Source of the DNA: Candidatus Omnitrophota bacterium | GTDB lineage: Bacteria; Omnitrophota; Gorgyraeia; Zapsychrales; Aceulaceae | Reading direction: 5' to 3' | Assembly (NCBI GenBank): GCA_029564765.1 | Contig: JAKQPK010000050.1 | Span: 82,977-146,976 of the forward strand | Length of the DNA stretch: 64,000 bases | In this document: one piece after another, positions 1 to 64,000 of the stretch | How the letters are laid out: every line of letters starts with the position of its first letter | How positions within the stretch are numbered: the stretch's first letter is position 1 | The notes under the pieces: generated by a model | What the model saw: only the letters and a program-made list of their open reading frames with translations | What the model was told of the DNA's origin: nothing | Databases searched by the model: none | Position numbers and translations under genes: made by a program

Positions 1-859
1 TTTTCTGACGAATACCGTCTCTTAAAATGTTCTTGAATTCCCTCAACCGCTTAGCTTCCGGTATCATCTCTTGCGCGCGCATTTCGATCGCGATGCCAAG
101 GCCGATAATTCCCAGCGTATTTTCCGTCCCCGCTCGGCGGCCACGTTCTTGATGCCCTCCGCGGATAAACGGACAGAAAGGGATCCCTTTTTTAGAATAT
201 AATGCCGCGATCCCCTTGGGCCCGTAAATTTTGTGGGCGGAAAGGGTCAAAAAATCAACATTCAAGTCTTTCACATCAATGGGGATCTTGCCAACAGCTT
301 GCACAGCATCCGTATGAAAGAATGCGCCAACCTTATGCGCCATCTGAGAGATCGTTCTAACATCCTGGATCGTGCCGATCTCGTTATTAGCCATCATGAC
401 CGAAACGATCGAAACCCCAGGCACGATGGCATGCGACAACTCATCCATCTTGACCTTGCCCTGGTCATCAACACCGATAAAAATAACATCAACGCCTCTG
501 TCCTTAAGGCACTTGGAAGACTCCAGAACGCAAGGATGTTCGATCTGGGTCGTAACGATCCGCGTTTTTCCATCTTTTTTAAAAGGACAGCAATGCTTTG
601 ACGAACAAGCGACCATGTTCAAAACAGTGTTATTCGCTTCAGACCCGCTACCGGCAAAAACGATCTCTTCCGCCTTGGCGCCGATAAAGGACGCGACATT
701 CTCCCTTGCCTGCTCAACAAGCGAAGCGGCTTCGCGCCCAAAGACATGCAAGCTGGATGGATTCCCAAAAGATTCCATCGCCTTTTGCATCGCTTTCTTG
801 ACTTGCGGATGCAGAGGGGTCGTGGCGTTATGATCAAGATAGACTTTTTGTTTCTTCAT
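1..859 (-). CDS. cysteine desulfurase, NifS/IscS family. Partial: the C-terminus lies beyond the window start
   Basis: The minus-strand frame from the ATG at 857-859 reads MKKQKVSLDHNATTPLHPQVKKAMQKA. The conserved PLP-lysine motif SAHKIYGPKGIAALY lies in the same frame, encoded at about 200-247. The gene is missing from the ORF track because it has no stop codon inside the window. The plus-strand ORFs 233..601 and 372..833 are shadows of this gene. Confidence 0.8.
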   Translation of the reverse strand, partial: MKKQKVYLDHNATTPLHPQVKKAMQKAMESFGNPSSLHVFGREAASLVEQARENVASFIGAKAEEIVFAGSGSEANNTVLNMVACSSKHCCPFKKDGKTRIVTTQIEHPCVLESSKCLKDRGVDVIFIGVDDQGKVKMDELSHAIVPGVSIVSVMMANNEIGTIQDVRTISQMAHKVGAFFHTDAVQAVGKIPIDVKDLNVDFLTLSAHKIYGPKGIAALYSKKGIPFCPFIRGGHQERGRRAGTENTLGIIGLGIAIEMRAQEMIPEAKRLREFKNILRDGIRQK

Positions 860-1793
860 GTTCTTTCTGCGTTAGTTGCGCATCCTTACGAAAGCGTATC
901 ATATTTCCGATAGATCTTTTGGCCCGGTTTATAGTGTCTTGTGGCAAAAGAACTTCATGGACCATATTCTCAAGCGATGTCGCCACCTTAGCCAGTGTTG
1001 TTTTCTTCATATTAGGACAGGAGGCTAAAGATGTCGCTTCATAAAATCTTTTTCCAGGATTTTCAATTTTTAAAGGATAGATCATGCCGACTTCCGTAGC
1101 TACGATAAATTCTTGCGCCTGCGATTCTCGAGCGTAACGCAGCATCCCCGATGTAGACAAAACCGCATCCGCGAGTTTTAGAACAGCCGCGTTGCATTCA
1201 GGATGCGCCATGACACGCGCAGCCGGATGCTCCTTTTTGAGGGCCACAATATGTTCTGGCAAGATCCGTGCGTGCGAGGGGCAATATCCCTGCCAGATAA
1301 TGACATTGCGCCCCGTCTTATGCGCTGCGTAAGATCCCAAATGCTTATCCGGCAAAAAGATAATTTTATCTTGATCGCTAAAAGCGTTCTGGAGCATTTC
1401 AACGGCATTCGCGGACGTACAGCAGTAATCGCACTCAGCCTTGACATCCGCCGAAGTATTAACATAGCAAATGATCTTTGCGTCCGGATGTTGAACGCGC
1501 AGGTCCCTGACCTGCTGCGCGCTGATCATGTCAGCCAAAGGGCAACCCGCGGATGGCTCTGGGATCAGGACTGTTTTTTGAGGAGAAAGGATCTTCGCGG
1601 TCTCTGCCATAAAATAAACCCCGCAAAAAACGATCACATCAGCCTTTGTCTTAGAGGCTTCAATACTTAGGCCTAGAGAATCACCGGTAAAATCCGCAAT
1701 ATCCTGGACCTCTGGCAGCTGATAATTGTGGACCAAAATGACAGCATTGCGCTTCTTTTTGAGCTCTTGTATCTTTCCAACGAAATCATTCAC
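834..1793 (-). CDS. nadA: quinolinate synthase NadA
   Basis: 319 aa with a GTG start. It has a typical NadA fold sequence including conserved Cys residues, and it overlaps the downstream cysteine desulfurase start by 26 nt. Confidence 0.85.
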   Translation of the reverse strand: MNDFVGKIQELKKKRNAVILVHNYQLPEVQDIADFTGDSLGLSIEASKTKADVIVFCGVYFMAETAKILSPQKTVLIPEPSAGCPLADMISAQQVRDLRVQHPDAKIICYVNTSADVKAECDYCCTSANAVEMLQNAFSDQDKIIFLPDKHLGSYAAHKTGRNVIIWQGYCPSHARILPEHIVALKKEHPAARVMAHPECNAAVLKLADAVLSTSGMLRYARESQAQEFIVATEVGMIYPLKIENPGKRFYEATSLASCPNMKKTTLAKVATSLENMVHEVLLPQDTINRAKRSIGNMIRFRKDAQLTQKEHEETKSLS

Positions 1794-1853
1794 TCAACAC
1801 ATCCTTTAGTATCTATTCATTATCTATATATTAAAATAAATGACAAGGATTTT

Positions 1854-1886
1854 CCTTGCTCCCGCAAGGTCATTTTCTTTTTTTCC
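1854..1886. terminator. candidate intrinsic terminator hairpin (CCTTGC-tccc-GCAAGG) with a flanking T-tract
   Basis: A 6-bp GC stem lies directly after the stop of ORF 1870..2502. The T-rich run is strongest on the plus strand and weaker on the minus strand, so this may be a bidirectional terminator or insulator. Confidence 0.35.
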
Positions 1887-2502
1887 AAAGAAAATCCTTG
1901 AGATATGACGCCCACTGATCTAAGGCAGCGGAAAGTTTTTCTAAATCCTCCGCGTTCTCAAATGGCGTATCGCTAAGATCCACAATATCCTTTGTGTCCT
2001 CGAAAGTAGCCAGGGCCTTATCTGTGGCCCCGTCCACAACGCTCCCCTCGAACGTAAGCGCCAGCGAAGGTTTTGCGCTACCTTTGATCACCTTCATAAG
2101 AAGCCGCTCCTCTTCCACGACATAGGTCCCTGAAACCTTAAGATCAATAACGAGCAAGTTCTTTTCTTTGAGATCCTTGGCTTTCAGCTCTTCCATATTA
2201 ACATCAATAATACCATCCAAAGGATCAGCAAAGCTGCGGAATATGGCAAAGGCGATCTGCTGCATCGCATCCGCGGAGAATCGGTCTTTGACCAACTCCC
2301 CATCAATGTCATGAACCTTCAGGTGAAGATCTCTTAGGTCAATGTTGCGAAAGAAGACCTCCTCGTACGCTTTCAGATCTGCCTTCGCCTCAACCCAAGA
2401 ACGCTCAAAACCAAAGATCACTGTCTGTTGCGCATAAGCGATGCAAGAAAGCAGCAATCCTGTGGAAAAAGCCGCGTACGCGACTATTCTTGGCCAACGC
2501 AT
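1870..2502 (-). CDS. hypothetical secreted protein
   Basis: N-terminal signal peptide (MRWPRIVAYAAFSTGLLLSCIAYAQQ). No recognisable domain. Confidence 0.5.
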   Translation of the reverse strand: MRWPRIVAYAAFSTGLLLSCIAYAQQTVIFGFERSWVEAKADLKAYEEVFFRNIDLRDLHLKVHDIDGELVKDRFSADAMQQIAFAIFRSFADPLDGIIDVNMEELKAKDLKEKNLLVIDLKVSGTYVVEEERLLMKVIKGSAKPSLALTFEGSVVDGATDKALATFEDTKDIVDLSDTPFENAEDLEKLSAALDQWASYLKDFLWKKRK

Positions 2503-2526
2503 AATGAACTCCTAAGTTTAATAATG

Positions 2527-2901
2527 TTATGAAAGCTGTTTCTGAACTTTCTCAAGAAGTGCGGAAAACTCAAAGGGTTTCACGATATAATCATTCGCGC
2601 CGTAAAATTCATGCGCTTTATCGATCAAATGTTTTTCCATCGGCTGCGCTGTAAAAACGATCACGGGAATATGTTTCGTTTCATCGTCACAGCGTAGCTC
2701 ATCACAAACTTGATAACCATCCTTATATGGCATCGAAATATCCAGCAAAATAAGGTCTGGTTTTTCTCTTCTTATATCTTCCAGAGAATTTTTTGGGGAT
2801 TGAAAAGTGACAACGGAAAAACCACTTTGCTCAAGCTTCTTTTGCGTGACTTTAAGGATATCCTCTTCATCATCAAAAATAACGATCTTTTTTTTCACCA
2901 T
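2527..2901 (-). CDS. stand-alone response regulator receiver domain (CheY-like)
   Basis: 124 aa. The acidic pocket (DDEED, LLDISMP) and conserved Lys are typical of REC domains. There is no output domain. Confidence 0.8.
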   Translation of the reverse strand: MVKKKIVIFDDEEDILKVTQKKLEQSGFSVVTFQSPKNSLEDIRREKPDLILLDISMPYKDGYQVCDELRCDDETKHIPVIVFTAQPMEKHLIDKAHEFYGANDYIVKPFEFSALLEKVQKQLS

Positions 2902-2971
2902 ATCATTCCCCTTTTTCTTTTATCCTAAAATAACACGCGTCCTCTATGATGGCAATAAAAATAAGCCTTTG

Positions 2972-5884
2972 TTATATCGAAGAAGTTTGCGCCTTGGGGC
3001 AGATCTGATTATACGCGCAATATTGACACGCCAGATAATCCGGCCGCGCCTCAAAAGAGCCTTGGCGTATGCCTCGCGACGCTTTATCAATGGACTCCAT
3101 GACCCTATCAATATCCTTCTCTGTGACAGCCGCCCGCCCCACAATACCCGTCTCAAGAAAATGCAGCTCCTTTAGATCAGGCAATTTTCCTGTTGCCTTC
3201 TCGTAAGCCACGCTATAGAGGCTTAGCTGTAGATTATCCTTGGTTTTTTTATCTGCATCAGCTTGCTTGCGGATCTCTGATGACTTAAAATCAACGATCG
3301 TTGTAACCCCGTCAATAATATCGATGCGATCCCAGCGTCCTTTGATGCGGCAGGAACCGACCACAAACGAAAATTCTTGCTCGACGAACGCGGGAATGAT
3401 ATTGCGCGCTTCTTGCTGCATAAAAAAATCCTTCAATCCCGTCCGTGCGGCAGCCAGACGAAGTTGGATGTGTTCTTGTGACATGAATCCTTCCTTGCGA
3501 AACGCATTTTCAAAGACCTTGATCACATCTTCGCCTGTCACAGGCCTCAACTGCATCTTGCACTGATGATAATACTGCACCGCGTCATGCAACGCCTTGC
3601 CGTATACAACCGTATGATGCGTCATGATCGGCACGTGAAGAACGTGGACATATTTATATTTCAATGGACATGTTAAATAGTCATCGATCTGATAGTAGCT
3701 CAAAGAAATGATCTTTTCATCAGCGATCTTGCCAGCAACTGGCAATGGCGCCGAAACCGGTGGCGCATTTCGCTCGATCGCTTGCAGCGCGGAAGCTTTC
3801 AACACCTCTTGCGTGCGTTGTTCCGCCACCGCCTCTTTAACGAAGCGGCTGACCTTGCGAGGCTGCTTTGTCCCATAATCGACAGCGGAGGTTAGGTACA
3901 ATTCTTTTTTTGCGCGTGTCATCGCCACATAAAAAAGCCTTCGCTCTTCCTGTAAATGAAAATCTCCTAACGGCAAAACATCCTTGATCAACGCCTCCGC
4001 AAGCTCAATGGGTTCGCTGCGCCTAGGCCATGGAAATTTTGTCTCCACCAGGCTCACCAGGAAAACAACCGCAAATTCCAACCCCTTAGCTTTATGGATG
4101 GTCATGACGTTCACGGCAGGCGTATCAAGTTCGGCTTGCGCAACAGCAGGGTCATCACCTGCGTCCATGAGCATTTCAAGATAATGAATGAAATAAAGCA
4201 CTCGGTCTTCATTCGTCGCATATTCAAAATTGCGAACTATATCGAAGAATTTTGCTAAATTACACAAGGTGGCCTCATTAGCTGCTGTTTGATCCTGGGC
4301 AAGGCGTGCCAGCCATCCGCTCTCCGCTAAAAAGGCATACAGCAATCGCCCGGTCGCATAATCCTTGGCCCAGGTAACATATTTGAGGATGTCCGCGATC
4401 AGCTTATCTTTTGCAGCGATAAAACTTTCAGAAAAATTCTGCTCCTCCAAGGCCTGCGCGTTCTGCAGCGTAAAAAACAGATCCCACTGTTTGCGTTTGG
4501 CTAAATGTAAAAGTTGCGTCAGCTCAACAACAGGAAGATCGTATAACGATGATGTGGCCAGGTAAAAAAGACTTAAGGAATCCGAAGGATCTGCACTCAC
4601 GCGCAAAAACGAAATGCACAATCGAACCTCCGCGCGCGTATAAAGCCCTTGGTTGCCGCTAAATTGCCATGGGATCCCGCGCATATTAAGCGCCCGGATA
4701 AAAGGATCCGCGCTCGAATTTGACCGGACAAGGATCGCAAAATCTTTATAGGTATAAGCTCCCTCTTGCACCTTATTCTGTATAAACTCCGCCACCCAAT
4801 CGCTTTCCGATGCCAACGTATCAAAATGTACATGCTCCGGGCTTTTACCATCTTTTTCGAGCGCGACAAGACGCTTGTTGATCTTAGCGCGGACCTCAAA
4901 TCGGTCTGGATTATTATTTTGGATCAGCTGGTAAGCCGCGTCCAAGATTGGTTGGGCTGACCGATAATTACGCGTTAACGCGATCTTTTCAGTGTGTGGA
5001 TAGCGCTCCATAAAATTTAAAATATTGCTAATAGCCGCTCCTCGCCACTTGTAGATCGACTGGTCATCATCCGCGACCACTGTAAGATTAGAATGTTGCC
5101 CTGCCAATAAGGTCACAAGCTCAAATTGCGCATAATTGGTATCTTGAAATTCATCGACCAAGATATACTGGAATTGCTGCTGGTAACGCTTTAAAACTGC
5201 CGGATGTTCACGCAAAAGCTTTAATGCCAAGAAAAATTGATTGGCAAAATCGATCTTTCCCTCTTTAAGCAAAAGCTCTTGATAGCGCAAATAACATTGT
5301 GCTAACTCATGATGACGCTGAGCCTCTTCGGATAAAGCGGCATCAGATGGATCTTGGCTCGCTTGCTGCTTGAGGGTTTGCGCGTAAGCAATGTATTCCT
5401 GCGGTGAAACATCTTCATCACGGGCACGGGAAAAAAGACCGATCATCGCATCCACGAATTTGGTAGGGTTGCTTAACGGCCTGTAATGCTGTAATGAAAA
5501 TTTAAAAAGATTTTCCCGAAAGAAAACAGCTGCCTGCGGGCGTGTCAACACCTTAAAGCTTGGATCGATCCCCATTTCCAGCGCGTTCTCGCGCAAGATA
5601 CGGTCCCCAAAAGAATGAAAGGTCGAGATCCAGGTGTCGGTAAAGCCGTAAGGCACCAGGATGTCAACTTTTTCTTGCATTTGATAAGCAGCTTTATCCG
5701 TGAAAGTCAAAGCCAGGATCCTGCTTGGCTGTACATGGCGCTCAACGATCAAATGAGCGATCCTTTGCGTAATGACCGTGGTCTTTCCTGTACCGGCACC
5801 GGCAATGATCAGCAAGGGACCCTGCTCGTGCAAAACAGCTTTTTGCTGCTCAGGGTTGAGGGGTAACGATGAAAGGTTTGACAA
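2972..5884 (-). CDS. UvrD/PcrA-family SF1 helicase fused to a C-terminal PD-(D/E)XK Cas4/AddB-like nuclease with a 4-Cys cluster
   Basis: 970 aa. It has a Walker A motif (GAGTGKTT) and UvrD helicase motifs. The C-terminal roughly 250 aa contain a YxQ…D…EL/K nuclease core and the CQYCAYNQICP cysteine cluster. Confidence 0.85.
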   Translation of the reverse strand: MSNLSSLPLNPEQQKAVLHEQGPLLIIAGAGTGKTTVITQRIAHLIVERHVQPSRILALTFTDKAAYQMQEKVDILVPYGFTDTWISTFHSFGDRILRENALEMGIDPSFKVLTRPQAAVFFRENLFKFSLQHYRPLSNPTKFVDAMIGLFSRARDEDVSPQEYIAYAQTLKQQASQDPSDAALSEEAQRHHELAQCYLRYQELLLKEGKIDFANQFFLALKLLREHPAVLKRYQQQFQYILVDEFQDTNYAQFELVTLLAGQHSNLTVVADDDQSIYKWRGAAISNILNFMERYPHTEKIALTRNYRSAQPILDAAYQLIQNNNPDRFEVRAKINKRLVALEKDGKSPEHVHFDTLASESDWVAEFIQNKVQEGAYTYKDFAILVRSNSSADPFIRALNMRGIPWQFSGNQGLYTRAEVRLCISFLRVSADPSDSLSLFYLATSSLYDLPVVELTQLLHLAKRKQWDLFFTLQNAQALEEQNFSESFIAAKDKLIADILKYVTWAKDYATGRLLYAFLAESGWLARLAQDQTAANEATLCNLAKFFDIVRNFEYATNEDRVLYFIHYLEMLMDAGDDPAVAQAELDTPAVNVMTIHKAKGLEFAVVFLVSLVETKFPWPRRSEPIELAEALIKDVLPLGDFHLQEERRLFYVAMTRAKKELYLTSAVDYGTKQPRKVSRFVKEAVAEQRTQEVLKASALQAIERNAPPVSAPLPVAGKIADEKIISLSYYQIDDYLTCPLKYKYVHVLHVPIMTHHTVVYGKALHDAVQYYHQCKMQLRPVTGEDVIKVFENAFRKEGFMSQEHIQLRLAAARTGLKDFFMQQEARNIIPAFVEQEFSFVVGSCRIKGRWDRIDIIDGVTTIVDFKSSEIRKQADADKKTKDNLQLSLYSVAYEKATGKLPDLKELHFLETGIVGRAAVTEKDIDRVMESIDKASRGIRQGSFEARPDYLACQYCAYNQICPKAQTSSI

Positions 5885-5886
5885 TC

Positions 5887-6075
5887 TTACGGCCGTTTTA
5901 CAGGTTTCTTGAATTTATTTAAGATCCCGCATTCGTATTTGCACGCGATCTCTGGATACGCCCCCTGAAAAGACGCGGTGCATTGGCTCATGCATTCTTG
6001 ACGCATCGCGATCAGCTTGATGAGCGCCGTTAAAACGATCACAATAATGAGAGCCCATAATAATTTTCGCTTCAT
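5887..6075 (-). CDS. small membrane protein (one TM helix, four Cys)
   Basis: 62-aa ORF that abuts the helicase start. Its hydrophobic N-terminus suggests a membrane location. Confidence 0.35.
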   Translation of the reverse strand: MKRKLLWALIIVIVLTALIKLIAMRQECMSQCTASFQGAYPEIACKYECGILNKFKKPVKRP

Positions 6076-6247
6076 GTTGCGACTCCGTTTCTATTATAAT
6101 TTTAAATTTAGTTCCTATTATACCAAAATCATAAATTCTTTATCGAAAAATCATTGGACGACAGAAATTTAAGCAAATGATCCTGCTTAATAATAAATAC
6201 TTATTACCTACGCTTCTCGCACCTGCAAGATGCCAAGGAATTCCTTG

Positions 6248-6275
6248 CTTGACAAAGCATGGATTTTTAGTATAC
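6248..6275 (+). promoter_or_regulatory. sigma70-like promoter for rpmB
   Basis: A TTGACA box at 6248-6253, a 16-nt spacer and a TATACT box at 6270-6275. A GGAGA ribosome-binding site lies 5 nt before the ATG at 6301. Confidence 0.45.
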
Positions 6276-6300
6276 TTCTTTTCATCATTTGGAGACATTT

Positions 6301-6525
6301 ATGAAAGTATGCGAAATTTGCGGAAAATCCGCAGCCCCGGGAATTAAATACAAAAGACGTGGTATGGCTGTCCGAAAAGGCGGCGCTGGTCAGAAGATCG
6401 TCGGAAAAACGTTCCGAAGATTCTTGCCCAATCTTCAAAAGATCCGCATCGTTGTAAAAGGACGGATCAAAAGAGCCAATGTCTGTGTCGGCTGTATTAA
6501 ATCCGGTAAGATCACAAAAGCCTAG
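6301..6525 (+). CDS. rpmB: 50S ribosomal protein L28
   Basis: MKVCEICGK…FLPNLQK…CVGCIKSGK matches the L28 zinc-ribbon pattern. The tracked ORF starts upstream at TTG, but the ATG at 6301 with a GGAGA SD is more plausible. Confidence 0.8.
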   Translation: MKVCEICGKSAAPGIKYKRRGMAVRKGGAGQKIVGKTFRRFLPNLQKIRIVVKGRIKRANVCVGCIKSGKITKA

Positions 6526-8215
6526 ATCATCTCTCCCGGCTTAATATCCTTTAGCTCTAATTGCACGGTGGGTTCTTTATTCCAATCGTCGATCGATATC
6601 GTATACGCGATGTCGATCGGTTTACCTTGTGCTACGAGCGGCTGATAAGCCCCCATACCAAAACCTACAGCGGAAATAACAGTTTTCTTGTCCGTGACCC
6701 AAAACTTTAGTGTATCCCTGCCCAAAACGACCGGTGGACTTTTGACGATCAAGTTGCGCGAACAAAACAACGGTTCAGGGTTACCTTCCCCAAAAGGATA
6801 AAGACGATTAACGATCTTGACCAAGTCCAGACTGACGCTGTGCAAAGGGATCTCGCAATCGATAGATAAGCTTGGCTTAAGGTCTTCGTCACTTAACTCA
6901 TCACACGCGATCTGGTTCATTTTCTGGCGAAACGCCTCAATATTCTGTTCGCGGATCGTCAGGCCTGCTGCATGCTCATGCCCACCAAAATCCTCTAACA
7001 AATGCGCGCATCGTGACAACGCGTCAAAAAGATGAAAACCCTCAATGGAGCGAGCTGACCCCGTAGCTATACCATCTTCGATCGACAAGACGATGGACGG
7101 CCGATAATAGGTGTCCATCAGACGTGATGCCACGATCCCTACGACCCCTCTATGCCAGCCGCAAGCCCCCACAACGATCACTCGATCTTTCTTAAAGTTA
7201 ACCTCTTGCTCAACCTTGTGCAAGGCCTCATCAATGATCGCGCTTTGTGTTTCTTGTCTTTGGCGATTATGGGCTTCAAGGGTTGCGGCGATCTCCTCGG
7301 CCTCAGCCTGGTCCTGTGCCATTAAGAGGCGTAAAGATTTTTCCGCGGAATCAATACGCCCCATCGCGTTGATGCGAGGGCCTAAAATAAAACCTACATG
7401 TTTAGGTGTTAATTTCTTCCCCTTGATCCGCGCGGTCTTGATCAAAGCCTGAAGGCCAAAATTCTTTGTTTTTTCGATCCGTGGCAAGCCTTCTTTGACC
7501 AAGATCCGATTCTCCCCATGCAAAGGCACAACATCCGCAATGGTTCCAAGGGCAACAAGATCTAAATCCTGCTGATAATCCTTACCCAAAAGGGCTTGCG
7601 CTAATTTAAAAGCAAGCGCGACAGCCGCTAAACTGCCAAAAGGATACAGGCAGTCTTTGCGCTTGGGGTCGATCACGGCAACGGCTTGGGGGGTCTTCTC
7701 TGATAAGGGCTCGTGATGATCAACAACGATCACATCAATCCCCTCCTGGCGTAATGTTTCGACCTCAGATACCGCGCTGATGCCGCAATCAACCGCCACA
7801 AGAAGACGAACGCCCTGTTCTTTAGCTTCTTTGGCGATCGTATGATTTAAGCCGTAACCGTCCTTGAGCCGATGCGGGATATGATTGACAACATCCAGGC
7901 CAAATTGCTGAAAGGCTCGTGCCAGAACAGCGGATGAGGTCACGCCATCCACATCATAATCTCCAAAGATCATGACCTTTTCTTTGTTCACGCGCGCAAC
8001 TTTAAGCCGCGCAACAGCCTTGTCCATGTCTTTGAGCAAAAATGGGTCATGCAAAGAAGCAAAATTCCCATCAAGAAAATCACGAGCCTCATCAGCCGTC
8101 GAGACTTGCCGATTTACCAGAAGCTGGGCAACGATCGGATGGATCTTCAGTTCATTACTTAAAGCGACTTGAAGCTGCGGGTGCGGGGTCTTGATGATCC
8201 ACTTGCGGGAAACCA
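6522..8215 (-). CDS. recJ: single-stranded-DNA-specific exonuclease RecJ
   Basis: It has DHH and DHHA1 motifs. The start is placed at MVSRKWIIK, directly after the argS stop. The tracked ORF 6522..8420 includes an N-terminal extension that overlaps argS. Confidence 0.9.
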
Positions 8216-9892
8216 TTACATTCTTTCGGGAACGGTAACGCCAAGCAGGGTCAGACCATTGGCAAAAACGATCTTGGCGGCCGCGACAAGGGCTAATCGC
8301 TGGGAAGAAAGCCCTGCATCCTCGCTGATGACTTTGTGCGCGTCGTAAAAACGATGGAACGACGCCGCCAGATCCGTCAAGTAAGCCAATAACGCGTAAG
8401 GGTCGATCTGATGCAAGCACATCGATAGCGCGTCCTCAAAAGAAGCCATTTTTTTGATCAGATCCATTTCTTCCTCTTGGGTCAATAAGCTAAAATTCTC
8501 AACAGCGGATACGATCTTGGCTTCTTTCGCCTTAACAAAAATGCTGTTGATGCGGGCGTGGGCGTATTGAATATAGAAAACAGGATTTTCCGGGCTTTGT
8601 TCTTTGGCCAACTCCAGATCAAAATCTAAATGCGCGTCTGTGTGCCGCATCAAGAAAAAAACACGGGCCGCGTCTGATCCTACTTCGTCAATGACCTCGC
8701 GCAGGCTGACAAATTCCCCTTTACGCGTGGACATTGAGACCGGTTCGCCCTTGCGATACAAAGTCGCCAACTGAACGATAATAACATCCAATTGTTTAGG
8801 GTCATATCCTAAGGCCTGAACAGCGGCCTTCAGGCGCGAAATATACCCATGATGATCCGGGCCTAAAATATCAATGACCCAGTCAAATTTTCGGTCAAAT
8901 TTATTCTTATGATAAGCAATATCCGGGGCGAGATAAGTATAATGACCATCAGATTTCTTAACAACACGATCTTTGTCGTCTCCTAACGCGGTTGTCTTAA
9001 ACCACATCGCGCCATCCTGCGGATAAATATACCCCCGATCGGAAATGACCTTCAGTGCCGCATCGATCGTTTCATTGGTCGCGACCTTAGCTTGTGAGGT
9101 CCAGATGTCAAACTGAACACCAAAATCTTTTAAGTCCTGACGGATCAGCCCCATTAAATATTCTACGGAGAAACTCTCAAATGATCTATCGGCCAGCACA
9201 CTTAAGGCGTCCATATCCGTGATCTTGTTATCCGCGAGAAAGCTTTTGGCCATCTCTTTGATGTATCCACCCTGATAATGATCCTCTGGAAATTCGATAG
9301 TCGCGCCCAATATTTCTTGGGCGCGCAGCTTGACCGAGCGTCCCAAAATACGGATCTGATTGCCTTCATCGTTGATGTAGTATTCCTTGGTGACCTGAAA
9401 ACCTAGAAAGGCGAGGATATTGCCTAGGGCATCACCAACAGCCGCCTGGCGGGCATGCGCCACTGTTAATGGTCCCGTAGGGTTCGCAGAGACAAACTCA
9501 ATGACGACTTTTTTCTTTTGGCTGTCAGAACCCCGGCCAAAATCTTCTTTTGTTTCCAAGATCTCTTTGACAACAGAGAAAAAAGCACCTGAGGCAAGAT
9601 AAAAATTGATAAATCCAGGATTTTTAATCTCTATCTTCTCAACGCAAGCGCCGATCATGGATCGCGCGAGTTGACGGTCGATAGAGACACGTATATCCTC
9701 TGCGATCTGCATCGGGTTTTTTTTAAGCACGCGCGCCAAACGCAGCGCAAGGCTGCAAGAAAAATCACCGTGGGATCTCTCTTTGGTCTTTTCAAGTTCT
9801 GCTGGGGGAATTTCTGAGCAAACATCCTGTAGGAGCTCCTGAACGGATGCTTGGACTGCTTCTTCGAGTTGACGTCTTAGAATGGACAGCAT
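8216..9892 (-). CDS. argS: arginine--tRNA ligase
   Basis: 558 aa. It has a class I HIGH-like motif (PTGPLTVAHAR) and the MSTRKG motif. Confidence 0.9.
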   Translation of the reverse strand: MLSILRRQLEEAVQASVQELLQDVCSEIPPAELEKTKERSHGDFSCSLALRLARVLKKNPMQIAEDIRVSIDRQLARSMIGACVEKIEIKNPGFINFYLASGAFFSVVKEILETKEDFGRGSDSQKKKVVIEFVSANPTGPLTVAHARQAAVGDALGNILAFLGFQVTKEYYINDEGNQIRILGRSVKLRAQEILGATIEFPEDHYQGGYIKEMAKSFLADNKITDMDALSVLADRSFESFSVEYLMGLIRQDLKDFGVQFDIWTSQAKVATNETIDAALKVISDRGYIYPQDGAMWFKTTALGDDKDRVVKKSDGHYTYLAPDIAYHKNKFDRKFDWVIDILGPDHHGYISRLKAAVQALGYDPKQLDVIIVQLATLYRKGEPVSMSTRKGEFVSLREVIDEVGSDAARVFFLMRHTDAHLDFDLELAKEQSPENPVFYIQYAHARINSIFVKAKEAKIVSAVENFSLLTQEEEMDLIKKMASFEDALSMCLHQIDPYALLAYLTDLAASFHRFYDAHKVISEDAGLSSQRLALVAAAKIVFANGLTLLGVTVPERM

Positions 9893-9901
9893 GATCAGAG
9901 A

Positions 9902-10285
9902 TTATGTTGCTACGTTAACGACTTTGCCGCCCTGCCAGAGATATTCCAGGCCGTAAAACTCTCGACATGACTTCTCAAATGTGTGGATCACAATATCACC
10001 GGTATCCACAATGACCCACTTGCCTTCACGGTATCCTTGAACATTGCCAGGACTTAAGCCTGCATCGCGCAAGCCGTCCTGGACACCGTCAGCGATCGCC
10101 CGGACCTGGCGGTCAGACGTTCCAGAGCAAATAACAAAATAATCGCAGAAATTCGCAAGCTTGCGAATATCAAGAACGACAAGATTTTCGGCCTTCTTGT
10201 CCAGAACGAGTTTTGCAATAAGCTTAATTGTTTTCTTTGCAGTTTGTTGGGATTGCTGCGCAATAGAAGATGATGTCTTAGCCAA
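9902..10285 (-). CDS. rsfS: ribosomal silencing factor RsfS (Iojap)
   Basis: 127 aa with typical Iojap/DUF143 sequence. Confidence 0.85.
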   Translation of the reverse strand: MAKTSSSIAQQSQQTAKKTIKLIAKLVLDKKAENLVVLDIRKLANFCDYFVICSGTSDRQVRAIADGVQDGLRDAGLSPGNVQGYREGKWVIVDTGDIVIHTFEKSCREFYGLEYLWQGGKVVNVAT

Positions 10286-10346
10286 TTTCTCTAGTTATCT
10301 TTCGCTGAGAATGGTTGTTAGGTCAACGTTAAGGTCTTTGGGGCCG

Positions 10347-10517
10347 TTACTTCTTGAGCTTTGCGGCTTGGTCCTTGGAAAGGACTCTCCAGCACTCGTG
10401 GCCGCCCTTGGGCGATTTGGTGACGGCAAAGAAGCGTCCGCTTTTTTCTCTGACTTCATAATCTGAGGTGCTAAACTTACCCTTTGTCTTCACATCGTAA
10501 AATGACAGCTCTTCCAT
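10347..10517 (-). CDS. small hypothetical protein, 56 aa. Below the ORF-track length cut-off
   Basis: Hand-translated as MEELSFYDVKTKGKFSTSDYEVREKSGRFFAVTKSPKGGHECWRVLSKDQAAKLKK. An AGGAG SD lies 5 nt upstream. It has the same orientation as rsfS and sits 60 nt upstream of it. Confidence 0.4.
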   Translation of the reverse strand: MEELSFYDVKTKGKFSTSDYEVREKSGRFFAVTKSPKGGHECWRVLSKDQAAKLKK

Positions 10518-10653
10518 CTAAAACTCCTTTCGCTATGAACAAAAATATAAATGCGTTATTGAAATTAAGTCTATCGGATATTCTTCCCTTTGTCAAATCA
10601 AAATCTTCCAAAAATTTCCTAAAATCCATGAGAAATGAAATGTTGGATCCTCT

Positions 10654-10680
10654 TTACTTTTTAAAAGAGAGTAGTATGAT
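10654..10680 (+). promoter_or_regulatory. possible sigma70-like promoter for the Cys-rich protein gene
   Basis: A TTTACT box, a 15-nt spacer and a TATGAT box, about 40 nt upstream of the ATG at 10718. Confidence 0.3.
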
Positions 10681-10717
10681 AAAAATAAATTACTAACCTT
10701 TTTGATAAGAACACGCA

Positions 10718-11287
10718 ATGAAAAAATTAGGAATTATTTTATTGGTTTTAGGGGCTGCGGTGCTTGCTCAAGCCCAAGCTTTTGCTGAGACAGAAGAAGT
10801 AATTCTTGAGGACACAATCCTAAAACTAGAGCAGATTTATTCAGGGCAAATCGGGTATTACGGTGGGAGTGGATTTATCTACCCGACACCAGGGATGAGT
10901 TGCCCAAAAAATGTTTGCTGGCAAGGTCAAATGCTCTCTTCGTTAAACGATCCTGGTAGCTCCAATCAAGACCTTATCGACGTTTTAAGATTCACAAATC
11001 CGGAAAATTGCCCCAACGATTTATCTATTGATACCGAAGGTAACGGCGATGTTCGTTTCCGCTGCCGCAGACAAGGAGCAAACCCTGCTGATGTCTGGTG
11101 TTTTGCTTATCGATGTGAACAAACTTCTCCTGCAGGATGCAAACAATTATGGAGGCTACGTTTTAAGGTCAAGCTTTATCCTCCCTGGCCGCCCATCTCG
11201 TCTCTAGACTGTTTTGATATTCAAAACACAGGAGTTTGTGATGATGCACCGTCGACCATACAAATATGGATGAGCAGCTGCTACTAA
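10718..11287 (+). CDS. secreted cysteine-rich protein (signal peptide, 10 Cys)
   Basis: MKKLGIILLVLGAAVLAQAQA is a signal peptide, and the mature part is rich in Cys and Pro. No known domain. Confidence 0.6.
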   Translation: MKKLGIILLVLGAAVLAQAQAFAETEEVILEDTILKLEQIYSGQIGYYGGSGFIYPTPGMSCPKNVCWQGQMLSSLNDPGSSNQDLIDVLRFTNPENCPNDLSIDTEGNGDVRFRCRRQGANPADVWCFAYRCEQTSPAGCKQLWRLRFKVKLYPPWPPISSLDCFDIQNTGVCDDAPSTIQIWMSSCY

Positions 11288-11420
11288 TAAATTCTAATAT
11301 TCCTCCTAAACGACTAAACAACAAGCTTCATCGCCTTTTTCTTACCCTACCATTTGTTTCTAGCAAACTTAAACTCATCAGGTCTCTGAGATCAAAAAGA
11401 TTGCGCATCAAGGATGCTTG

Positions 11421-12728
11421 CTAGAGGAAAAACTTACGTATCCGGCCTTCCTGCTCTTGGGTCACGGGGCCGACTAACGCGAAGTTATATCTTTGGATCT
11501 GAAAAAAATCTCGGGCCACTTTTTGCACATCGGTAAGCGTGACCTGCTCGATTTTCTTGATCATTGCGCGAAATGTCTCGACCTTATCCGTCGCCACGAT
11601 CGACTCCCCGATCCAAAACATATGTTCTGCCGTATCTTCTAAGCCCAACAAGGTCTGGCCGATCACATAATCCTTGGCACGTGTCAATTCGCTTGACGAA
11701 ACTGCTGTCCGGCTGATCCTGGCAAGCTCCTTAAGAATAACGTCCACGGCTTCGACGACTTTTTCATTATGAACACCGCCACGGACCACAAAAGCCCCTG
11801 TATCCTTGAACAACTTCATCCCTGAAGATATCGAGTAAGCTAATCCTCTTTTTTCTCTTACTTCATTAAAAAGACGACTCGACATGTTGCCGCCTAAAAT
11901 AACATTCAAAACTCCTGCCGCGTAACGATCCGGATGCTGACGATGAAGCCCCAAGGACCCCAAGGCGATATGCATCTGCTCGATCGCTTTTGGGAAGATC
12001 TTTATTTTTGGTTTTTGCTGCTGATTCGTTGCCGGGGCGCATGCAATATCACGCTCTTGCGTAAGAGGGCTGAATTTTTTGCTTGTCAACCGCCGTAATT
12101 TTTCATGCGAAATATTTCCACAAGCGGATACCACGATATTTGAAGGCACATAAAAATAGCGATGAAACTGACGCAGATCATGATAGCTCATCTGGCCCAC
12201 AGATTCCAAATTCCCAGCGATGTTCTGCCCCAGAGGATGCTGCGTCCACAGCAACCCTTCCAAGAAATCCATGACCAAATGCTGCGGCAGATCATGATAC
12301 ATCTTGATCTCTTCTAAAATGACACCACGCTCTTTGTTGACATCTTTTTTGCTGATCACAGGCTGTAAGATCATGTCCGACAAGATGTCAAATGTTTTCT
12401 GGGCGTGCCGGGTTGGCACTTTCGCAAAATAACAGGTGCATTCTTCAGAGGTAAAAGCATTAAGAGACCCGCCAACGCCCTCGATCTCTTCTTTGATCGC
12501 GCGGCAAGAATAATTCTTTGTACCCTTAAAAACAATATGCTCTAAAAAATGAGCCGCGCCTTTGATCCTGGCCTCCTCATACCGACCGCCCACGCCAGCC
12601 CAAACGCCGATCGCCACACTATCCCGATCTTTCATCGTATGGCTGATAATACGCAATTTATTGTTCAGTTCTGATCGTTCATACATAGCGCGATAGACTC
12701 CTAACGAATTTTGCCACACAAGCGACAA
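11421..12728 (-). CDS. M16-family zinc peptidase (insulinase-like)
   Basis: Inverted HxxEH zinc motif (AAHFLEHIVFKG). 435 aa. Confidence 0.85.
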   Translation of the reverse strand: MSLVWQNSLGVYRAMYERSELNNKLRIISHTMKDRDSVAIGVWAGVGGRYEEARIKGAAHFLEHIVFKGTKNYSCRAIKEEIEGVGGSLNAFTSEECTCYFAKVPTRHAQKTFDILSDMILQPVISKKDVNKERGVILEEIKMYHDLPQHLVMDFLEGLLWTQHPLGQNIAGNLESVGQMSYHDLRQFHRYFYVPSNIVVSACGNISHEKLRRLTSKKFSPLTQERDIACAPATNQQQKPKIKIFPKAIEQMHIALGSLGLHRQHPDRYAAGVLNVILGGNMSSRLFNEVREKRGLAYSISSGMKLFKDTGAFVVRGGVHNEKVVEAVDVILKELARISRTAVSSSELTRAKDYVIGQTLLGLEDTAEHMFWIGESIVATDKVETFRAMIKKIEQVTLTDVQKVARDFFQIQRYNFALVGPVTQEQEGRIRKFFL

Positions 12729-13470
12729 GATTCTTTTTGTTTTTATTTTTTAGAATCTCTTTCACGATCGCGCTACCAACGATCACGCCGTCGGCGTACC
12801 GCGCGATTTCCCTTACTTGTGCCGGCGTGGAAATACCAAAACCGACACATATTGGCTTTGTGCTTTTGCGCTGAAACGCTTTTAACGCTGCCCTTAAAGC
12901 CTTAGGTAATGCAGTCCGTGCCCCGGTAACTCCCGCAACCGAAACGTAATAAATAAAACCTGTTGAACTTTTGTTAATCAAGGCAACGCGTGTGAAATCG
13001 GTTGTCGGTGCTAAAAAGAAAATGGTTGCTAAATTCACGCGGCGCGCTTGCGCGATCAGGGTCTTGGCTTCTTCCGGTGGTAAATCCGGAATAATGAGAC
13101 CATCCACACCCGCGCGAACAGCTTGCGCAACAAACTCCTTTTCCCCAAAATGAAAAACCGGATTATAGTAGGTCATCAGGCAAATCGGGAGTTCGGTCGT
13201 CGCGCGTAAACGCTTAACGAGCGCGAGGATCTTTTTTAAAGTCACACCCTGAGCTATCGCACGCTGCGACGCTGCCTGGATCGTCGGGCCATCGGCTAAA
13301 GGATCCGAGAACGGAACGCCCAGCTCCACGATATCCACGCCAGATCTTTCAAAAGCCAGGACCAATTTTTCTGTTGTTGTCAGGTCCGGATCACCGGCTG
13401 TGATAAAGGCAATGAAGGCCTTCTTTTTGTTTCTTTTAAGTTGAGAAAATTTTTGATCGATACGGTTCAT
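12679..13470 (-). CDS. trpA: tryptophan synthase alpha chain
   Basis: 263 aa with typical TrpA sequence (…GVDIVELGVPFSDPLADGP…). Confidence 0.9.
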   Translation of the reverse strand: MNRIDQKFSQLKRNKKKAFIAFITAGDPDLTTTEKLVLAFERSGVDIVELGVPFSDPLADGPTIQAASQRAIAQGVTLKKILALVKRLRATTELPICLMTYYNPVFHFGEKEFVAQAVRAGVDGLIIPDLPPEEAKTLIAQARRVNLATIFFLAPTTDFTRVALINKSSTGFIYYVSVAGVTGARTALPKALRAALKAFQRKSTKPICVGFGISTPAQVREIARYADGVIVGSAIVKEILKNKNKKNLVACVAKFVRSLSRYV

Positions 13471-13477
13471 AAATTTA

Positions 13478-13694
13478 ATTCAAAAGTCAAAATTCAAAAG
13501 TCAAAACGAAAAGATTTCAGAAGCTAAAATTCAAAAGTATGAAGATTTTTTGAGCTTAAAAACGCAACGAATGCAATGGGCTCAATGAACTAAAATTATA
13601 TCTCATTCTACGCTTTAATACACAATGTTTTGATTTTTGGTTTAATAAATCAACCTTCTGCTTTGAATTTTTATTTTTGAATCTTGACTTTAAA
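13478..13694. repeat. MITE-like intercistronic palindromic element, family 1, copy A
   Basis: The terminal inverted repeats are built from tandem units: the left end reads AAGTCAAAATTCAAAAGTCAAAA and the right end TTTTGAATCTTGACTT. The right end is identical to that of copy C. It fills the trpB-trpA gap. Confidence 0.55.
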
Positions 13695-14868
13695 TAATGT
13701 CCTTTATTGACTGCACATCCTTGTCCCCTCGCCCGGAAAGACACACGATCACGGTCGAATTCTTTTTAGCACGCTTAGCAAGTTTTTCCAAATAACCGAT
13801 CGCGTGCGAGGATTCCATCGCGGGGATAATCCCTTCGGTCTTGCACAAAAGCTTCATCCCGGCAATAGCTTCCTTGTCATCGACAGCAACATATTCCGCA
13901 CGCTTGATCTTTTTGTAATAAGAATGTTCTGGCCCAACGCCTGGATAATCCAGCCCCGCGGCGATCGAATGCGCCACCCGCACCTGGCCGTCACTATCTT
14001 GTAACAGATCGCTCTTGCTGCCATGAAGGACACCGGCTGTCCCACGATTCAACGGCGCGGAATGCTTGAGCGTATCAAGCCCTAGACCTGCCGCTTCCAC
14101 ACCGATCATCTTTACGTTCTTATCCGAGAAAAACGCGTGAAAAAGCCCCATCGAATTACTGCCGCCGCCAACGCACGCCAAAAGATAGTCCGGCAAACGT
14201 TTTTCTGCCTGCGCAAACTGCCTCTTGGCTTCTTGTCCGATCACAGATTGGAATTCACGCACCATCACGGGATAAGGATGTGGCCCAGCCACAGAACCGA
14301 TCACATAAAATGTGTTCGCCACATTCGTTACCCAATCACGGATCGCTTCGTTCATTGCGTCTTTTAAGGTCTTTGAACCGCTTGTGACAGGAACAACCCT
14401 GGCTCCTAAGAGTTTCATACGGTAAACATTCAACGATTGACGCTCAATATCTTCCGCGCCCATATAAATATCGCAGCGAAGCCCAAAAAGCGCTGCCACT
14501 GTCGCGGTCGCCACGCCATGCTGGCCGGCACCGGTCTCCGCGATGATCCGCGTCTTGCCCATACGCTTGGCGATCAGGATCTGACCTAAGGTATTGTTGA
14601 TCTTGTGGGATCCGGTATGCAAAAGATCTTCACGTTTAAGATAAACCTTGAGTGTCTTCAGTTGCGCGCTTAAGCGCTTGGCCAGATAAAGATTGGTCGG
14701 CCTGCCGGCGTATTCCTGCAAATAAAAGCGAAATTCTCGCTGGAATGCTGCGTCTTTGCGCAGGCGAACGAACACGCGCTCAAGATCCGCCAAAAGCGTC
14801 ATGAGCGTTTCTGGTACATAACGCCCGCCGAACTCATCAAAATGGCCAAATTTATCGGGTTTTGTCAT
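13690..14868 (-). CDS. trpB: tryptophan synthase beta chain
   Basis: 392 aa. PLP-Lys context (HTGSHKINN) and GGGSN motif. Confidence 0.9.
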
Positions 14869-14880
14869 ATATAGTTTAAA

Positions 14881-14954
14881 GGGTTAAAGGATTTGAGGAT
14901 TTGAGGATTAAAGGGCTCTCCCTTTTCCCCTATAATCCTTTACCCCTCTACCCC
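14881..14954. repeat. long imperfect hairpin built from tandem AAAGGATT/TGAGGATT units, family 2, minimal copy
   Basis: Left arm GGGTTAAAGGATTTGAGGATTTGAGGATTAAAGGG, loop CTCTC, and a right arm that is its reverse complement. It lies between the stop of ORF 14954..15745 and the trpB start. Confidence 0.5.
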
Positions 14955-15745
14955 TACTTTTTCTTATATTCCGTCATGATCATACTTGTGCCGCCGATCA
15001 TCGCAGGCTTGTCAATGCGCAACGGTAATCGATCTGGGCTGTCGTCGAACCAAAGCCGATATTGCGAAGGCACGGTTTCAAGAAAAAAGGTTTGAAAATC
15101 TTTACCAGCCACGGATAGTGGCATCTTTTTAGCGATCCTGACCGACACATCCTTTGTCGGTAGATTCATCCGCAAAGATGATCCTAAGCGAAAACTGCCT
15201 TTCAACCGATACCGATAAATAAAACAATAGATATTATCAATCTTATCTTCTTTGGTCAATACAAGAACCTGCGGTTGCGGCTTGGCCTTTGTTGTTTTCG
15301 TAATTGTCACCGTATGCTGATCCTGATCGTAAACTTCAACGATCTTTTCGATCGACCCAAAAATATTCAGATCTCTTTCGATGCGCAACGGAAAGAACTC
15401 CTCATGATCCGCGTAGATCTTTTCGGCGTCTAGAAAGTTCGATCCTTGAGCCTGAAAAAGGATCAGATAAGCTTCCCGCCCATCGATCGTAGTCCGGCCC
15501 TGCAATGTCATAGTCGCATCGGCCTGCTTAACGCCAAGGCCGCGCACATCATAGCGGATCGTTTCGCCGATAAAACGGCCATAGCCTGCGTCCTGGGCAA
15601 AGGCAAAACTTGGGCTAAAAAAAACCAAAAAGCAAGATATAAGGCACAAGCAGGCCAGAAAATACAACCTCCAAAGACCAAAGACTTCTCTTGGCTTGGT
15701 CATTGCTTGGTTGTTGCCTACTGTATCTTGATCATTCATTTCCAT
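14954..15745 (-). CDS. hypothetical membrane or secreted protein
   Basis: 263 aa with an N-terminal hydrophobic segment. No confident family assignment. Confidence 0.5.
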   Translation of the reverse strand: MEMNDQDTVGNNQAMTKPREVFGLWRLYFLACLCLISCFLVFFSPSFAFAQDAGYGRFIGETIRYDVRGLGVKQADATMTLQGRTTIDGREAYLILFQAQGSNFLDAEKIYADHEEFFPLRIERDLNIFGSIEKIVEVYDQDQHTVTITKTTKAKPQPQVLVLTKEDKIDNIYCFIYRYRLKGSFRLGSSLRMNLPTKDVSVRIAKKMPLSVAGKDFQTFFLETVPSQYRLWFDDSPDRLPLRIDKPAMIGGTSMIMTEYKKK

Positions 15746-16866
15746 TCTTTCACAAATCTCTCCAACACCTTTGCGCCCTTATACAGCTTCTCAACATGCG
15801 CGTATTCATCGGTCGCATGCGCGGTTTTGCGGCTGCCATAGCCTGTGGCGATCGCCGGGATCTTTTTCTTCTGGAAAAATGTGATCACAGTAGCGCCCTG
15901 ACTGCCCTTAAGCTCCACAGGACATTTGAGCGCGCGGCAGGCGTTGACATAGGTCGAAACCAGCGGATGCTGTTTATCGATCTCATAGGGGTATTGCAGG
16001 TCATCTATGATAATTTTAAAACGTTTCGCGTGTTTTCGTACCAAAGCCTTGATGGCGACCAAAAGTTTCTGCGGGTCCATACCCGGTAAAAATCTCAGGT
16101 CAAAGGAAAGCTCACAGAAATCCGCGACCATATTTACCTTGTCCCCGCCCTTGATCGTCCCAATGTTGATCGTTGGCGGACGTAAAAGCGCATGAGGGTG
16201 ATAAACAAATTTAAAGTTCTTTAATTCTTCAATAATGCCTGTGGCTGCTTCGATCGCGTTTACGCCGTACCACTTGTAAGCGCCGTGCGCTTTCTTGCCA
16301 AAAACTTGAACTCGGGCGTGCATCAAGCCTTTTTGGGCGATGATCGTTGAAAATTCATCAGAATCCAAGATCAAAGCGGCCTTCGGCTTCAGCATCCCTT
16401 TATTGAGCAACGGAACGATCCCCTGTTTGCTGCCAGTCTCCTCATCTACCGTCGCGGCCAAGACCACATCATGCGAAAGTCGAACACCGTCCTCGACTAA
16501 GCTGCGCATCGCCTCCATCGCGCAGGCGAGATTTCCTTTATCGTCCGTGGCCCCTCGACCATAAATACGGCCATTTTTAATTTGCCCGCCAAAAGGATTC
16601 ATGGACCATCCTGTACCTGCGGGAACGGTATCAATGTGCGGTGTCAACAAAAGCGCGTTCTTTGCTGACGCTTTAGATGTCCCTTTTAAAGTCGCGATAA
16701 TGTTGGGACGATCCTTCGCGAAGGTCACGACCTTGACTGCAAGGCCCAAGGAGCGCATATCACGCTCGATAAAACGTGCAAGTGCAAGTTCATTGCCCGG
16801 CGGATTCTCTGAATTAAACCGCAGAACTTTTTGGGTCAACTTAATAAGGCGAGATTTGTTGATCAT
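15736..16866 (-). CDS. M20-family metallopeptidase (ArgE/DapE-like deacylase)
   Basis: 376 aa. It has conserved metal-binding His and Asp residues and the GRGATDDKG motif typical of M20 peptidases. Confidence 0.8.
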   Translation of the reverse strand: MINKSRLIKLTQKVLRFNSENPPGNELALARFIERDMRSLGLAVKVVTFAKDRPNIIATLKGTSKASAKNALLLTPHIDTVPAGTGWSMNPFGGQIKNGRIYGRGATDDKGNLACAMEAMRSLVEDGVRLSHDVVLAATVDEETGSKQGIVPLLNKGMLKPKAALILDSDEFSTIIAQKGLMHARVQVFGKKAHGAYKWYGVNAIEAATGIIEELKNFKFVYHPHALLRPPTINIGTIKGGDKVNMVADFCELSFDLRFLPGMDPQKLLVAIKALVRKHAKRFKIIIDDLQYPYEIDKQHPLVSTYVNACRALKCPVELKGSQGATVITFFQKKKIPAIATGYGSRKTAHATDEYAHVEKLYKGAKVLERFVKEWK

Positions 16867-16867
16867 G

Positions 16868-17138
16868 ATAAGTCAAAATTCAAAAGTCAAAAGTTTAGGA
16901 TTGAACAACAAAAATCAAAACTCAAAAATTTAAGATTAAAATCAGAATGCAAAAACTAAAACAACGGTACCAGAATTCATGCTGATAGCTAAAAAATTTT
17001 TTATAGGATTTCTTGAATATACTTGCCTGATTCTTTTTATTTCAGGGTTCTTGATATGCTGTACTTTTAATTTTTGACTTTAAAAAATCAGCCCTGTGGT
17101 CTTTAATTTTGACCTTTGAATTTTGAATCTTGACTTAT
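16868..17138. repeat. MITE-like intercistronic palindromic element, family 1, copy C
   Basis: About 26-bp TIRs: ATAAGTCAAAATTCAAAAGTCAAAAGT on the left and the reverse complement of ATAAGTCAAGATTCAAAATTCAAAGG on the right. It exactly fills the gap between the stop codon of ORF 17139..17444 and the start codon of the M20 gene. Confidence 0.6.
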
Positions 17139-17444
17139 CTAGTCCTTAAATAAATCCTCAGCCCGCAAAGCGCCCGTGGCTTTCTTATAGTCATCATAAT
17201 CTAGAACGCACATGCCTGGATTTTGCTCAATGATCCTGATGATCTTTGGCATATTACCTATCAAGCTGCGAAAGGTGATATATTTAAACGGTGTTTTACA
17301 TTCCGGGCAGACGGTAGAATCAAGCTTTAAGCCCATAGCATTACACTTAGAGCAATTGGCGGTCAGATCGCCGCACAAAAGCGCGTGGCTTTTGACCTCT
17401 TCCACATAAAATTTTTTATAAATTCTAATCACTTTATCGTTCAT
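17139..17444 (-). CDS. small zinc-ribbon protein (two CxxC pairs)
   Basis: 101 aa with CSKC…CPEC. No known family. Confidence 0.5.
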   Translation of the reverse strand: MNDKVIRIYKKFYVEEVKSHALLCGDLTANCSKCNAMGLKLDSTVCPECKTPFKYITFRSLIGNMPKIIRIIEQNPGMCVLDYDDYKKATGALRAEDLFKD

Positions 17445-17476
17445 AGATGAAAAATTATAACATAAAATATATTAAG

Positions 17477-17612
17477 TTGTAAGCTGTAAGTTATAAGTTG
17501 TCCGTTGCCAGCAAAAAGGGCCCCGCAGAAATCCTGCGGGGCCCTTCTCACACCCCTATCATTGACATCTTACATCTGACACCTTACATCTTATGCCTTC
17601 TATATCTTACAA
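17477..17612. repeat. palindromic element built from tandem GTAAG/CTTAC units that flank a central terminator hairpin
   Basis: Left arm TTGTAAGCTGTAAGTTATAAGTTGT. Right arm CATCTTACATCTGACACCTTACATCTTA…CTTACAAC, which overlaps the stop of the giant gene. Confidence 0.45.
17511..17544 (-). terminator. rho-independent terminator of the giant gene
   Basis: On the minus strand an 11-bp GC-rich stem (GGGCCCCGCAG/CTGCGGGGCCC) with a 5-nt loop is followed by TTTTTGC. It lies about 65 nt after the stop at 17607. Confidence 0.7.
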
Positions 17613-20600
17613 CAAGCCCACCTGCGCGTACTCCTCGGCAGGCAAAGCAGGTTCTGCGGGCCGGCCGATAAGTTCTCGATTATCAGAGCCTCTCACCTTG
17701 TTGCTGGGCGTTCCCGCATCCAAGCCGGAGAGCAAAAACAAACTCGCCACAGGCGTGATACCCATGATCTCAAAGGTAAAGCCTTGAATATTCATCAGCT
17801 CTGGCGGCTGCTGCGATATCGGCAAAGGAATTCCGTTTCCGTCACGCTTGATCTGCAGATCCAGCGTCTTAGAATCCATGCTGATACCGCCGAGGTTGGA
17901 GGAAGATTTTCTTTGTTTTTCCAAAACAAAATTATAAATATCCCCAATATTAACCTCATCATACTCTTGTATCTCCATGGACTCCTTAGGAATGATCTGA
18001 GCATGGTTCGGAAGAAGCCGCGAATTAATATCCACGATCATGCGAGCGATCTCGACTGAAGTCATCTTTAAATCATCTCTTAGCTTTGTCGCCAACGTGA
18101 CATTATCTGTTTTTACAACAGAGAATTGTTTTATGATACTAATAACATTTTCAAGCATCTTATCGCTCGTGGTTATAGTTTTTAAAAGAAAATCTAAGCT
18201 TGTTATGCTTCGATGCTGATTCAATCCTGCGATCCGAAATTCTTTTCGTATTGAATTAGGGTGGCTCACACGAACTGTCATTAGGCCAGAGATGTTCTGA
18301 TAAAATAAAACATGGGCCTGCTCGTGATCATCCTGCTTACTATTATAGAACACCAAAAGAACACCATTGACATCCTTGTTGATGTTATCTTCATCTGTGA
18401 TCTGTGTTAACTCGTCTTTAAATGAATCGAGGTCGGCATACTCGTCAATGACGTTCTCATTCTTGTCTGGAACCAATTTTACCAACTCATACCCTTCTTC
18501 CCTCGCAAGGTCAACCATATGATCAATAACGGCAAAAAAGTCTTTCCTGGTCAAGCTCGACGACACAACTTCAAGCTTTTCTTTGATCTTAACTTCAACA
18601 TCTTCTTGCCGCTCCCCTCTGTTTCGAACCAAAAAGCCTTTGTCGCCTTCGCCTTGCTCTGTTTTTCTAACGGCTATCGAAACACCTTTTTCGGTATCAG
18701 TCAAGATAACGACATTCAGCTCTTTTCCCTCTTGCGCATCAAAGGTAAACAAAAGAGAATTGTCCATAGGAGAGTCCGTATCCACCAAATTTTGATGAAA
18801 GATATCCGAACCGTCAAGATCGTAATCCAACCCGTTCCACAAAAAAGACTCGACTTTTTCGCCCATTACATCCTCAACTGCCATGACAGCATCGAGAATG
18901 CTTGCCGTGGGCAAAGACTTGATGATCGTCGACTGAACTCCGTCAAAAGCGAAAGGACTTGTACTTTTCTCGCTCGACCCTGAAGACGTTGTGACTGCGT
19001 CCATAGCCTTAAGCACGGAAAGAGCCTGGGCCAAAAATTTCTGATCGGGAATATTGAGCTCGTCGCCTAAATCCATAGCCTGGTATGCGTCAACGACCAC
19101 AGAACCATTTTCAAGCTTAAATCTAAGGACATCGCCCCAAACGCGATCATTATAGTGAAATTGCAGGCTTATCTGACGCGTCTTAGGATTTCTAAACGTC
19201 ACACGCTGCGCGTCCATAGCGCTGAGGTTGCCCGACGATCCGCCATCAATATCAACATAATTAAAGCTGACTCTGTCAGCACTAATCTCTTTTTGCAAAG
19301 TATTGGCAAGCTCTTCAATTGAGAAATTCTCCGGAAGAACAGCCTTGACGCCCGATGAAGCACCGATAGGGGCTTTCTTGCTCAGGCTAGAGGAACTTGC
19401 TGTTTTCAAAAAGTTGTCCTCTGAGAGCTCAGAAAGAACAGCCGCCACCTGATCCTTAAGCCTGAGGTCTATGGTCTCGATTTTGACGACCTTTCCCTGC
19501 TGAACTAAAAAATGAATATTGCCCATATTTTTATTCAGTTCGCTAGAAATGGAAAAATCAACAGCTTCAGGATCACTGGTCCTGGAAGCAGCATAATCAA
19601 ATTGTCGAGCAACGGCATAATAGCCGATCTTAAAATCAAGCGTTCGCAGGCCAATCTTTTCGCCTAATTTCTCAAGGAATACGCGCAAATCATTACTGAT
19701 CTCTGTTAATTTAAAATCCTTGATGTTTCTTTTTCCTGTGCTCGATTCGCTTTTGACAATTTCTTCGTTATTCTCTATCTTCACCGTTGATGAGAAATTC
19801 TCCGATAAAAACCTCCCGAGATCCGGGACAATTGTTTGCTTAGCGAGCTCCAGAAGTTCAAGATCTTCATTCGGCGTTGCGCCATAAACAGGGGCTGACT
19901 TTGCCCTGATCTCAACACTGCCATCTGGCTGACGCTCAAAGCTTACGACCCAATAAGGTTTAAATCGTTCATATGTCTTCGTAAACTTTATTGTTATTAA
20001 CCCGTTAAAACCACCAAAATTACCCTCGCCTAGTCGTGGGCTGTATATAATCTCGTCTGTTCCCAGATAGTTCTCAATAGTATTAGAAAAATCTCTAAAT
20101 AAATCTTCGATAACGTCCGAAGCCTTCTGACTCATGGCGGTTGGTGTTTCATCAAGCGGCTCGCTCCTTGCCATTGACAAAAAATGTCCCGCAGGAAGAT
20201 TTTGGCGGATCCGGTCGATATCCTCTTGACCTGCGCCAAGAGTTGCAAATCCAGGCCGGACGCCAACAACTTCCCCTCTCTCAAGATCAATCACGACTCT
20301 ATTGGCTGTCCACAAGATTTCAATAGATTGCATGTCTGATTTCTCCTGAACCAAGCCATCTAAAGCATGAGCAACTTCTTCTCTGCTTTCACGGATCTGT
20401 TTGGTGGAGTAAAAATAATAAAAGCTTACCCCATCAAAAATATTTACTGCGCGCAACTCCCTGACACCCAGCTGATCAAGAAATTCAAGGAGCTGATGTC
20501 TGAATTCTCCTGGCATTAATTCGCTTAATTTAGCCGGCGCTGTCGCCTGCGGCGCATCAACAACCCCAGGCTCCTGACTCATGGACTTTAAGATATCTGT

Positions 20601-23600
20601 TGCCAGACGTAACAAGCCTTCGTCATGATTCATTTCACCAGCGGAATTCTGAAATTCTGCTTCTATCTCAATCATCTCGTCCTCAACCTGACGAAGCACG
20701 ATCATATAAGATACATTCTTCGCAGGTTTATGCATAGCCCTATAATCCATCTTATTTTGAGATGAAAAGGAAAATATCACATTTTTTCTCCAGTCAAAAT
20801 CGAGACCGGTGTCGATCAAAAGCTTGCCCTTTGTAGCATCTAGGATTCGCTTAGAAAATTCCTGAACATCAAATTTTGCCCCTTTGAAGCTCACCCTTTC
20901 TTTACGCGAAACGATATCCGCATCATACGGGATCTCTGTCTCGGGCTTAGACGTTTCGGATTTAACTTCTGCCCTCTTTTCTTCTGGAGCGGTGGACAAA
21001 AAGTTTTCGGCTGACAATATATATCGCTGCAGAACCGCTTTCTCATGTTCACGAAATTTTTTATCAAACACCGAAACTTCAGTGACTTTCCGCGTAAATT
21101 CCTCAAAGCTGACAATGATTCTAAAATCCTCTATCTCGAATTGCATAGTGCTTATCGTATCTCCAAAACGCTCCCGAAACGCATCTACAGCATCCGCTAT
21201 CTGAGCTCCGAGCAAAGCATTGTAAGAACGAAAACTATTATTGAAATTACGAATTTCTATAGTTTGCAGCTTTGCATTCCGGTCGAATACCGAAAGAAGC
21301 TCTTTGACATCGCGCTGAATCTTTGCGGAACCTGATGGCAAAAATCCTCTTTTTGCTGACGCTGTTTTGCTCACCTCCGAAACAACAGGTTTTTCCTCCA
21401 GATACCTTTCTAACCCTAAAGTTCGCTGTGCCGGTTCCCCAGAAGGAACACCATCAATATACGTTACAGCTGGCACCTCTTTTTTCTCCAGCGCGGTAGA
21501 AAAAACATTTTCTGATGATAATTTTGAACGGTCAAATCCCGGCAGGCGCATTCCCTGCTTATCTTTTACATGAACATGAATAATTTGTTGCGTGCTCTTG
21601 CTTACAGAGATCTCGATCGAATAAGTCCTAAAAGTAAGCACGATCCCTTCAAGCTTTTGAGTAACAAGCATGCTAAATTTTTCTTTAAATCGATCTATGG
21701 CATCTTTTAGTTTCAACTTGTTGGCATCATAAAGCATGGCAGGGTTAAAAATCTTTATAGTTTCCATCTTTTCTTCGCGCCCGATGATCGAGATGATCTC
21801 CTCAACATCTCGCTGGATCTTTGCAGAATCTGACGGCCAATATCCTCTTTTTTCTGAAACTACCGATTTAACTTCCGCAGCTTTCGGTGTCACGCTAACA
21901 ACAGGATCGCGATAAGAAAGATCCTTGCTCACCAGATAAATATAACTTCCATCTTGAAACCTGATCTGATACGCGAGAGGCTTGCCAGGCCTAGAAAGCC
22001 ACTGATCGATCTTATCTTTCTCAAGAATAGAATGTTGTTCGATATCGATAAAAACTGCCTTTTCTCTGGCAGATAGATCCTTGATCTTTTGTACAGCTCT
22101 TTCTTTTGAGAAATTAGCAGAGATCTGGTCAACGGCTTGCCAATTTTTTTCTTGAGATCCTGACACGACCTTAAGGTAGCTTTCTCGGTCACGCGATGAA
22201 CCCAGGCGAAAATTTCTTTTATCCATAAGGATCGGCGCTATGCGCGCGGCAACTGTTTCTGTTTGCGAAAAAGTCGTTCGCACTTTGTTCGCATCAATGA
22301 TCGCGCGCTTACCCTCATAGCGGACGTTGAGATAATAAGAAGTGCCATTTCCCAATTCTAACCTGATTGATGCTACTGGTTCACGAAGATCAAGGTCTTG
22401 CCATGGGGCTTTTGGATTTGTCACACTGACTCTTTGATATCCGCCAGAACGCAATTTAACGCCCATCGTGCCAACGTCTGATCTTTCATCCTGCATAATA
22501 CGCGTGATCGGGCTGATCAGCTGCTGGCGTGTGATCACACTTGAAGACGCGCTAGAAGTAGGCATCTTTTCAATGATCTCTTTCGCTTTGCGCGCGATAT
22601 TATCCTCTGAAACAGCATCAAAATTCTGCTTTTTGTCATTCCATACAAAGCGTAATGCTGTGATCGATAAGAAAAGGTCATATTGATCGATCATAATTTG
22701 AGTTAAAGGTGAATTTCTGTTTTGTTCCCAGAATTTTACAATCAACCTCTGTCCTGATCCCAAATTCTTTTCACTAAAGAATTCGGTAAACCCAGGCTCA
22801 TGCTCAAGATAAGAACTATCGTTCCATTCCACAGACCATGTCTTGTGTGGGATCCCCTTCCTGAGCGCCATGATCGCTTCATGCGCGTTCAGCGTTCCCG
22901 CAGCACGTTTGATTACTGCAAGGGATGAGGACATTCTCTTATGCTTAGATTTTTGATCATAAGATCGATACATTTTTCCATTCTCGCTTAAGCGCAAGAA
23001 AATCTGTCCATTCTGATCGAATGCATGCATCGTAACCGGCAACTCTGTTTCTGACCATCCATAATAATAATCCCGAAAGTCTAAGCCGTAGTACTCTTTC
23101 TCGCTTTCAGACAGTTGCTGTGATTCTGCATGCCAAACCGCGGTAATAAACGGTTTGATGTTTCCATCCTGGTCAGTTCCGGAGATAAAATAAGGATCCG
23201 CCTGATACTCTTTGATAAGCACAGCGGCAACTTCTCGACCAGTGGTAGCTGGGATCGAAGCCAGCGTAGAAGAAACCGACTGAGTCGGGGCTACCAACAA
23301 ATCTGTCCCGCTTCCGTCAATATCAACTCCTACATAAACAATCGTCACATTATCAAGGATCAAATGCCCATCGCTGCCACGCTTGAGAATACCTTTGTCA
23401 AAATAATGCTGATATTTCGCCTTTGATAGAAGCTCATCCAGGTTAATTTCTTGATCCGTATCGTTACGCAACTCAACCGTTCCAATGTATTCTGGTTTGT
23501 TCAGAGTCCACTTCCCTGCCACATAAAGAAGATCCAGATCCAGCGTTTTTGAACCCAGCGGGAGAATTTTGTAAGCGTTCACCTTGTTTTTCTGATAGTA

Positions 23601-26600
23601 ATCTTCGTAATTTTTGGAAAATTCGAATCGCGCCAAGTGGCCTGGCTTATTATTTTTCATAGCCCATTCTTTAGTATCCATGGCAAAATGCTCGGATAAA
23701 TAATAATTCCAATCCAAAGCAAACTTAACTGGCGTAAAGCATAGCTCACGATACTCAGGTGTAAAATTCACGATGTGCAGCAAGCGCGTCCATCCATACT
23801 TTTTCATCAGGTCTTTTACCTTCTGATTTTCTGTATAGCGCACATGATAATCGAGATTCTGAAGAACATGGCCCAAGGCGCCTTCGATCTGATAGATCGT
23901 CCCGCCCTCTTTTGGATTATCAATGAAGGTTGGCGATGTCCACTGTACATACTGTTCATGTCCAATGATCTTTTCCAGTTCACGCAAAAATGGCTGAAGC
24001 ACAGTTTCGTTAATGCCCATAATGTTGGTATTAAAGAACTGTTCACCTTCCTGGCCTGCTTCCTCGATCGCGCCAGCAGTGAGGCCGATCTTTTGAAAGA
24101 GCTCGCCCTGGCCAACCTTGCCAGCCTGGACAGTTTCCATCATATTGATACGGGTATTCTCAGCAGTAAGATCCTGCAGCAAAAGGCCATCCTCGACAGG
24201 CTGAGCACCAACCTTCCCACCTTTTTTATCTAATTCCATGGTTGTCGATGATAAAAGAACCATGGGGATCTTGTTGGACGCCATCCAGCCTAAAACAACA
24301 GATGGGATTTGATTGTTTGGACCGTCCCCATTAGTAATATCGCGGATCACCACTTTGTCTTCTGGTAAAATGTCAGTAAGAACTTCTTCAAAAGCCATTC
24401 GTCCAAAAACACCGTGTCCGCCTGGAGAAGTTTTGCGATCGGTCAACTCTCCGGTTACCACATCCACAACAGGCTGGATCGCCTGAACGACCATATCTTC
24501 ATCGAATCTAATGCCTTGCAACCCTCTGACGTATTGAGCATAAGTGCGCTTTTGGCCTTCGGGGATACGATCATCGATCTTATCAAGAAGGCAAATGTGT
24601 TGATTGCGAAAATCTGAAATAGGACCGACCGTATCTTTACTGACAAGCTCACGAATGCTGGCGTGCGCAACACGGCCTTCTTGAGCGGTAATGATGTTGT
24701 GGACATATTTCACATCTAAAATACTGAACTCCACATCCTTGAAAACCTTAGGGTTGCCATCCTTATCAAACCCTTGAAGTTCTTGGACAAACGTCAAGGC
24801 CATGGATTTCGCCCCGACTCCTCCCACAGAAGTCCCTGCTCCGCCGTTCATAAAATCAATGCGATGGTCAACATTCTTAGCAGCCTCAAGATACTTCTTC
24901 TCCTGCGATAAGATCTCTGTTGCGAAATCCGTCGCGTTCATGATCTCTTTCATTTTTGACTTAGGGATCATAGAATTTGGGAAGAAATTCTGGCCGATCA
25001 CCAGATCATTCACGATCCCTTTTTGCTTATCGACCATTTGCTGATTATATTGAGAAACGAGACTTGCGAAATAATCTCTGTTAAAAGTGCTGCCAGGATT
25101 ATCCATGCCTAATTTTTTGACAAACGGATCGATCTCTTCTTTTGAAATGGTACGAATGCTCGAAGACACAGCTTCTTCTTTGTCTTCTGCCAGCGGCATC
25201 CCCTGTGACACGAACTCCCAGAAATCCGCTTTTTTGGCTCGATGAAGAACAACATAGCCATCACGGATAAACATCTTTACCGTCAAAGGTTCTCTGGCGT
25301 CTTGCGGTATAGAAGCAATCTTTTCAGCCATGAGACTTTTACTGTTAGGCCTATAAAACTCTGTTTGCTTGATATCGTCGCTTGTTAACCTTAGAGCCAT
25401 ATTTTCCGCGACGATCTCTGTTGCCATTTCTTTTAAATCCACATTGGCGCGAAACTTAGGGACATTGATGGAACCGCCCAGCTCATTCCATCTGGCTCCT
25501 TCATCCTTAAAATTAAATCCTTGACCGTAAAACTGCGTTATCTTCCATCGGCTATTTGCTGTGTCTTTGGCAAAGATCAAAGAAGTTCTGTCTTTAAAGA
25601 ACATCGTAACCTTCTTGGCTTTTGGCAAAATAACGCTTAGACGGCCTGAAGCCTGCGGGTCGCTCAAAGAAAATCCGTAGGAATATCCTTCCTCTGTGAG
25701 AATATTGAAACTTAAAAGCACTTTCCCTGTCAACTCGAGCTTGGACGTGATCTCGCGTAAAAGAACAGATGCTGGCTCTAAAGACGATACCCTTGAGATG
25801 ATCGCCGAGGCGGAAACGCCTGTTCCCCACTTTACCTCTATATTCCATCTATTACGGTCGATGCGCGTAAGTACTATTTGTTTATTCCCGTTTTCATCAT
25901 AATAAACTTTAATTCTCGCAACTTTCCTTTCTGGCTTATCATCTAAGAAAGTGCTCTGCATCTCAGACCTGTGTCTGCCACTCCACCCCCCAGTATCGTA
26001 TTCTGCATAAACATAAACATAATCACCGCCATATTGTCGAGCGATTGCTTCCAATGCACTCCATCCTGCATCATGCCCGGGAGCTTCTATCGCCGAGGCG
26101 GAGGATCTGTTATCATCTTCACTTTTCAATAGCTTAGCATCAAATCTCGTTGCACTTCCCTTTGTTTGCAATTTATCTGCGGATGGAGTGACCTTTTCTA
26201 GAGCCTGACGCAAAGGGGTCCCGTCAGGAGTAGTTGGCGTGAAACCGCCAGAAAAATACTTGCGGGGAATGTTCTTTCCCGTATGCTGATCCCTCTCAAC
26301 CTTGATAAAATCATAGATGCCTTTTTGAAAAGCATTCAAATAATCCTCGTAGATCTTTTGCTTTTCAGAGCTATCCACAAGATCAATGCCTTTTATCTTA
26401 TTCTGATCCATGTAGATCTTGCCAAGCAAGCTTTCCTTTAGATTGTTCTTATACCAAGTGGCCAGGATCATCGCGTAATAGACCTGCCTTAGGCTCGCAA
26501 AATGCTTTCCGAAGTTCACTTCTTTTTCGATGGCCGGAAGAACAATTTCACGGACGATCTGAGAAGAAAGAGAACTGGTCGTTAGTATTTGGTCGCTAGT

Positions 26601-27326
26601 ATTTAGTGGTTGGTTTTTACTAGATACTACATACTCTCGACTATCGACTCGTTGCTTTGCTTGCAAAGCAACGTAATCTTCTTCCATCACGACGGCCAAT
26701 TCGCTGTCAACAACAAAAACCCTATTGTTGTTCTCGTAAACTGTTGCTTTTTTAGGAAGGATCCAGATCTTGTTGAACGTGTCGATCGGGATGTCGGTAG
26801 TTCCGTATTTCTCGTAAGCTGCCTTGTAAACCTTTTCCCAGAACTTTTTGCCAAGCTCGTCTTCCGGGTATATTAAGGAAGCAGTAAGCTGCTTTAAGAT
26901 ATAATCCTGAGCTAAAAGATCTCGACCCATCTGGGTCTGACCAAAGCCTTCCGGGATAATACGATCTTTTTCATAAGGCGAAAGGTTGACCCACATGTCT
27001 TTTTCAGGAGTTGTCAAGGAGGCTAAAAAGTAGCGGATCAGCTTCTTGGCTTCTTCGGTCAAGGCCTCGCCTTCCATGGCTGTATCACCGCTATCTACGA
27101 TAAACCCAAAATGAAAAGGATTACCGGGGTCAATCTCGATCGCTCGTAACAAAACAGGATAAAAACTTGCTGTTGGCGCAAGCATCGTGCTTGGCGCCGA
27201 AAGCCCTGCAGATAGGCCCTGGGCGTAGCTGGGAGCAATAGAGGTAAAAAGAAAGCTGAGAGTGATAAGAACAGAGATGATCTTTGACGCGAATCTTCTT
27301 TGGGCTTTGTTACCGCAGGCGATCAT
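17607..27326 (-). CDS. giant secreted multidomain protein (3239 aa) with an internal UDPGP-family nucleotidyltransferase domain
   Basis: One uninterrupted ORF with an AAGGAG SD 8 nt upstream. The N-terminus is a Sec signal peptide (…SFLFTSIAPSYA/QG). The internal motifs MNGGAGTSVG, SPGGHG and ITNGDGPNN match UDP-glucose pyrophosphorylase hallmarks. The rest has no assignable domains. Confidence 0.85.
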   Translation of the reverse strand: MIACGNKAQRRFASKIISVLITLSFLFTSIAPSYAQGLSAGLSAPSTMLAPTASFYPVLLRAIEIDPGNPFHFGFIVDSGDTAMEGEALTEEAKKLIRYFLASLTTPEKDMWVNLSPYEKDRIIPEGFGQTQMGRDLLAQDYILKQLTASLIYPEDELGKKFWEKVYKAAYEKYGTTDIPIDTFNKIWILPKKATVYENNNRVFVVDSELAVVMEEDYVALQAKQRVDSREYVVSSKNQPLNTSDQILTTSSLSSQIVREIVLPAIEKEVNFGKHFASLRQVYYAMILATWYKNNLKESLLGKIYMDQNKIKGIDLVDSSEKQKIYEDYLNAFQKGIYDFIKVERDQHTGKNIPRKYFSGGFTPTTPDGTPLRQALEKVTPSADKLQTKGSATRFDAKLLKSEDDNRSSASAIEAPGHDAGWSALEAIARQYGGDYVYVYAEYDTGGWSGRHRSEMQSTFLDDKPERKVARIKVYYDENGNKQIVLTRIDRNRWNIEVKWGTGVSASAIISRVSSLEPASVLLREITSKLELTGKVLLSFNILTEEGYSYGFSLSDPQASGRLSVILPKAKKVTMFFKDRTSLIFAKDTANSRWKITQFYGQGFNFKDEGARWNELGGSINVPKFRANVDLKEMATEIVAENMALRLTSDDIKQTEFYRPNSKSLMAEKIASIPQDAREPLTVKMFIRDGYVVLHRAKKADFWEFVSQGMPLAEDKEEAVSSSIRTISKEEIDPFVKKLGMDNPGSTFNRDYFASLVSQYNQQMVDKQKGIVNDLVIGQNFFPNSMIPKSKMKEIMNATDFATEILSQEKKYLEAAKNVDHRIDFMNGGAGTSVGGVGAKSMALTFVQELQGFDKDGNPKVFKDVEFSILDVKYVHNIITAQEGRVAHASIRELVSKDTVGPISDFRNQHICLLDKIDDRIPEGQKRTYAQYVRGLQGIRFDEDMVVQAIQPVVDVVTGELTDRKTSPGGHGVFGRMAFEEVLTDILPEDKVVIRDITNGDGPNNQIPSVVLGWMASNKIPMVLLSSTTMELDKKGGKVGAQPVEDGLLLQDLTAENTRINMMETVQAGKVGQGELFQKIGLTAGAIEEAGQEGEQFFNTNIMGINETVLQPFLRELEKIIGHEQYVQWTSPTFIDNPKEGGTIYQIEGALGHVLQNLDYHVRYTENQKVKDLMKKYGWTRLLHIVNFTPEYRELCFTPVKFALDWNYYLSEHFAMDTKEWAMKNNKPGHLARFEFSKNYEDYYQKNKVNAYKILPLGSKTLDLDLLYVAGKWTLNKPEYIGTVELRNDTDQEINLDELLSKAKYQHYFDKGILKRGSDGHLILDNVTIVYVGVDIDGSGTDLLVAPTQSVSSTLASIPATTGREVAAVLIKEYQADPYFISGTDQDGNIKPFITAVWHAESQQLSESEKEYYGLDFRDYYYGWSETELPVTMHAFDQNGQIFLRLSENGKMYRSYDQKSKHKRMSSSLAVIKRAAGTLNAHEAIMALRKGIPHKTWSVEWNDSSYLEHEPGFTEFFSEKNLGSGQRLIVKFWEQNRNSPLTQIMIDQYDLFLSITALRFVWNDKKQNFDAVSEDNIARKAKEIIEKMPTSSASSSVITRQQLISPITRIMQDERSDVGTMGVKLRSGGYQRVSVTNPKAPWQDLDLREPVASIRLELGNGTSYYLNVRYEGKRAIIDANKVRTTFSQTETVAARIAPILMDKRNFRLGSSRDRESYLKVVSGSQEKNWQAVDQISANFSKERAVQKIKDLSAREKAVFIDIEQHSILEKDKIDQWLSRPGKPLAYQIRFQDGSYIYLVSKDLSYRDPVVSVTPKAAEVKSVVSEKRGYWPSDSAKIQRDVEEIISIIGREEKMETIKIFNPAMLYDANKLKLKDAIDRFKEKFSMLVTQKLEGIVLTFRTYSIEISVSKSTQQIIHVHVKDKQGMRLPGFDRSKLSSENVFSTALEKKEVPAVTYIDGVPSGEPAQRTLGLERYLEEKPVVSEVSKTASAKRGFLPSGSAKIQRDVKELLSVFDRNAKLQTIEIRNFNNSFRSYNALLGAQIADAVDAFRERFGDTISTMQFEIEDFRIIVSFEEFTRKVTEVSVFDKKFREHEKAVLQRYILSAENFLSTAPEEKRAEVKSETSKPETEIPYDADIVSRKERVSFKGAKFDVQEFSKRILDATKGKLLIDTGLDFDWRKNVIFSFSSQNKMDYRAMHKPAKNVSYMIVLRQVEDEMIEIEAEFQNSAGEMNHDEGLLRLATDILKSMSQEPGVVDAPQATAPAKLSELMPGEFRHQLLEFLDQLGVRELRAVNIFDGVSFYYFYSTKQIRESREEVAHALDGLVQEKSDMQSIEILWTANRVVIDLERGEVVGVRPGFATLGAGQEDIDRIRQNLPAGHFLSMARSEPLDETPTAMSQKASDVIEDLFRDFSNTIENYLGTDEIIYSPRLGEGNFGGFNGLITIKFTKTYERFKPYWVVSFERQPDGSVEIRAKSAPVYGATPNEDLELLELAKQTIVPDLGRFLSENFSSTVKIENNEEIVKSESSTGKRNIKDFKLTEISNDLRVFLEKLGEKIGLRTLDFKIGYYAVARQFDYAASRTSDPEAVDFSISSELNKNMGNIHFLVQQGKVVKIETIDLRLKDQVAAVLSELSEDNFLKTASSSSLSKKAPIGASSGVKAVLPENFSIEELANTLQKEISADRVSFNYVDIDGGSSGNLSAMDAQRVTFRNPKTRQISLQFHYNDRVWGDVLRFKLENGSVVVDAYQAMDLGDELNIPDQKFLAQALSVLKAMDAVTTSSGSSEKSTSPFAFDGVQSTIIKSLPTASILDAVMAVEDVMGEKVESFLWNGLDYDLDGSDIFHQNLVDTDSPMDNSLLFTFDAQEGKELNVVILTDTEKGVSIAVRKTEQGEGDKGFLVRNRGERQEDVEVKIKEKLEVVSSSLTRKDFFAVIDHMVDLAREEGYELVKLVPDKNENVIDEYADLDSFKDELTQITDEDNINKDVNGVLLVFYNSKQDDHEQAHVLFYQNISGLMTVRVSHPNSIRKEFRIAGLNQHRSITSLDFLLKTITTSDKMLENVISIIKQFSVVKTDNVTLATKLRDDLKMTSVEIARMIVDINSRLLPNHAQIIPKESMEIQEYDEVNIGDIYNFVLEKQRKSSSNLGGISMDSKTLDLQIKRDGNGIPLPISQQPPELMNIQGFTFEIMGITPVASLFLLSGLDAGTPSNKVRGSDNRELIGRPAEPALPAEEYAQVGLL
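20900..21860 (-). repeat. two tandem ~160-aa intragenic repeats inside the giant gene
   Basis: Repeat 1 reads …KRGYWPSDSAKIQRDVEEIISII… and repeat 2 reads …KRGFLPSGSAKIQRDVKELLSVF…. The DNA copies are about 480 nt apart. Confidence 0.6.
23400..24880 (-). other. UDP-sugar pyrophosphorylase-like (UDPGP, PF01704-type) domain inside the giant protein
   Basis: These motifs correspond to the LNGGLGTSMG, PPGHGD and NIDNLGA motifs of eukaryotic-type UGPase. The domain is encoded at roughly aa 810-1300 of the giant protein. Confidence 0.6.
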
Positions 27327-27480
27327 GAAACTTCTCCTTTTTTAACAACTTGTTAGGATAAAAATTGGTCAATATACGTACTCAAAGGCTAAAAGAGCAA
27401 GCCTTAAACCTTTTTTCCGTGGCAGGAATTTAGAACAAAATTAGATAAGAAAGCGGTTTCTTTTGGGAAAATATAGCACA

Positions 27481-27921
27481 TTTTTATAAATTTTCAAGGT
27501 CAGCTTATGTACGGGAGGGCTTGCGGACCTCTATCAAAGAAAGGAGTGCTTTTAAATGATCACGACTTACGAAGGCCTTGGCCGAGATCAAATCAGCCCA
27601 CGCGAATTTATTCCGCCAAAAGCGGAGGCACGAAATCAGGATAATCGTATTAGTATTTTTGGACTCCTCACAAAAAGATTGCTCGGAGTGTTTTTTCTTG
27701 GCTAAGTTAAAATAAGAAGGAAGAAAAAATAAGAAAGAGCCGACAAAGTATGTCCACTTCGGCAACCCAGCCACCGTCTTGTCATCCACTGCGGCCCAAC
27801 CGGCCCTTGAGGTAGCCCCAGCACCACTCCGGGTGCGGGACGCAAGCTGCTTCAGACAACTTAGGTCTGTGGTTTTGCGCCCCCGGGTTTCCCCGGGTTT
27901 GCCTTTATCGGCTCATTTGAG
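27481..27921. other. unexplained structured non-coding segment flanked by 11-bp direct repeats (AATATAGCACA); candidate ncRNA, long leader or small insertion
   Basis: The direct repeats lie at 27469-27479 and 27922-27932. A second repeat, GAAAGCGGTTTC, occurs at 27450 and 27970. The segment contains GC-rich hairpins (CCCGGGTTTCCCCGGG, GGCCCAACCGGCC). The only in-frame material is a 49-codon plus-strand ORF (27555-27701) preceded by an AAGGAG motif and a spurious 94-aa minus-strand ORF. Confidence 0.25.
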
Positions 27922-27990
27922 AATATAGCACAGAAAAGATCGATAACAAGGGGTGAAAAGGGGCTTCGGGAAAGCGGTTTCAAAATATGA

Positions 27991-28191
27991 AAAAAGGATT
28001 AAAGGATTAGAGGGCTAAAGAGTTAGAAAGGTAAAAACTTTAAGGAGAAACCAAAATACGAAAATTATAAAAACAAAGTTTCCGCTTAAAGTTTAAGCCG
28101 ATGATTCTCAATTCTTTTTTTCTTGCTATTTTCAAATCTCCTAAAGCCCTTTAACCCTTCAATCCTCTAACCCTTTAATCCTAAAACTTTA
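27991..28191. repeat. palindromic element, family 2, long copy (arms of AAAGGATT/AGAGGGCT units flanking a ~90-nt core)
   Basis: Left arm AAAAAGGATTAAAGGATTAGAGGGCTAAAGAGTTAGAAAGG. Right arm CCTAAAGCCCTTTAACCCTTCAATCCTCTAACCCTTTAATCCT, which is its reverse complement. The right arm overlaps the last codons of the exonuclease gene. Confidence 0.5.
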
Positions 28192-28849
28192 AATAATTCT
28201 CCCAATACAAGTACAGCTCTTTGGTTGCCTGTAGGTCACGCGCGCAATACCTCGCAATGTCATGGAATGCGCCTTTGAGAAAAAACTCTTTAACTTGCAG
28301 TCCTGTGATCCCCTCTTCTTTGGGGCTTTTGATACCGAAGGCTTTGCACCACATGTCCAAGCTGAAGCGGCGACGCATCGCATCATAAAAGGTCAACTGA
28401 TCGCAAAGGTCAACATGCAGCTTCGCGTCATAGCGATACGGCACAAGATTCTTGGTCGCGCGAACATTGTTGATGGCTGAGCGCAACATGATAAAAGGAC
28501 AATCGAAGGTTCGTCCATTAAAAGTGATAAAAACATTGGCCTTTTCGATCAATTTCCAAAAATGCATCAGGATCTCTTTTTCATCCCCGGAAACATAAGT
28601 GATGTCCCCTTCCTGGAATTTTTCTTTCTTGCCATCATTCTGGAAGAAGACAAAACTCTTATTCGTCTCCACGTCCAGCATGCCGATCGTGATCACTTGG
28701 GCTGTCACAGGGTAGAAGCTCATACTATTTTTTACATCCTCGATCTTCTGCTCGCTGTCAGCGAACTTCAAGAAATATTCTTTTGAGACCTCATCCAAGC
28801 TGTCAAAATCCTGCCCTGCAGTTTCAATGTCAAAAACGATCTTAGACAT
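28181..28849 (-). CDS. RNase H-like superfamily 3'-5' exonuclease (DEDD/PolB-exonuclease-like, YprB-type)
   Basis: 222 aa. The N-terminal IVFDIETAG motif is an Exo I-like motif, and …YCARD… near the C-terminus looks like an Exo III motif. Confidence 0.65.
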   Translation of the reverse strand: MSKIVFDIETAGQDFDSLDEVSKEYFLKFADSEQKIEDVKNSMSFYPVTAQVITIGMLDVETNKSFVFFQNDGKKEKFQEGDITYVSGDEKEILMHFWKLIEKANVFITFNGRTFDCPFIMLRSAINNVRATKNLVPYRYDAKLHVDLCDQLTFYDAMRRRFSLDMWCKAFGIKSPKEEGITGLQVKEFFLKGAFHDIARYCARDLQATKELYLYWENYLKF

Positions 28850-28876
28850 AAAAGCTCCTTAATAAAGATTTGGAAT

Positions 28877-29003
28877 GCAAATAAAATGACTCAATGACCA
28901 AGCTCGAATGTCGAATCAATATCTCAAATCCTAATATTTCAATTGGGCATTGAATCATTGGGGTTTCATTCGTCATTAGGATTTCGTCATTGGTCATTGC
29001 GCT
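28877..29003. repeat. palindromic element, family 3 (arms of AATGAC/CAATGA units)
   Basis: Left arm AATGACTCAATGACCAAGCTCGAATGTCGAATCAAT. Right arm CATTCGTCATTAGGATTTCGTCATTGGTCATTG. It lies between the trpF stop and the exonuclease start. Confidence 0.45.
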
Positions 29004-29617
29004 TCACCTTTTTGCTTCTTTAAAAATTTTCTCATTAAGCGCAGACATTTCTTTCCCGGACGCCGCTCTACTCCGCTGGAAACATCATAGGCATAAATAT
29101 TCTTAAGTTTTACAGCTTCAACAATGTTCTCTGGATTCAAGCCGCCGGACAAGATGATCTTCTGTTTCTTAAGTGCAGATTCTTGCAAGATGTCCCAATC
29201 AAAAACTTTCCCTGTTCCCCCGTGCACGCCTTTAAGATACGTATCGAACAACAAAAATGAAGTCTTATACCGCAAAGCTCTTGCAACATCCTGCTTGTGC
29301 TTGACACAGATCGCTTTGATCGTGATGACCTTCTTTATCTTAGAACAAAAAGCGGGTGTCTCATTGCCATGTAACTGAACTACTCTTAGACCACATTGCG
29401 CGACAATGGCTTGGATGTTCTTGAGCGATTCATTAACAAAAACGCCTACCGGCAGAACGGATCGAGGAAGGGACGCGATAATTCTTTTGGCAGTATTCGG
29501 ATCAATATATCGAGGACTTTTACGATAAAAAATAAAACCCAGCGCCCAAGCGCCAAGACGGTGCGCCCTGTGCGCGTCTTCCTTGTTTGTAATACCGCAA
29601 ATCTTAATTCTCGCCAT
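28994..29617 (-). CDS. trpF: phosphoribosylanthranilate isomerase
   Basis: 207 aa with a typical PRAI sequence (ARIKICGIT…). Confidence 0.85.
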   Translation of the reverse strand: MARIKICGITNKEDAHRAHRLGAWALGFIFYRKSPRYIDPNTAKRIIASLPRSVLPVGVFVNESLKNIQAIVAQCGLRVVQLHGNETPAFCSKIKKVITIKAICVKHKQDVARALRYKTSFLLFDTYLKGVHGGTGKVFDWDILQESALKKQKIILSGGLNPENIVEAVKLKNIYAYDVSSGVERRPGKKCLRLMRKFLKKQKGEAQ

Positions 29618-30395
29618 ACATTACTTCCCTTACCTTGGCGCCAACATCATGTGCGCGCAAAAAAGTCTCGCCGATCAACACCGCGTGAGCGCCCAACTGC
29701 TGAAGTTTCCGAATCTGTGTCTGATCCTTGATCCCGCTTTCAGCGACGATCGTGATCCCTTGTGGGATAGACGGAATCAGCTTTTCGCAGGTTGCAAAAT
29801 CAACGTCCAAAGTTCTTAAATTTCGATTATTGACCCCGATGATCTTGGCTCCGCTATTGATGGCGCGCTGAAGTTCTTTCTCGTCATGGACCTCGACTAA
29901 AGCATCCATGCCTAAGCCGTGAGCGGTCTCAAGAAGCTGTTGTAGATTTTTATCCGTAAGGATGGCAACGATCAACAGCACCGCGCTACTGCCGAACGAA
30001 AAGGTTTCAAAGATCTGCACCTCGTCAATGATAAAATCCTTGGTCAAAACAGGCAAGCTTACATGCTCAGCCACCTCACGCACATACGGCGGCTTACCTA
30101 AAAAATACTTATCTTCGGTCAAAACAGAAATGGCAGCTGCGCCAGCTTTCTGATAGGCATACGCTAGATCCAACACGCTAAAATCACCACGTATAACCCC
30201 TTGAGATGGTGAAGCCTTTTTGATCTCAGCGATAAGATTTAGCTGGCCCGGTTTTGATATGGCTTTCTGGAATACGTGATACGCTGTATGCTTGTCATTC
30301 TTATTCTTTGCCTTAAGCTCCTGTAGGAAGACTTTCTTCTTTTCGATCAGGCCTTGTTTGTAAACGATGATATCTTTTAGGAAATCTTTTGTCAT
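29604..30395 (-). CDS. trpC: indole-3-glycerol phosphate synthase
   Basis: 263 aa with a TIM-barrel IGPS sequence. It overlaps trpF by 14 nt and trpD by 4 nt. Confidence 0.9.
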   Translation of the reverse strand: MTKDFLKDIIVYKQGLIEKKKVFLQELKAKNKNDKHTAYHVFQKAISKPGQLNLIAEIKKASPSQGVIRGDFSVLDLAYAYQKAGAAAISVLTEDKYFLGKPPYVREVAEHVSLPVLTKDFIIDEVQIFETFSFGSSAVLLIVAILTDKNLQQLLETAHGLGMDALVEVHDEKELQRAINSGAKIIGVNNRNLRTLDVDFATCEKLIPSIPQGITIVAESGIKDQTQIRKLQQLGAHAVLIGETFLRAHDVGAKVREVMYGEN

Positions 30396-31399
30396 TGATT
30401 AGTGAACGCGATCAAGGAATCAAGTTTTTCTTTGGCTTTTTTTGTATCGACCGATTGGCAGGCTGCCTCTATGCCCTTATGAACTGTTGGAGTTCTGCCA
30501 GCAATATACAACGCGTAAGCGGCATTTAAAATAACGATATCTCTTTGGGCGCCAGTCTGACCGCTTAGAACATCAGAAATGATCTGCGCGTTGGTTTCAG
30601 CGCTTCCCCCCTTAAGGTCTTGAGGAAGAGCTCTTGGAATACCGTAAAAAGATGGATCGATCTCATATGAAATGATGTCTTGGCCATTATATTCGCTAGC
30701 AAATGTCTTGGCAGTGGTCGTGATCTCATCTAAGCCATCCTCTCCATGCACCACCAAGGCTTTCTTTAATCCCAGGTTCTGCAAGACATGCGCCATGGGC
30801 TCAACCAATTCCTTGTTGTAAACGCCCATCATCTGATGCGTAGCTTTAGACGGATTCGTCAGAGGCCCCAAAACATTAAAGATCGTCTCAACCCCTAGTT
30901 CTTTGCGAACCGCGGCCGCGTAACGCATCGCCGGATGTAAATTTTGCGCGAATAAGAAAGCGATGCCCACCTGATGCAGGCAATCCGATAAACGCTCGAC
31001 TTTCATGCCAACGTTGACACCCAGATACTCAAGCACATCCGCGCTACCACATTTACTGGAAACGGAACGGTTACCATGCTTGGCCACTACGCAGCCAGCG
31101 CCAGCGACCACGAAAGCGACGGCGGTCGATATATTGAACGTGCCGGCCCTGTCACCTCCAGTGCCACAGGTGTCAAGAACGACATCCTTATCTGTATCCA
31201 CTGCGATCGCGAACTCTCGCATGATACGCGCTGCGCCGGTGATCTCATTGACCGCGGCCCCTTTCTTACGCAACGCTAAAAGAAACGCGCTAAGCTCCTC
31301 TTTCGGCACTGTTCCGGTCATGATACGTCGCATTACATCAGACATCTCTTGGGCGGTGAGGTCATGATGTTGCTGGATCTTGTCGATATACTCTTGCAT
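30392..31399 (-). CDS. trpD: anthranilate phosphoribosyltransferase
   Basis: 335 aa with the GTGGD motif. Confidence 0.9.
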   Translation of the reverse strand: MQEYIDKIQQHHDLTAQEMSDVMRRIMTGTVPKEELSAFLLALRKKGAAVNEITGAARIMREFAIAVDTDKDVVLDTCGTGGDRAGTFNISTAVAFVVAGAGCVVAKHGNRSVSSKCGSADVLEYLGVNVGMKVERLSDCLHQVGIAFLFAQNLHPAMRYAAAVRKELGVETIFNVLGPLTNPSKATHQMMGVYNKELVEPMAHVLQNLGLKKALVVHGEDGLDEITTTAKTFASEYNGQDIISYEIDPSFYGIPRALPQDLKGGSAETNAQIISDVLSGQTGAQRDIVILNAAYALYIAGRTPTVHKGIEAACQSVDTKKAKEKLDSLIAFTNQ

Positions 31400-31412
31400 A
31401 CAGATAGAAAAT

Positions 31413-31985
31413 TTATTTAGGGTTTAAGATTAAAAAATTCTGGAGCAACTTTTTGCCTTCTTTGGTCAAAATAGACTCCGGATGAAATTGAACACCCCAA
31501 AGCGGATATTGCTTGTGGCGAACGCCCATGATCTCTTTGTCTTGGGTCCAGGCGATGATCTCTAAGCAATCCGGTAATGTCTTCTGTTCGATCACTAGGG
31601 AATGATAGCGTGTCGCTTCAAAAGGATTGGAGAGGCCTTTGAAAATTTCTTTTTTATTGTGATAGATCAAGGAGGTTTTTCCGTGCATAAGTTTTTTCGC
31701 GCCGATGATGCTCCCGCCATAGGCATAGCCAATGGCCTGATGGCCTAAGCAAACCCCTAAGATCGGGATCTGACCGGCAAATTCTCGTATTAACGCAACA
31801 GATATACCTGCATCCTCTGGCCGTCCCGGCCCAGGAGAGACAACGATACGTTCCGGCCGCATGCTTTTGATATCATCGATCGTGATGGCATCGTTGCGAA
31901 AAACCTCAACATCCGCTTTCAATTCAGCCAGGTACTGGACGAGATTATAGGTAAAGGAATCATAATTATCCAGCATGAGGATCAT
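31413..31985 (-). CDS. trpG: anthranilate synthase component II / glutamine amidotransferase (TrpG/PabA)
   Basis: Class I GATase with catalytic Cys in GVCLGHQ. The likely start is MILMLDNYD, so the tracked ORF 31413..32018 is trimmed to avoid an overlap with murA. Confidence 0.85.
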
Positions 31986-31986
31986 G

Positions 31987-33249
31987 TCACACTTTTTTCC
32001 TTGAGATCTTTGCGCCAATGTTCAAAAGTTTTTTCTCGAGGTCCTCATACCCACGCTCCAGATGATAGATGCGGTGGATCTCCGTCAGGCCTTTCGCGGT
32101 CAAACCAGCAATGACAAGAGCGGCCGATGCTCTGAGATCTGAAGCCATAACCGGGGCTCCGTGTAAGGTTTTGACACCCTGAACGATCGCATGTAAGCCT
32201 TCCCGGCGGATATTAGCCCCCATACGGTCAAGCTCAGCAATATGCATGAACCGATCAGGATAGACACGGTCTGTGATAACGCTCACGCCGGGTGTCGTTG
32301 CCATCAAAGCCATGAATTGGGCTTGGAGGTCTGTTGGAAATCCTGGATAAGGATACGTATTGATACTGGCCGGGGTTATGGTCCGGCGATTGATCACGCG
32401 GATCACATCATCAGTATACTCAAAGCGGACCCCTATGGACTCTAAGACATCGATCAATGACAACAAATGCCCATGATACGCGTCACGGATCGTCAAGTCG
32501 CTGCGCGTGGCTACGGACATCAGTATGAAGGTCCCTGCTTCGATACGATCCGCAATAATGCTATGATCTGCCCCTAAAAGTTCCTTAACCCCGCGGATAA
32601 TAATGCGCGGTGTTCCATGCCCGATCACATGAGCACCCATGCGCACTAAAAAATTTCCTAGATCCTCGATCTCAGGCTCGCAGGCTGCTGATTCGATGAT
32701 CGTCTCACCATTGGCCAGAACAGCCGCCATCATTACATTGGCCGTTGCCAGGACTGATGACCCAAAGACCCCTCCTAAATAAATACGCGCTCCCCGCAGG
32801 CGCTTAGCTTTAGCGACAATATATCCCGCGTCCGTTGTCATCTCAGCGCCTAAAGCCTTTAAGCCTTTGACATGAAGGTCAACAGGGCGAATACCGATCA
32901 CGCAGCCTCCGGGCAAAGAAACACGGGCCCGGCGAAGTTTACCTAAAAGAGGCCCTAAGACACAAAACGATCCTCGCATGGTGGACACTAGATCATACGG
33001 CGCAGTATCTTTGATCGGCCCTTTCCCCAAGACAACAAGTTTTCCTTTTTCATAACGCGTGACCTTACCTAAAGACTCCAGAAGCTTGATCATGGTCAAT
33101 GTGTCACGCAATTTGGGCACATTATGGATCGTGCACGGCTGATCCGTTAAAAGGGTGGCCGCCATAATAGGCAGAGCCGAATTCTTTGCCCCGCTGATAC
33201 GAACTTCCCCAGATAAACGTCTTCCCCCTTCGATCACAAGCTTATCCAT
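31987..33249 (-). CDS. murA: UDP-N-acetylglucosamine 1-carboxyvinyltransferase
   Basis: 420 aa with a typical MurA/EPT fold sequence. Confidence 0.9.
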
Positions 33250-33252
33250 AGA

Positions 33253-34041
33253 CTATATCCTTTGCGCTATAACAACACGTTCGATATGTGAATAATCGTT
33301 CAGACATCCTTGGACGACCAGATGGCCTGTCTGCTCTAAAATATCTTGAACATCTTTCGCCTGACCTTGCCCTACCTCAAGAAAAAGAAAACCATTGCGG
33401 GATAAGGCATGCTTTGTGAATTGCGCGATCCGGCGATAAAAACGCAATCCATCCTCTCCTCCATCCAAAGCGCCATGGGGCTCTTGGAGGACTTCCGGCT
33501 GAAGATCCGCGATGTCTCCACTTGGAATATACGGCGGGTTTGAAATAACGATATCGCATAACGGTATCTTGCGGATACATGTATCGCTAAAAATATCATC
33601 CTCTAGAAATGTGATCCGCGAAAAGACATCATGTGTCCGCGCGTTCTGCCTGGCAACCTCAAGCGCCTCTTTAGAAATATCCAAAGCCAGAAAATGATGT
33701 TGGGAGAAATTCTTTGCGAGACTAACAATAATATTACCGCTTCCTGTTCCTATGTCCAGGACGCTTAAAGGCTTGCCTGCCTTTTGCAAAAAGGTTGCCG
33801 CGGCCTCTACCAACAATTCTGTTTCCGGACGCGGGATCAATACACGCTGATCAACATAAAGATCAAGCCCCATGAATTCACAGGTACGCAAGATGTATTG
33901 CGCGGGTTCGCGCGAAGAACGCCTGCTGCAGATATCATCAAGCTGTTGCTTCTGATCTGCGGTCACTTCAACGGTACCTGTATAAAGATCAACTCTGCGG
34001 CATTGCAAAACAGATGTAAGGATCAGTTCTTGCTCGTTCAT
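33253..34041 (-). CDS. prmC: release factor glutamine methyltransferase PrmC/HemK
   Basis: NPPY motif ([11 protein letters not shown]) and a SAM-binding GTGSG motif. Confidence 0.85.
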
Positions 34042-35102
34042 GCTTGCGCCTCTGCCTTAAGCTCAGCTTCGATCAGAGCGTCTGCAAGCTCATCCATTTC
34101 GCCATCTAAAATACTGGGAAGTTGATGACTTGTAAAACCAATACGGTGATCCGTGACGCGTCGATCCGGGAAGTTATAGGTACGGATCTTTTCGCTACGG
34201 TCCCCTGTGCCCACTTTCGCCTTGCGCTCTTGGGATTCTTTGGCAAGATTGTCTTCTTGCATCTTGTCCAGGATGCGCGCACGCAACACGCGCATAGCTT
34301 TCAATCGATTCTTCAGCTGTGAGCGTTCGTCTTGACAGACAACAACGGTCCCTGTTGGTAAATGCGTGATGCGTATCGCCGAATCGGTCGTGTTAACGCT
34401 CTGCCCTCCAGGGCCAGACGAACGAAAAACATCGATCTTAAGATCTTTGGGGTCGATCACGAGCTCTACTTCTTCAGGTTCTGCCATAACAACAACTGTC
34501 GCTGCAGATGTATGGATGCGTCCAGAGGCTTCAGTCGCTGGAACACGCTGAACACGATGCGCTCCGCTTTCCCATTTTAGACGATCCCAGGCTCCTTTTC
34601 CGCTGACACCGAACACGATCTCTTTAAAGCCTCCGCCTTCTGCTGGATGACTGCTCATAGCGTCCACACGCCAGTTTTTTTGAGCCGCATACTTGACATA
34701 CATGCGGTACAGATCACCGGCGAATAACGATGCCTCAGCCCCACCGGTGCCGGCACGGATCTCAATGATGATATCTTTTTCTTGCTCTTGTCGTTTGGGG
34801 TTCAGCAGTTCGTTGATCTGAAGCTCAAGGGCTTCTTGGCGGGTTTGCAACTCAGCGATCTCGCAATGCGCGAGATCGACAAAATCCTTATCATGCTTTT
34901 CCTTCAAAAGATGCTCAAGATCCTGTTTTTCTTTAAGAAGATTCTGGTGTTCGCGGTAAGCGCTGACAAGCGGCATCAATTCTGCCATCTCTTTGGCAAA
35001 AGATTGATATCGTTTATTATCAGCGATCACTTGCGGATCAGCCAAAAGCATCTCCAGCTCACCACAACGCGCTTGGGCCTTCTGAAGTTTATCAATGTTC
35101 AT
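34038..35102 (-). CDS. prfA: peptide chain release factor 1
   Basis: GGQ motif (SGPGGQSVN) and an RF1-type PAT tripeptide. Confidence 0.9.
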
Positions 35103-35218
35103 CGTCTGTCATCTCCTCGCGCAATTGCTCGGAGTGCCTCAACACATTTCGCGCTGAGCAATTTCTTTGCCCCTCGCCTATTCGCTCAGGACAACTCAGC
35201 GCATTTTGCGACAAGTCG

Positions 35219-35425
35219 TTATTTATCTTTCTTGGCGTAACGCTTTTTGAAACGATCAATGCGACCGGCAGTATCGACGAACTTTTTATCGCCCGTGAAA
35301 AACGGATGGCATTTAGAACAAATTTCCACATGGATGCCTTTGCGGGTCGAGCGCGTCTGAATGATCTCCCCACAAGAGCATGTGATCGCAGCTTCTTCGT
35401 ACTTAGGATGAATTTCTTTTTTCAT
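35219..35425 (-). CDS. rpmE: 50S ribosomal protein L31
   Basis: MKKEIHPKY… with CxxC…CxxC. 68 aa. Confidence 0.9.
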
Positions 35426-35449
35426 ACGTCATTGTCCTCCTTTATAAGC

Positions 35450-36787
35450 TTAGTCAGCTCTGTTCATGTTGCTTAAAAAATCCTTATTGGTCTTATATTT
35501 CGCGAGTTTCGCCAACAAAAGTTCCATTGACTCTGACAGATTGAGATCATTAAGCGCCTTGCGTAAAAGCCAAATGCGCTGCAGATCACCTTCGGGGATC
35601 AATAGCTCTTCATGGCGCGTATTCGACCTTTTAATGTCAATCGCGGGATATATTCTCCTCTGAAAAAGCGTTCTGTCAAGCTGTAATTCCATGTTGCCGG
35701 TTCCCTTGAATTCCTCAAAGATAACCTCATCCATGCGGCTTCCGGTGTCCACCAGCCCTGTCGCGATGATTGTTAAACTACCACCCTCTTCAATGCATCG
35801 GGCAGCGCCAAAAAATCTTTTTGGCTTATGAAGCGCATTAGAGTCCACACCTCCCGACAGGATCTTACCGCTATGCGGCACGACCGTGTTGTACGCGCGG
35901 GCTAAACGCGTAATGCTGTCTAAAAGGATCACAACATCTCTTTTATGTTCCACAAGCCTTTTAGCTTTTTCTAGGACGATCTCTGCCACCTGGACATGGC
36001 GTTCCGCCGGCTCATCAAATGTTGAAGAGATAACCTCTCCTTTAACGCTACGCTGCATATCTGTGACCTCTTCTGGGCGCTCATCGATCAAAAGAACGAT
36101 CAGGATCGCATCCGGATGGTTGCGCGTGATGGAATTAGCGATCTTTTGCAGCAAAACTGTCTTACCACTGTACGGCGGCGCCACGATCAATGCGCGCTGC
36201 CCTTTTCCTAACGGCGACAGAAGGTCCATGACACGCGTGGACAACTCTTCAGGGCTTGTCTCCAAAAGAAACCGTTCTTGAGGATAAAGTGGTGTGAGCT
36301 GATCGAACAGGATCTTTTCTTTACATTTCTCTGGATTCTCAAAATTAACCGCTTCCACCTTAAGAAGCGCAAAATATTTCTCACCTTCTTTAGGAGGCCG
36401 GATCTGCCCGCTCACATTATCACCAGTTTTAAGATCAAACTTTCTGATCTGGGATGGGGAAACATAGATGTCATCTGGGCATGGAAGATAATTGTAATTG
36501 GCATTTCGCAAGAAACCAAATCCTTCCGACAGAACCTCTAGTGTCCCGGCACCGAACATAACGCCTTCTTTTTCAGCTTGGGCTTGAAGGATCTTTAGGA
36601 TCAGATCCTGTTTCTTGATACCACTAAGGCCATCGATCTTCATATCTTTGGCGATTTGCGTCAGATCCGACATTTTTTTATCTTTTAAACTATCGATAAA
36701 AAGCTTATCGGCATTTGTCATAGGGACCTGATCAGTCTTTTCACTTGCGCTACCATTTACAACATCTTTTTCTTTAGTTCTTGGCAT
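35450..36787 (-). CDS. rho: transcription termination factor Rho
   Basis: 445 aa with an N-terminal RNA-binding region, Walker A (PPYSGKT) and the Rho ATPase core. Confidence 0.9.
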
Positions 36788-37359
36788 AATTCCTCTACTT
36801 GTTTTTTTGTTTTCTGGATACTATCTTGGTTATAAATAACGAAATCCGCCTTAGCGGCCTTGAGGGCTATCGGCATTTGCGCGTTAATGCGCCGCAGGAT
36901 TTCTGATTGAGAAAAATGGTTCCTTTTCTGTAAACGCGCGATCTGTACGCGGATGGTCGATCGCACAACGACAACGTAATCGCACAATCCTTCCAGCTTT
37001 GCTTCAAATAATAACGGGACATCAAGAACAAATAAGCCCGGCGTTCGCATGCTACGGTACCGGCCAACCTCCTTTTTTATCTGCTGGATGATCAACGGAT
37101 GCGTGAGATGGCAAAGCTTTTTTAGGGCTTGCGGGTTGCCAAAAACGATCTTCGCAAGCCTGCGACGATCGATACGGCCACCTACCAGGATCTCTCGGCC
37201 AAAAAGAGATACTACTTTTTTAAAGCATGGATGTTTAGGCAGAAAAAGCGCGTGGGCAGCCTTATCGGCGTCAAAAACCTTCGCCCCCCTCTCGCGCAAT
37301 AAACGCGCGACAGTGGTTTTCCCTGAACCAAAGCTTCCTGTGATCCCTACGATATGCAT
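36757..37359 (-). CDS. coaE: dephospho-CoA kinase
   Basis: [17 protein letters not shown]-loop. 200 aa. Confidence 0.85.
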
Positions 37360-38750
37360 GCCTGATAAAGTTTTCTATATTCGACGGCAGAGGTCATCCA
37401 TGAAAAATCATAACGCATCACACGTGTTGAAAGATCCAAGAAAAGATCACGATCCTCAAAGACCTTGACCGCTGTTTCAAAGGTCTTAAGCAATGACTCT
37501 TTATCAAAACGGGTGAATACGAATCCATCACCCTGATTATTCGTGAGCTTAAAGGGCATGACCGTGTCTACAAGTCCTCCGGTATGATGGACCAACGGGA
37601 TCGTGCCATAACGAAACGCGATTAGCTGGCTTAGACCGCATGGCTCATAGACTGATGGCATCAGCAACAGATCGCTTCCTGCGTAGATACGGTGTGCCAT
37701 CGTTTCATCAAATTGAATATGAACAGCGATCTTCTCCGGAAAACGCCGTTGAAAACTACGCAGCAGATCTTCAAAACGCTGCTCCCCAACCCCTTGAAAA
37801 ATAAGCTGAACAGGATATTGCATCATCTCTTCGATCCCCTGAGCGATCACATCTATCCCCTTCTGCTCTGATAGGCGTCCGACAAAACCAAAGACAGGAA
37901 TGTATTCGCATACCGGCAAGCCGCTTTCTTTCTGGAGAATGACCTTATTTTTAGCTTTTCCGCTCATGTCGTTCATGCTATAGGGGTGAGCGATCAAAGT
38001 ATCTTTTTCGGGGTTCCAGTACTCTGCATCGATCCCGTTCAGGATGCCGGACAAGCGATCTGAACGAAAACGAATGACGCCCTCCATCCCTCTTCCGGAT
38101 TCTCGATGCTGAATCTCTTTGGCGTATTGAGGACTTACAGTTGTAATATAATCGCTAAAAAGTAACCCACCTTTTAAAAGGCTAAGCTGGCCGTAATATT
38201 CCACCCCGTTGATCGAGTTCAATTCATGCGGTAGGCCTAGCACAAAGAACTTATCCCTAGGGAAAATGCCTTGATATGCTAAATTATGGATCGTAAAAAA
38301 TGTTTTTGTCTTCTCAAACAAGGAATCTCCCTGATAATAAAACTTTAAATAAGCAGGGATCAATGCTGTCTGCCAATCATGGCAATGAATGATGTCCGGC
38401 GCGAGACGGATATCCTTTAATAGCTGCAAGACGCGCTTGTTAAAGAAAGCAAAACGCTCGAGATTATCTCCATAATCACCATGCGGCGTGCCATAAAGTC
38501 CATCGCGATTAAAAAATACTTCATTCTTGATAAAAAAGACATCCAGACCCTGGTAGTTCGCCACAGCAACATCATGGTCGAGCATTTTAAAAGGAATATT
38601 TCTTTGCTGGACTTCACGGTAAAACGGCATAACAACGCAAACGTCCACCTCTTCTTTCATCAATGCTAAAGGCAAAGCACCGCAAACATCTGCGAGCCCT
38701 CCCGTCTTAGCAAAAGGAGCCATTTCCGAACAACAAAAAACAACCTTCAT
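37347..38750 (-). CDS. glgA: glycogen synthase (ADP-glucose type, GT5)
   Basis: 467 aa with the N-terminal KTGGLADV motif. Confidence 0.85.
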   Translation of the reverse strand: MKVVFCCSEMAPFAKTGGLADVCGALPLALMKEEVDVCVVMPFYREVQQRNIPFKMLDHDVAVANYQGLDVFFIKNEVFFNRDGLYGTPHGDYGDNLERFAFFNKRVLQLLKDIRLAPDIIHCHDWQTALIPAYLKFYYQGDSLFEKTKTFFTIHNLAYQGIFPRDKFFVLGLPHELNSINGVEYYGQLSLLKGGLLFSDYITTVSPQYAKEIQHRESGRGMEGVIRFRSDRLSGILNGIDAEYWNPEKDTLIAHPYSMNDMSGKAKNKVILQKESGLPVCEYIPVFGFVGRLSEQKGIDVIAQGIEEMMQYPVQLIFQGVGEQRFEDLLRSFQRRFPEKIAVHIQFDETMAHRIYAGSDLLLMPSVYEPCGLSQLIAFRYGTIPLVHHTGGLVDTVMPFKLTNNQGDGFVFTRFDKESLLKTFETAVKVFEDRDLFLDLSTRVMRYDFSWMTSAVEYRKLYQACIS

Positions 38751-41320
38751 CGTGAAACCTCCTGCATCTCAAGCCAATTATTTCCCACCTTGATACTCAC
38801 CCGGATCGGCACCGAAAGGCTTAAGGGCCCCTCCATCTGCTGACGTACCAGATCGACAAGGTCATCCTGCTCTTTTCTGAGCACATCAAACACAAGCTCA
38901 TCATGGACCGTGATCGTCATTTTTGACCTGAATTGTCCTTCGTCTAATTTTTTCTGCACATGGATCATGCCCACCTTGATCAGATCCGCTGCTGTGCCCT
39001 GAACAGGCGTATTGAATGCCTGACGCTGGGCAAATTGGCGTAACGCCATATTGTCGCTATGGATCTCTGGAATATATCGCCGACGATTAAGCAGTGTTGT
39101 CACAAAACCGTCTTTTTCCGCTTTGCGGATCTGCTCCTGCATAAAACGCGGAACACCAGGATACTGTAAAAAATATTTATCAATGAACTCCTGCGCCTCT
39201 TTCTGCGTGACATTCAGATCTTTCGAAAGACCAAACGCGCTCATTCCATACACAATACCAAAATTGATACGCTTAGCGGCGACCCTCATATCCTGCGTGA
39301 CGCTCTTTTCGCTAACATTAAAAATAGTAGCGGCTGTCATTGTGTGGATATCTGCCCCACGCGCGAACGCTTCGATCAAATTCATATCTTGCGACAAATG
39401 CGCGAGGATCCGCAGCTCGATCTGCGAATAATCCGCCGAAACCAATATGTGGTCCTTCCCTCCTGCGATAAAGGCTTTGCGGATCTGGCGTCCAAGTTCG
39501 GTCCGGATCGGAATGTTCTGCAGGTTAGGATTACGCGAGCTTAAGCGTCCGGTCTCTGTCCCTGCTTGGTCGAAGACCGCATGGATGCGATGCGTCTTAG
39601 CATCCACCATTTTTGGTAACGCATCGATATAAGTCGTTGTCAGCTTGGTCAACTGACGATAATTCAGTATCTCTTGCGGCAGCTCATGTTTTGGCGCCAA
39701 ACGCCTTAAAACGTCTTCATCGGTCGAATATCCCGTCTTAGTCTTCTTCATGACCGGAAGTTTCAGTTTTTCAAAAAGAATATGCGCAAGCTGCTTGGGC
39801 GAATTAAGATTAAATTCCTCGCCTGCCAACTGATAAAGTTTCTTTGCGATCGTCTGGATCTGCTGATTCGTACGCAAAGAAAGATCCTTTAAGAACGCAA
39901 TATCAAGTCCGACACCCTGCTTTTCCATGCCAAAGAGCACCCTTGCCAAAGGCATCTCCACTTCCCTAAAAAGATTCTCTAGCGCTTTTGTCTTCAGTTC
40001 ATCCGCTAAAACCTTGTGCAGCTTCAAAAACTGCGACACTGCAAGAGCAAAACCACCTTGCTGCGGAACCGTGATCTTTAAATATTTCCAACATAGTGAC
40101 TCGACATCCTTGCCGGCCTGTGCCGGCTCCAGCAAATATCCTGCCAGCATCACATCAAAAACTTTGTTGTGAAAAGAAACCCCTTGATCGTCAAAGGCCT
40201 TCAGACACGCCTTAAAATCGCTACAGACCATCAGCACGTCTTCAGCATCAAACACTTTTTGCATCTGTCCAAGCTTGTTCAGCGGAAGATGGAACATCAT
40301 GTCATCCTTCAGAACAAGGCCAACGCGAACATCATCGGTTTTATCTTCTTGTGTCTGAGCATCAATTGCCAGGCCAAATCGCTTAACGCTTAAGGCTTCT
40401 TTAACAAATGCGTCGATATCTTTGTGAGTCGTAAGCACAGACTCAGAGCACGTGACCTGCGTTTGACCGCCGCTCAATTCTTGCACAAATTTACGAAACT
40501 CTAATTTCTCAAAGAATGGGGCAAGGCGTGCCTCATCCGCAGGAATGAAGCGAACAGATTTGAGATCAAAATCGATCGGGACCTGGCTATCTAAAAGCGC
40601 GAGATCCCTGCTAAGCATCGCCATTTCTTTCTGCTCTTCAAGCTTCTGACGGGTCTTTTCTGATCTTACAACTGATAAATGCGCATAGATGTCTTCCACG
40701 CTTCCATGCTCAACGATCAAATCCGTTGCTGTAACCTTACCGATACCATGAACCCCAGGAATATTATCGGTGGCGTCACCAGCTAAGGCAAGAAAATCAA
40801 CCATTTGTCGCGCATGAAAACCATATTTTTCAAAGATCTTTTTCTCATCTAGGATCTCATCGCTACGATAATCGTAGATCTTTACCGTTTTGTTAACCAA
40901 CTGCGCCATATCCTTATCACCGCTGACGATCAAGACTTCAATATCCTTTCCAGAAACCTTATGCGCAATGGTAGCGATCACATCATCCGCTTCGAACCCC
41001 TCAAGCTCAAAGACTGGAATGTTGTACGCCAGGACAAGCTCCTTGATCAAAGGGATCTGGCTGATCAAGTCATCCGGCATGGACGGACGATGGATCTTAT
41101 ATTGCGCAAAACGCTCTTGGCGATGTGTCTTTTTCCCTACATCAAAACAAGCGACCACATAATCGGGATGACAGTCCCGAAGGATCTTGCGCAATGTGTT
41201 GACGAATCCAAAGACCGCGTTTGTCGGCTGGCCCTGGCTCGTCCTTAGCTCGCGAACCGCAAAGAAAGATCGATAGCATAACGCATGCGCATCAATAAGA
41301 ACAAGTCTGGATTTTGACAT
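38747..41320 (-). CDS. polA: DNA polymerase I
   Basis: 857 aa with 5'-3' exonuclease, 3'-5' exonuclease-like and polymerase motifs (…RRxAKxxNFGxxYG…). Confidence 0.9.
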   Translation of the reverse strand: MSKSRLVLIDAHALCYRSFFAVRELRTSQGQPTNAVFGFVNTLRKILRDCHPDYVVACFDVGKKTHRQERFAQYKIHRPSMPDDLISQIPLIKELVLAYNIPVFELEGFEADDVIATIAHKVSGKDIEVLIVSGDKDMAQLVNKTVKIYDYRSDEILDEKKIFEKYGFHARQMVDFLALAGDATDNIPGVHGIGKVTATDLIVEHGSVEDIYAHLSVVRSEKTRQKLEEQKEMAMLSRDLALLDSQVPIDFDLKSVRFIPADEARLAPFFEKLEFRKFVQELSGGQTQVTCSESVLTTHKDIDAFVKEALSVKRFGLAIDAQTQEDKTDDVRVGLVLKDDMMFHLPLNKLGQMQKVFDAEDVLMVCSDFKACLKAFDDQGVSFHNKVFDVMLAGYLLEPAQAGKDVESLCWKYLKITVPQQGGFALAVSQFLKLHKVLADELKTKALENLFREVEMPLARVLFGMEKQGVGLDIAFLKDLSLRTNQQIQTIAKKLYQLAGEEFNLNSPKQLAHILFEKLKLPVMKKTKTGYSTDEDVLRRLAPKHELPQEILNYRQLTKLTTTYIDALPKMVDAKTHRIHAVFDQAGTETGRLSSRNPNLQNIPIRTELGRQIRKAFIAGGKDHILVSADYSQIELRILAHLSQDMNLIEAFARGADIHTMTAATIFNVSEKSVTQDMRVAAKRINFGIVYGMSAFGLSKDLNVTQKEAQEFIDKYFLQYPGVPRFMQEQIRKAEKDGFVTTLLNRRRYIPEIHSDNMALRQFAQRQAFNTPVQGTAADLIKVGMIHVQKKLDEGQFRSKMTITVHDELVFDVLRKEQDDLVDLVRQQMEGPLSLSVPIRVSIKVGNNWLEMQEVSR

Positions 41321-41355
41321 TTTTTGGGATCAGAAAGAATCGTGAATACTAAAAT

Positions 41356-42195
41356 CTATCTTTTGATTTCTTCGTCAGGAATTATGGTAAGTATTTGACG
41401 AATATCTTCCTTCGAGGAACCTGTCTGCCCTGCCTGGAACTTTTCAAGTGCAGAGTCCATCAGTTTTTTCATATCGCGTTCTTTGAGCTTCATTGCGGCG
41501 AGCCGCCGATATTCTATGATCCGAGGGCTGTCAGGGGTTCTTGACAAAGCCTTGTCATATTCTGCCAAGGCCTGCTCATACATCTGTTGCTCTTCATAAA
41601 GTTTTGCCTGCTGCACACAAAACTCAGATTGTTTGAGGTTTTCAGCGTTGATCCTCTCTTCTTGAGCTTTAAGCTGTTTGTCCAAGACAGAAGCACGATA
41701 CGCCAAGAAACTTGCCTCGTATTCTTGCATCCACCGCTTGAGATCTGGAAAAATAGGAATAAACGCCTTAAGCTCCTCTAAAGACCGCTGAACCCATGGA
41801 TCTTCCGGATGGCTGCGTTCAACGCGCTCCTTGAAATACTGGGCCGCCCTTGCCAGATCACCCTGGCGCTTATAATAAAAAGCTAGATTAAAATATGTTG
41901 CTAAATAATTCTTATCGACACGCAGAGCGTCTAGATAATAATTCCTTGCTTCATAAAAATTCCCCATCATCTCGCAAAGAACGCCAAGATCGTTATAAAT
42001 TTCTGCCCGCTCCAGATCCAGACTGAGCGCTTTTTGATAATAGGCAAAGGCATCATCGTAAAGGCCTTCTTTCTGCGCTTCAACCCCTTTAGCTCGATAA
42101 TCCTCAATAATTTGCGACTTTGTTTGAGCTTTAGCTGGTTCTGAAAAAAGGCAGAAAAAAAGGAATAAGACAAGGATTCGCGAGAAGAATTTCAT
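41356..42195 (-). CDS. TPR-repeat protein with a signal peptide
   Basis: The start is placed at MKFFSRILVLFLFFCLF. Multiple TPR motifs follow. The tracked ORF extends to 42273. Confidence 0.6.
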   Translation of the reverse strand: MKFFSRILVLFLFFCLFSEPAKAQTKSQIIEDYRAKGVEAQKEGLYDDAFAYYQKALSLDLERAEIYNDLGVLCEMMGNFYEARNYYLDALRVDKNYLATYFNLAFYYKRQGDLARAAQYFKERVERSHPEDPWVQRSLEELKAFIPIFPDLKRWMQEYEASFLAYRASVLDKQLKAQEERINAENLKQSEFCVQQAKLYEEQQMYEQALAEYDKALSRTPDSPRIIEYRRLAAMKLKERDMKKLMDSALEKFQAGQTGSSKEDIRQILTIIPDEEIKR

Positions 42196-42269
42196 TAACA
42201 ATTTTTCCTTAAAAATAGAATAATACATGCTACTCTTTTTTACAAGAAGTTTCTTAGATGCATCAGACA

Positions 42270-43448
42270 TCAACCCTGATAGTCAACGATGGACCCAGAA
42301 ACAGAGCTGATCGTGGCAGCCTCCCTCACCAAATTCGCCACGGCAGCCTCGCTCGCCTGATCATTGATCAAGACAGCCCCTTTGACCACGTTTTCTTCGG
42401 TCAATATCTTTTTGTAAAGATTCGTCTTATAATCAGCTTTCATATAGGCGACCCGATTATCATCTTTCTTGCAGGAACCCAAAAGGCTGATCAATAGATC
42501 ATCCGCCTGAACGGAACGGACAGCTGGAGCAGGGATCGTTAAAAAAGGTTGCTTCGTAAGGCCCGCGACAAGGCAAGCCGCGTGTCCAGCAACTGCGTAC
42601 TGACTGATAAACGATTCTTCCCAGACGGTCTTATCAAGAAAGCGTGCCAGATCTTTAGCGCAATACACATCTTCGTATTGCGTATAATAATCGTTTTCTT
42701 GATGAAAAAGCTCCTCTGTGTTGAACAAATTTTGCTGACGATCAGCGTGGCCAAAAACAACGATCTCGCTTTCGAGGACTTTCCCTGTTTTTAAGCGGAT
42801 CGCTTTTGCTTCCGCGTCACCGAGGACTTCCGTAATGGCGTTATTAAAAATAAATCTTAGTCCTTTTTTCTGACATTGCTCAACAATATAATCCGCCACA
42901 TCCTTATCTAGAAGGTCGGCAAGCAGATGATTGCCTGGAACGACAGCGATGACCTCCTGCTCGATCTTGCGCAAATGGCAGGCGACCTGAAGGCCAAGGA
43001 AGCTATGAACCTCGACGATCGCGGTGTCCGTCAAGCCGACACAGTCAACCATTTTCTTGGTGTCTTCAAACGTCTTCAGATGGAAGACACCCTGCTTTTG
43101 AACACCTTTAAAATCCGGCAGAACAAAAGGCCCGGTCCCTTCGATGATAAGAACGTCGAATGGTATCTGCTCTTTATCCTCTGTCAAAAGACGCTTTCGC
43201 TTCGGCTGGACGCGAACGATCTTTTTATCCATCACAAGGTTAATATGCTGCTGCGCATAAATATCATTTGGTGCGCAAACCATCTGGTCATCCGCCATCC
43301 CTAAGATCAAAGATGGTAAGGCATGACGATAGTAAGGCAAAACTCCCTCAGGGCAAAAAAGCGATACCTCGCTAGCCTGATCAACGTGGCGTATTCCTTG
43401 CGCGACCTCAAATGAAAACGAAGAATTACCAATAATTACATAATGCAT
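42270..43448 (-). CDS. pyridine-nucleotide-disulfide oxidoreductase-family homologue with degenerate dinucleotide-binding motifs
   Basis: Overall similarity to the NADH oxidase / CoA-disulfide reductase fold, but both GxGxxG positions are non-canonical (YVIIGNSSFSFEVA and HSFLGLQVA). Confidence 0.5.
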   Translation of the reverse strand: MHYVIIGNSSFSFEVAQGIRHVDQASEVSLFCPEGVLPYYRHALPSLILGMADDQMVCAPNDIYAQQHINLVMDKKIVRVQPKRKRLLTEDKEQIPFDVLIIEGTGPFVLPDFKGVQKQGVFHLKTFEDTKKMVDCVGLTDTAIVEVHSFLGLQVACHLRKIEQEVIAVVPGNHLLADLLDKDVADYIVEQCQKKGLRFIFNNAITEVLGDAEAKAIRLKTGKVLESEIVVFGHADRQQNLFNTEELFHQENDYYTQYEDVYCAKDLARFLDKTVWEESFISQYAVAGHAACLVAGLTKQPFLTIPAPAVRSVQADDLLISLLGSCKKDDNRVAYMKADYKTNLYKKILTEENVVKGAVLINDQASEAAVANLVREAATISSVSGSIVDYQG

Positions 43449-43452
43449 AGCT

Positions 43453-44319
43453 TTATCTTTGCCCCATTTGCGAAGAAAAGGCTTCAATAGCGTTCTTCAT
43501 CAGCATTACAACCGTGACCGGCCCAACGCCTCCGGGGACAGGCGTTAGATATGCGGCTTTTTCTTGCGCTGCATAAAATTCAACATCCCCTACGATACGT
43601 GACCCTACTTGATTGATCCCCACATCAATAACGATCGCGTCTTTTTTGATCCACTGCCCCTTGATCAACTCAGGCTTCCCGACAGCGACAACAAGGACAT
43701 CCGCGCGCGATACATGGTCAATGAGCTTCCCTGCTTCGCTTGTAGCGAGATGACAAACGGTCACCGTTGCCATGCGCTGCAGCAACAAGAGGCTTAGTGG
43801 CTTACCAACGATCTCGCTATGACCGACGATCACTACCTCTTTTCCTCTCAAGGGAACACCCGTAGAGTCGATGTGCGCCATCACAGCTGCTGGCGTGCAT
43901 GGAATGATACTGGTTTTACCCAGCATCATTTTGCCAATATTGACAACATTCACACCTTCAAGGTCCTTAATAACATCTATTTGATTGGCAACCGCGTGAT
44001 GATCAATATGGGCAGGCACAGGCTTATGCACCATGATACCGTTAACCCCAGGGTCAAGGTTGAGCTTACGGACATGATCGATCAACTTGCCCTGCGGGAT
44101 ATCAGCAGGTAAAACATCAAGCTTGTAATCAATGCCGATCTCTTCAGCAACGCGGATCTGAGCGTTCGCATAAGCACAAGCTGAGTGATGGTCACCAACC
44201 GCAATGTTAATGACGCGCGGCACTCGCCGCTTTTCCTTTAAGATCTCAGAAATTTGCATCTTGAGTTTTTCTTTGATCTTTCCAGCAAGGACCTTACCGT
44301 CTAATAGTTGAGCGCTCAT
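43453..44319 (-). CDS. folD: bifunctional methylene-THF dehydrogenase/cyclohydrolase
   Basis: 288 aa with a typical FolD sequence. Confidence 0.9.
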   Translation of the reverse strand: MSAQLLDGKVLAGKIKEKLKMQISEILKEKRRVPRVINIAVGDHHSACAYANAQIRVAEEIGIDYKLDVLPADIPQGKLIDHVRKLNLDPGVNGIMVHKPVPAHIDHHAVANQIDVIKDLEGVNVVNIGKMMLGKTSIIPCTPAAVMAHIDSTGVPLRGKEVVIVGHSEIVGKPLSLLLLQRMATVTVCHLATSEAGKLIDHVSRADVLVVAVGKPELIKGQWIKKDAIVIDVGINQVGSRIVGDVEFYAAQEKAAYLTPVPGGVGPVTVVMLMKNAIEAFSSQMGQR

Positions 44320-44321
44320 GA

Positions 44322-44813
44322 TCAGGATACCTGATTTGCTTTTACATTCGCCGTTGCCGCGTGAAAAGCCGCCGATAGCATCTCAGCCGCGCATTCCGCG
44401 TCGCTTAATAAATATGGATTGCCATGTTGCACCAAAAACGGTATCAGCTGAAGTGCGGTGTAGGAGAGACGACAGACCTCAAGCGGAACCTTTTGGGCAT
44501 TCTTCAAGGCTTGATGTTTATCACGTGCGGCTAATTTACGCGCCTTAACGACCTGAAGATAGACCTTGGCATCTAAGTCGACCAACAGCAAGAGACGCTT
44601 GCGAATATTGTCGGCCTTACGCACGGCCTTATTCATTTTAGATTCAATAGACCTAGACTTTTGACGCTTGAGAGAATACCGCGCGACCATAGAGATCAAG
44701 GCAACGCCTGTTGCCGCAACCAAGGCCGCCGCAGAACCGCCTCCCGGAGTTGGATCACGTGAAGCAAGGCGGTCCAAATACATCGTAAGTGTCTGATGGC
44801 GAAACGGTTTCAT
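44322..44813 (-). CDS. cyclodeaminase/cyclohydrolase-family protein (FTCD C-terminal domain-like; methenyl-THF cyclohydrolase FchA-like)
   Basis: It carries the hallmark motif LASRDPTPGGGSAAALVAATGVAL. 163 aa. It lies adjacent to folD. Confidence 0.7.
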   Translation of the reverse strand: MKPFRHQTLTMYLDRLASRDPTPGGGSAAALVAATGVALISMVARYSLKRQKSRSIESKMNKAVRKADNIRKRLLLLVDLDAKVYLQVVKARKLAARDKHQALKNAQKVPLEVCRLSYTALQLIPFLVQHGNPYLLSDAECAAEMLSAAFHAATANVKANQVS

Positions 44814-44936
44814 GTTTTGATGATTAGATCATGTGATATGTTTTGATGCGAAACGAAAAGAAATGCCTTCTTAATGCGTGTCTATCATATCCTAATTTTA
44901 AAATATTTTCAAACAACTTCTATTTTTTTATAAATA

Positions 44937-45314
44937 TTAATATAAATAGGGTTGCGCGAGGTCAAAAGCGTCCTGGATCAAGTCAAGATCCACGCTCCCT
45001 TGCGCATCTTTTGTAACGGTCACAACATCGAAACGGGCGTGAGAATCTAGCCTGTTGACATTTTTCAGATAACTAAGTGCCACCTGAGAGATCTTTCGCT
45101 GTTTTGATCTGGTCACAGCTTCCAACGCGAATTCTTGCGCGTTACCTTTTCTCATTTTTACCTCAACAAAACAGATCACATCATGGTCTTGTGCGATAAT
45201 ATCTATTTCCCCAAGCTGATTGCGATAATTACGCTCCAGGATCACATATCCTTGCTTTTGCAAGAAACGCGCTGCCGCGTCTTCTCCTAGATCGCCTGCC
45301 TGCCGGGTGTTCAT
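44937..45314 (-). CDS. yraN: YraN-family (UPF0102) endonuclease-like protein
   Basis: GEDAAARFLQKQGY…GEIDIIA…VEVK. The start is trimmed to the MNTRQAG methionine. Confidence 0.75.
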   Translation of the reverse strand: MNTRQAGDLGEDAAARFLQKQGYVILERNYRNQLGEIDIIAQDHDVICFVEVKMRKGNAQEFALEAVTRSKQRKISQVALSYLKNVNRLDSHARFDVVTVTKDAQGSVDLDLIQDAFDLAQPYLY

Positions 45315-45316
45315 GA

Positions 45317-45943
45317 TCAAACCCCGCAATGAAATGTTTTTCGATGGATCGCGCAAAACCCCAGATGCCTGATCTGCTGCCTATGCGCAAGCGTGGGATA
45401 CCCTTTGTGCCTTCGAAATCCGTACTGCGGATACATCTTATCGTAGCGATCCATGATAGCATCCCGCGTGACCTTCGCAACGATCGACGCGCACGCAATC
45501 GATAGGCTGTGAGAATCCCCTGCGATGATCGTTTGATAAGCAAAAGGTAAGGATGTTTCAAAGCGGTTACCATCGACAAGAAGAAAAACCTTCTTCTGGA
45601 AATCCAAAGAACGCGTCTTATTCTCAGGGATCTTTTCTACAAGATCACAAACCGCTTTAGCCATCGCCTGAAAAGTTGCTTGCAAGATATTGACCCGATC
45701 AATGGTCTTAGCATCGATCATGCCGATTCCAACATGGGCATGGCCCAAGATCTCATGATAGGCCTTTTGACGTTGCTGTGGTGTCATTTGCTTTGAATCT
45801 TTGATAACACAAGGAAAGCGATCGCGTGTAAGCCATACAGCAGAAGCGACCACAGGCCCTGCGAGAGGACCTCGGCCAGCTTCATCAATACCAATAATTA
45901 CTTCAAAACCTTTTTTCTTGGCTTGACGCTCAAAGGAAAGCAT
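45317..45943 (-). CDS. rnhB: ribonuclease HII
   Basis: GIDEAGRGPLAGPVV motif. 208 aa. Confidence 0.9.
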   Translation of the reverse strand: MLSFERQAKKKGFEVIIGIDEAGRGPLAGPVVASAVWLTRDRFPCVIKDSKQMTPQQRQKAYHEILGHAHVGIGMIDAKTIDRVNILQATFQAMAKAVCDLVEKIPENKTRSLDFQKKVFLLVDGNRFETSLPFAYQTIIAGDSHSLSIACASIVAKVTRDAIMDRYDKMYPQYGFRRHKGYPTLAHRQQIRHLGFCAIHRKTFHCGV

Positions 45944-45954
45944 TCAGAGGAAGA

Positions 45955-46338
45955 TCAGCTAGATGATGGCGCAGCGGTCACAGCGACATCTTCTTTTTCC
46001 ATGCGGGCACTCTTGCCGGTGCGCGCCCTTAAGTAATAAAGGCGGCTTCGTTTGGCAACGCCCTTGGCAACAACTTTTAGACTATCCACAACCGGTGAAC
46101 ACAAGGGAAAGGTTCGCTCAACACCCTCTCCGAAGGAAACTTTACGGATGGTAAAAATACCTCTGAGCCCACGCCCGGTCTTGCGAACGACAGTCCCCTC
46201 AAAAGGATGGAGGCGAACCTTGTCGCCTTCTGCAACCTTGACAAACATCTTTACTTGGTCCCCAACCTTGAACGGAGGCAATTCTTTCTGGTATTTATTC
46301 TCAATGTTTTTAATGGTTTCTCCAATGTTGATCGCCAT
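45955..46338 (-). CDS. rplS: 50S ribosomal protein L19
   Basis: Typical L19 sequence (…FEGTVVRKTGRGL…). Confidence 0.9.
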   Translation of the reverse strand: MAINIGETIKNIENKYQKELPPFKVGDQVKMFVKVAEGDKVRLHPFEGTVVRKTGRGLRGIFTIRKVSFGEGVERTFPLCSPVVDSLKVVAKGVAKRSRLYYLRARTGKSARMEKEDVAVTAAPSSS

Positions 46339-46367
46339 ACAAAAAACTCCTTTTTGCTTCGGTGGTA

Positions 46368-47045
46368 TTATTTTCTTAATAAATCCGGACGGATCTTCTT
46401 AGTTCGAAGAATGGATTGCTTCAAACGCCACTCTTTAATGCCTTGATGATTTCCAGATAATAGCACATTTGGTACTTTCATGCCAATAAAATTTGCAGGC
46501 CTTGTATACTGAGGATACTCTAGCAAGTTTGTCGAAAATGATTCGTCCAAAAGCGAACTTTCCCGCCCTAAAACACCTGGAACAAGACGCGTGACGGCAT
46601 CAACAATGATCATGGCAGGGATCTCTCCCCCGGTCAGAACATAATCTCCGACCGAAATGCTCTCATCGGCCAGATGATCGCGCACGCGCTCATCGATCCC
46701 CTCGTAATGGCCACAAACTAAGATCAAATGTTTTTCCTTGGCCCATTGCCGAGCTTTTTTCTGATCGAACACTTTTCCAGAAGGCGTTAGAAGTATCACT
46801 TTCGCCTTTGACCTGCCCTTAACAGCCTTGACCGCATCAAAGATGGGTTGCGGCTGCATGACCATGCCCGGCCCTCCACCAAAAGGCTTATCATCAACCT
46901 TGCGATGCTTGTCAGTGGTGTAATGGCGCAGATCACGGACGCAGATCTTGACCTTTTTCTTTTCCTGGGCACGCTTGATGATGGATTCCGTAAGAATACC
47001 ATCAAAGGACCTAGGAAAAACCGTTATAATGTCGAACCGTAACAT
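46368..47045 (-). CDS. trmD: tRNA (guanine37-N1)-methyltransferase
   Basis: The start is placed at [11 protein letters not shown]. It has the SPOUT knot motifs. Confidence 0.85.
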
Positions 47046-48148
47046 GAGAGGAATTCCTTTTGAAATTCTGAAAATTTGTTCGCTTCGATAGCCGCGCGGA
47101 TCTGCGCCATCAACTTGATATAAAAATAAAGATTGTGATACGATGTCATCCTTAATCCTGTAAGTTCTTCGATCGTGAATAAATGCCGGATATAACTGCG
47201 CGAATACCGTTTGCACACAAAACAATCGCATGTTTCATCTAACGGGCGTATGTCTTTAGCAAATTCTAAATTTCTTACAATGATCCGGCCCTGACGGGTA
47301 AAGGCCGACCCATAGCGGCCATAGCGCGTCGGCACGCAGGTGTCGAACATGTCAACACCTTCCCCTACAGCTCTCACGATCTGATCTGGCATACCGATCC
47401 CCATCACATACCGCGGTTTATCTGTTGGTAGAAATGGTGTGACATGAGAGATCGCTTCAAACATCAGATCGATCGGCTCCCCGACACTCACTCCGCCAAT
47501 GGCATAACCATCAAAACCGATCCCAACGATCTCTTCGGCGGACATACGGCGTAAGCTTTCATAGTGCGAGCCCTGGACAATGCCAAACAAAAATTGACGC
47601 TCATGATAAGGGCTTTTGAGGAAATGCTCCCGCGATCGCCGTGCCCAAAGCCCTGTGCGCTTTACAGCTTCCTTGGCTTGTTTTTCATCGCAAGGATAGG
47701 GTGCGCATTCATCTAAAGGCATCATGATATCCGATCCCAAAATTCCTTGCGCGTCAACGATATCCTCTGGCGTAAAAAAATGCAAGGATCCGTCAATATG
47801 CGAACGGAATTCCACGCCCTTATCCGTGAGCTTGCGGAACTTTGCCAGACTAAAGATCTGATAGCCGCCGCTATCGGTTAGGATCGGCTTATCCCATTTC
47901 ATGAACTGATGGAGTCCGCCAGAATTCTTAATGAGCTCAAGGCCGGGACGCAAATAAAGATGATAGGTGTTCGATAAGACGATCTGAGCACCCATCTCCT
48001 CTAAGTCTTCATTCGTTAAAGACTTAACGGTCGCGTTCGTGCCAACCGACATGAAAAACGGCGTCTGGATCTCGCCATGCGCGGTTTTGAGAACCCCCCG
48101 ACGGGCTTTGGTCGACAAATCTTGAAGTGTCAGATTAAATGATTTCAT
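47024..48148 (-). CDS. tgt: queuine tRNA-ribosyltransferase
   Basis: The start is placed at [11 protein letters not shown] zinc site (CxCxxC…H) lies near the C-terminus. Confidence 0.9.
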
Positions 48149-48150
48149 GA

Positions 48151-49161
48151 TCAAACAATTAACATGCAGTCGCCATAACTGTAAAACCGGTATTTTTCTT
48201 TCATCGCTTCGTGGTAGGCCTTCATCACAAAATCTGCTGAAGCAAAAGCGCAAACCAACATCAAAAGCGTGCTCTTAGGAAGGTGGAAATTCGTCAAGAG
48301 AGCATCCACCATTTTAAACGAAAAACCTGGATACACAAACAAATTTGTACTCCCCTGAAGTTTGCCGGTCTGCCCATAGGACTCCAAAACCCTGCAGCTG
48401 GTAGTCCCTACCGCGACGATCTTCTGACCCTTGGCCTTTGCTTTTTTCATCCGCTGTATGATCGCGCTCGAGACATCATAATCTTCAGAATGCATCTGGT
48501 GTCGCGTAATATCCTCTTCTTGAACAGGTCGAAAGGTGCCATAACCAACATGCAGTGTCACCTTAGCCAATTGATGCCCGGCTCTTTGAAGATCATTTAG
48601 GATCTTGTGTGTAAAATGCAATCCCGCTGTGGGTGCGGCCACCGAGCCTGGATGCCTCGCGTAAACGGTTTGATAATCCTTTTTATCGGAGCTCTCATCG
48701 CTGCGATGGATATAAGGCGGCAGAGGCATATGGCCAATCTTTTTAAGGTACGCCATGACATTCTTTTTGTTAAACTGAACGATCTTCTGCTCGTGATCGA
48801 TCATTTTGGCGCAAAGGTCCGTGCCATCGAAAATGATCGAATCATCATATCTGATCTTCTTTAAAGGCCGCAAAAGTGCATGGTAGCGTCCTGCACCCTC
48901 AAGGGGATCCAAAAGAAAGATCTCGACCTCTCTTCCTGTTCTCTGTAGGCGGCCTAAAAGCCGCGCAGCAACGACCTTGCTATCGTTAGCGACCAGCAAA
49001 GACCTTAAAGGAAGATAACGACCGATATTAAGAAAATGATCGTGTGTGATCGTTTGATGTACGCGGTCAAGGATCATCAGCCGCGCATGATCGCGTTTTT
49101 TTAAAGGATATTGAGCAATGAGCTCGCAAGGGAGATGATAATCAAAATCAGAGAGTTTCAT
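48151..49161 (-). CDS. queA: S-adenosylmethionine:tRNA ribosyltransferase-isomerase
   Basis: 336 aa with a typical QueA sequence. Confidence 0.9.
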   Translation of the reverse strand: MKLSDFDYHLPCELIAQYPLKKRDHARLMILDRVHQTITHDHFLNIGRYLPLRSLLVANDSKVVAARLLGRLQRTGREVEIFLLDPLEGAGRYHALLRPLKKIRYDDSIIFDGTDLCAKMIDHEQKIVQFNKKNVMAYLKKIGHMPLPPYIHRSDESSDKKDYQTVYARHPGSVAAPTAGLHFTHKILNDLQRAGHQLAKVTLHVGYGTFRPVQEEDITRHQMHSEDYDVSSAIIQRMKKAKAKGQKIVAVGTTSCRVLESYGQTGKLQGSTNLFVYPGFSFKMVDALLTNFHLPKSTLLMLVCAFASADFVMKAYHEAMKEKYRFYSYGDCMLIV

Positions 49162-50342
49162 CGTGCTTTTCGCTCAAGACTCTGATAATGAACGATCTTG
49201 GCACCCGGATAATAATACCTTAAGATATCTTCGAAGCGATATTGCTGCTGAGCCATCGCGCGCGCGCCCCACTGGCAAAGGCCAACGCCGTGTCCCCATC
49301 CTCTTCCAAAGAAATCAACATAATAACCTTTCATCTCAATATCATAGCTATTGCTTTTGAGGATGTTGGGTCCGAGAATATTGCGAAAATCCTTACCAGA
49401 TATCAAAACTTCTTTCCCGTCGCGAGCGATGATCTTGAGCGCTTTAATACGCTGGCTGCGATTGCGCTCCACAACTTGGATCTCTCTTATCAGGCCCAGG
49501 CGATAATCATGCTCATTTAGTTTGTCCTGGATATCCTTCAGCCGCATATTCTTTTTCCATGATGCGTGAGGTGAATCTTTGCAGAAAATACACGGCTGTC
49601 CCGCTAGGGCGCCGATTTCTTGGTTCCAAAGCTCACGGACATTTTCTGTGTGACCCGCGCAGGTGGAATGGTAATAAGATGGAAGGAACTTATTATCATA
49701 AGCCAGCACAAGCCCCTTGGTCCAATCAACAGCTAAATTCGTTCGGTACTTTTCCCTGCTATGGCCACCATAAACCTGCGAAAAGATATCGTTAGTAAGA
49801 TCGTAGAGTGCGTGCCGCTTACCTTGCTTCACATAAAAAGCATACGTCCGAGCAGCGATTGCTTGAGCCTTCAATGTTTCCATTGGCCAACGATCAGGAA
49901 CTTCGCTAGGAAGGACTCCCTTAATATACTTTTCAAGTTCAACAACGTTCACAACGGTCAACTTGCTGTTATCTGTCTTAAAGATATCGATCTCGCCGCG
50001 AAAACTCTTGTTATTGACAAAGATGGATGCGTCACGATTCGCAAAAACCTTAAGAGCGCTAACAGGGAGATCTGTTCCGGCGATATGGATCCCAGATCCT
50101 GATACGCTGACACGAGACTCTTTGAGCACCGAGCCTTCTAAAAGGATCTGGTCCGTTCCGTGATCATAGAGGACATACGGCCCCTGAATATGGATCATAA
50201 AAATATCGGCTTCCCGCAAGATCGCCACGCGGATCGTCTCTACTGCAGGCTGATCAGTAGTTAGAAAAAGATTTGTAAAGCTGCAGCTTGGCAGAAGAAA
50301 GACCGACAAAATTAAAATGATAAAATATTTTTTCATCATCAA
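49158..50342 (-). CDS. SpoIID/LytB-domain protein
   Basis: 394 aa with a signal peptide. It has the SpoIID family sequence. Confidence 0.75.
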   Translation of the reverse strand: MMMKKYFIILILSVFLLPSCSFTNLFLTTDQPAVETIRVAILREADIFMIHIQGPYVLYDHGTDQILLEGSVLKESRVSVSGSGIHIAGTDLPVSALKVFANRDASIFVNNKSFRGEIDIFKTDNSKLTVVNVVELEKYIKGVLPSEVPDRWPMETLKAQAIAARTYAFYVKQGKRHALYDLTNDIFSQVYGGHSREKYRTNLAVDWTKGLVLAYDNKFLPSYYHSTCAGHTENVRELWNQEIGALAGQPCIFCKDSPHASWKKNMRLKDIQDKLNEHDYRLGLIREIQVVERNRSQRIKALKIIARDGKEVLISGKDFRNILGPNILKSNSYDIEMKGYYVDFFGRGWGHGVGLCQWGARAMAQQQYRFEDILRYYYPGAKIVHYQSLERKAR

Positions 50343-50554
50343 CGTTTATTAAAAAGAAATAAAAGAAAACTAATGACAGCACTCAACAAGATGGAGGTCA
50401 TGAGGGGAAAATAAAAAGTAAGATTTCCTTTGCGGATCACAATATCTCCTGGAAGTCGGCCTGCGCCAGGAATGCGTTCTGCTAGCAAGATAATGATCCC
50501 AAGAAGAATCAGGATAATGCCTGCCGCAATGCATATTTTTCCGGATCCCAACAT
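50339..50554 (-). CDS. DUF2905-family small membrane protein
   Basis: 71 aa with two TM segments and the conserved LPGD motif. Confidence 0.6.
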   Translation of the reverse strand: MLGSGKICIAAGIILILLGIIILLAERIPGAGRLPGDIVIRKGNLTFYFPLMTSILLSAVISFLLFLFNKR

Positions 50555-50557
50555 AAA

Positions 50558-51595
50558 TTATTTGAATAATTGCTGCTGATTGTTGCGTGAAACAAAATCT
50601 GACCCAATATGCTTAAAGCCCTGATCGGTCAATTCCCGGCCGCGCTGCGTCCTCTTTAAGAATCCTCTCTTCAGCAGAAATGGCTCGACAACATCCGTGA
50701 TCGTGTCCACTTCCTCGTTTAGCGTTGCCGCCAACGACTCCACGCCGACAGGGCCACCATTATATTGATCGCGAATAACCATCAAAAGTTTTCGGTCAGA
50801 TTCATCAAGCCCTTCAGTATCAATACCTAAGGTTGCCATGGCCTTAAGAACAACATCGATCGTCACAGCGCCTGCGGAAGTCTTGACTTGCGCATAATCA
50901 CGCACGCGACGTAACAAACGGTTGGCAATACGAGGAGTCCCGCGCGCGCGCTTAGCGATCTCCGCTGCGGCCTGCTCGTCGATCGCAACGGAAAGCTTTT
51001 TGGAAGAATTCAAAACGATCTGCTGCAGATCTTCAAGGCGATAAAAATCAAGGTGATGGAAGATCCCGAATCGATCTCGTAGGGGTGATGCCAAAAGCCC
51101 ACTGCGTGTTGTCGCGCCGATCAAGGTGAAAGGCTTTAAATTAAACTTGATCGTCTTCGCGTAAGGCCCTTTATCCACGATAAAATCGATCTGAAAGTTT
51201 TCCATTGCCGGATACAAAAATTCTTCCACGGCCTTAGAAAGGCGATGGATTTCATCGATAAAAAGGACGTCTCCTTTTTCTAAATTTGTCAGGATTCCAA
51301 TGAAGTCACCAGCCCGATCGATCGCCGGCCCGGATGTGACCGTAATGCGCGTGTTCATCTCATGGGCAATAATATATGCCAAAGATGTTTTTCCTAGTCC
51401 AGGCGGACCGGAAAAAAGCATATGTTCAACAGGCTCGCCGCGCTGGGTAGCAGCCTGCAAAGAGACCTTTAAATTCTCAACGAGGTCTTTTTGGCCAATA
51501 AAATCATCAAGCTTCATCGGACGCAAAGACAAACTGACAATTGCGTCCTCTTCTGTTTCTGTATTTAAAACAAGTCGTTGTCGTTCCTGTGACAT
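50558..51595 (-). CDS. ruvB: Holliday junction helicase RuvB
   Basis: AAA+ Walker A (GPPGLGKT). The start is trimmed to the MSQERQ methionine. Confidence 0.9.
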   Translation of the reverse strand: MSQERQRLVLNTETEEDAIVSLSLRPMKLDDFIGQKDLVENLKVSLQAATQRGEPVEHMLFSGPPGLGKTSLAYIIAHEMNTRITVTSGPAIDRAGDFIGILTNLEKGDVLFIDEIHRLSKAVEEFLYPAMENFQIDFIVDKGPYAKTIKFNLKPFTLIGATTRSGLLASPLRDRFGIFHHLDFYRLEDLQQIVLNSSKKLSVAIDEQAAAEIAKRARGTPRIANRLLRRVRDYAQVKTSAGAVTIDVVLKAMATLGIDTEGLDESDRKLLMVIRDQYNGGPVGVESLAATLNEEVDTITDVVEPFLLKRGFLKRTQRGRELTDQGFKHIGSDFVSRNNQQQLFK

Positions 51596-51596
51596 A

Positions 51597-52433
51597 TCAA
51601 CTCGCTGGTCCTGTTGCCTCTTGAGAGTCCACATCATCCGATGCCGGCTCTTCAGGCTGGGGTTGTGATCCAGGCCCCTCAGGCTCTTGATCGTTGTGTG
51701 ACAATTCTAGGTTCTCTTTGTTGCGAACAACTTCTATCTCGCCAAAAATACCCTTTTGCACCGCTACGACCTCACGCAGACGGATCAACTCTAAGATGGC
51801 CATGAAGGTCACGATCACCTCGTCCTTGCTGCGTGCCTTCATGAATAGTTCCGTCAAAACCACCGTATTCTGGTGTAGGAACAAATGAAGGATGTCGTGG
51901 ATCTTTTGCTCAACGGTAAATTCTTCCTTAATAACCTCATAAAAAACATCCTTTGGAACATTCTTTAAGGCGTTCGCGAAAGCCGAAATAAGATCAAAAA
52001 GGCTCGCCTCAAAATAAACCTCGGTCGCGTCCTCTTTTAATGCTTTGATCTTTTCTTCATCGATCTTACGATTGAAAAAGTCTTGACGAGTGAGCTCTTT
52101 TTGTCGAAGATCCTCTGCGGCTTCCTTGAATTTCTTGTACTCCAAAAGACGCTGAACAAGTTCATCGCGTGGATCTATTTCTTCAGTCGCCTGTTCGGAT
52201 GGGTCCGGCGGAAGCAACATCTTAGACTTGATCTGCATAAGCGTAGCCGCCATGACCAGAAAATCACCTACAACATCCAGATCGAGAAGCTTCATCATAT
52301 CAAGATATTCCATGTACTGATCCGTGATCTGCGATATAGGAATATCGTAAATATTCAACTCATCTTTCTTGATAAGGTACAAGAGAAGATCTAGGGGGCC
52401 TTCAAAAACTTCAAGTTTGATCTTATAGTTCAT
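51597..52433 (-). CDS. scpA: segregation and condensation protein A
   Basis: 278 aa with typical ScpA sequence and an acidic C-terminus. Confidence 0.8.
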   Translation of the reverse strand: MNYKIKLEVFEGPLDLLLYLIKKDELNIYDIPISQITDQYMEYLDMMKLLDLDVVGDFLVMAATLMQIKSKMLLPPDPSEQATEEIDPRDELVQRLLEYKKFKEAAEDLRQKELTRQDFFNRKIDEEKIKALKEDATEVYFEASLFDLISAFANALKNVPKDVFYEVIKEEFTVEQKIHDILHLFLHQNTVVLTELFMKARSKDEVIVTFMAILELIRLREVVAVQKGIFGEIEVVRNKENLELSHNDQEPEGPGSQPQPEEPASDDVDSQEATGPAS

Positions 52434-52435
52434 AT

Positions 52436-53419
52436 CTATCGAAAAATTTGTTGGCGGACTTCTTGCATGGTCTTTTCCGCGATCGCCTTCGCCTTTTTAG
52501 CGCCAAGAGCTAAGACCGCCTGAACCTTATCCGGATTAGCGGCGATCTCTTGACGTTTCTGCTGTATGGGCTCAAGCTCCCTAATAATTGCCCGCGCGAG
52601 TATCTTCTTGCATTCCGTACACCCTTTTTGGGCCTTTGTACACCAAGCGCAAACATCCTGTACCTGCGATGGGTCAAAAACTTTGTAATAACTAAAAACA
52701 TTACACACATCCGGATGGCCAGGATCGCTGAGCTTTATCCGCTGAGGATCTGTGATCATGGACGATATCTTCTTTTCAATAACAGGCAAAGGATCGGAAA
52801 GATTGATCGCGTTATCATAACTTTTGCTCATCTTGCGGCCATCGAGCCCTAAAAGACGCGGGGTCTGAGTAAGGATTGCCTGGCAATCCTCGAACACTTC
52901 CTTTTTGTACAAATGATTGAACTTACGGGCGATCTCGCGGGTCAATTCGATGTGAGGAAGTTGATCTTCCCCGATGGGAACAGCGTTGGCCTTATACAGC
53001 AAGATGTCCGCGGCTTGCAGGACAGGATATCCGAGAAAACCATAAGTGTGCAGGTCCCTTGTCTGGATCTCGCGCAACTGCTCTTTATATGTTGGGTTGC
53101 GCTCGAGCCATCCTAAGGGCGTAAAACACGAGAACGTCATATACAGCTCAAGATGCTCGGGAACATCGGATTGCACGAACACGATCGATCTTTCGGGGTC
53201 GATCCCGCAGGCCATCCAATCCACAGCCATCTCAAAGATATTTTCTTTGATATGCGAACTGTCTTCATACTCTCCCATCAGTGCATGCCAATCAACAATA
53301 CTGAAAATACAGCGATATTCTTTCTGCAGCGCGACCCAATTTTGCAGGGCCCCAACAAGATGACCCAAATGCAGCTTGCCAGTAGGCCGCATACCGCTAA
53401 AAATGGTCTTTAAGCTCAT
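52436..53419 (-). CDS. trpS: tryptophan--tRNA ligase
   Basis: HIGH-type motif (GKLHLGHLVG) and the KMSKS motif. Confidence 0.9.
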   Translation of the reverse strand: MSLKTIFSGMRPTGKLHLGHLVGALQNWVALQKEYRCIFSIVDWHALMGEYEDSSHIKENIFEMAVDWMACGIDPERSIVFVQSDVPEHLELYMTFSCFTPLGWLERNPTYKEQLREIQTRDLHTYGFLGYPVLQAADILLYKANAVPIGEDQLPHIELTREIARKFNHLYKKEVFEDCQAILTQTPRLLGLDGRKMSKSYDNAINLSDPLPVIEKKISSMITDPQRIKLSDPGHPDVCNVFSYYKVFDPSQVQDVCAWCTKAQKGCTECKKILARAIIRELEPIQQKRQEIAANPDKVQAVLALGAKKAKAIAEKTMQEVRQQIFR

Positions 53420-53431
53420 CGGATCCCCGCC

Positions 53432-55879
53432 TTATAGTTCCCGCTGAATAGTTTCAAGTTCATACGCCTCGATGACATCGCCAACCTCGATCCCTGTGAA
53501 ACCTCTCAAGGTAATACCGCACTCAAAACCTTCCTTGACCTCACGGACATCATCCTTAAAGCGCTTAAGAGAGTCGATCTCTCCAGTAAAGATCTCTTGT
53601 CCGTTGCGCATGATCGCTATCTTTGCCTTACGATCGATGCGTCCTTTCTGCACAAAGCATCCGGCGACAACACCTGATTTGCTCAATTTGAAAACTTGAC
53701 GGATATCCACCCGGCCCGTGAACTTCTTTCGGATCTTTGGCTCTAAAAGGCCGGACAACGCTTTTTTAATATCATCGACCGCATCGTAAATAATACGATA
53801 GGTCCTGATGTCCACGCTCTGTTTAGCAAGCTCTTCCTTGGCTTTCACATCAGCTTCCACCTGGAACCCAACAATGATCGCGTTGGAAACTTGAGCCAAG
53901 ATCACATCGGCCGCGTTGATCTCCCCGATGCCGGTATGCAAGAATTTAATTTGCACCTCATCATTAGAAAGCTTTATCAAAGAATCCTTTAGCGCTTCGA
54001 GCGAGCCTTGGACATCGGTTTTCAGAATAATATTCAGATCTTTGACCTTCCCTTGCTGGATCTGAGAATACAGATCCTCCAAGGTAATGCGCTGGGCTGA
54101 TTGAAGACGTTTATTTTTGATCTGCTCGGAACGCATTTCGCAGATCTCTCTAGCTTTCTTTTCATCAGAAACCACATAAAATAGTTCTCCCGCTTCCGGA
54201 ACTCCCCCAAGGCCTAAGATCTCCAGCGGAACAGCTGGCGTGGCAACCTTGAGCGCGCGACCATGATCATCCAGCATGGCCTTGATGCGACCTGAATAAG
54301 GGCCAGCGACAACAATATCCCCATCCTTTAAGGTTCCCGCCTGAACGATAACCGAAGCCACAGATCCTCTGCCGTGGCTGAGATGCGCCTCAACAACGAT
54401 GCCCGTTGCAGGCCTATCATAATTGGCCTTAAGCTCTAATATTTCGGCCTCCAAAAGGATCATTTCCAAAAGCTTGTCAACGCCTTCCCCTGTCGTTGCT
54501 GAAACACCTACTGTGATCGTTTTTCCTCCCCAATCCTCAGGCATAAGATCTTTTTCGGAAAGCTGTTTCTTCACACGGTCTAAATTAATGTTACGTTTAT
54601 CGATCTTGTTGATCGCGACAACGATCGGAACATTCGCTGCGCGTGCATGGTCAATGGCCTCTTCCGTCTGGGGCATAACGCCCTCATCTGCGGCAACCAC
54701 AAGAATGACGATATCAGTGATATGCGCACCTCGGGCACGCATGGCGGTAAATGCCGCGTGTCCTGGCGTATCCAAGAATGTGATCTTCCCTCGAGCGGTT
54801 TCAACAGAATATGCCGCCATGTGCTGCGTAATGCCTCCATGCTCTTGATCAACAACATTACTTTTACGAATACGGTCCAGCAAAGATGTCTTACCATGGT
54901 CAACATGTCCCATGAACGTAATGACCGGGGGACGAGGCTTCAACAAGGAAGGATCATCATTCTCTGTATGCAAAGCAAAAAGCTGTTCTTCTTCTGTTTT
55001 CGCCACGCGGTGTGTAAAGCTCAGATCTTCCTGGATCTTTAAAATAACTTCTTCTGTTAAATTTTGGTTAATCGTCGCCAAGACACCTTTTTGCATCAAA
55101 ACTTTCAGAATAGCGCTTGGTTTCTGCTGGATCTTGACCGACAGGTCCTTAACGTTAATAGGAAAACTGAGCTCAACCTCTCGGGAAGGCCTCTGGCTAA
55201 CGATCACTTCTGCAAGCTGCGGACGATGATGTTCCGAGCGAAACGGCCGATGGGACTCAGAATGTCTTGGTCGTCGATGGTCAGAATACTTTGGAATGAC
55301 GATCTCCACCTGCGAAGGCACGGGTTTAACGACCGGGCTGGCTGGTTGCGCAACCGCTGGCTGAGGTCGTGCGGTCACAGATTCGACTGGCTTTTCAGGG
55401 GCTGCGACGGTCGCGATAGGAACAACTGGCTTCTTTTGAACTTTTTCTTTCGCAGAAACCTGAACCTTTTCCTTGGAAGCAACAGGAGCCTTTGCTTGCT
55501 TCGCTTTTTTTGGGTCGCCTGCAGGCTTTTTCTCGGTCGCGGGGCTTTTTTTCTCGATAGCCTTCTTAGGAGCCTTCACTGATTTTTCTTTTTTTTCAGA
55601 AGTTTTTTTAGCTTTTGAGGTCTTGGATGTTTTCTTCTCTTCAGGCTCCTTAACATCAATATGGGCCCATTTAGGCTTAGGCGCCATGGGGCGGCCTTCC
55701 TCTTTTTTCAAAGGGATAGCTTTCTTGCCCTTAGCGTCCAAGGAGCGGCGCACGATCGCCATACCCGCAACGCTTAACTCCTGCTGAGCATTCACCGCTT
55801 TCATCTTGAATGATTTTAACTCTGCGAGAATGTCTTCACTCTTTAAACCATATTCTTTTGCGAGATCAGAAACTTTCAT
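53432..55879 (-). CDS. infB: translation initiation factor IF-2
   Basis: 815 aa with a G domain (GHVDHGKTS) and a Lys/Ala/Pro-rich N-terminal region. Confidence 0.95.
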   Translation of the reverse strand: MKVSDLAKEYGLKSEDILAELKSFKMKAVNAQQELSVAGMAIVRRSLDAKGKKAIPLKKEEGRPMAPKPKWAHIDVKEPEEKKTSKTSKAKKTSEKKEKSVKAPKKAIEKKSPATEKKPAGDPKKAKQAKAPVASKEKVQVSAKEKVQKKPVVPIATVAAPEKPVESVTARPQPAVAQPASPVVKPVPSQVEIVIPKYSDHRRPRHSESHRPFRSEHHRPQLAEVIVSQRPSREVELSFPINVKDLSVKIQQKPSAILKVLMQKGVLATINQNLTEEVILKIQEDLSFTHRVAKTEEEQLFALHTENDDPSLLKPRPPVITFMGHVDHGKTSLLDRIRKSNVVDQEHGGITQHMAAYSVETARGKITFLDTPGHAAFTAMRARGAHITDIVILVVAADEGVMPQTEEAIDHARAANVPIVVAINKIDKRNINLDRVKKQLSEKDLMPEDWGGKTITVGVSATTGEGVDKLLEMILLEAEILELKANYDRPATGIVVEAHLSHGRGSVASVIVQAGTLKDGDIVVAGPYSGRIKAMLDDHGRALKVATPAVPLEILGLGGVPEAGELFYVVSDEKKAREICEMRSEQIKNKRLQSAQRITLEDLYSQIQQGKVKDLNIILKTDVQGSLEALKDSLIKLSNDEVQIKFLHTGIGEINAADVILAQVSNAIIVGFQVEADVKAKEELAKQSVDIRTYRIIYDAVDDIKKALSGLLEPKIRKKFTGRVDIRQVFKLSKSGVVAGCFVQKGRIDRKAKIAIMRNGQEIFTGEIDSLKRFKDDVREVKEGFECGITLRGFTGIEVGDVIEAYELETIQREL

Positions 55880-55897
55880 GGATATCCTTCTTGGCTA

Positions 55898-57094
55898 CTA
55901 TTTTTTTGAAGAAAGGGATTTGGCTTCTTTAATGATCTTTGCCGCTTTTACTTTTCCCAATCCCTTGATCTGGGACAATTCATCAACTGAGCTTTCCGCG
56001 ATCGACTCAAGGGTTGTAAATCCTTTTTCTTGCAATAATGTGACAAGTTTATCCCCCACACCGCTTAACTGAGCCAGCGCAGAGGGCTCCGTCGATTGCT
56101 CTGTAGGTGTAACGATCTCTGAAGACTTTTCTGGAAGCTTCTCTGCGTGCTCTTTCCATTGCGTCAAGGAGAAAACCTCCAACTGCCATCCAACAAGTTG
56201 ACTTGCAAGGCGGATATTCTGGCCATGCTTGCCGATAGCGATCGATAACTGGTCATCTGCCACGACGATATCCGCACGCCTCTCAGCAGCATAAAGATGC
56301 ATTTGCGCGATCTCAGCCGGTGACATGGCCGCCTGAATATATGTTTTTTTGTCTTCGCTGTAGCGAACAATATCGATCTTCTCTCCGTGAAGTTCGGTCA
56401 CAATGCTCTTGACGCGTGACCCGCGCATACCCACGCACGCGCCAACACAGTCGATCTTTTCTTCTTTAGAATAGACCGCGATCTTTGTGCGCTCTCCCGG
56501 GTCACGGGCAATTGACTTAACCTCTACGATACCGTCGTAGATCTCAGGGACTTCCAGCTCAAATAAACGCTTGACAAAATGTGGATGCGCCCGCGAAAGG
56601 ACGATCTGAGGGCCTTTTGTCTCTCGTCGGACATCCAAGACATAAGCGCGGATACGATCTCCCTGTTTGAATTCTTCCTTGCCGGATTGCTCACTGCGGG
56701 GGATGAATGCTTCTGTCTTGCTCAAGTCAACAATGATATTCCCTTTATCGATGCGGTACACGCTGCCTGTAACGATCTGGCCGATACGCGCCTGATATTC
56801 GCTAAATACAACATCTTTTTCTGCTTCCCGGATCTTCTGAATAACAACCTGCTTAGCGGTTTGAGCAGCAATACGACCAAAATCTTTTGATTTGATCTCC
56901 TCGCCATCCGCATAAGCCATCAGCTTACCTGTCTTTCGATCAAGAACAACCTGGATCTCTTGCTCTTTGCCAACCGTCCAGATCTTCTTAGCGGCTGAAG
57001 CCACAGCTGTTTCCACAGCTTGGATCAAGATCTCCTTATCAACGCCTTTATCGCGTTCAATTTGGTCTAAAATCATCAACAATTCACTGTCCAT
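55898..57094 (-). CDS. nusA: transcription termination/antitermination factor NusA
   Basis: 398 aa with S1, KH and C-terminal HhH regions. Confidence 0.9.
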   Translation of the reverse strand: MDSELLMILDQIERDKGVDKEILIQAVETAVASAAKKIWTVGKEQEIQVVLDRKTGKLMAYADGEEIKSKDFGRIAAQTAKQVVIQKIREAEKDVVFSEYQARIGQIVTGSVYRIDKGNIIVDLSKTEAFIPRSEQSGKEEFKQGDRIRAYVLDVRRETKGPQIVLSRAHPHFVKRLFELEVPEIYDGIVEVKSIARDPGERTKIAVYSKEEKIDCVGACVGMRGSRVKSIVTELHGEKIDIVRYSEDKKTYIQAAMSPAEIAQMHLYAAERRADIVVADDQLSIAIGKHGQNIRLASQLVGWQLEVFSLTQWKEHAEKLPEKSSEIVTPTEQSTEPSALAQLSGVGDKLVTLLQEKGFTTLESIAESSVDELSQIKGLGKVKAAKIIKEAKSLSSKK

Positions 57095-57108
57095 ACAACA
57101 TCCTTCCT

Positions 57109-57561
57109 TTAAAATACATGTTGTGCTTTATTGATCAACTGAAAAGAAATATCCACCTCAACACCCCTGCTCTGAATGATCACGTTTGTTTCATCCGAAC
57201 GCAAAATAATGCCTTGCCATTCTAAGCGTCCCTGGACAGGTTCTTTCAGGTAAAAAACGACCTCTTTTCCTGTTGCCCTAGAAAAATCTTTATCGCTGAC
57301 AAGCGGCCGGTCGATACCCGGTGAAGAAACTTCCAGCGTATAGCTCCCTGAAAAAATATTCTCTTTCTCAAGAATGGTATCGATCTGTCGACTAAGATCG
57401 GCGCATTCATCGACCGTGATCCCCCCTCGCGGTCTGTCAGCTAAAATTTGTACCGCGTCCGCGCCTCTGCGATGAGGACAATAAACATCCACCAGATCAA
57501 ACCCTTGCTCAACCAAGAAAGGCCCTACCAGACTTGAGATCTTATCTTTAAGATCCTGCAT
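57109..57561 (-). CDS. rimP: ribosome maturation factor RimP
   Basis: 150 aa. It keeps the conserved position upstream of nusA. Confidence 0.8.
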   Translation of the reverse strand: MQDLKDKISSLVGPFLVEQGFDLVDVYCPHRRGADAVQILADRPRGGITVDECADLSRQIDTILEKENIFSGSYTLEVSSPGIDRPLVSDKDFSRATGKEVVFYLKEPVQGRLEWQGIILRSDETNVIIQSRGVEVDISFQLINKAQHVF

Positions 57562-58815
57562 CTAACGTAAAACCTCTTTCAGTTTTTCTGCTACACGAGC
57601 GAGCTCGACAGCAAATACCGTTCCACTACGGCGGTCCTTGATCTCAGCCTTCCCCTCTGCTAACATGCGCTTACCGAGCGTTATGCGATAAGGGATCCCG
57701 ATCAGATCCGCATCATTAAATTTCTTTCCAGGGCTTTCATCACGGTCATCCATAAAAACATCGACTCCATGCCTGACCAGGCCATCATACAGCTCATCGG
57801 CTTGACGCATCATATCACCATCACCAACCTGAAGAGGAAGGATCTCAACCTCAAAAGGTGCTACTTCTTTTGGCCAAACAATGCCAGCAGCATCGTTATT
57901 CTTTTCAATGATCGTTGCGATCAAGCGACTAACGCCGATCCCGTAACAACCCATGACAACGGTCTTCTTCTGCCCTTTTTCATCTAAAAAGCTTACGTCC
58001 AAGGCCTTGCTGTATTTTGTTCCTAGCTGAAAAATATGCCCTATCTCGATCGCGGACTTTTTGGTCAATGTTCCTTTCTGGCAGGCCGGACAACCACTCC
58101 CATCTTTGCCCTTATTGATACCGCAAGCATGGCCACAAGCGTCGCAGCAAAGAACTTCGTCTTCGCCGATCTCTGCTGGCACCATATACTCATGTGAAAT
58201 ATCGCCTCCCATTGCACCCGAATCAGCCTCGACGATCACAATCTTTAGCCCGCAACGCGAGAAAATCTTCTGATAAGCTGTGTACATAAGCTCATAATTC
58301 TTTCTCAAGCCTTGCTCATCCTGATCAAAACTATATGCGTCTTTCATGATAAACTCACAAGCGCGGACAATGCCAAAACGTGGACGCATTTCATCTCGAA
58401 ATTTTGTTTGGATCTGATAAAGGACCACCGGCAACTGCTTATAAGATCGTACATGGTTCTTGACCAAGTCCGTGATCACTTCTTCATGTGTTGGCCCCAA
58501 GCACATGGCCCGGCCTTTTTTATCTTTGAATTGGATCATGACATCTTTTAGTGTTTCGTCGCGCCCAGTTCTTTTCCACAATTCCATCGGCTGCAGTGAC
58601 GGCAAAAGAAGCTCGCGAGCGCCAATAGCGTTCATCTCTTCATTGATGATCCCCTCGATCTTACGTAACACGCGAAGCCCAAGCGGAAGGTAAGAATAAA
58701 CCCCAGAGGTAAGCATCTGAACTAATCCTGAGCGTAACAAAAGCTGATGACTTACAGCCTCTGTCCCGATGGGGATCTCTTTGATCGTTGGGATATAAAA
58801 TTGGCTCCAGCGCAT
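57562..58815 (-). CDS. proS: proline--tRNA ligase, short form without an INS editing domain and with an inserted Cys cluster
   Basis: 417 aa with class II motifs. The motif CCDACGHAC…CPAC, encoded at about 58070-58160, sits where the INS domain would be. Confidence 0.85.
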   Translation of the reverse strand: MRWSQFYIPTIKEIPIGTEAVSHQLLLRSGLVQMLTSGVYSYLPLGLRVLRKIEGIINEEMNAIGARELLLPSLQPMELWKRTGRDETLKDVMIQFKDKKGRAMCLGPTHEEVITDLVKNHVRSYKQLPVVLYQIQTKFRDEMRPRFGIVRACEFIMKDAYSFDQDEQGLRKNYELMYTAYQKIFSRCGLKIVIVEADSGAMGGDISHEYMVPAEIGEDEVLCCDACGHACGINKGKDGSGCPACQKGTLTKKSAIEIGHIFQLGTKYSKALDVSFLDEKGQKKTVVMGCYGIGVSRLIATIIEKNNDAAGIVWPKEVAPFEVEILPLQVGDGDMMRQADELYDGLVRHGVDVFMDDRDESPGKKFNDADLIGIPYRITLGKRMLAEGKAEIKDRRSGTVFAVELARVAEKLKEVLR

Positions 58816-58818
58816 CGA

Positions 58819-60081
58819 TCAACCTTGTGTTGGTAATGAAATCTTAATATTACGTCTGATGAATTTCTCCAGACAAGAAGGATTGTGACCTGTCGCAACC
58901 CACTTTCCGATCGTGTGTCCATCAGTCGTGACTTGTTCTTCTTTAAAATAAAAAATATCTTGTAGCGATATCGCATTCGCGTTTTCATTGTAAACGAGGT
59001 CCGTGATATGCGTGATGCGGCGTTTACCATCAATAAAGATCTCCGTATGCACGATCATATCGATCGCACCAGCGATCTGACGCCTGATCTCATCAACACT
59101 TAGCGGAATGCCCGTGGACAATAGCATTGTGACAAGGCGGTTGTAACAATCTTTAGGTGAATCACCATGCACAATAGCCAACGAACCAGAATGCCCGCTG
59201 CTGATCGACTGGATAAGGTCCAGCGCTTCATTGCTTCGGATCTCACCGATAATGATACGGTCAGGGCGCATACGTAGCGAATTAACAAAAAGATCACGGA
59301 TGCTAATAGTTCCCTTGCCTTCTACGTTGGCCGCCTTTGCCTGAAGACTGACAACATGCTCCTGTTTAAGTCGCAACTCTGCTGTGTCTTCGATCGTTAC
59401 AATTCGCTCTCTTTCGGGCAAATACCGCGAGAGGACGTTGAGCGTTGTTGTTTTACCTGTTCCCGTTGCCCCAGAAAAGATGATATTCAGTTTCGCATGG
59501 ATCGCGGCGATCAGAAAATCCGCCATCGGCTTGCTAAGCATTTCCAGCTTTAAAAGATCTTCGATCGTCTCTATCTCTGAAGAGAACTTGCGGATAGTTA
59601 CCACCGGCCCGACCAAGGACACTGGCGGCAAGATCACGTTAACGCGTGATCCATCAGGCAAAGAAAAATCAACATACGGCGATGATTCATCCACGCGCCG
59701 TCCAGATGAAGACTCAGCCAAGATCTTTTGGATCGTATGCATGAGCTCCTTAGAATCCTGAAATCGGATCGGGCTAAGCTCGATCTTGCCGTGACGCTGA
59801 ATATAGATCCGGTGAGGGCCATTGATCATGATCTCCGATATGCTCCTGTCCTCCATCAGAGGGCGTATGGGCCCTAGGCTGATCACAGAAGCGACGAATT
59901 GCTTGATCAGGCGTCCACGCTCCTCTTCAGACAAAAGCAATTCGTTATCCTTGCAAGTCTGATCGATCGCATTTTTAGCGTAAACGCGGATCTGATCCTC
60001 GGTCAACGATTCCTTGACCTTTAGGAAATCCGTCTTAGTAATTAAATGTTTCTGCATCAGATTGCGGACTTGCTCTAACAT
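58819..60081 (-). CDS. CpaF/TadA-family secretion ATPase (type II/IV secretion NTPase)
   Basis: 420 aa with a Walker A motif (GATGTGKTTTLN) and CpaF-like N-terminal and C-terminal regions. Confidence 0.8.
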   Translation of the reverse strand: MLEQVRNLMQKHLITKTDFLKVKESLTEDQIRVYAKNAIDQTCKDNELLLSEEERGRLIKQFVASVISLGPIRPLMEDRSISEIMINGPHRIYIQRHGKIELSPIRFQDSKELMHTIQKILAESSSGRRVDESSPYVDFSLPDGSRVNVILPPVSLVGPVVTIRKFSSEIETIEDLLKLEMLSKPMADFLIAAIHAKLNIIFSGATGTGKTTTLNVLSRYLPERERIVTIEDTAELRLKQEHVVSLQAKAANVEGKGTISIRDLFVNSLRMRPDRIIIGEIRSNEALDLIQSISSGHSGSLAIVHGDSPKDCYNRLVTMLLSTGIPLSVDEIRRQIAGAIDMIVHTEIFIDGKRRITHITDLVYNENANAISLQDIFYFKEEQVTTDGHTIGKWVATGHNPSCLEKFIRRNIKISLPTQG

Positions 60082-60096
60082 GAGATCCTCTCTTTA

Positions 60097-61185
60097 CTAA
60101 AAACCCAATCGATCTTTTATTGTAAATATTTTATCAAAAACACCATAGCGAACAAAATCATTATAAAAAATAAAGACCGCCAAGCAAATGATCAAGCTTA
60201 ACCCGATCTTGTAAACGATCTCCTCTGTCTTAGCAGGCAACGGCTTTCCTTTTATCTTCTCGATGCCGAATAACAACAAATGACCTCCGTCTAAGACAGG
60301 TAGCGGTAAAAGATTAAAGATCGCTAAGCTCGCGGAAATGACAGCCATAATATAAAGAACGTAGGTAAATCCTAGCTCTGCCGCTTTCTTGATAATAAAA
60401 AAGATCCCGATCGGGCCTGTCATCCCGTCCTTCGTGGACATTGCCCCTGTGATCATCAAATAAAGCGCTTTATATGTTGTCCATGTGATATCAACAAGTT
60501 TCTCAGCCGCGTAAACGATGCTTTGCAAAAAATGATATCGTAATAAAACGATCTCTTCCTGAGGCTTAATACCAACGACGCGTGCCCTGATCTTTTGTCC
60601 AAAAACATTCTCTACTTCGTCTTGTGTCGATTGCACGACCAGAGTCTTTTGCTCTCCTTTGCGGTCAACAAGAAACGAAATATTATCATCCAAAGAGCGA
60701 CTAATGAACTTTTGAACATCTTCCCAGCTATGAACCTGAGCGTCATTGATCGCGAGGATCTTATCCTCAGCAAGAAAACCCGCCTTCTGCGCCGGATAAC
60801 CAGCAACAGCCTCTTTAATATTTGTCCCTAGGGCTGGATAGCCGATCATAAAAACTAGGCAAAAGCAAATAAAGGCAAAGAGATAATTGACGACCGGCCC
60901 AAATAAAACGATCAACGCCCGATGACCAACAGGCTTGGAGAAGAACTCTTCCTTGCCTCCCTTATAGTCAGCGCGTTCATCGCCGGCCATTTTAACATAT
61001 CCCCCCAAAGGAATAAGGCAAACCGCGTAATCAGTATCCTTTTTCTTAAAACTAAAGATCTTTGGTCCGAATCCAATGGCAAAGCGCTCAACCCGCACAC
61101 CTAACGCCTTCGCCATGGCTAAATGGCCATACTCATGAACGATCACTAAAATGCTCAAAACAAGAATAAAAACTAACGTTCCCAT
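60097..61185 (-). CDS. rseP: RIP metalloprotease RseP (site-2 protease, M50)
   Basis: HEYGH motif, a PDZ region and an LDGG motif. Confidence 0.9.
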   Translation of the reverse strand: MGTLVFILVLSILVIVHEYGHLAMAKALGVRVERFAIGFGPKIFSFKKKDTDYAVCLIPLGGYVKMAGDERADYKGGKEEFFSKPVGHRALIVLFGPVVNYLFAFICFCLVFMIGYPALGTNIKEAVAGYPAQKAGFLAEDKILAINDAQVHSWEDVQKFISRSLDDNISFLVDRKGEQKTLVVQSTQDEVENVFGQKIRARVVGIKPQEEIVLLRYHFLQSIVYAAEKLVDITWTTYKALYLMITGAMSTKDGMTGPIGIFFIIKKAAELGFTYVLYIMAVISASLAIFNLLPLPVLDGGHLLLFGIEKIKGKPLPAKTEEIVYKIGLSLIICLAVFIFYNDFVRYGVFDKIFTIKDRLGF

Positions 61186-61191
61186 ACGATC

Positions 61192-62346
61192 CTATCTGCT
61201 GATCAATCCCCGGGCTTCCTCTCGCGCCCAGGCATCAGCATTCAATATACTTTTTAATGTGACCGACGAAGAGGGTCGATGTTTTGCAACCACTTTCTCA
61301 GCGATCTCTGCGACTTTAAGAAAAGGGATCTTTTCTCTTAAGAACGCGCTTACGGCTTCTTCGTTAGCGGCGTTCAGAACGCTGCCAAATGTTTTTCCCT
61401 TTTTTGCGACATCATAGCAGAGTTTCAATGCCGGAAATTTCTTAACATCAGGCTTTAAGAACGTTAAGGTTTTCTGACGAATAAAATCCATCGCCGGCAA
61501 CGGGGCAACGGAACGCTTCGGATACGTCAAGGCATATTGAATAGGAATGCGCATATCCGTTACACCCAACTGCGCCATGACCGCGCCATCCTGAAATTCA
61601 ACCATTGAATGTATGATAGATTCAGGGTGGATCAAAACCTCGATATGAGATGCCGCCAGATCAAAAAGCCACATCGCCTCAATGACCTCTAAGCCCTTAT
61701 TCATCAAGGTCGCAGAATCAACCGTTATTTTCCGGCCCATACGCCAACGCGGATGTTTTAGCACATCAGCAACAGAAACACGCTTGAGTTGATCACGAGA
61801 TACGCAACGCAAGGGCCCTCCGGAAGCGGTCAGATAAACTCTTTTCAATCCTTGACGATCCTGGCCTTGAAGGCACTGAAAGATCGCGCTCTGCTCGCTA
61901 TCCACCGGAACGATAGAGGCTTTGTATTTTTTCGCCTCGGCCATCAGAACGCTTCCAGCCATGACAAGCGCTTCTTTGTTTGCAGGTGCAATATGTTTTC
62001 CTGAGCGTATCGCAGCCAAAAATGGACTAAGCGCCGCACTGCCTTCAATACCTAAAACAACAATATCTGCCTGTGGCAAACTTGCCAAATGGTCGATCTC
62101 ACTTCTTGTGTCAAATAACGATACCTTGGAACCAGAAATCTTTCGGCGCAGATCACAAATATGCTTCGCATCAATAGCAGCATATCGAGGCTTAAATTGA
62201 CGGATCTGCCTTGCCAATAAGTCCGTGTTATTCAAAGCGCTTAAAGCGACAACACTAAACTGCTGCGGAAAGCGCTCAACAACTTTGAGCACATTGATGC
62301 CAATGGATCCTGTTGAACCTAAAACAACGATCTTCTTCATTGCCAT
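61192..62346 (-). CDS. dxr: 1-deoxy-D-xylulose 5-phosphate reductoisomerase
   Basis: GSTGSIG NADPH-binding motif. 384 aa. Confidence 0.9.
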   Translation of the reverse strand: MAMKKIVVLGSTGSIGINVLKVVERFPQQFSVVALSALNNTDLLARQIRQFKPRYAAIDAKHICDLRRKISGSKVSLFDTRSEIDHLASLPQADIVVLGIEGSAALSPFLAAIRSGKHIAPANKEALVMAGSVLMAEAKKYKASIVPVDSEQSAIFQCLQGQDRQGLKRVYLTASGGPLRCVSRDQLKRVSVADVLKHPRWRMGRKITVDSATLMNKGLEVIEAMWLFDLAASHIEVLIHPESIIHSMVEFQDGAVMAQLGVTDMRIPIQYALTYPKRSVAPLPAMDFIRQKTLTFLKPDVKKFPALKLCYDVAKKGKTFGSVLNAANEEAVSAFLREKIPFLKVAEIAEKVVAKHRPSSSVTLKSILNADAWAREEARGLISR

Positions 62347-62347
62347 A

Positions 62348-63169
62348 TTAAAGCGTACTTAACGCAGAGCTCATATATAAATAAAAAGCTGGTGCCGCAA
62401 ACAACAAGCTATCGATAACATCTAAAACGCCGCCTAATCCGGGCAGAAACTTTCCAGAATCCTTGACATTGCAATCCCTTTTGATCATAGACTCCGAGAG
62501 ATCCCCCAGCTGGCCAATGCCCCCAAAAAAAGCACCAAGTAGCAATACCTGTAAAAATGTATAATTAAGCGCTTTTGGCAAACAAAACCAGCACAACCAT
62601 GCAGCAATGGCCGCAAAGGCTAATCCTGCGATCCACCCCTCCACGGTTTTATTTGGACTTACCTTAGCCAATAAGGCATGCTTACCATATTTCTTTCCAA
62701 TTAAAAGAGCGCCAATATCACCCGCCTTCGTGACAGCAATGATAAAGATCAAAAGCTTCATTCCCCCGTCACCCGGGATCAACGAACGGATCTTGACTAA
62801 AAAGCTAAAAAACCATGACACATAAAGAACCCCAAAAAGTGTTGTCGATATTCCAACGATCGCATTATGATTATCTTCACGCAAAAACTGCAAAAGTAGC
62901 AACAATAAAAACCCGATCACTATGAACAACAACTCCCAATTCTTTGTCAGCTCAAACCGCGTAAAGATCGACAAAGGGATCGCTGTCCCTATAAAGATCC
63001 CAACATAGCTGTAGATAGGGATCCCTTTCTTGCGTACAAGGTAAAAGAACTCATAAAGGCCAGCCATGGTCAACGCGACAACAAAAACAATAAAGAACCA
63101 CTTGTTCAAAATCGCGAAGATCGTTAACAAGACCATGAGCGTTGAGCTTAATACTCTCTGAGATAGCAT
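62348..63169 (-). CDS. cdsA: phosphatidate cytidylyltransferase
   Basis: Multi-TM protein. The start is trimmed to the MLSQRV methionine so that it does not overlap uppS. Confidence 0.8.
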   Translation of the reverse strand: MLSQRVLSSTLMVLLTIFAILNKWFFIVFVVALTMAGLYEFFYLVRKKGIPIYSYVGIFIGTAIPLSIFTRFELTKNWELLFIVIGFLLLLLLQFLREDNHNAIVGISTTLFGVLYVSWFFSFLVKIRSLIPGDGGMKLLIFIIAVTKAGDIGALLIGKKYGKHALLAKVSPNKTVEGWIAGLAFAAIAAWLCWFCLPKALNYTFLQVLLLGAFFGGIGQLGDLSESMIKRDCNVKDSGKFLPGLGGVLDVIDSLLFAAPAFYLYMSSALSTL

Positions 63170-63173
63170 CACT

Positions 63174-63890
63174 TTAAGGCTCCGAGACCTTTCCGTAGCG
63201 TCGCTCTCGCTTTTGATAATCCGCAAGGGCTTTTTCAAACTCTTTTTTTGTGAAATCCGGCCAATATTTTGGCGTAAAATAAAGCTCACTATAAGATAGC
63301 TGCCATAATAAAAAATTGCTGATCCGCTGCTCTCCAGAGGTGCGGATCAACAGGTCCGGGTCTGGCATTCCTTGCGTATACAAAGCAGCGCTGATGCTTT
63401 GCTCACTAAGCGAATCAGGATCTATGCGCCCATCCTTGGCCTCTCTGCAGAATTTCTTTACGGCATCCAAGATTTCCTGCCGTGCTCCATAATTAAAGGC
63501 GAGATTGAGCGTCATCCCCGTATTATTCTTGGTTTGTTCCTGAGCCCTGCTCAAGGCCGCAACAACCTTTTCAGGAGCACCATCCAAGCAACCCAAAACT
63601 TGAAATTTAATATCCGCTTTATGCAGCTCCTTGGCCTTTTCGTCTAAATTCTTAGCCAACGTGCTCATCAACATATCAACTTCTTGCTTTGGGCGATTCC
63701 AATTTTCTGCTGAAAAAGCAAATAAAGTTAGAAACTGTATGCCCGCTATTCTGGCAGCAGCAACAATATCATCTACGCGCCGCACACCCTGCAAATGCCC
63801 ATAGGTCCGTGGCATGTGGCGCTTTTTCGCCCATCGACCATTGCCGTCCATGATGATCGCGACATGCTTTGGGATTCTAGTACCGATCAT
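63174..63890 (-). CDS. uppS: undecaprenyl diphosphate synthase
   Basis: HVAIIMDGNGRWA motif. The start is trimmed to the MIGTRIPKH methionine. Confidence 0.85.
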   Translation of the reverse strand: MIGTRIPKHVAIIMDGNGRWAKKRHMPRTYGHLQGVRRVDDIVAAARIAGIQFLTLFAFSAENWNRPKQEVDMLMSTLAKNLDEKAKELHKADIKFQVLGCLDGAPEKVVAALSRAQEQTKNNTGMTLNLAFNYGARQEILDAVKKFCREAKDGRIDPDSLSEQSISAALYTQGMPDPDLLIRTSGEQRISNFLLWQLSYSELYFTPKYWPDFTKKEFEKALADYQKRERRYGKVSEP

Positions 63891-64000
63891 TGTTTTCTTG
63901 ACACCAATTAAAATGGGGGATATATATCCCCCATCGCGATGCCACCCATTCTTACTCAGCAAGCTAATAGCGCTATTCTGTCATATTCATGGTGTACATC

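Follow-up and report, generated by a model that had tools for sequence, protein, structure and literature searches.

A divergent UDP-glucose-pyrophosphorylase-type domain is a swappable module in a large, probably exported protein family of Omnitrophota

What is a sugar-nucleotide enzyme of eukaryotic type doing in the middle of a 3239-residue bacterial protein that begins like an exported one? The question is raised by a single gene in the 64-kb stretch of DNA analysed here (the window), and answering it requires knowing whether the gene is real, what the domain is, how it is placed among its relatives, and where and to what end it might act.

The gene and its middle domain

The coding sequence, 3239 codons plus a stop codon, runs unbroken on the minus strand (17607..27326), as the initial annotation had it. 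The Shine-Dalgarno sequence and intrinsic terminator assigned to it are likewise present: AAGGAG lies 7 nt 5' of the ATG (27334..27339, minus strand), and 63 nt past the stop codon there is an 11-bp G+C-rich stem with a GATTT loop (GGGCCCCGCAG-GATTT-CTGCGGGGCCC) followed by TTTTT (17513..17544, minus strand). Both were read from the sequence, and the terminator was absent from the output of a pattern scan for such elements.

We find that the middle of the protein (aa 736-1345; 23292..25121, minus strand) is a UGP-type UDP-sugar pyrophosphorylase module. A Pfam search with the full-length protein finds no domain, and the excised region matches PF01704 alone, at 14.3 bits (E 0.017) and thus below the cut-off of 22 bits; by itself, the single sequence gives the non-significant HMM result that the initial annotation had named as a refutation. 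A profile built from 16 homologous modules, however, matches solved UGPases in the PDB (E 6.6e-20), and 13 of these 16 match PF01704. The AlphaFold model of the module (pLDDT 87.2, pTM 0.88), a prediction that the initial annotation had suggested, has as its best Foldseek matches the UGPs of Leishmania, yeast, plant and human (E ~1e-21, TM 0.65-0.75 normalised to target, 0.68-0.75 for the top hits), with UAP/AGX proteins weaker (~1e-12). Profile and fold evidence together establish UDPGP homology, so that the presence of a UGP-family domain is hardly in doubt. They support the view that this is a eukaryotic-type UDP-sugar pyrophosphorylase domain, nearest to the UDP-glucose pyrophosphorylases; the UDPGP assignment was correct but is remote, identity to solved UGPs being 14-18%. 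The motifs first noticed in the domain stand, whereas its extent had been put too low, at ~490 rather than ~610 residues.

Compared with Leishmania major UGP (2OEF/4M28), yeast Ugp1p (2I5K), the Arabidopsis enzyme (2ICY) and human UGP2 (3R2W), the module has the same fold over the whole domain, with the NGGxGTS loop, the GAKS lysine, PGHG, N-x-D, D-x-KGG, FNTN, E-G/A and F-x-P-V-K all colinear; the C-terminal beta-helix-like tail also aligns, as the third aligned stretch of the profile against the PDB. It differs in having ~100 extra residues as insertions and only two Cys, in the replacement of GHGD by GHGV (GHGQ in most relatives), and in being embedded, unlike the free cytosolic enzymes, in a very long bacterial protein with a signal-peptide-like start.

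A conserved head and tail with exchangeable enzymes

The other ~2700 residues had been described as without recognisable domains, which holds for Pfam, NCBIfam and the PDB but overlooks two conserved modules, one at each end. The N-terminal head (aa 36-~365; 26232..27221, minus strand), which emerged from homologue searches and defines the family, carries the motifs WVNLSPYE, AQDYILKQ and RKYFSGG. When aa 1-365 are compared with cluster representatives, 7,941 match (E<=1e-3), invariably at their own N-terminus, and the region aa 1-400 is common to all 120 homologues among the matches listed. An alignment of 27 head sequences has 67 invariant columns, and identity is ~55% across thousands of paralogues and orthologues; searches of Pfam, PDB sequences and folds gave no match. 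The C-terminal module, ~60 residues within aa ~3138-3205 (17712..17915, minus strand), was delimited by BLAST, jackhmmer and alignment and follows the pattern GGISMD...LQIKRDGNGIPLP...GFTFEIMGITPV..LFLLSGL. It occurs in 101 of the 120 relatives among the matches listed (BLAST) and in 201 of 232 sequences (jackhmmer), with no match in Pfam or the PDB. Homologues of both ends, which the initial annotation had proposed to look for, are therefore plentiful.

Between these ends the protein is far less widely shared. A lineage-specific spacer (aa 366-735; 25122..26231, minus strand), with Ser-rich linkers at ~aa 408, 505 and 721, has homologues in P0001, P0002 and L001 only, among the matches listed (dN/dS 0.15-0.30). 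Beyond the UGPase module, an orphan region (aa 1346-3137; 17916..23291, minus strand) has no detectable relatives other than the closest orthologues, P0001 and P0232 in a jackhmmer search, with a dN/dS of 0.18-0.31 against L081. It contains a diverged tandem duplication (aa 1812-1951 and aa 1977-2122; 20961..21893, minus strand), whose copies are 30-59% identical in chunked BLAST and are matched by jackhmmer with E 1e-35 to 1e-48.

We count at least 584 loci of this head/tail family in genome bins, mostly labelled Omnitrophota and with several loci per genome, and have next to no doubt that the present protein is a member. PF01704 is found in 13 of the 120 relatives among the matches listed, all the same kind of protein, and some relatives bear the NCBI name UTP--glucose-1-phosphate uridylyltransferase. 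Other relatives carry in their middle PGM, PGK, PGI, enolase, GAPDH, PPDK, isocitrate lyase (ICL) or glycogen synthase, and the family's further cargo includes acyl-CoA dehydrogenase, kinases and NUDIX; PGM+UGP, enolase+PGK and ICL+malate synthase are each combined in single proteins. In the syntenic orthologue (L081/P0001) aa 724-1337 are missing, P0002 retains only the tail of the UGPase module, and L001 has the module at the same place with 90% identity. The UGPase is thus a swappable module between the conserved head and tail of a very large, barely described family.

These comparisons also bear on whether the reading frame might be an assembly chimera or an annotation artefact that fuses an enzyme gene to unrelated open reading frames, as could be suspected from the absence of the module in the nearest homologue among the matches listed (P0001) and from a gene middle otherwise without relatives. 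An independent MAG contig (L001) is nevertheless colinear with the gene across the N-side junction (aa 487-1327, 88% identity), the C-terminal part recurs in an independent NCBI record, a partial protein from a Candidatus Omnitrophota MAG that is 100% identical (P0232), the remnant in P0002 is a trace of the same module, and 13 further relatives among the matches listed share the architecture. The frameshifts that the initial annotation had named as a sign of a chimera are absent, as are stops, and dN/dS is 0.05-0.31 along the gene, below 0.35 throughout. The syntenic orthologue lacks the module, but another orthologue has it, which makes a chimera very unlikely, to the point of being negligible. 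The gene is intact and encodes a real 3239-residue protein of an uncultivated Omnitrophota bacterium.

The architecture had been called undescribed, which the 13 relatives with PF01704 contradict, as does published work on sugar-phosphate enzymes in long, signal-peptide-bearing Omnitrophota proteins. West-Roberts et al. 2023 (10.1101/2023.11.21.568195) described very long multi-enzyme 'Archaeovorins', and Nielsen & Lui 2026 (10.64898/2026.06.07.730766) 'multi-enzyme metabolic clusters'; both preprints already place enzyme domains in exported proteins of this phylum that are far longer than ours, with PGM, PGI, TIM, FBPase, aldolase, PPDK and starch synthase predicted to be extracytoplasmic. 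The present protein shares with those giants the phylum, an N-terminal signal peptide (here predicted), enzymes of sugar-phosphate pathways and inter-domain sequence that is mostly unannotatable and poorly conserved. The giants studied there have at least 10,000 or at least 30,000 residues, many TM helices, HEAT repeats and glycosyltransferases, whereas ours has 3,239 residues, one enzyme and no HEAT or glycosyltransferase match in Pfam. PF01704, riboswitches and c-di-GMP are not mentioned in the main text of either preprint, nor 'uridylyltransferase' in that of 10.1101/2023.11.21.568195, and those passages of both that speak of 'N-terminal' features concern signal peptides and peptidase domains, with no conserved head among them.

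Probable export and the activity of the module

The first 35 residues (27222..27326, minus strand) have the features of the cleavable Sec signal peptide originally proposed: a basic n-region (K7, R10, R11, K15) followed by a hydrophobic core of 15 residues (I16-I30), then P32, and a predicted cleavage site after A35, at S-Y-A followed by Q. Across 27 aligned family members A35 never varies, and P32 and Q36 are retained in 90% or more; AlphaFold places a helix at 7-30 with a disordered stretch after it, and the segment is the only strongly hydrophobic window of the protein, with one weak window in the C-terminal module. There are 3 Cys in 3239 residues, compared with 1.16% across 36 neighbouring ORFs (P 4e-13), and the family-wide median of 0.07% is about one-sixteenth of the neighbouring level; this near-absence of Cys fits export. 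From these sequence features, and from the signal peptides and extracytoplasmic location predicted for the much longer Omnitrophota giants with similar enzyme domains, we consider export likely, in line with the early suggestion of an extracellular giant of an uncultivated lineage; the protein is one of the large Omnitrophota proteins.

If the N-terminus were instead an uncleaved anchor, the body might scaffold sugar-nucleotide and gluconeogenic enzymes in the producer's own cytoplasm. Such a membrane-tethered metabolon would give the enzymes the cytoplasmic substrates they need and would explain pathway-consistent domain sets within single proteins, and West-Roberts et al. warn that an extracellular prediction could be a topology error (10.1101/2023.11.21.568195). 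The basic residues ahead of the hydrophobic core, however, put the body outside by the positive-inside rule, the core has only 15 residues and is followed by Pro and the conserved small-x-Ala|Gln site, and family-wide exclusion of Cys has no ready explanation if the enzymes are cytoplasmic; we think this arrangement improbable.

Export leaves the UGPase without an obvious substrate supply, since UTP and sugar-1-phosphates should be confined to the cytoplasm. The fold might then only bind a nucleotide-sugar, a sugar-phosphate or a partner-cell glycan, as a pseudoenzyme or lectin-like adhesin domain, an idea that was raised at the outset and to which lend themselves the strong divergence of the module (the query alone falls under the Pfam threshold), the change of GHGD to GHGV, and the adhesin role often proposed for large Omnitrophota proteins. 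We disfavour it, and rate it about as improbable as a metabolon. The motifs are in place (NGGAGTS 827-833, PGGHG 968-972 with H971, NGDG 999-1002, DKKGG 1033-1037, FNTN 1098-1101, FTPVK 1197-1201), as are the NB-loop glycines and the catalytic Lys and Asp that were to be checked (K840, K1035, K1201, N999/D1001), and invariant alignment columns fall on the canonical NB-loop, GHG, N-x-D, KGG, NTN and PVK motifs; the Asp of GHGD is the residue that differs. The module has the lowest dN/dS in the gene (0.05), showing purifying selection. It also adjoins PGM in six paralogues (P0004, P0005, P0006, P0008, P0017, P0095) and UDP-glucose dehydrogenase in another (P0094), and PGM, UGP and UDP-glucose dehydrogenase catalyse consecutive pathway steps. 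The module is probably competent for NTP + sugar-1-phosphate <-> NDP-sugar + PPi, and we lean towards its being catalytically active.

MARTX toxins have conserved repeat regions that flank swappable effector domains, and cargo of type IX secretion carries a C-terminal sorting domain. The present family is alike in layout, catalytic cargo that varies being enclosed by a conserved N-terminal part and a short, conserved domain at the extreme C-terminus, and in having many paralogues that differ mainly in cargo. It has no sequence or fold relation to either, its C-terminal module does not match the T9SS sorting domain (PF18962), the RTX-type repeats and cysteine-protease domain of MARTX are absent, and its cargo is central-metabolism enzymes, not toxins. 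Head and tail might still form a MARTX-like translocation device that delivers the cassette to host or prey cytoplasm, which contains UTP and glucose-1-phosphate and where host carbon could be redirected to the parasite's benefit, as UDP-glucose or glycogen. Cofactor-dependent enzymes of cytoplasmic type, with substrates only inside a cell, would make sense as such cargo, as would the polymorphic, cassette-like variation among several paralogues per genome; dependence on hosts or predation has been inferred for Omnitrophota, and a lifestyle switch would suit riboswitch control (see below). We regard delivery as unlikely all the same: the protein showed neither a processing protease domain nor pore-forming repeats nor TM segments, no secretion-system or injection genes were found within the 64-kb window, ~1,800 orphan residues would be left without a role, and known translocators are unrelated in sequence and fold.

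The leader and a proposed role

By its match to Rfam, a c-di-GMP-I-class aptamer whose second hairpin carries 81 inserted nt is present ahead of the gene (27757..27912, minus strand). The best model is RF03167 (c-di-GMP-I-GGC), matched over its full length (1-80) with 61.7 bits (E 3.7e-12), where the gathering score is 59. The aptamer is also present upstream of two orthologues (L001 and L081) and three paralogues, L004 (P0101, kinase/HPr), L023 (P0085, enolase+PGK) and L057, yet of the 80 family loci sampled just 4 carry it. Just upstream is a promoter-like site (TTGTTA-16-TATATT, TG before the -10; 27922..27949, minus strand), and a second (TTGAAA-16-TATATT, also with TG; 27470..27497, minus strand) lies between riboswitch and gene; both are consensus matches only and are conserved in the L081 leader. 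A candidate expression platform (27724..27762, minus strand) comprises a hairpin, GCCGA...TCGGC, in which the 3' strand of aptamer helix P1 serves as the 5' arm, and after it a T-rich tract; in folding, the region pairs with the aptamer 5' end. Folded alone, the hairpin does not exceed shuffled sequence in stability. As in known c-di-GMP-I (GEMM-I) riboswitches (RF01051/RF03167), an above-gathering aptamer stands in a coding-strand 5' leader, and as in those of large surface and adhesion genes it precedes a large, here probably exported, protein and recurs in related leaders. It differs in the 'GGC' variant being the best model, in the insertion, and in the 430 nt to the start codon with a promoter-like site between. 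We know of no established ligand for the 'GGC' variant (RF03167); a cyclic dinucleotide may be sensed here, and the polarity of the response could be either.

Taken as a whole, the explanation that we prefer, and to which we give an even chance, is an exported modular carrier with a UGPase cassette, an envelope enzyme layer and riboswitch-linked expression. Against it stand the lack of an obvious substrate supply outside the cytoplasm, the remoteness of the Pfam match, the altered GHGD motif, the absence of secretion-system genes from the window, the small share of sampled loci with the aptamer and the promoter-like site downstream of it. The protein would be exported by Sec and its signal peptide cleaved, leaving a ~330-residue head and, at the far end, a ~60-residue tail, with enzyme cassettes inserted into or deleted from the fast-evolving spacer between them; in the present copy the cassette would be a divergent nucleotidyltransferase of UDP-glucose-pyrophosphorylase type. 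The conserved ends would most likely hold the protein in or on the cell envelope, although an anchoring or sorting role is conjecture given that neither has a recognisable fold. More tentatively, this protein and its paralogues with PGM, glycolytic/gluconeogenic and glycogen-synthesis enzymes might together form an extracytoplasmic layer of sugar-phosphate and nucleotide-sugar enzymes that serves contact with host or prey cells, and the leader riboswitch would couple its expression to a cyclic-dinucleotide signal.

Head, tail and orphan regions of the giant protein

We have found that the 3239-aa protein encoded by the giant gene belongs to a large family of Omnitrophota carrier proteins in which a conserved head and a conserved tail enclose enzyme domains, referred to here as cargo. 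The gene is one unbroken ORF of 3239 codons (17607..27326, minus strand), and the proposal in the initial annotation that this 9.7 kb ORF has its own Shine-Dalgarno sequence and its own terminator is borne out: AAGGAG lies 7 nt 5' of the ATG on the minus strand, and 63 nt past the stop codon, at 17513..17544, there is a strong intrinsic terminator, whose G+C-rich stem of 11 bp closes a GATTT loop and is followed by a T5 tail. This terminator was read from the sequence and had been overlooked by an automatic pattern scan. The features of the Sec-type signal peptide that had been claimed are likewise present: inspection of the N-terminus reveals a Sec (SPase I)-type n-region with basic residues K7, R10, R11 and K15, a hydrophobic core of 15 residues (I16-I30), P32 as a helix breaker, and the candidate cleavage site S33-Y34-A35 followed by Q36, so that cleavage is predicted after A35. 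No lipobox was seen at the N-terminus, there being no Cys at +1. A35 does not vary among 27 aligned family sequences; P32 and Q36 are each retained in at least 90% of them. Besides this N-terminal segment the protein has only one mildly hydrophobic window, at its extreme C-terminus.

When the complete protein was used as a query, more than 1,200 matches were significant, and those with a named source are all from Omnitrophota; the proteins listed range from 1,800 to 5,300 residues. Among the 120 relatives listed, all share aa 1-~400 (with 50-88% identity over aa 1-365) and 101 share aa ~3100-3239, whereas only 13 share aa ~750-1350 and there is almost no sharing of other regions. For the head alone (aa 1-400), clusters built at 50% identity yield 7,941 matching representatives at E<=1e-3 and 6,176 at E<=1e-30; the match always falls at the N-terminus of the protein, with ~55% identity. 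Across 27 sequences the head has 67 invariant columns, many of them charged or aromatic, and includes the motifs WVNLSPYE, AQDYILKQ, E-x-E-x-N-x-G and RKYFSGG. At least 584 loci in species-representative genomes encode it; the bins concerned are mostly labelled Omnitrophota, some being auto-labelled 'Planctomycetales' or 'bacterium', and there are several such loci per genome (for example five each for DATDQB01 and JAJDCA01 among the best 80).

The tail, present in 201 of 232 sequences, has a consensus of ~60 residues, GGI[DN]L..LQIKRDGNG.PLP..QQP....I.GF.PVIINITPV.NLPLLLG, which is followed by an acidic stretch of variable length. In our alignment of family tails (A4), aa 3146-3205 of the query align as the variant GGISMD...FTFEIMGITPV...LFLLSGL; the query thus has both a head behind a signal-peptide-like segment and a tail near its C-terminus. 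The tail module has no match in Pfam or the PDB. We considered whether it is a transmembrane anchor and rejected this reading because the hydrophobic stretch is short and, going by the family consensus, itself rich in Pro and Asn. We also regard the whole-protein Pfam/NCBIfam matches at the C-terminal end of the query, to DUF1128 (15.8 bits) and to an acyl carrier protein (17 bits), as sub-threshold noise. We note that many family members (for example P0008, P0025, P0028 and P0030 in A4) end, past the acidic tail, in [ED]-x-[VLI]-S-[LVM]-L-N-COOH, and that the query ends in ...EEYAQVGLL; this C-terminal motif could be a terminal recognition signal.

The remaining parts of the protein, aa 366-735 and 1346-3137, contain Ser-rich linkers and have relatives only among the closest orthologues, a homologue search with the orphan half returning just 2 proteins. 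Self-BLAST of the whole query detected no repeats, and chunked searches found one diverged tandem duplication only (aa 1812-1951 and 1977-2122), which is why we do not regard the orphan region as a repeat array.

A divergent UGP module carried as an exchangeable cassette

Sequence profiles and a structural model both place the query module, as a divergent member, in the UGP fold family. The UDPGP domain that had been claimed for the middle of the protein therefore stands as to homology and fold, while the single sequence falls below the Pfam cut-off. PF01704 is not matched by the full-length query; the excised segment aa 780-1300 scores 14.3 bits (E 0.017) over only 17 residues of the glycine loop, against a gathering score of 22 bits that is an operational threshold and not a biological feature, and aa 736-1345 alone yields nothing at E<=0.01, so that the query itself fails the single-sequence test for PF01704 membership. 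Similarly, phmmer finds no PDB match for the whole query and reaches only E 0.2 for the excised domain, yet that alignment is colinear with Leishmania UGP. Only 2 proteins came from a word-indexed search for homologues of the isolated domain. Homology to the UGP family is nevertheless clear from the relatives. Other proteins supply fifteen homologous modules, which share 26-43% identity with aa 736-1345. Of the 16 modules in the alignment 13 pass PF01704 (best E 1.3e-16), and a joint profile of the 16 matches 16 solved UDP-glucose pyrophosphorylases (E 6.6e-20 to 4e-14). An AlphaFold model built on the module alignment (pLDDT 87.2, pTM 0.88) shows the UGP fold, in which a central Rossmann-like nucleotidyltransferase core is joined by a helical part at the N-terminus and a beta-helix part at the C-terminus, and the 34 PDB structures that Foldseek ranks highest for it are without exception UGPs (from Leishmania, yeast, Arabidopsis, sugarcane, Trypanosoma, Aspergillus and human; E 1e-21 to 6e-16, TM 0.62-0.75 on target). 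UAP/AGX (UDP-GlcNAc pyrophosphorylases) and USP are weaker matches by about nine orders of magnitude (E 1e-12 to 1e-11).

The module retains the glycine-rich loop NGGAGTS (827-833) with the loop lysine K840, PGGHG (968-972) with H971, the N-x-D motif N999-G-D1001, DKKGG (1033-1037, with the KGG lysine K1035), FNTN (1098-1101), IEGALG at 1147, and FTPVK (1197-1201, with the PVK lysine K1201) together with D1205. The PVK-motif lysine presumably corresponds to the lysine reported to be essential in plant UGPases in the literature on the potato enzyme. All of the catalytic motif residues are present, including the catalytic Lys and Asp: the columns of the catalytic or ligand residues N827-S833, K840, H971, N999, D1001, K1035 and K1201, aligned to the canonical motifs of 8C0B, are invariant or at least 90% conserved, and the sole deviation is the residue after GHG, which is Val in the query, Gln in most relatives and Asp in canonical enzymes. 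Between the query and its orthologue at the locus L001, dN/dS over the module is 0.058/1.23 = 0.05, the strongest constraint in the gene. Substrate specificity is not readable from the sequence at 14-18% identity.

The precomputed Pfam content of the relatives places the module within a much wider range of cargo, carried between the same two conserved ends. One set comprises phosphoglucomutase (PGM), UDPGP, phosphoglycerate kinase (PGK), glucose-6-phosphate isomerase, FBPase, aldolases, TIM, GAPDH, PGAM and enolase; a second, PPDK/PEP synthase and isocitrate lyase (ICL) plus malate synthase; a third, starch/glycogen synthase, branching enzyme and UDP-glucose dehydrogenase; and other cargo includes response-regulator receivers, GGDEF, HD, NUDIX, methyltransferases, GNAT and protein kinase. 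UDPGP carriers are over-counted among the best matches, because such relatives also match the query's own module. Certain pairs of cargo domains follow the order of a pathway, namely PGM+UGP (six proteins), UGP+UDP-glucose dehydrogenase, enolase+PGK, PGK+PGAM and ICL+malate synthase. The initial annotation had allowed that the module might be a pseudoenzyme or a repurposed nucleotide- or sugar-binding module; the retention of the motifs, the dN/dS of 0.05 and the pathway-ordered fusions all count against a binding-only pseudoenzyme. We consider the module probably catalytically competent; for the reaction UTP + glucose-1-phosphate <-> UDP-glucose + PPi the support is indirect, from the dN/dS of 0.05 and from the fusions to PGM or UDP-glucose dehydrogenase in relatives.

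We present evidence that the module can be present or absent between orthologues. The orthologous locus L081 shares the neighbours of the query gene (trpG-trpD-trpC-trpF, the PolB-like exonuclease and then the same leader), and its product, P0001, is 64-88% identical to the query over aligned segments and lacks exactly aa 724-1337. Another relative, P0002, has only the C-terminal tail of the UGP module left, and in the L001 orthologue the module is present. Within a gene pair, synonymous divergence varies several-fold from one segment to another (dS 0.26 to 1.77, as seen for aa 1-413 versus 487-1327 with L001 and for segments compared with L081), which suggests that the gene has a mosaic history involving recombination between paralogues or strains. 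An assembly chimera is very unlikely on three independent lines: L001, on the independent MAG contig CAZAOD010000001.1, is colinear with aa 487-1327 of the query at 88% identity and crosses the N-side junction of the module; P0232, a 100% identical partial protein from an NCBI Candidatus Omnitrophota MAG, spans most of the C-terminal part; and dN/dS is 0.05-0.31, indicative of purifying selection, for every segment of the gene, orphan parts included.

The predicted leader riboswitch and the surroundings of the gene

A c-di-GMP-I-class aptamer lies at 27757..27912 on the minus (coding) strand, in the 5' leader 430 nt from the start codon of the giant gene. Its best Rfam model is RF03167 (the GGC variant; clan CL00126), matched over the full model at 61.7 bits (E 3.7e-12) where the gathering score is 59, and its second hairpin is lengthened by an insertion of 81 nt. 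The same aptamer is found in the orthologous leaders L001 (2124-2279) and L081 (5614-5783), and related aptamers also lead paralogous loci whose genes have unrelated cargo, namely L004 (2036-2182), which encodes P0101 with kinase, methyltransferase and HPr domains, L023 (1968-2118; 62.1 bits against RF01051, gathering score 35), which encodes P0085 with enolase and PGK, and L057 (2129-2209); most are similarly long. An nhmmer riboswitch model detected it only in L001, L004 and L023 among 80 sampled loci, and in L081 too, and Rfam scans of all 80 added L057 alone; no further c-di-GMP-I-class match occurs in the ~450 kb scanned with Rfam. The riboswitch is thus a minority feature of the family, carried by 4 of the 80 sampled loci, always in the same position and on the same strand.

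Promoter-like sites matching the consensus lie just 5' of the aptamer and, again, 3' of it and before the giant gene. A candidate terminator hairpin with a T-tract (27724..27762, minus strand) uses the 3' strand of aptamer helix P1 and could serve as a terminator that responds to the ligand; its stability does not exceed that of shuffled sequence. We also note that the 219-nt leader segment separating the riboswitch from the proximal promoter-like site (27500-27718, minus strand) is missing from the L081 leader, which is otherwise 91-97% identical, and has no second copy in the window or the fetched loci. A 94-aa ORF in the leader (27505-27789) overlaps both the aptamer and a lineage-specific insertion and was judged spurious. 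At some paralogous loci (L006 2106-2194, L011 2010-2098 and L064 2193-2263) the family gene is preceded, 240-400 nt upstream, by a tRNA gene in the same orientation.

The giant gene is embedded among housekeeping genes and forms part of a ~14-kb block that splits a trp operon (12679-14868 and 28994-32018) into trpG-D-C-F upstream and trpB-A downstream, an arrangement whose upstream half is kept in L081. The block contains a PolB-like 3'-5' exonuclease, the giant gene, a small zinc-ribbon ORF, an M20 peptidase and a DUF3108 protein; no secretion-system genes occur within the 64-kb window. The small ORF (17139-17444, minus strand, 101 aa) lies directly past the terminator of the giant gene, has two Cys pairs (CGDLTANCSKC...CPEC) resembling a zinc ribbon, has its own promoter-like site (CTTACA-18-TATAAT, 17454-17483) and has no match in Pfam. 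Just downstream of the exonuclease gene is a AGGATTAAAGGGTTAGAGG-type repeat, a 31-nt inverted repeat (27995-28025/28152-28182) that is 84% complementary with its arms 126 nt apart; this type of repeat recurs at 14873-14917, between trpB and the DUF3108 gene, and may be a REP-like intergenic element. Matches to MIR8562 on both strands of 27995-28182 are an artefact of the inverted repeat.

Predicted export and relation to known systems

The query contains 3 Cys in 3239 residues (0.09%), one of them inside the signal peptide, compared with 1.16% Cys in the window's 36 other ORFs (binomial P 4e-13 for the deficit). Among 164 family members longer than 1,500 aa the median is 0.07% and the maximum 0.35%, despite their cytoplasmic-type enzyme domains. 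In several bacterial groups exported proteins are known to exclude cysteine, and the occurrence of this trait throughout the family is hard to reconcile with cytoplasmic enzymes. Together with the signal-peptide features it argues for export of the query, which had been predicted and remains a prediction from sequence. For far longer Omnitrophota proteins, topology surveys reported in two preprints place metabolic domains on the periplasmic or extracellular face (10.1101/2023.11.21.568195; 10.64898/2026.06.07.730766), and a passage by West-Roberts et al. cautions that such extracytoplasmic placement might be a prediction error (10.1101/2023.11.21.568195). A mispredicted topology of the query is a reading that we disfavour, since conservation of the signal peptide and the exclusion of cysteine both count against it.

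UTP and sugar-1-phosphates are cytoplasmic metabolites, which makes substrate supply a problem for an exported UGPase. The reading we prefer is that an envelope-bound enzyme layer would act on material of a contacted or lysed host. Delivery of the enzyme cargo into the host cytoplasm is a second reading, which these sequence analyses do not tell apart from the first.

The architecture had been thought undescribed, but the two preprints, and the annotations that relatives already have at NCBI, have overtaken that claim. Whereas the enzyme module belongs, as a divergent member, to the eukaryotic-type UGP family, the whole query is closest to very long multi-enzyme Omnitrophota proteins; passages in both preprints describe sugar-phosphate enzymes in such proteins bearing signal peptides (10.1101/2023.11.21.568195; 10.64898/2026.06.07.730766), and giant Omnitrophota ORFs have been discussed as possible adhesins by Seymour et al. 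(PMC10066038). Archaeovorins, as characterized in part of the 2023 preprint, run to tens of thousands of residues and combine many TM helices with HEAT repeats and glycosyltransferase domains (10.1101/2023.11.21.568195). The query resembles them in combining signal-peptide features with an embedded enzyme domain of sugar-phosphate metabolism that is predicted to be extracytoplasmic. It differs in length (3,239 aa, against at least 10,000-30,000 residues for the Archaeovorins and giants treated in both preprints) and in having one N-terminal hydrophobic segment and a weak C-terminal one in place of many TM helices, and Pfam identifies no HEAT or GT domains in it. The main texts of the two preprints make no mention of PF01704, riboswitch or c-di-GMP, that of 2023 does not contain 'uridylyltransferase', and their passages on 'N-terminal' features concern signal peptides and peptidase domains and no conserved head (10.1101/2023.11.21.568195; 10.64898/2026.06.07.730766). 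The family is unrelated to MARTX toxins and to T9SS cargo, its likeness to them being an analogy of layout, with conserved ends and swappable catalytic middles. PF18962, the type IX C-terminal sorting domain, was not found in 32 family C-termini at E<=0.1; one relative, P0112, has a precomputed PF18962 match with no position given.

Apparently new, then, are the definition and size of the head/tail family, the presence or absence of an enzyme cassette between orthologues, the family-wide exclusion of cysteine and the recurrent cyclic-dinucleotide riboswitch in family leaders. Our broadest interpretation, which we offer tentatively and consider rather doubtful, is that head and tail might constitute an undescribed Omnitrophota-specific platform for export and display (or injection), by which ultra-small, host-dependent cells would place hundreds of cysteine-free 'cytoplasmic' enzymes outside their own cytoplasm. 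The cargo includes nearly all of the enzymes for gluconeogenesis and for the synthesis of UDP-glucose and glycogen, and an external or host-internal compartment for carbon processing would result. Paralogues would exchange cassettes with one another, and a cyclic-dinucleotide riboswitch would control some members of the family.

The motifs WVNLSPYE, AQDY[ILM]LKQ and GGI[DN]L...PVIINITP provide a sequence handle for a family of at least 7,900 clusters, and the family ties 'giant genes' to tractable proteins of 2-5 kaa that can be expressed and assayed, among which the compact, well-modelled UGPase module is a good first biochemical candidate. The link to a riboswitch offers a testable regulatory signal for the host-attachment biology of an uncultivated phylum. 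Should these enzymes prove active beyond the cytoplasmic membrane, some of the central sugar metabolism of Omnitrophota would take place in the envelope, at a junction between cells or within another cell, and this would change the genome-based metabolic reconstruction of the abundant Omnitrophota nanobacteria, in which such domains are now counted as ordinary cytoplasmic steps.
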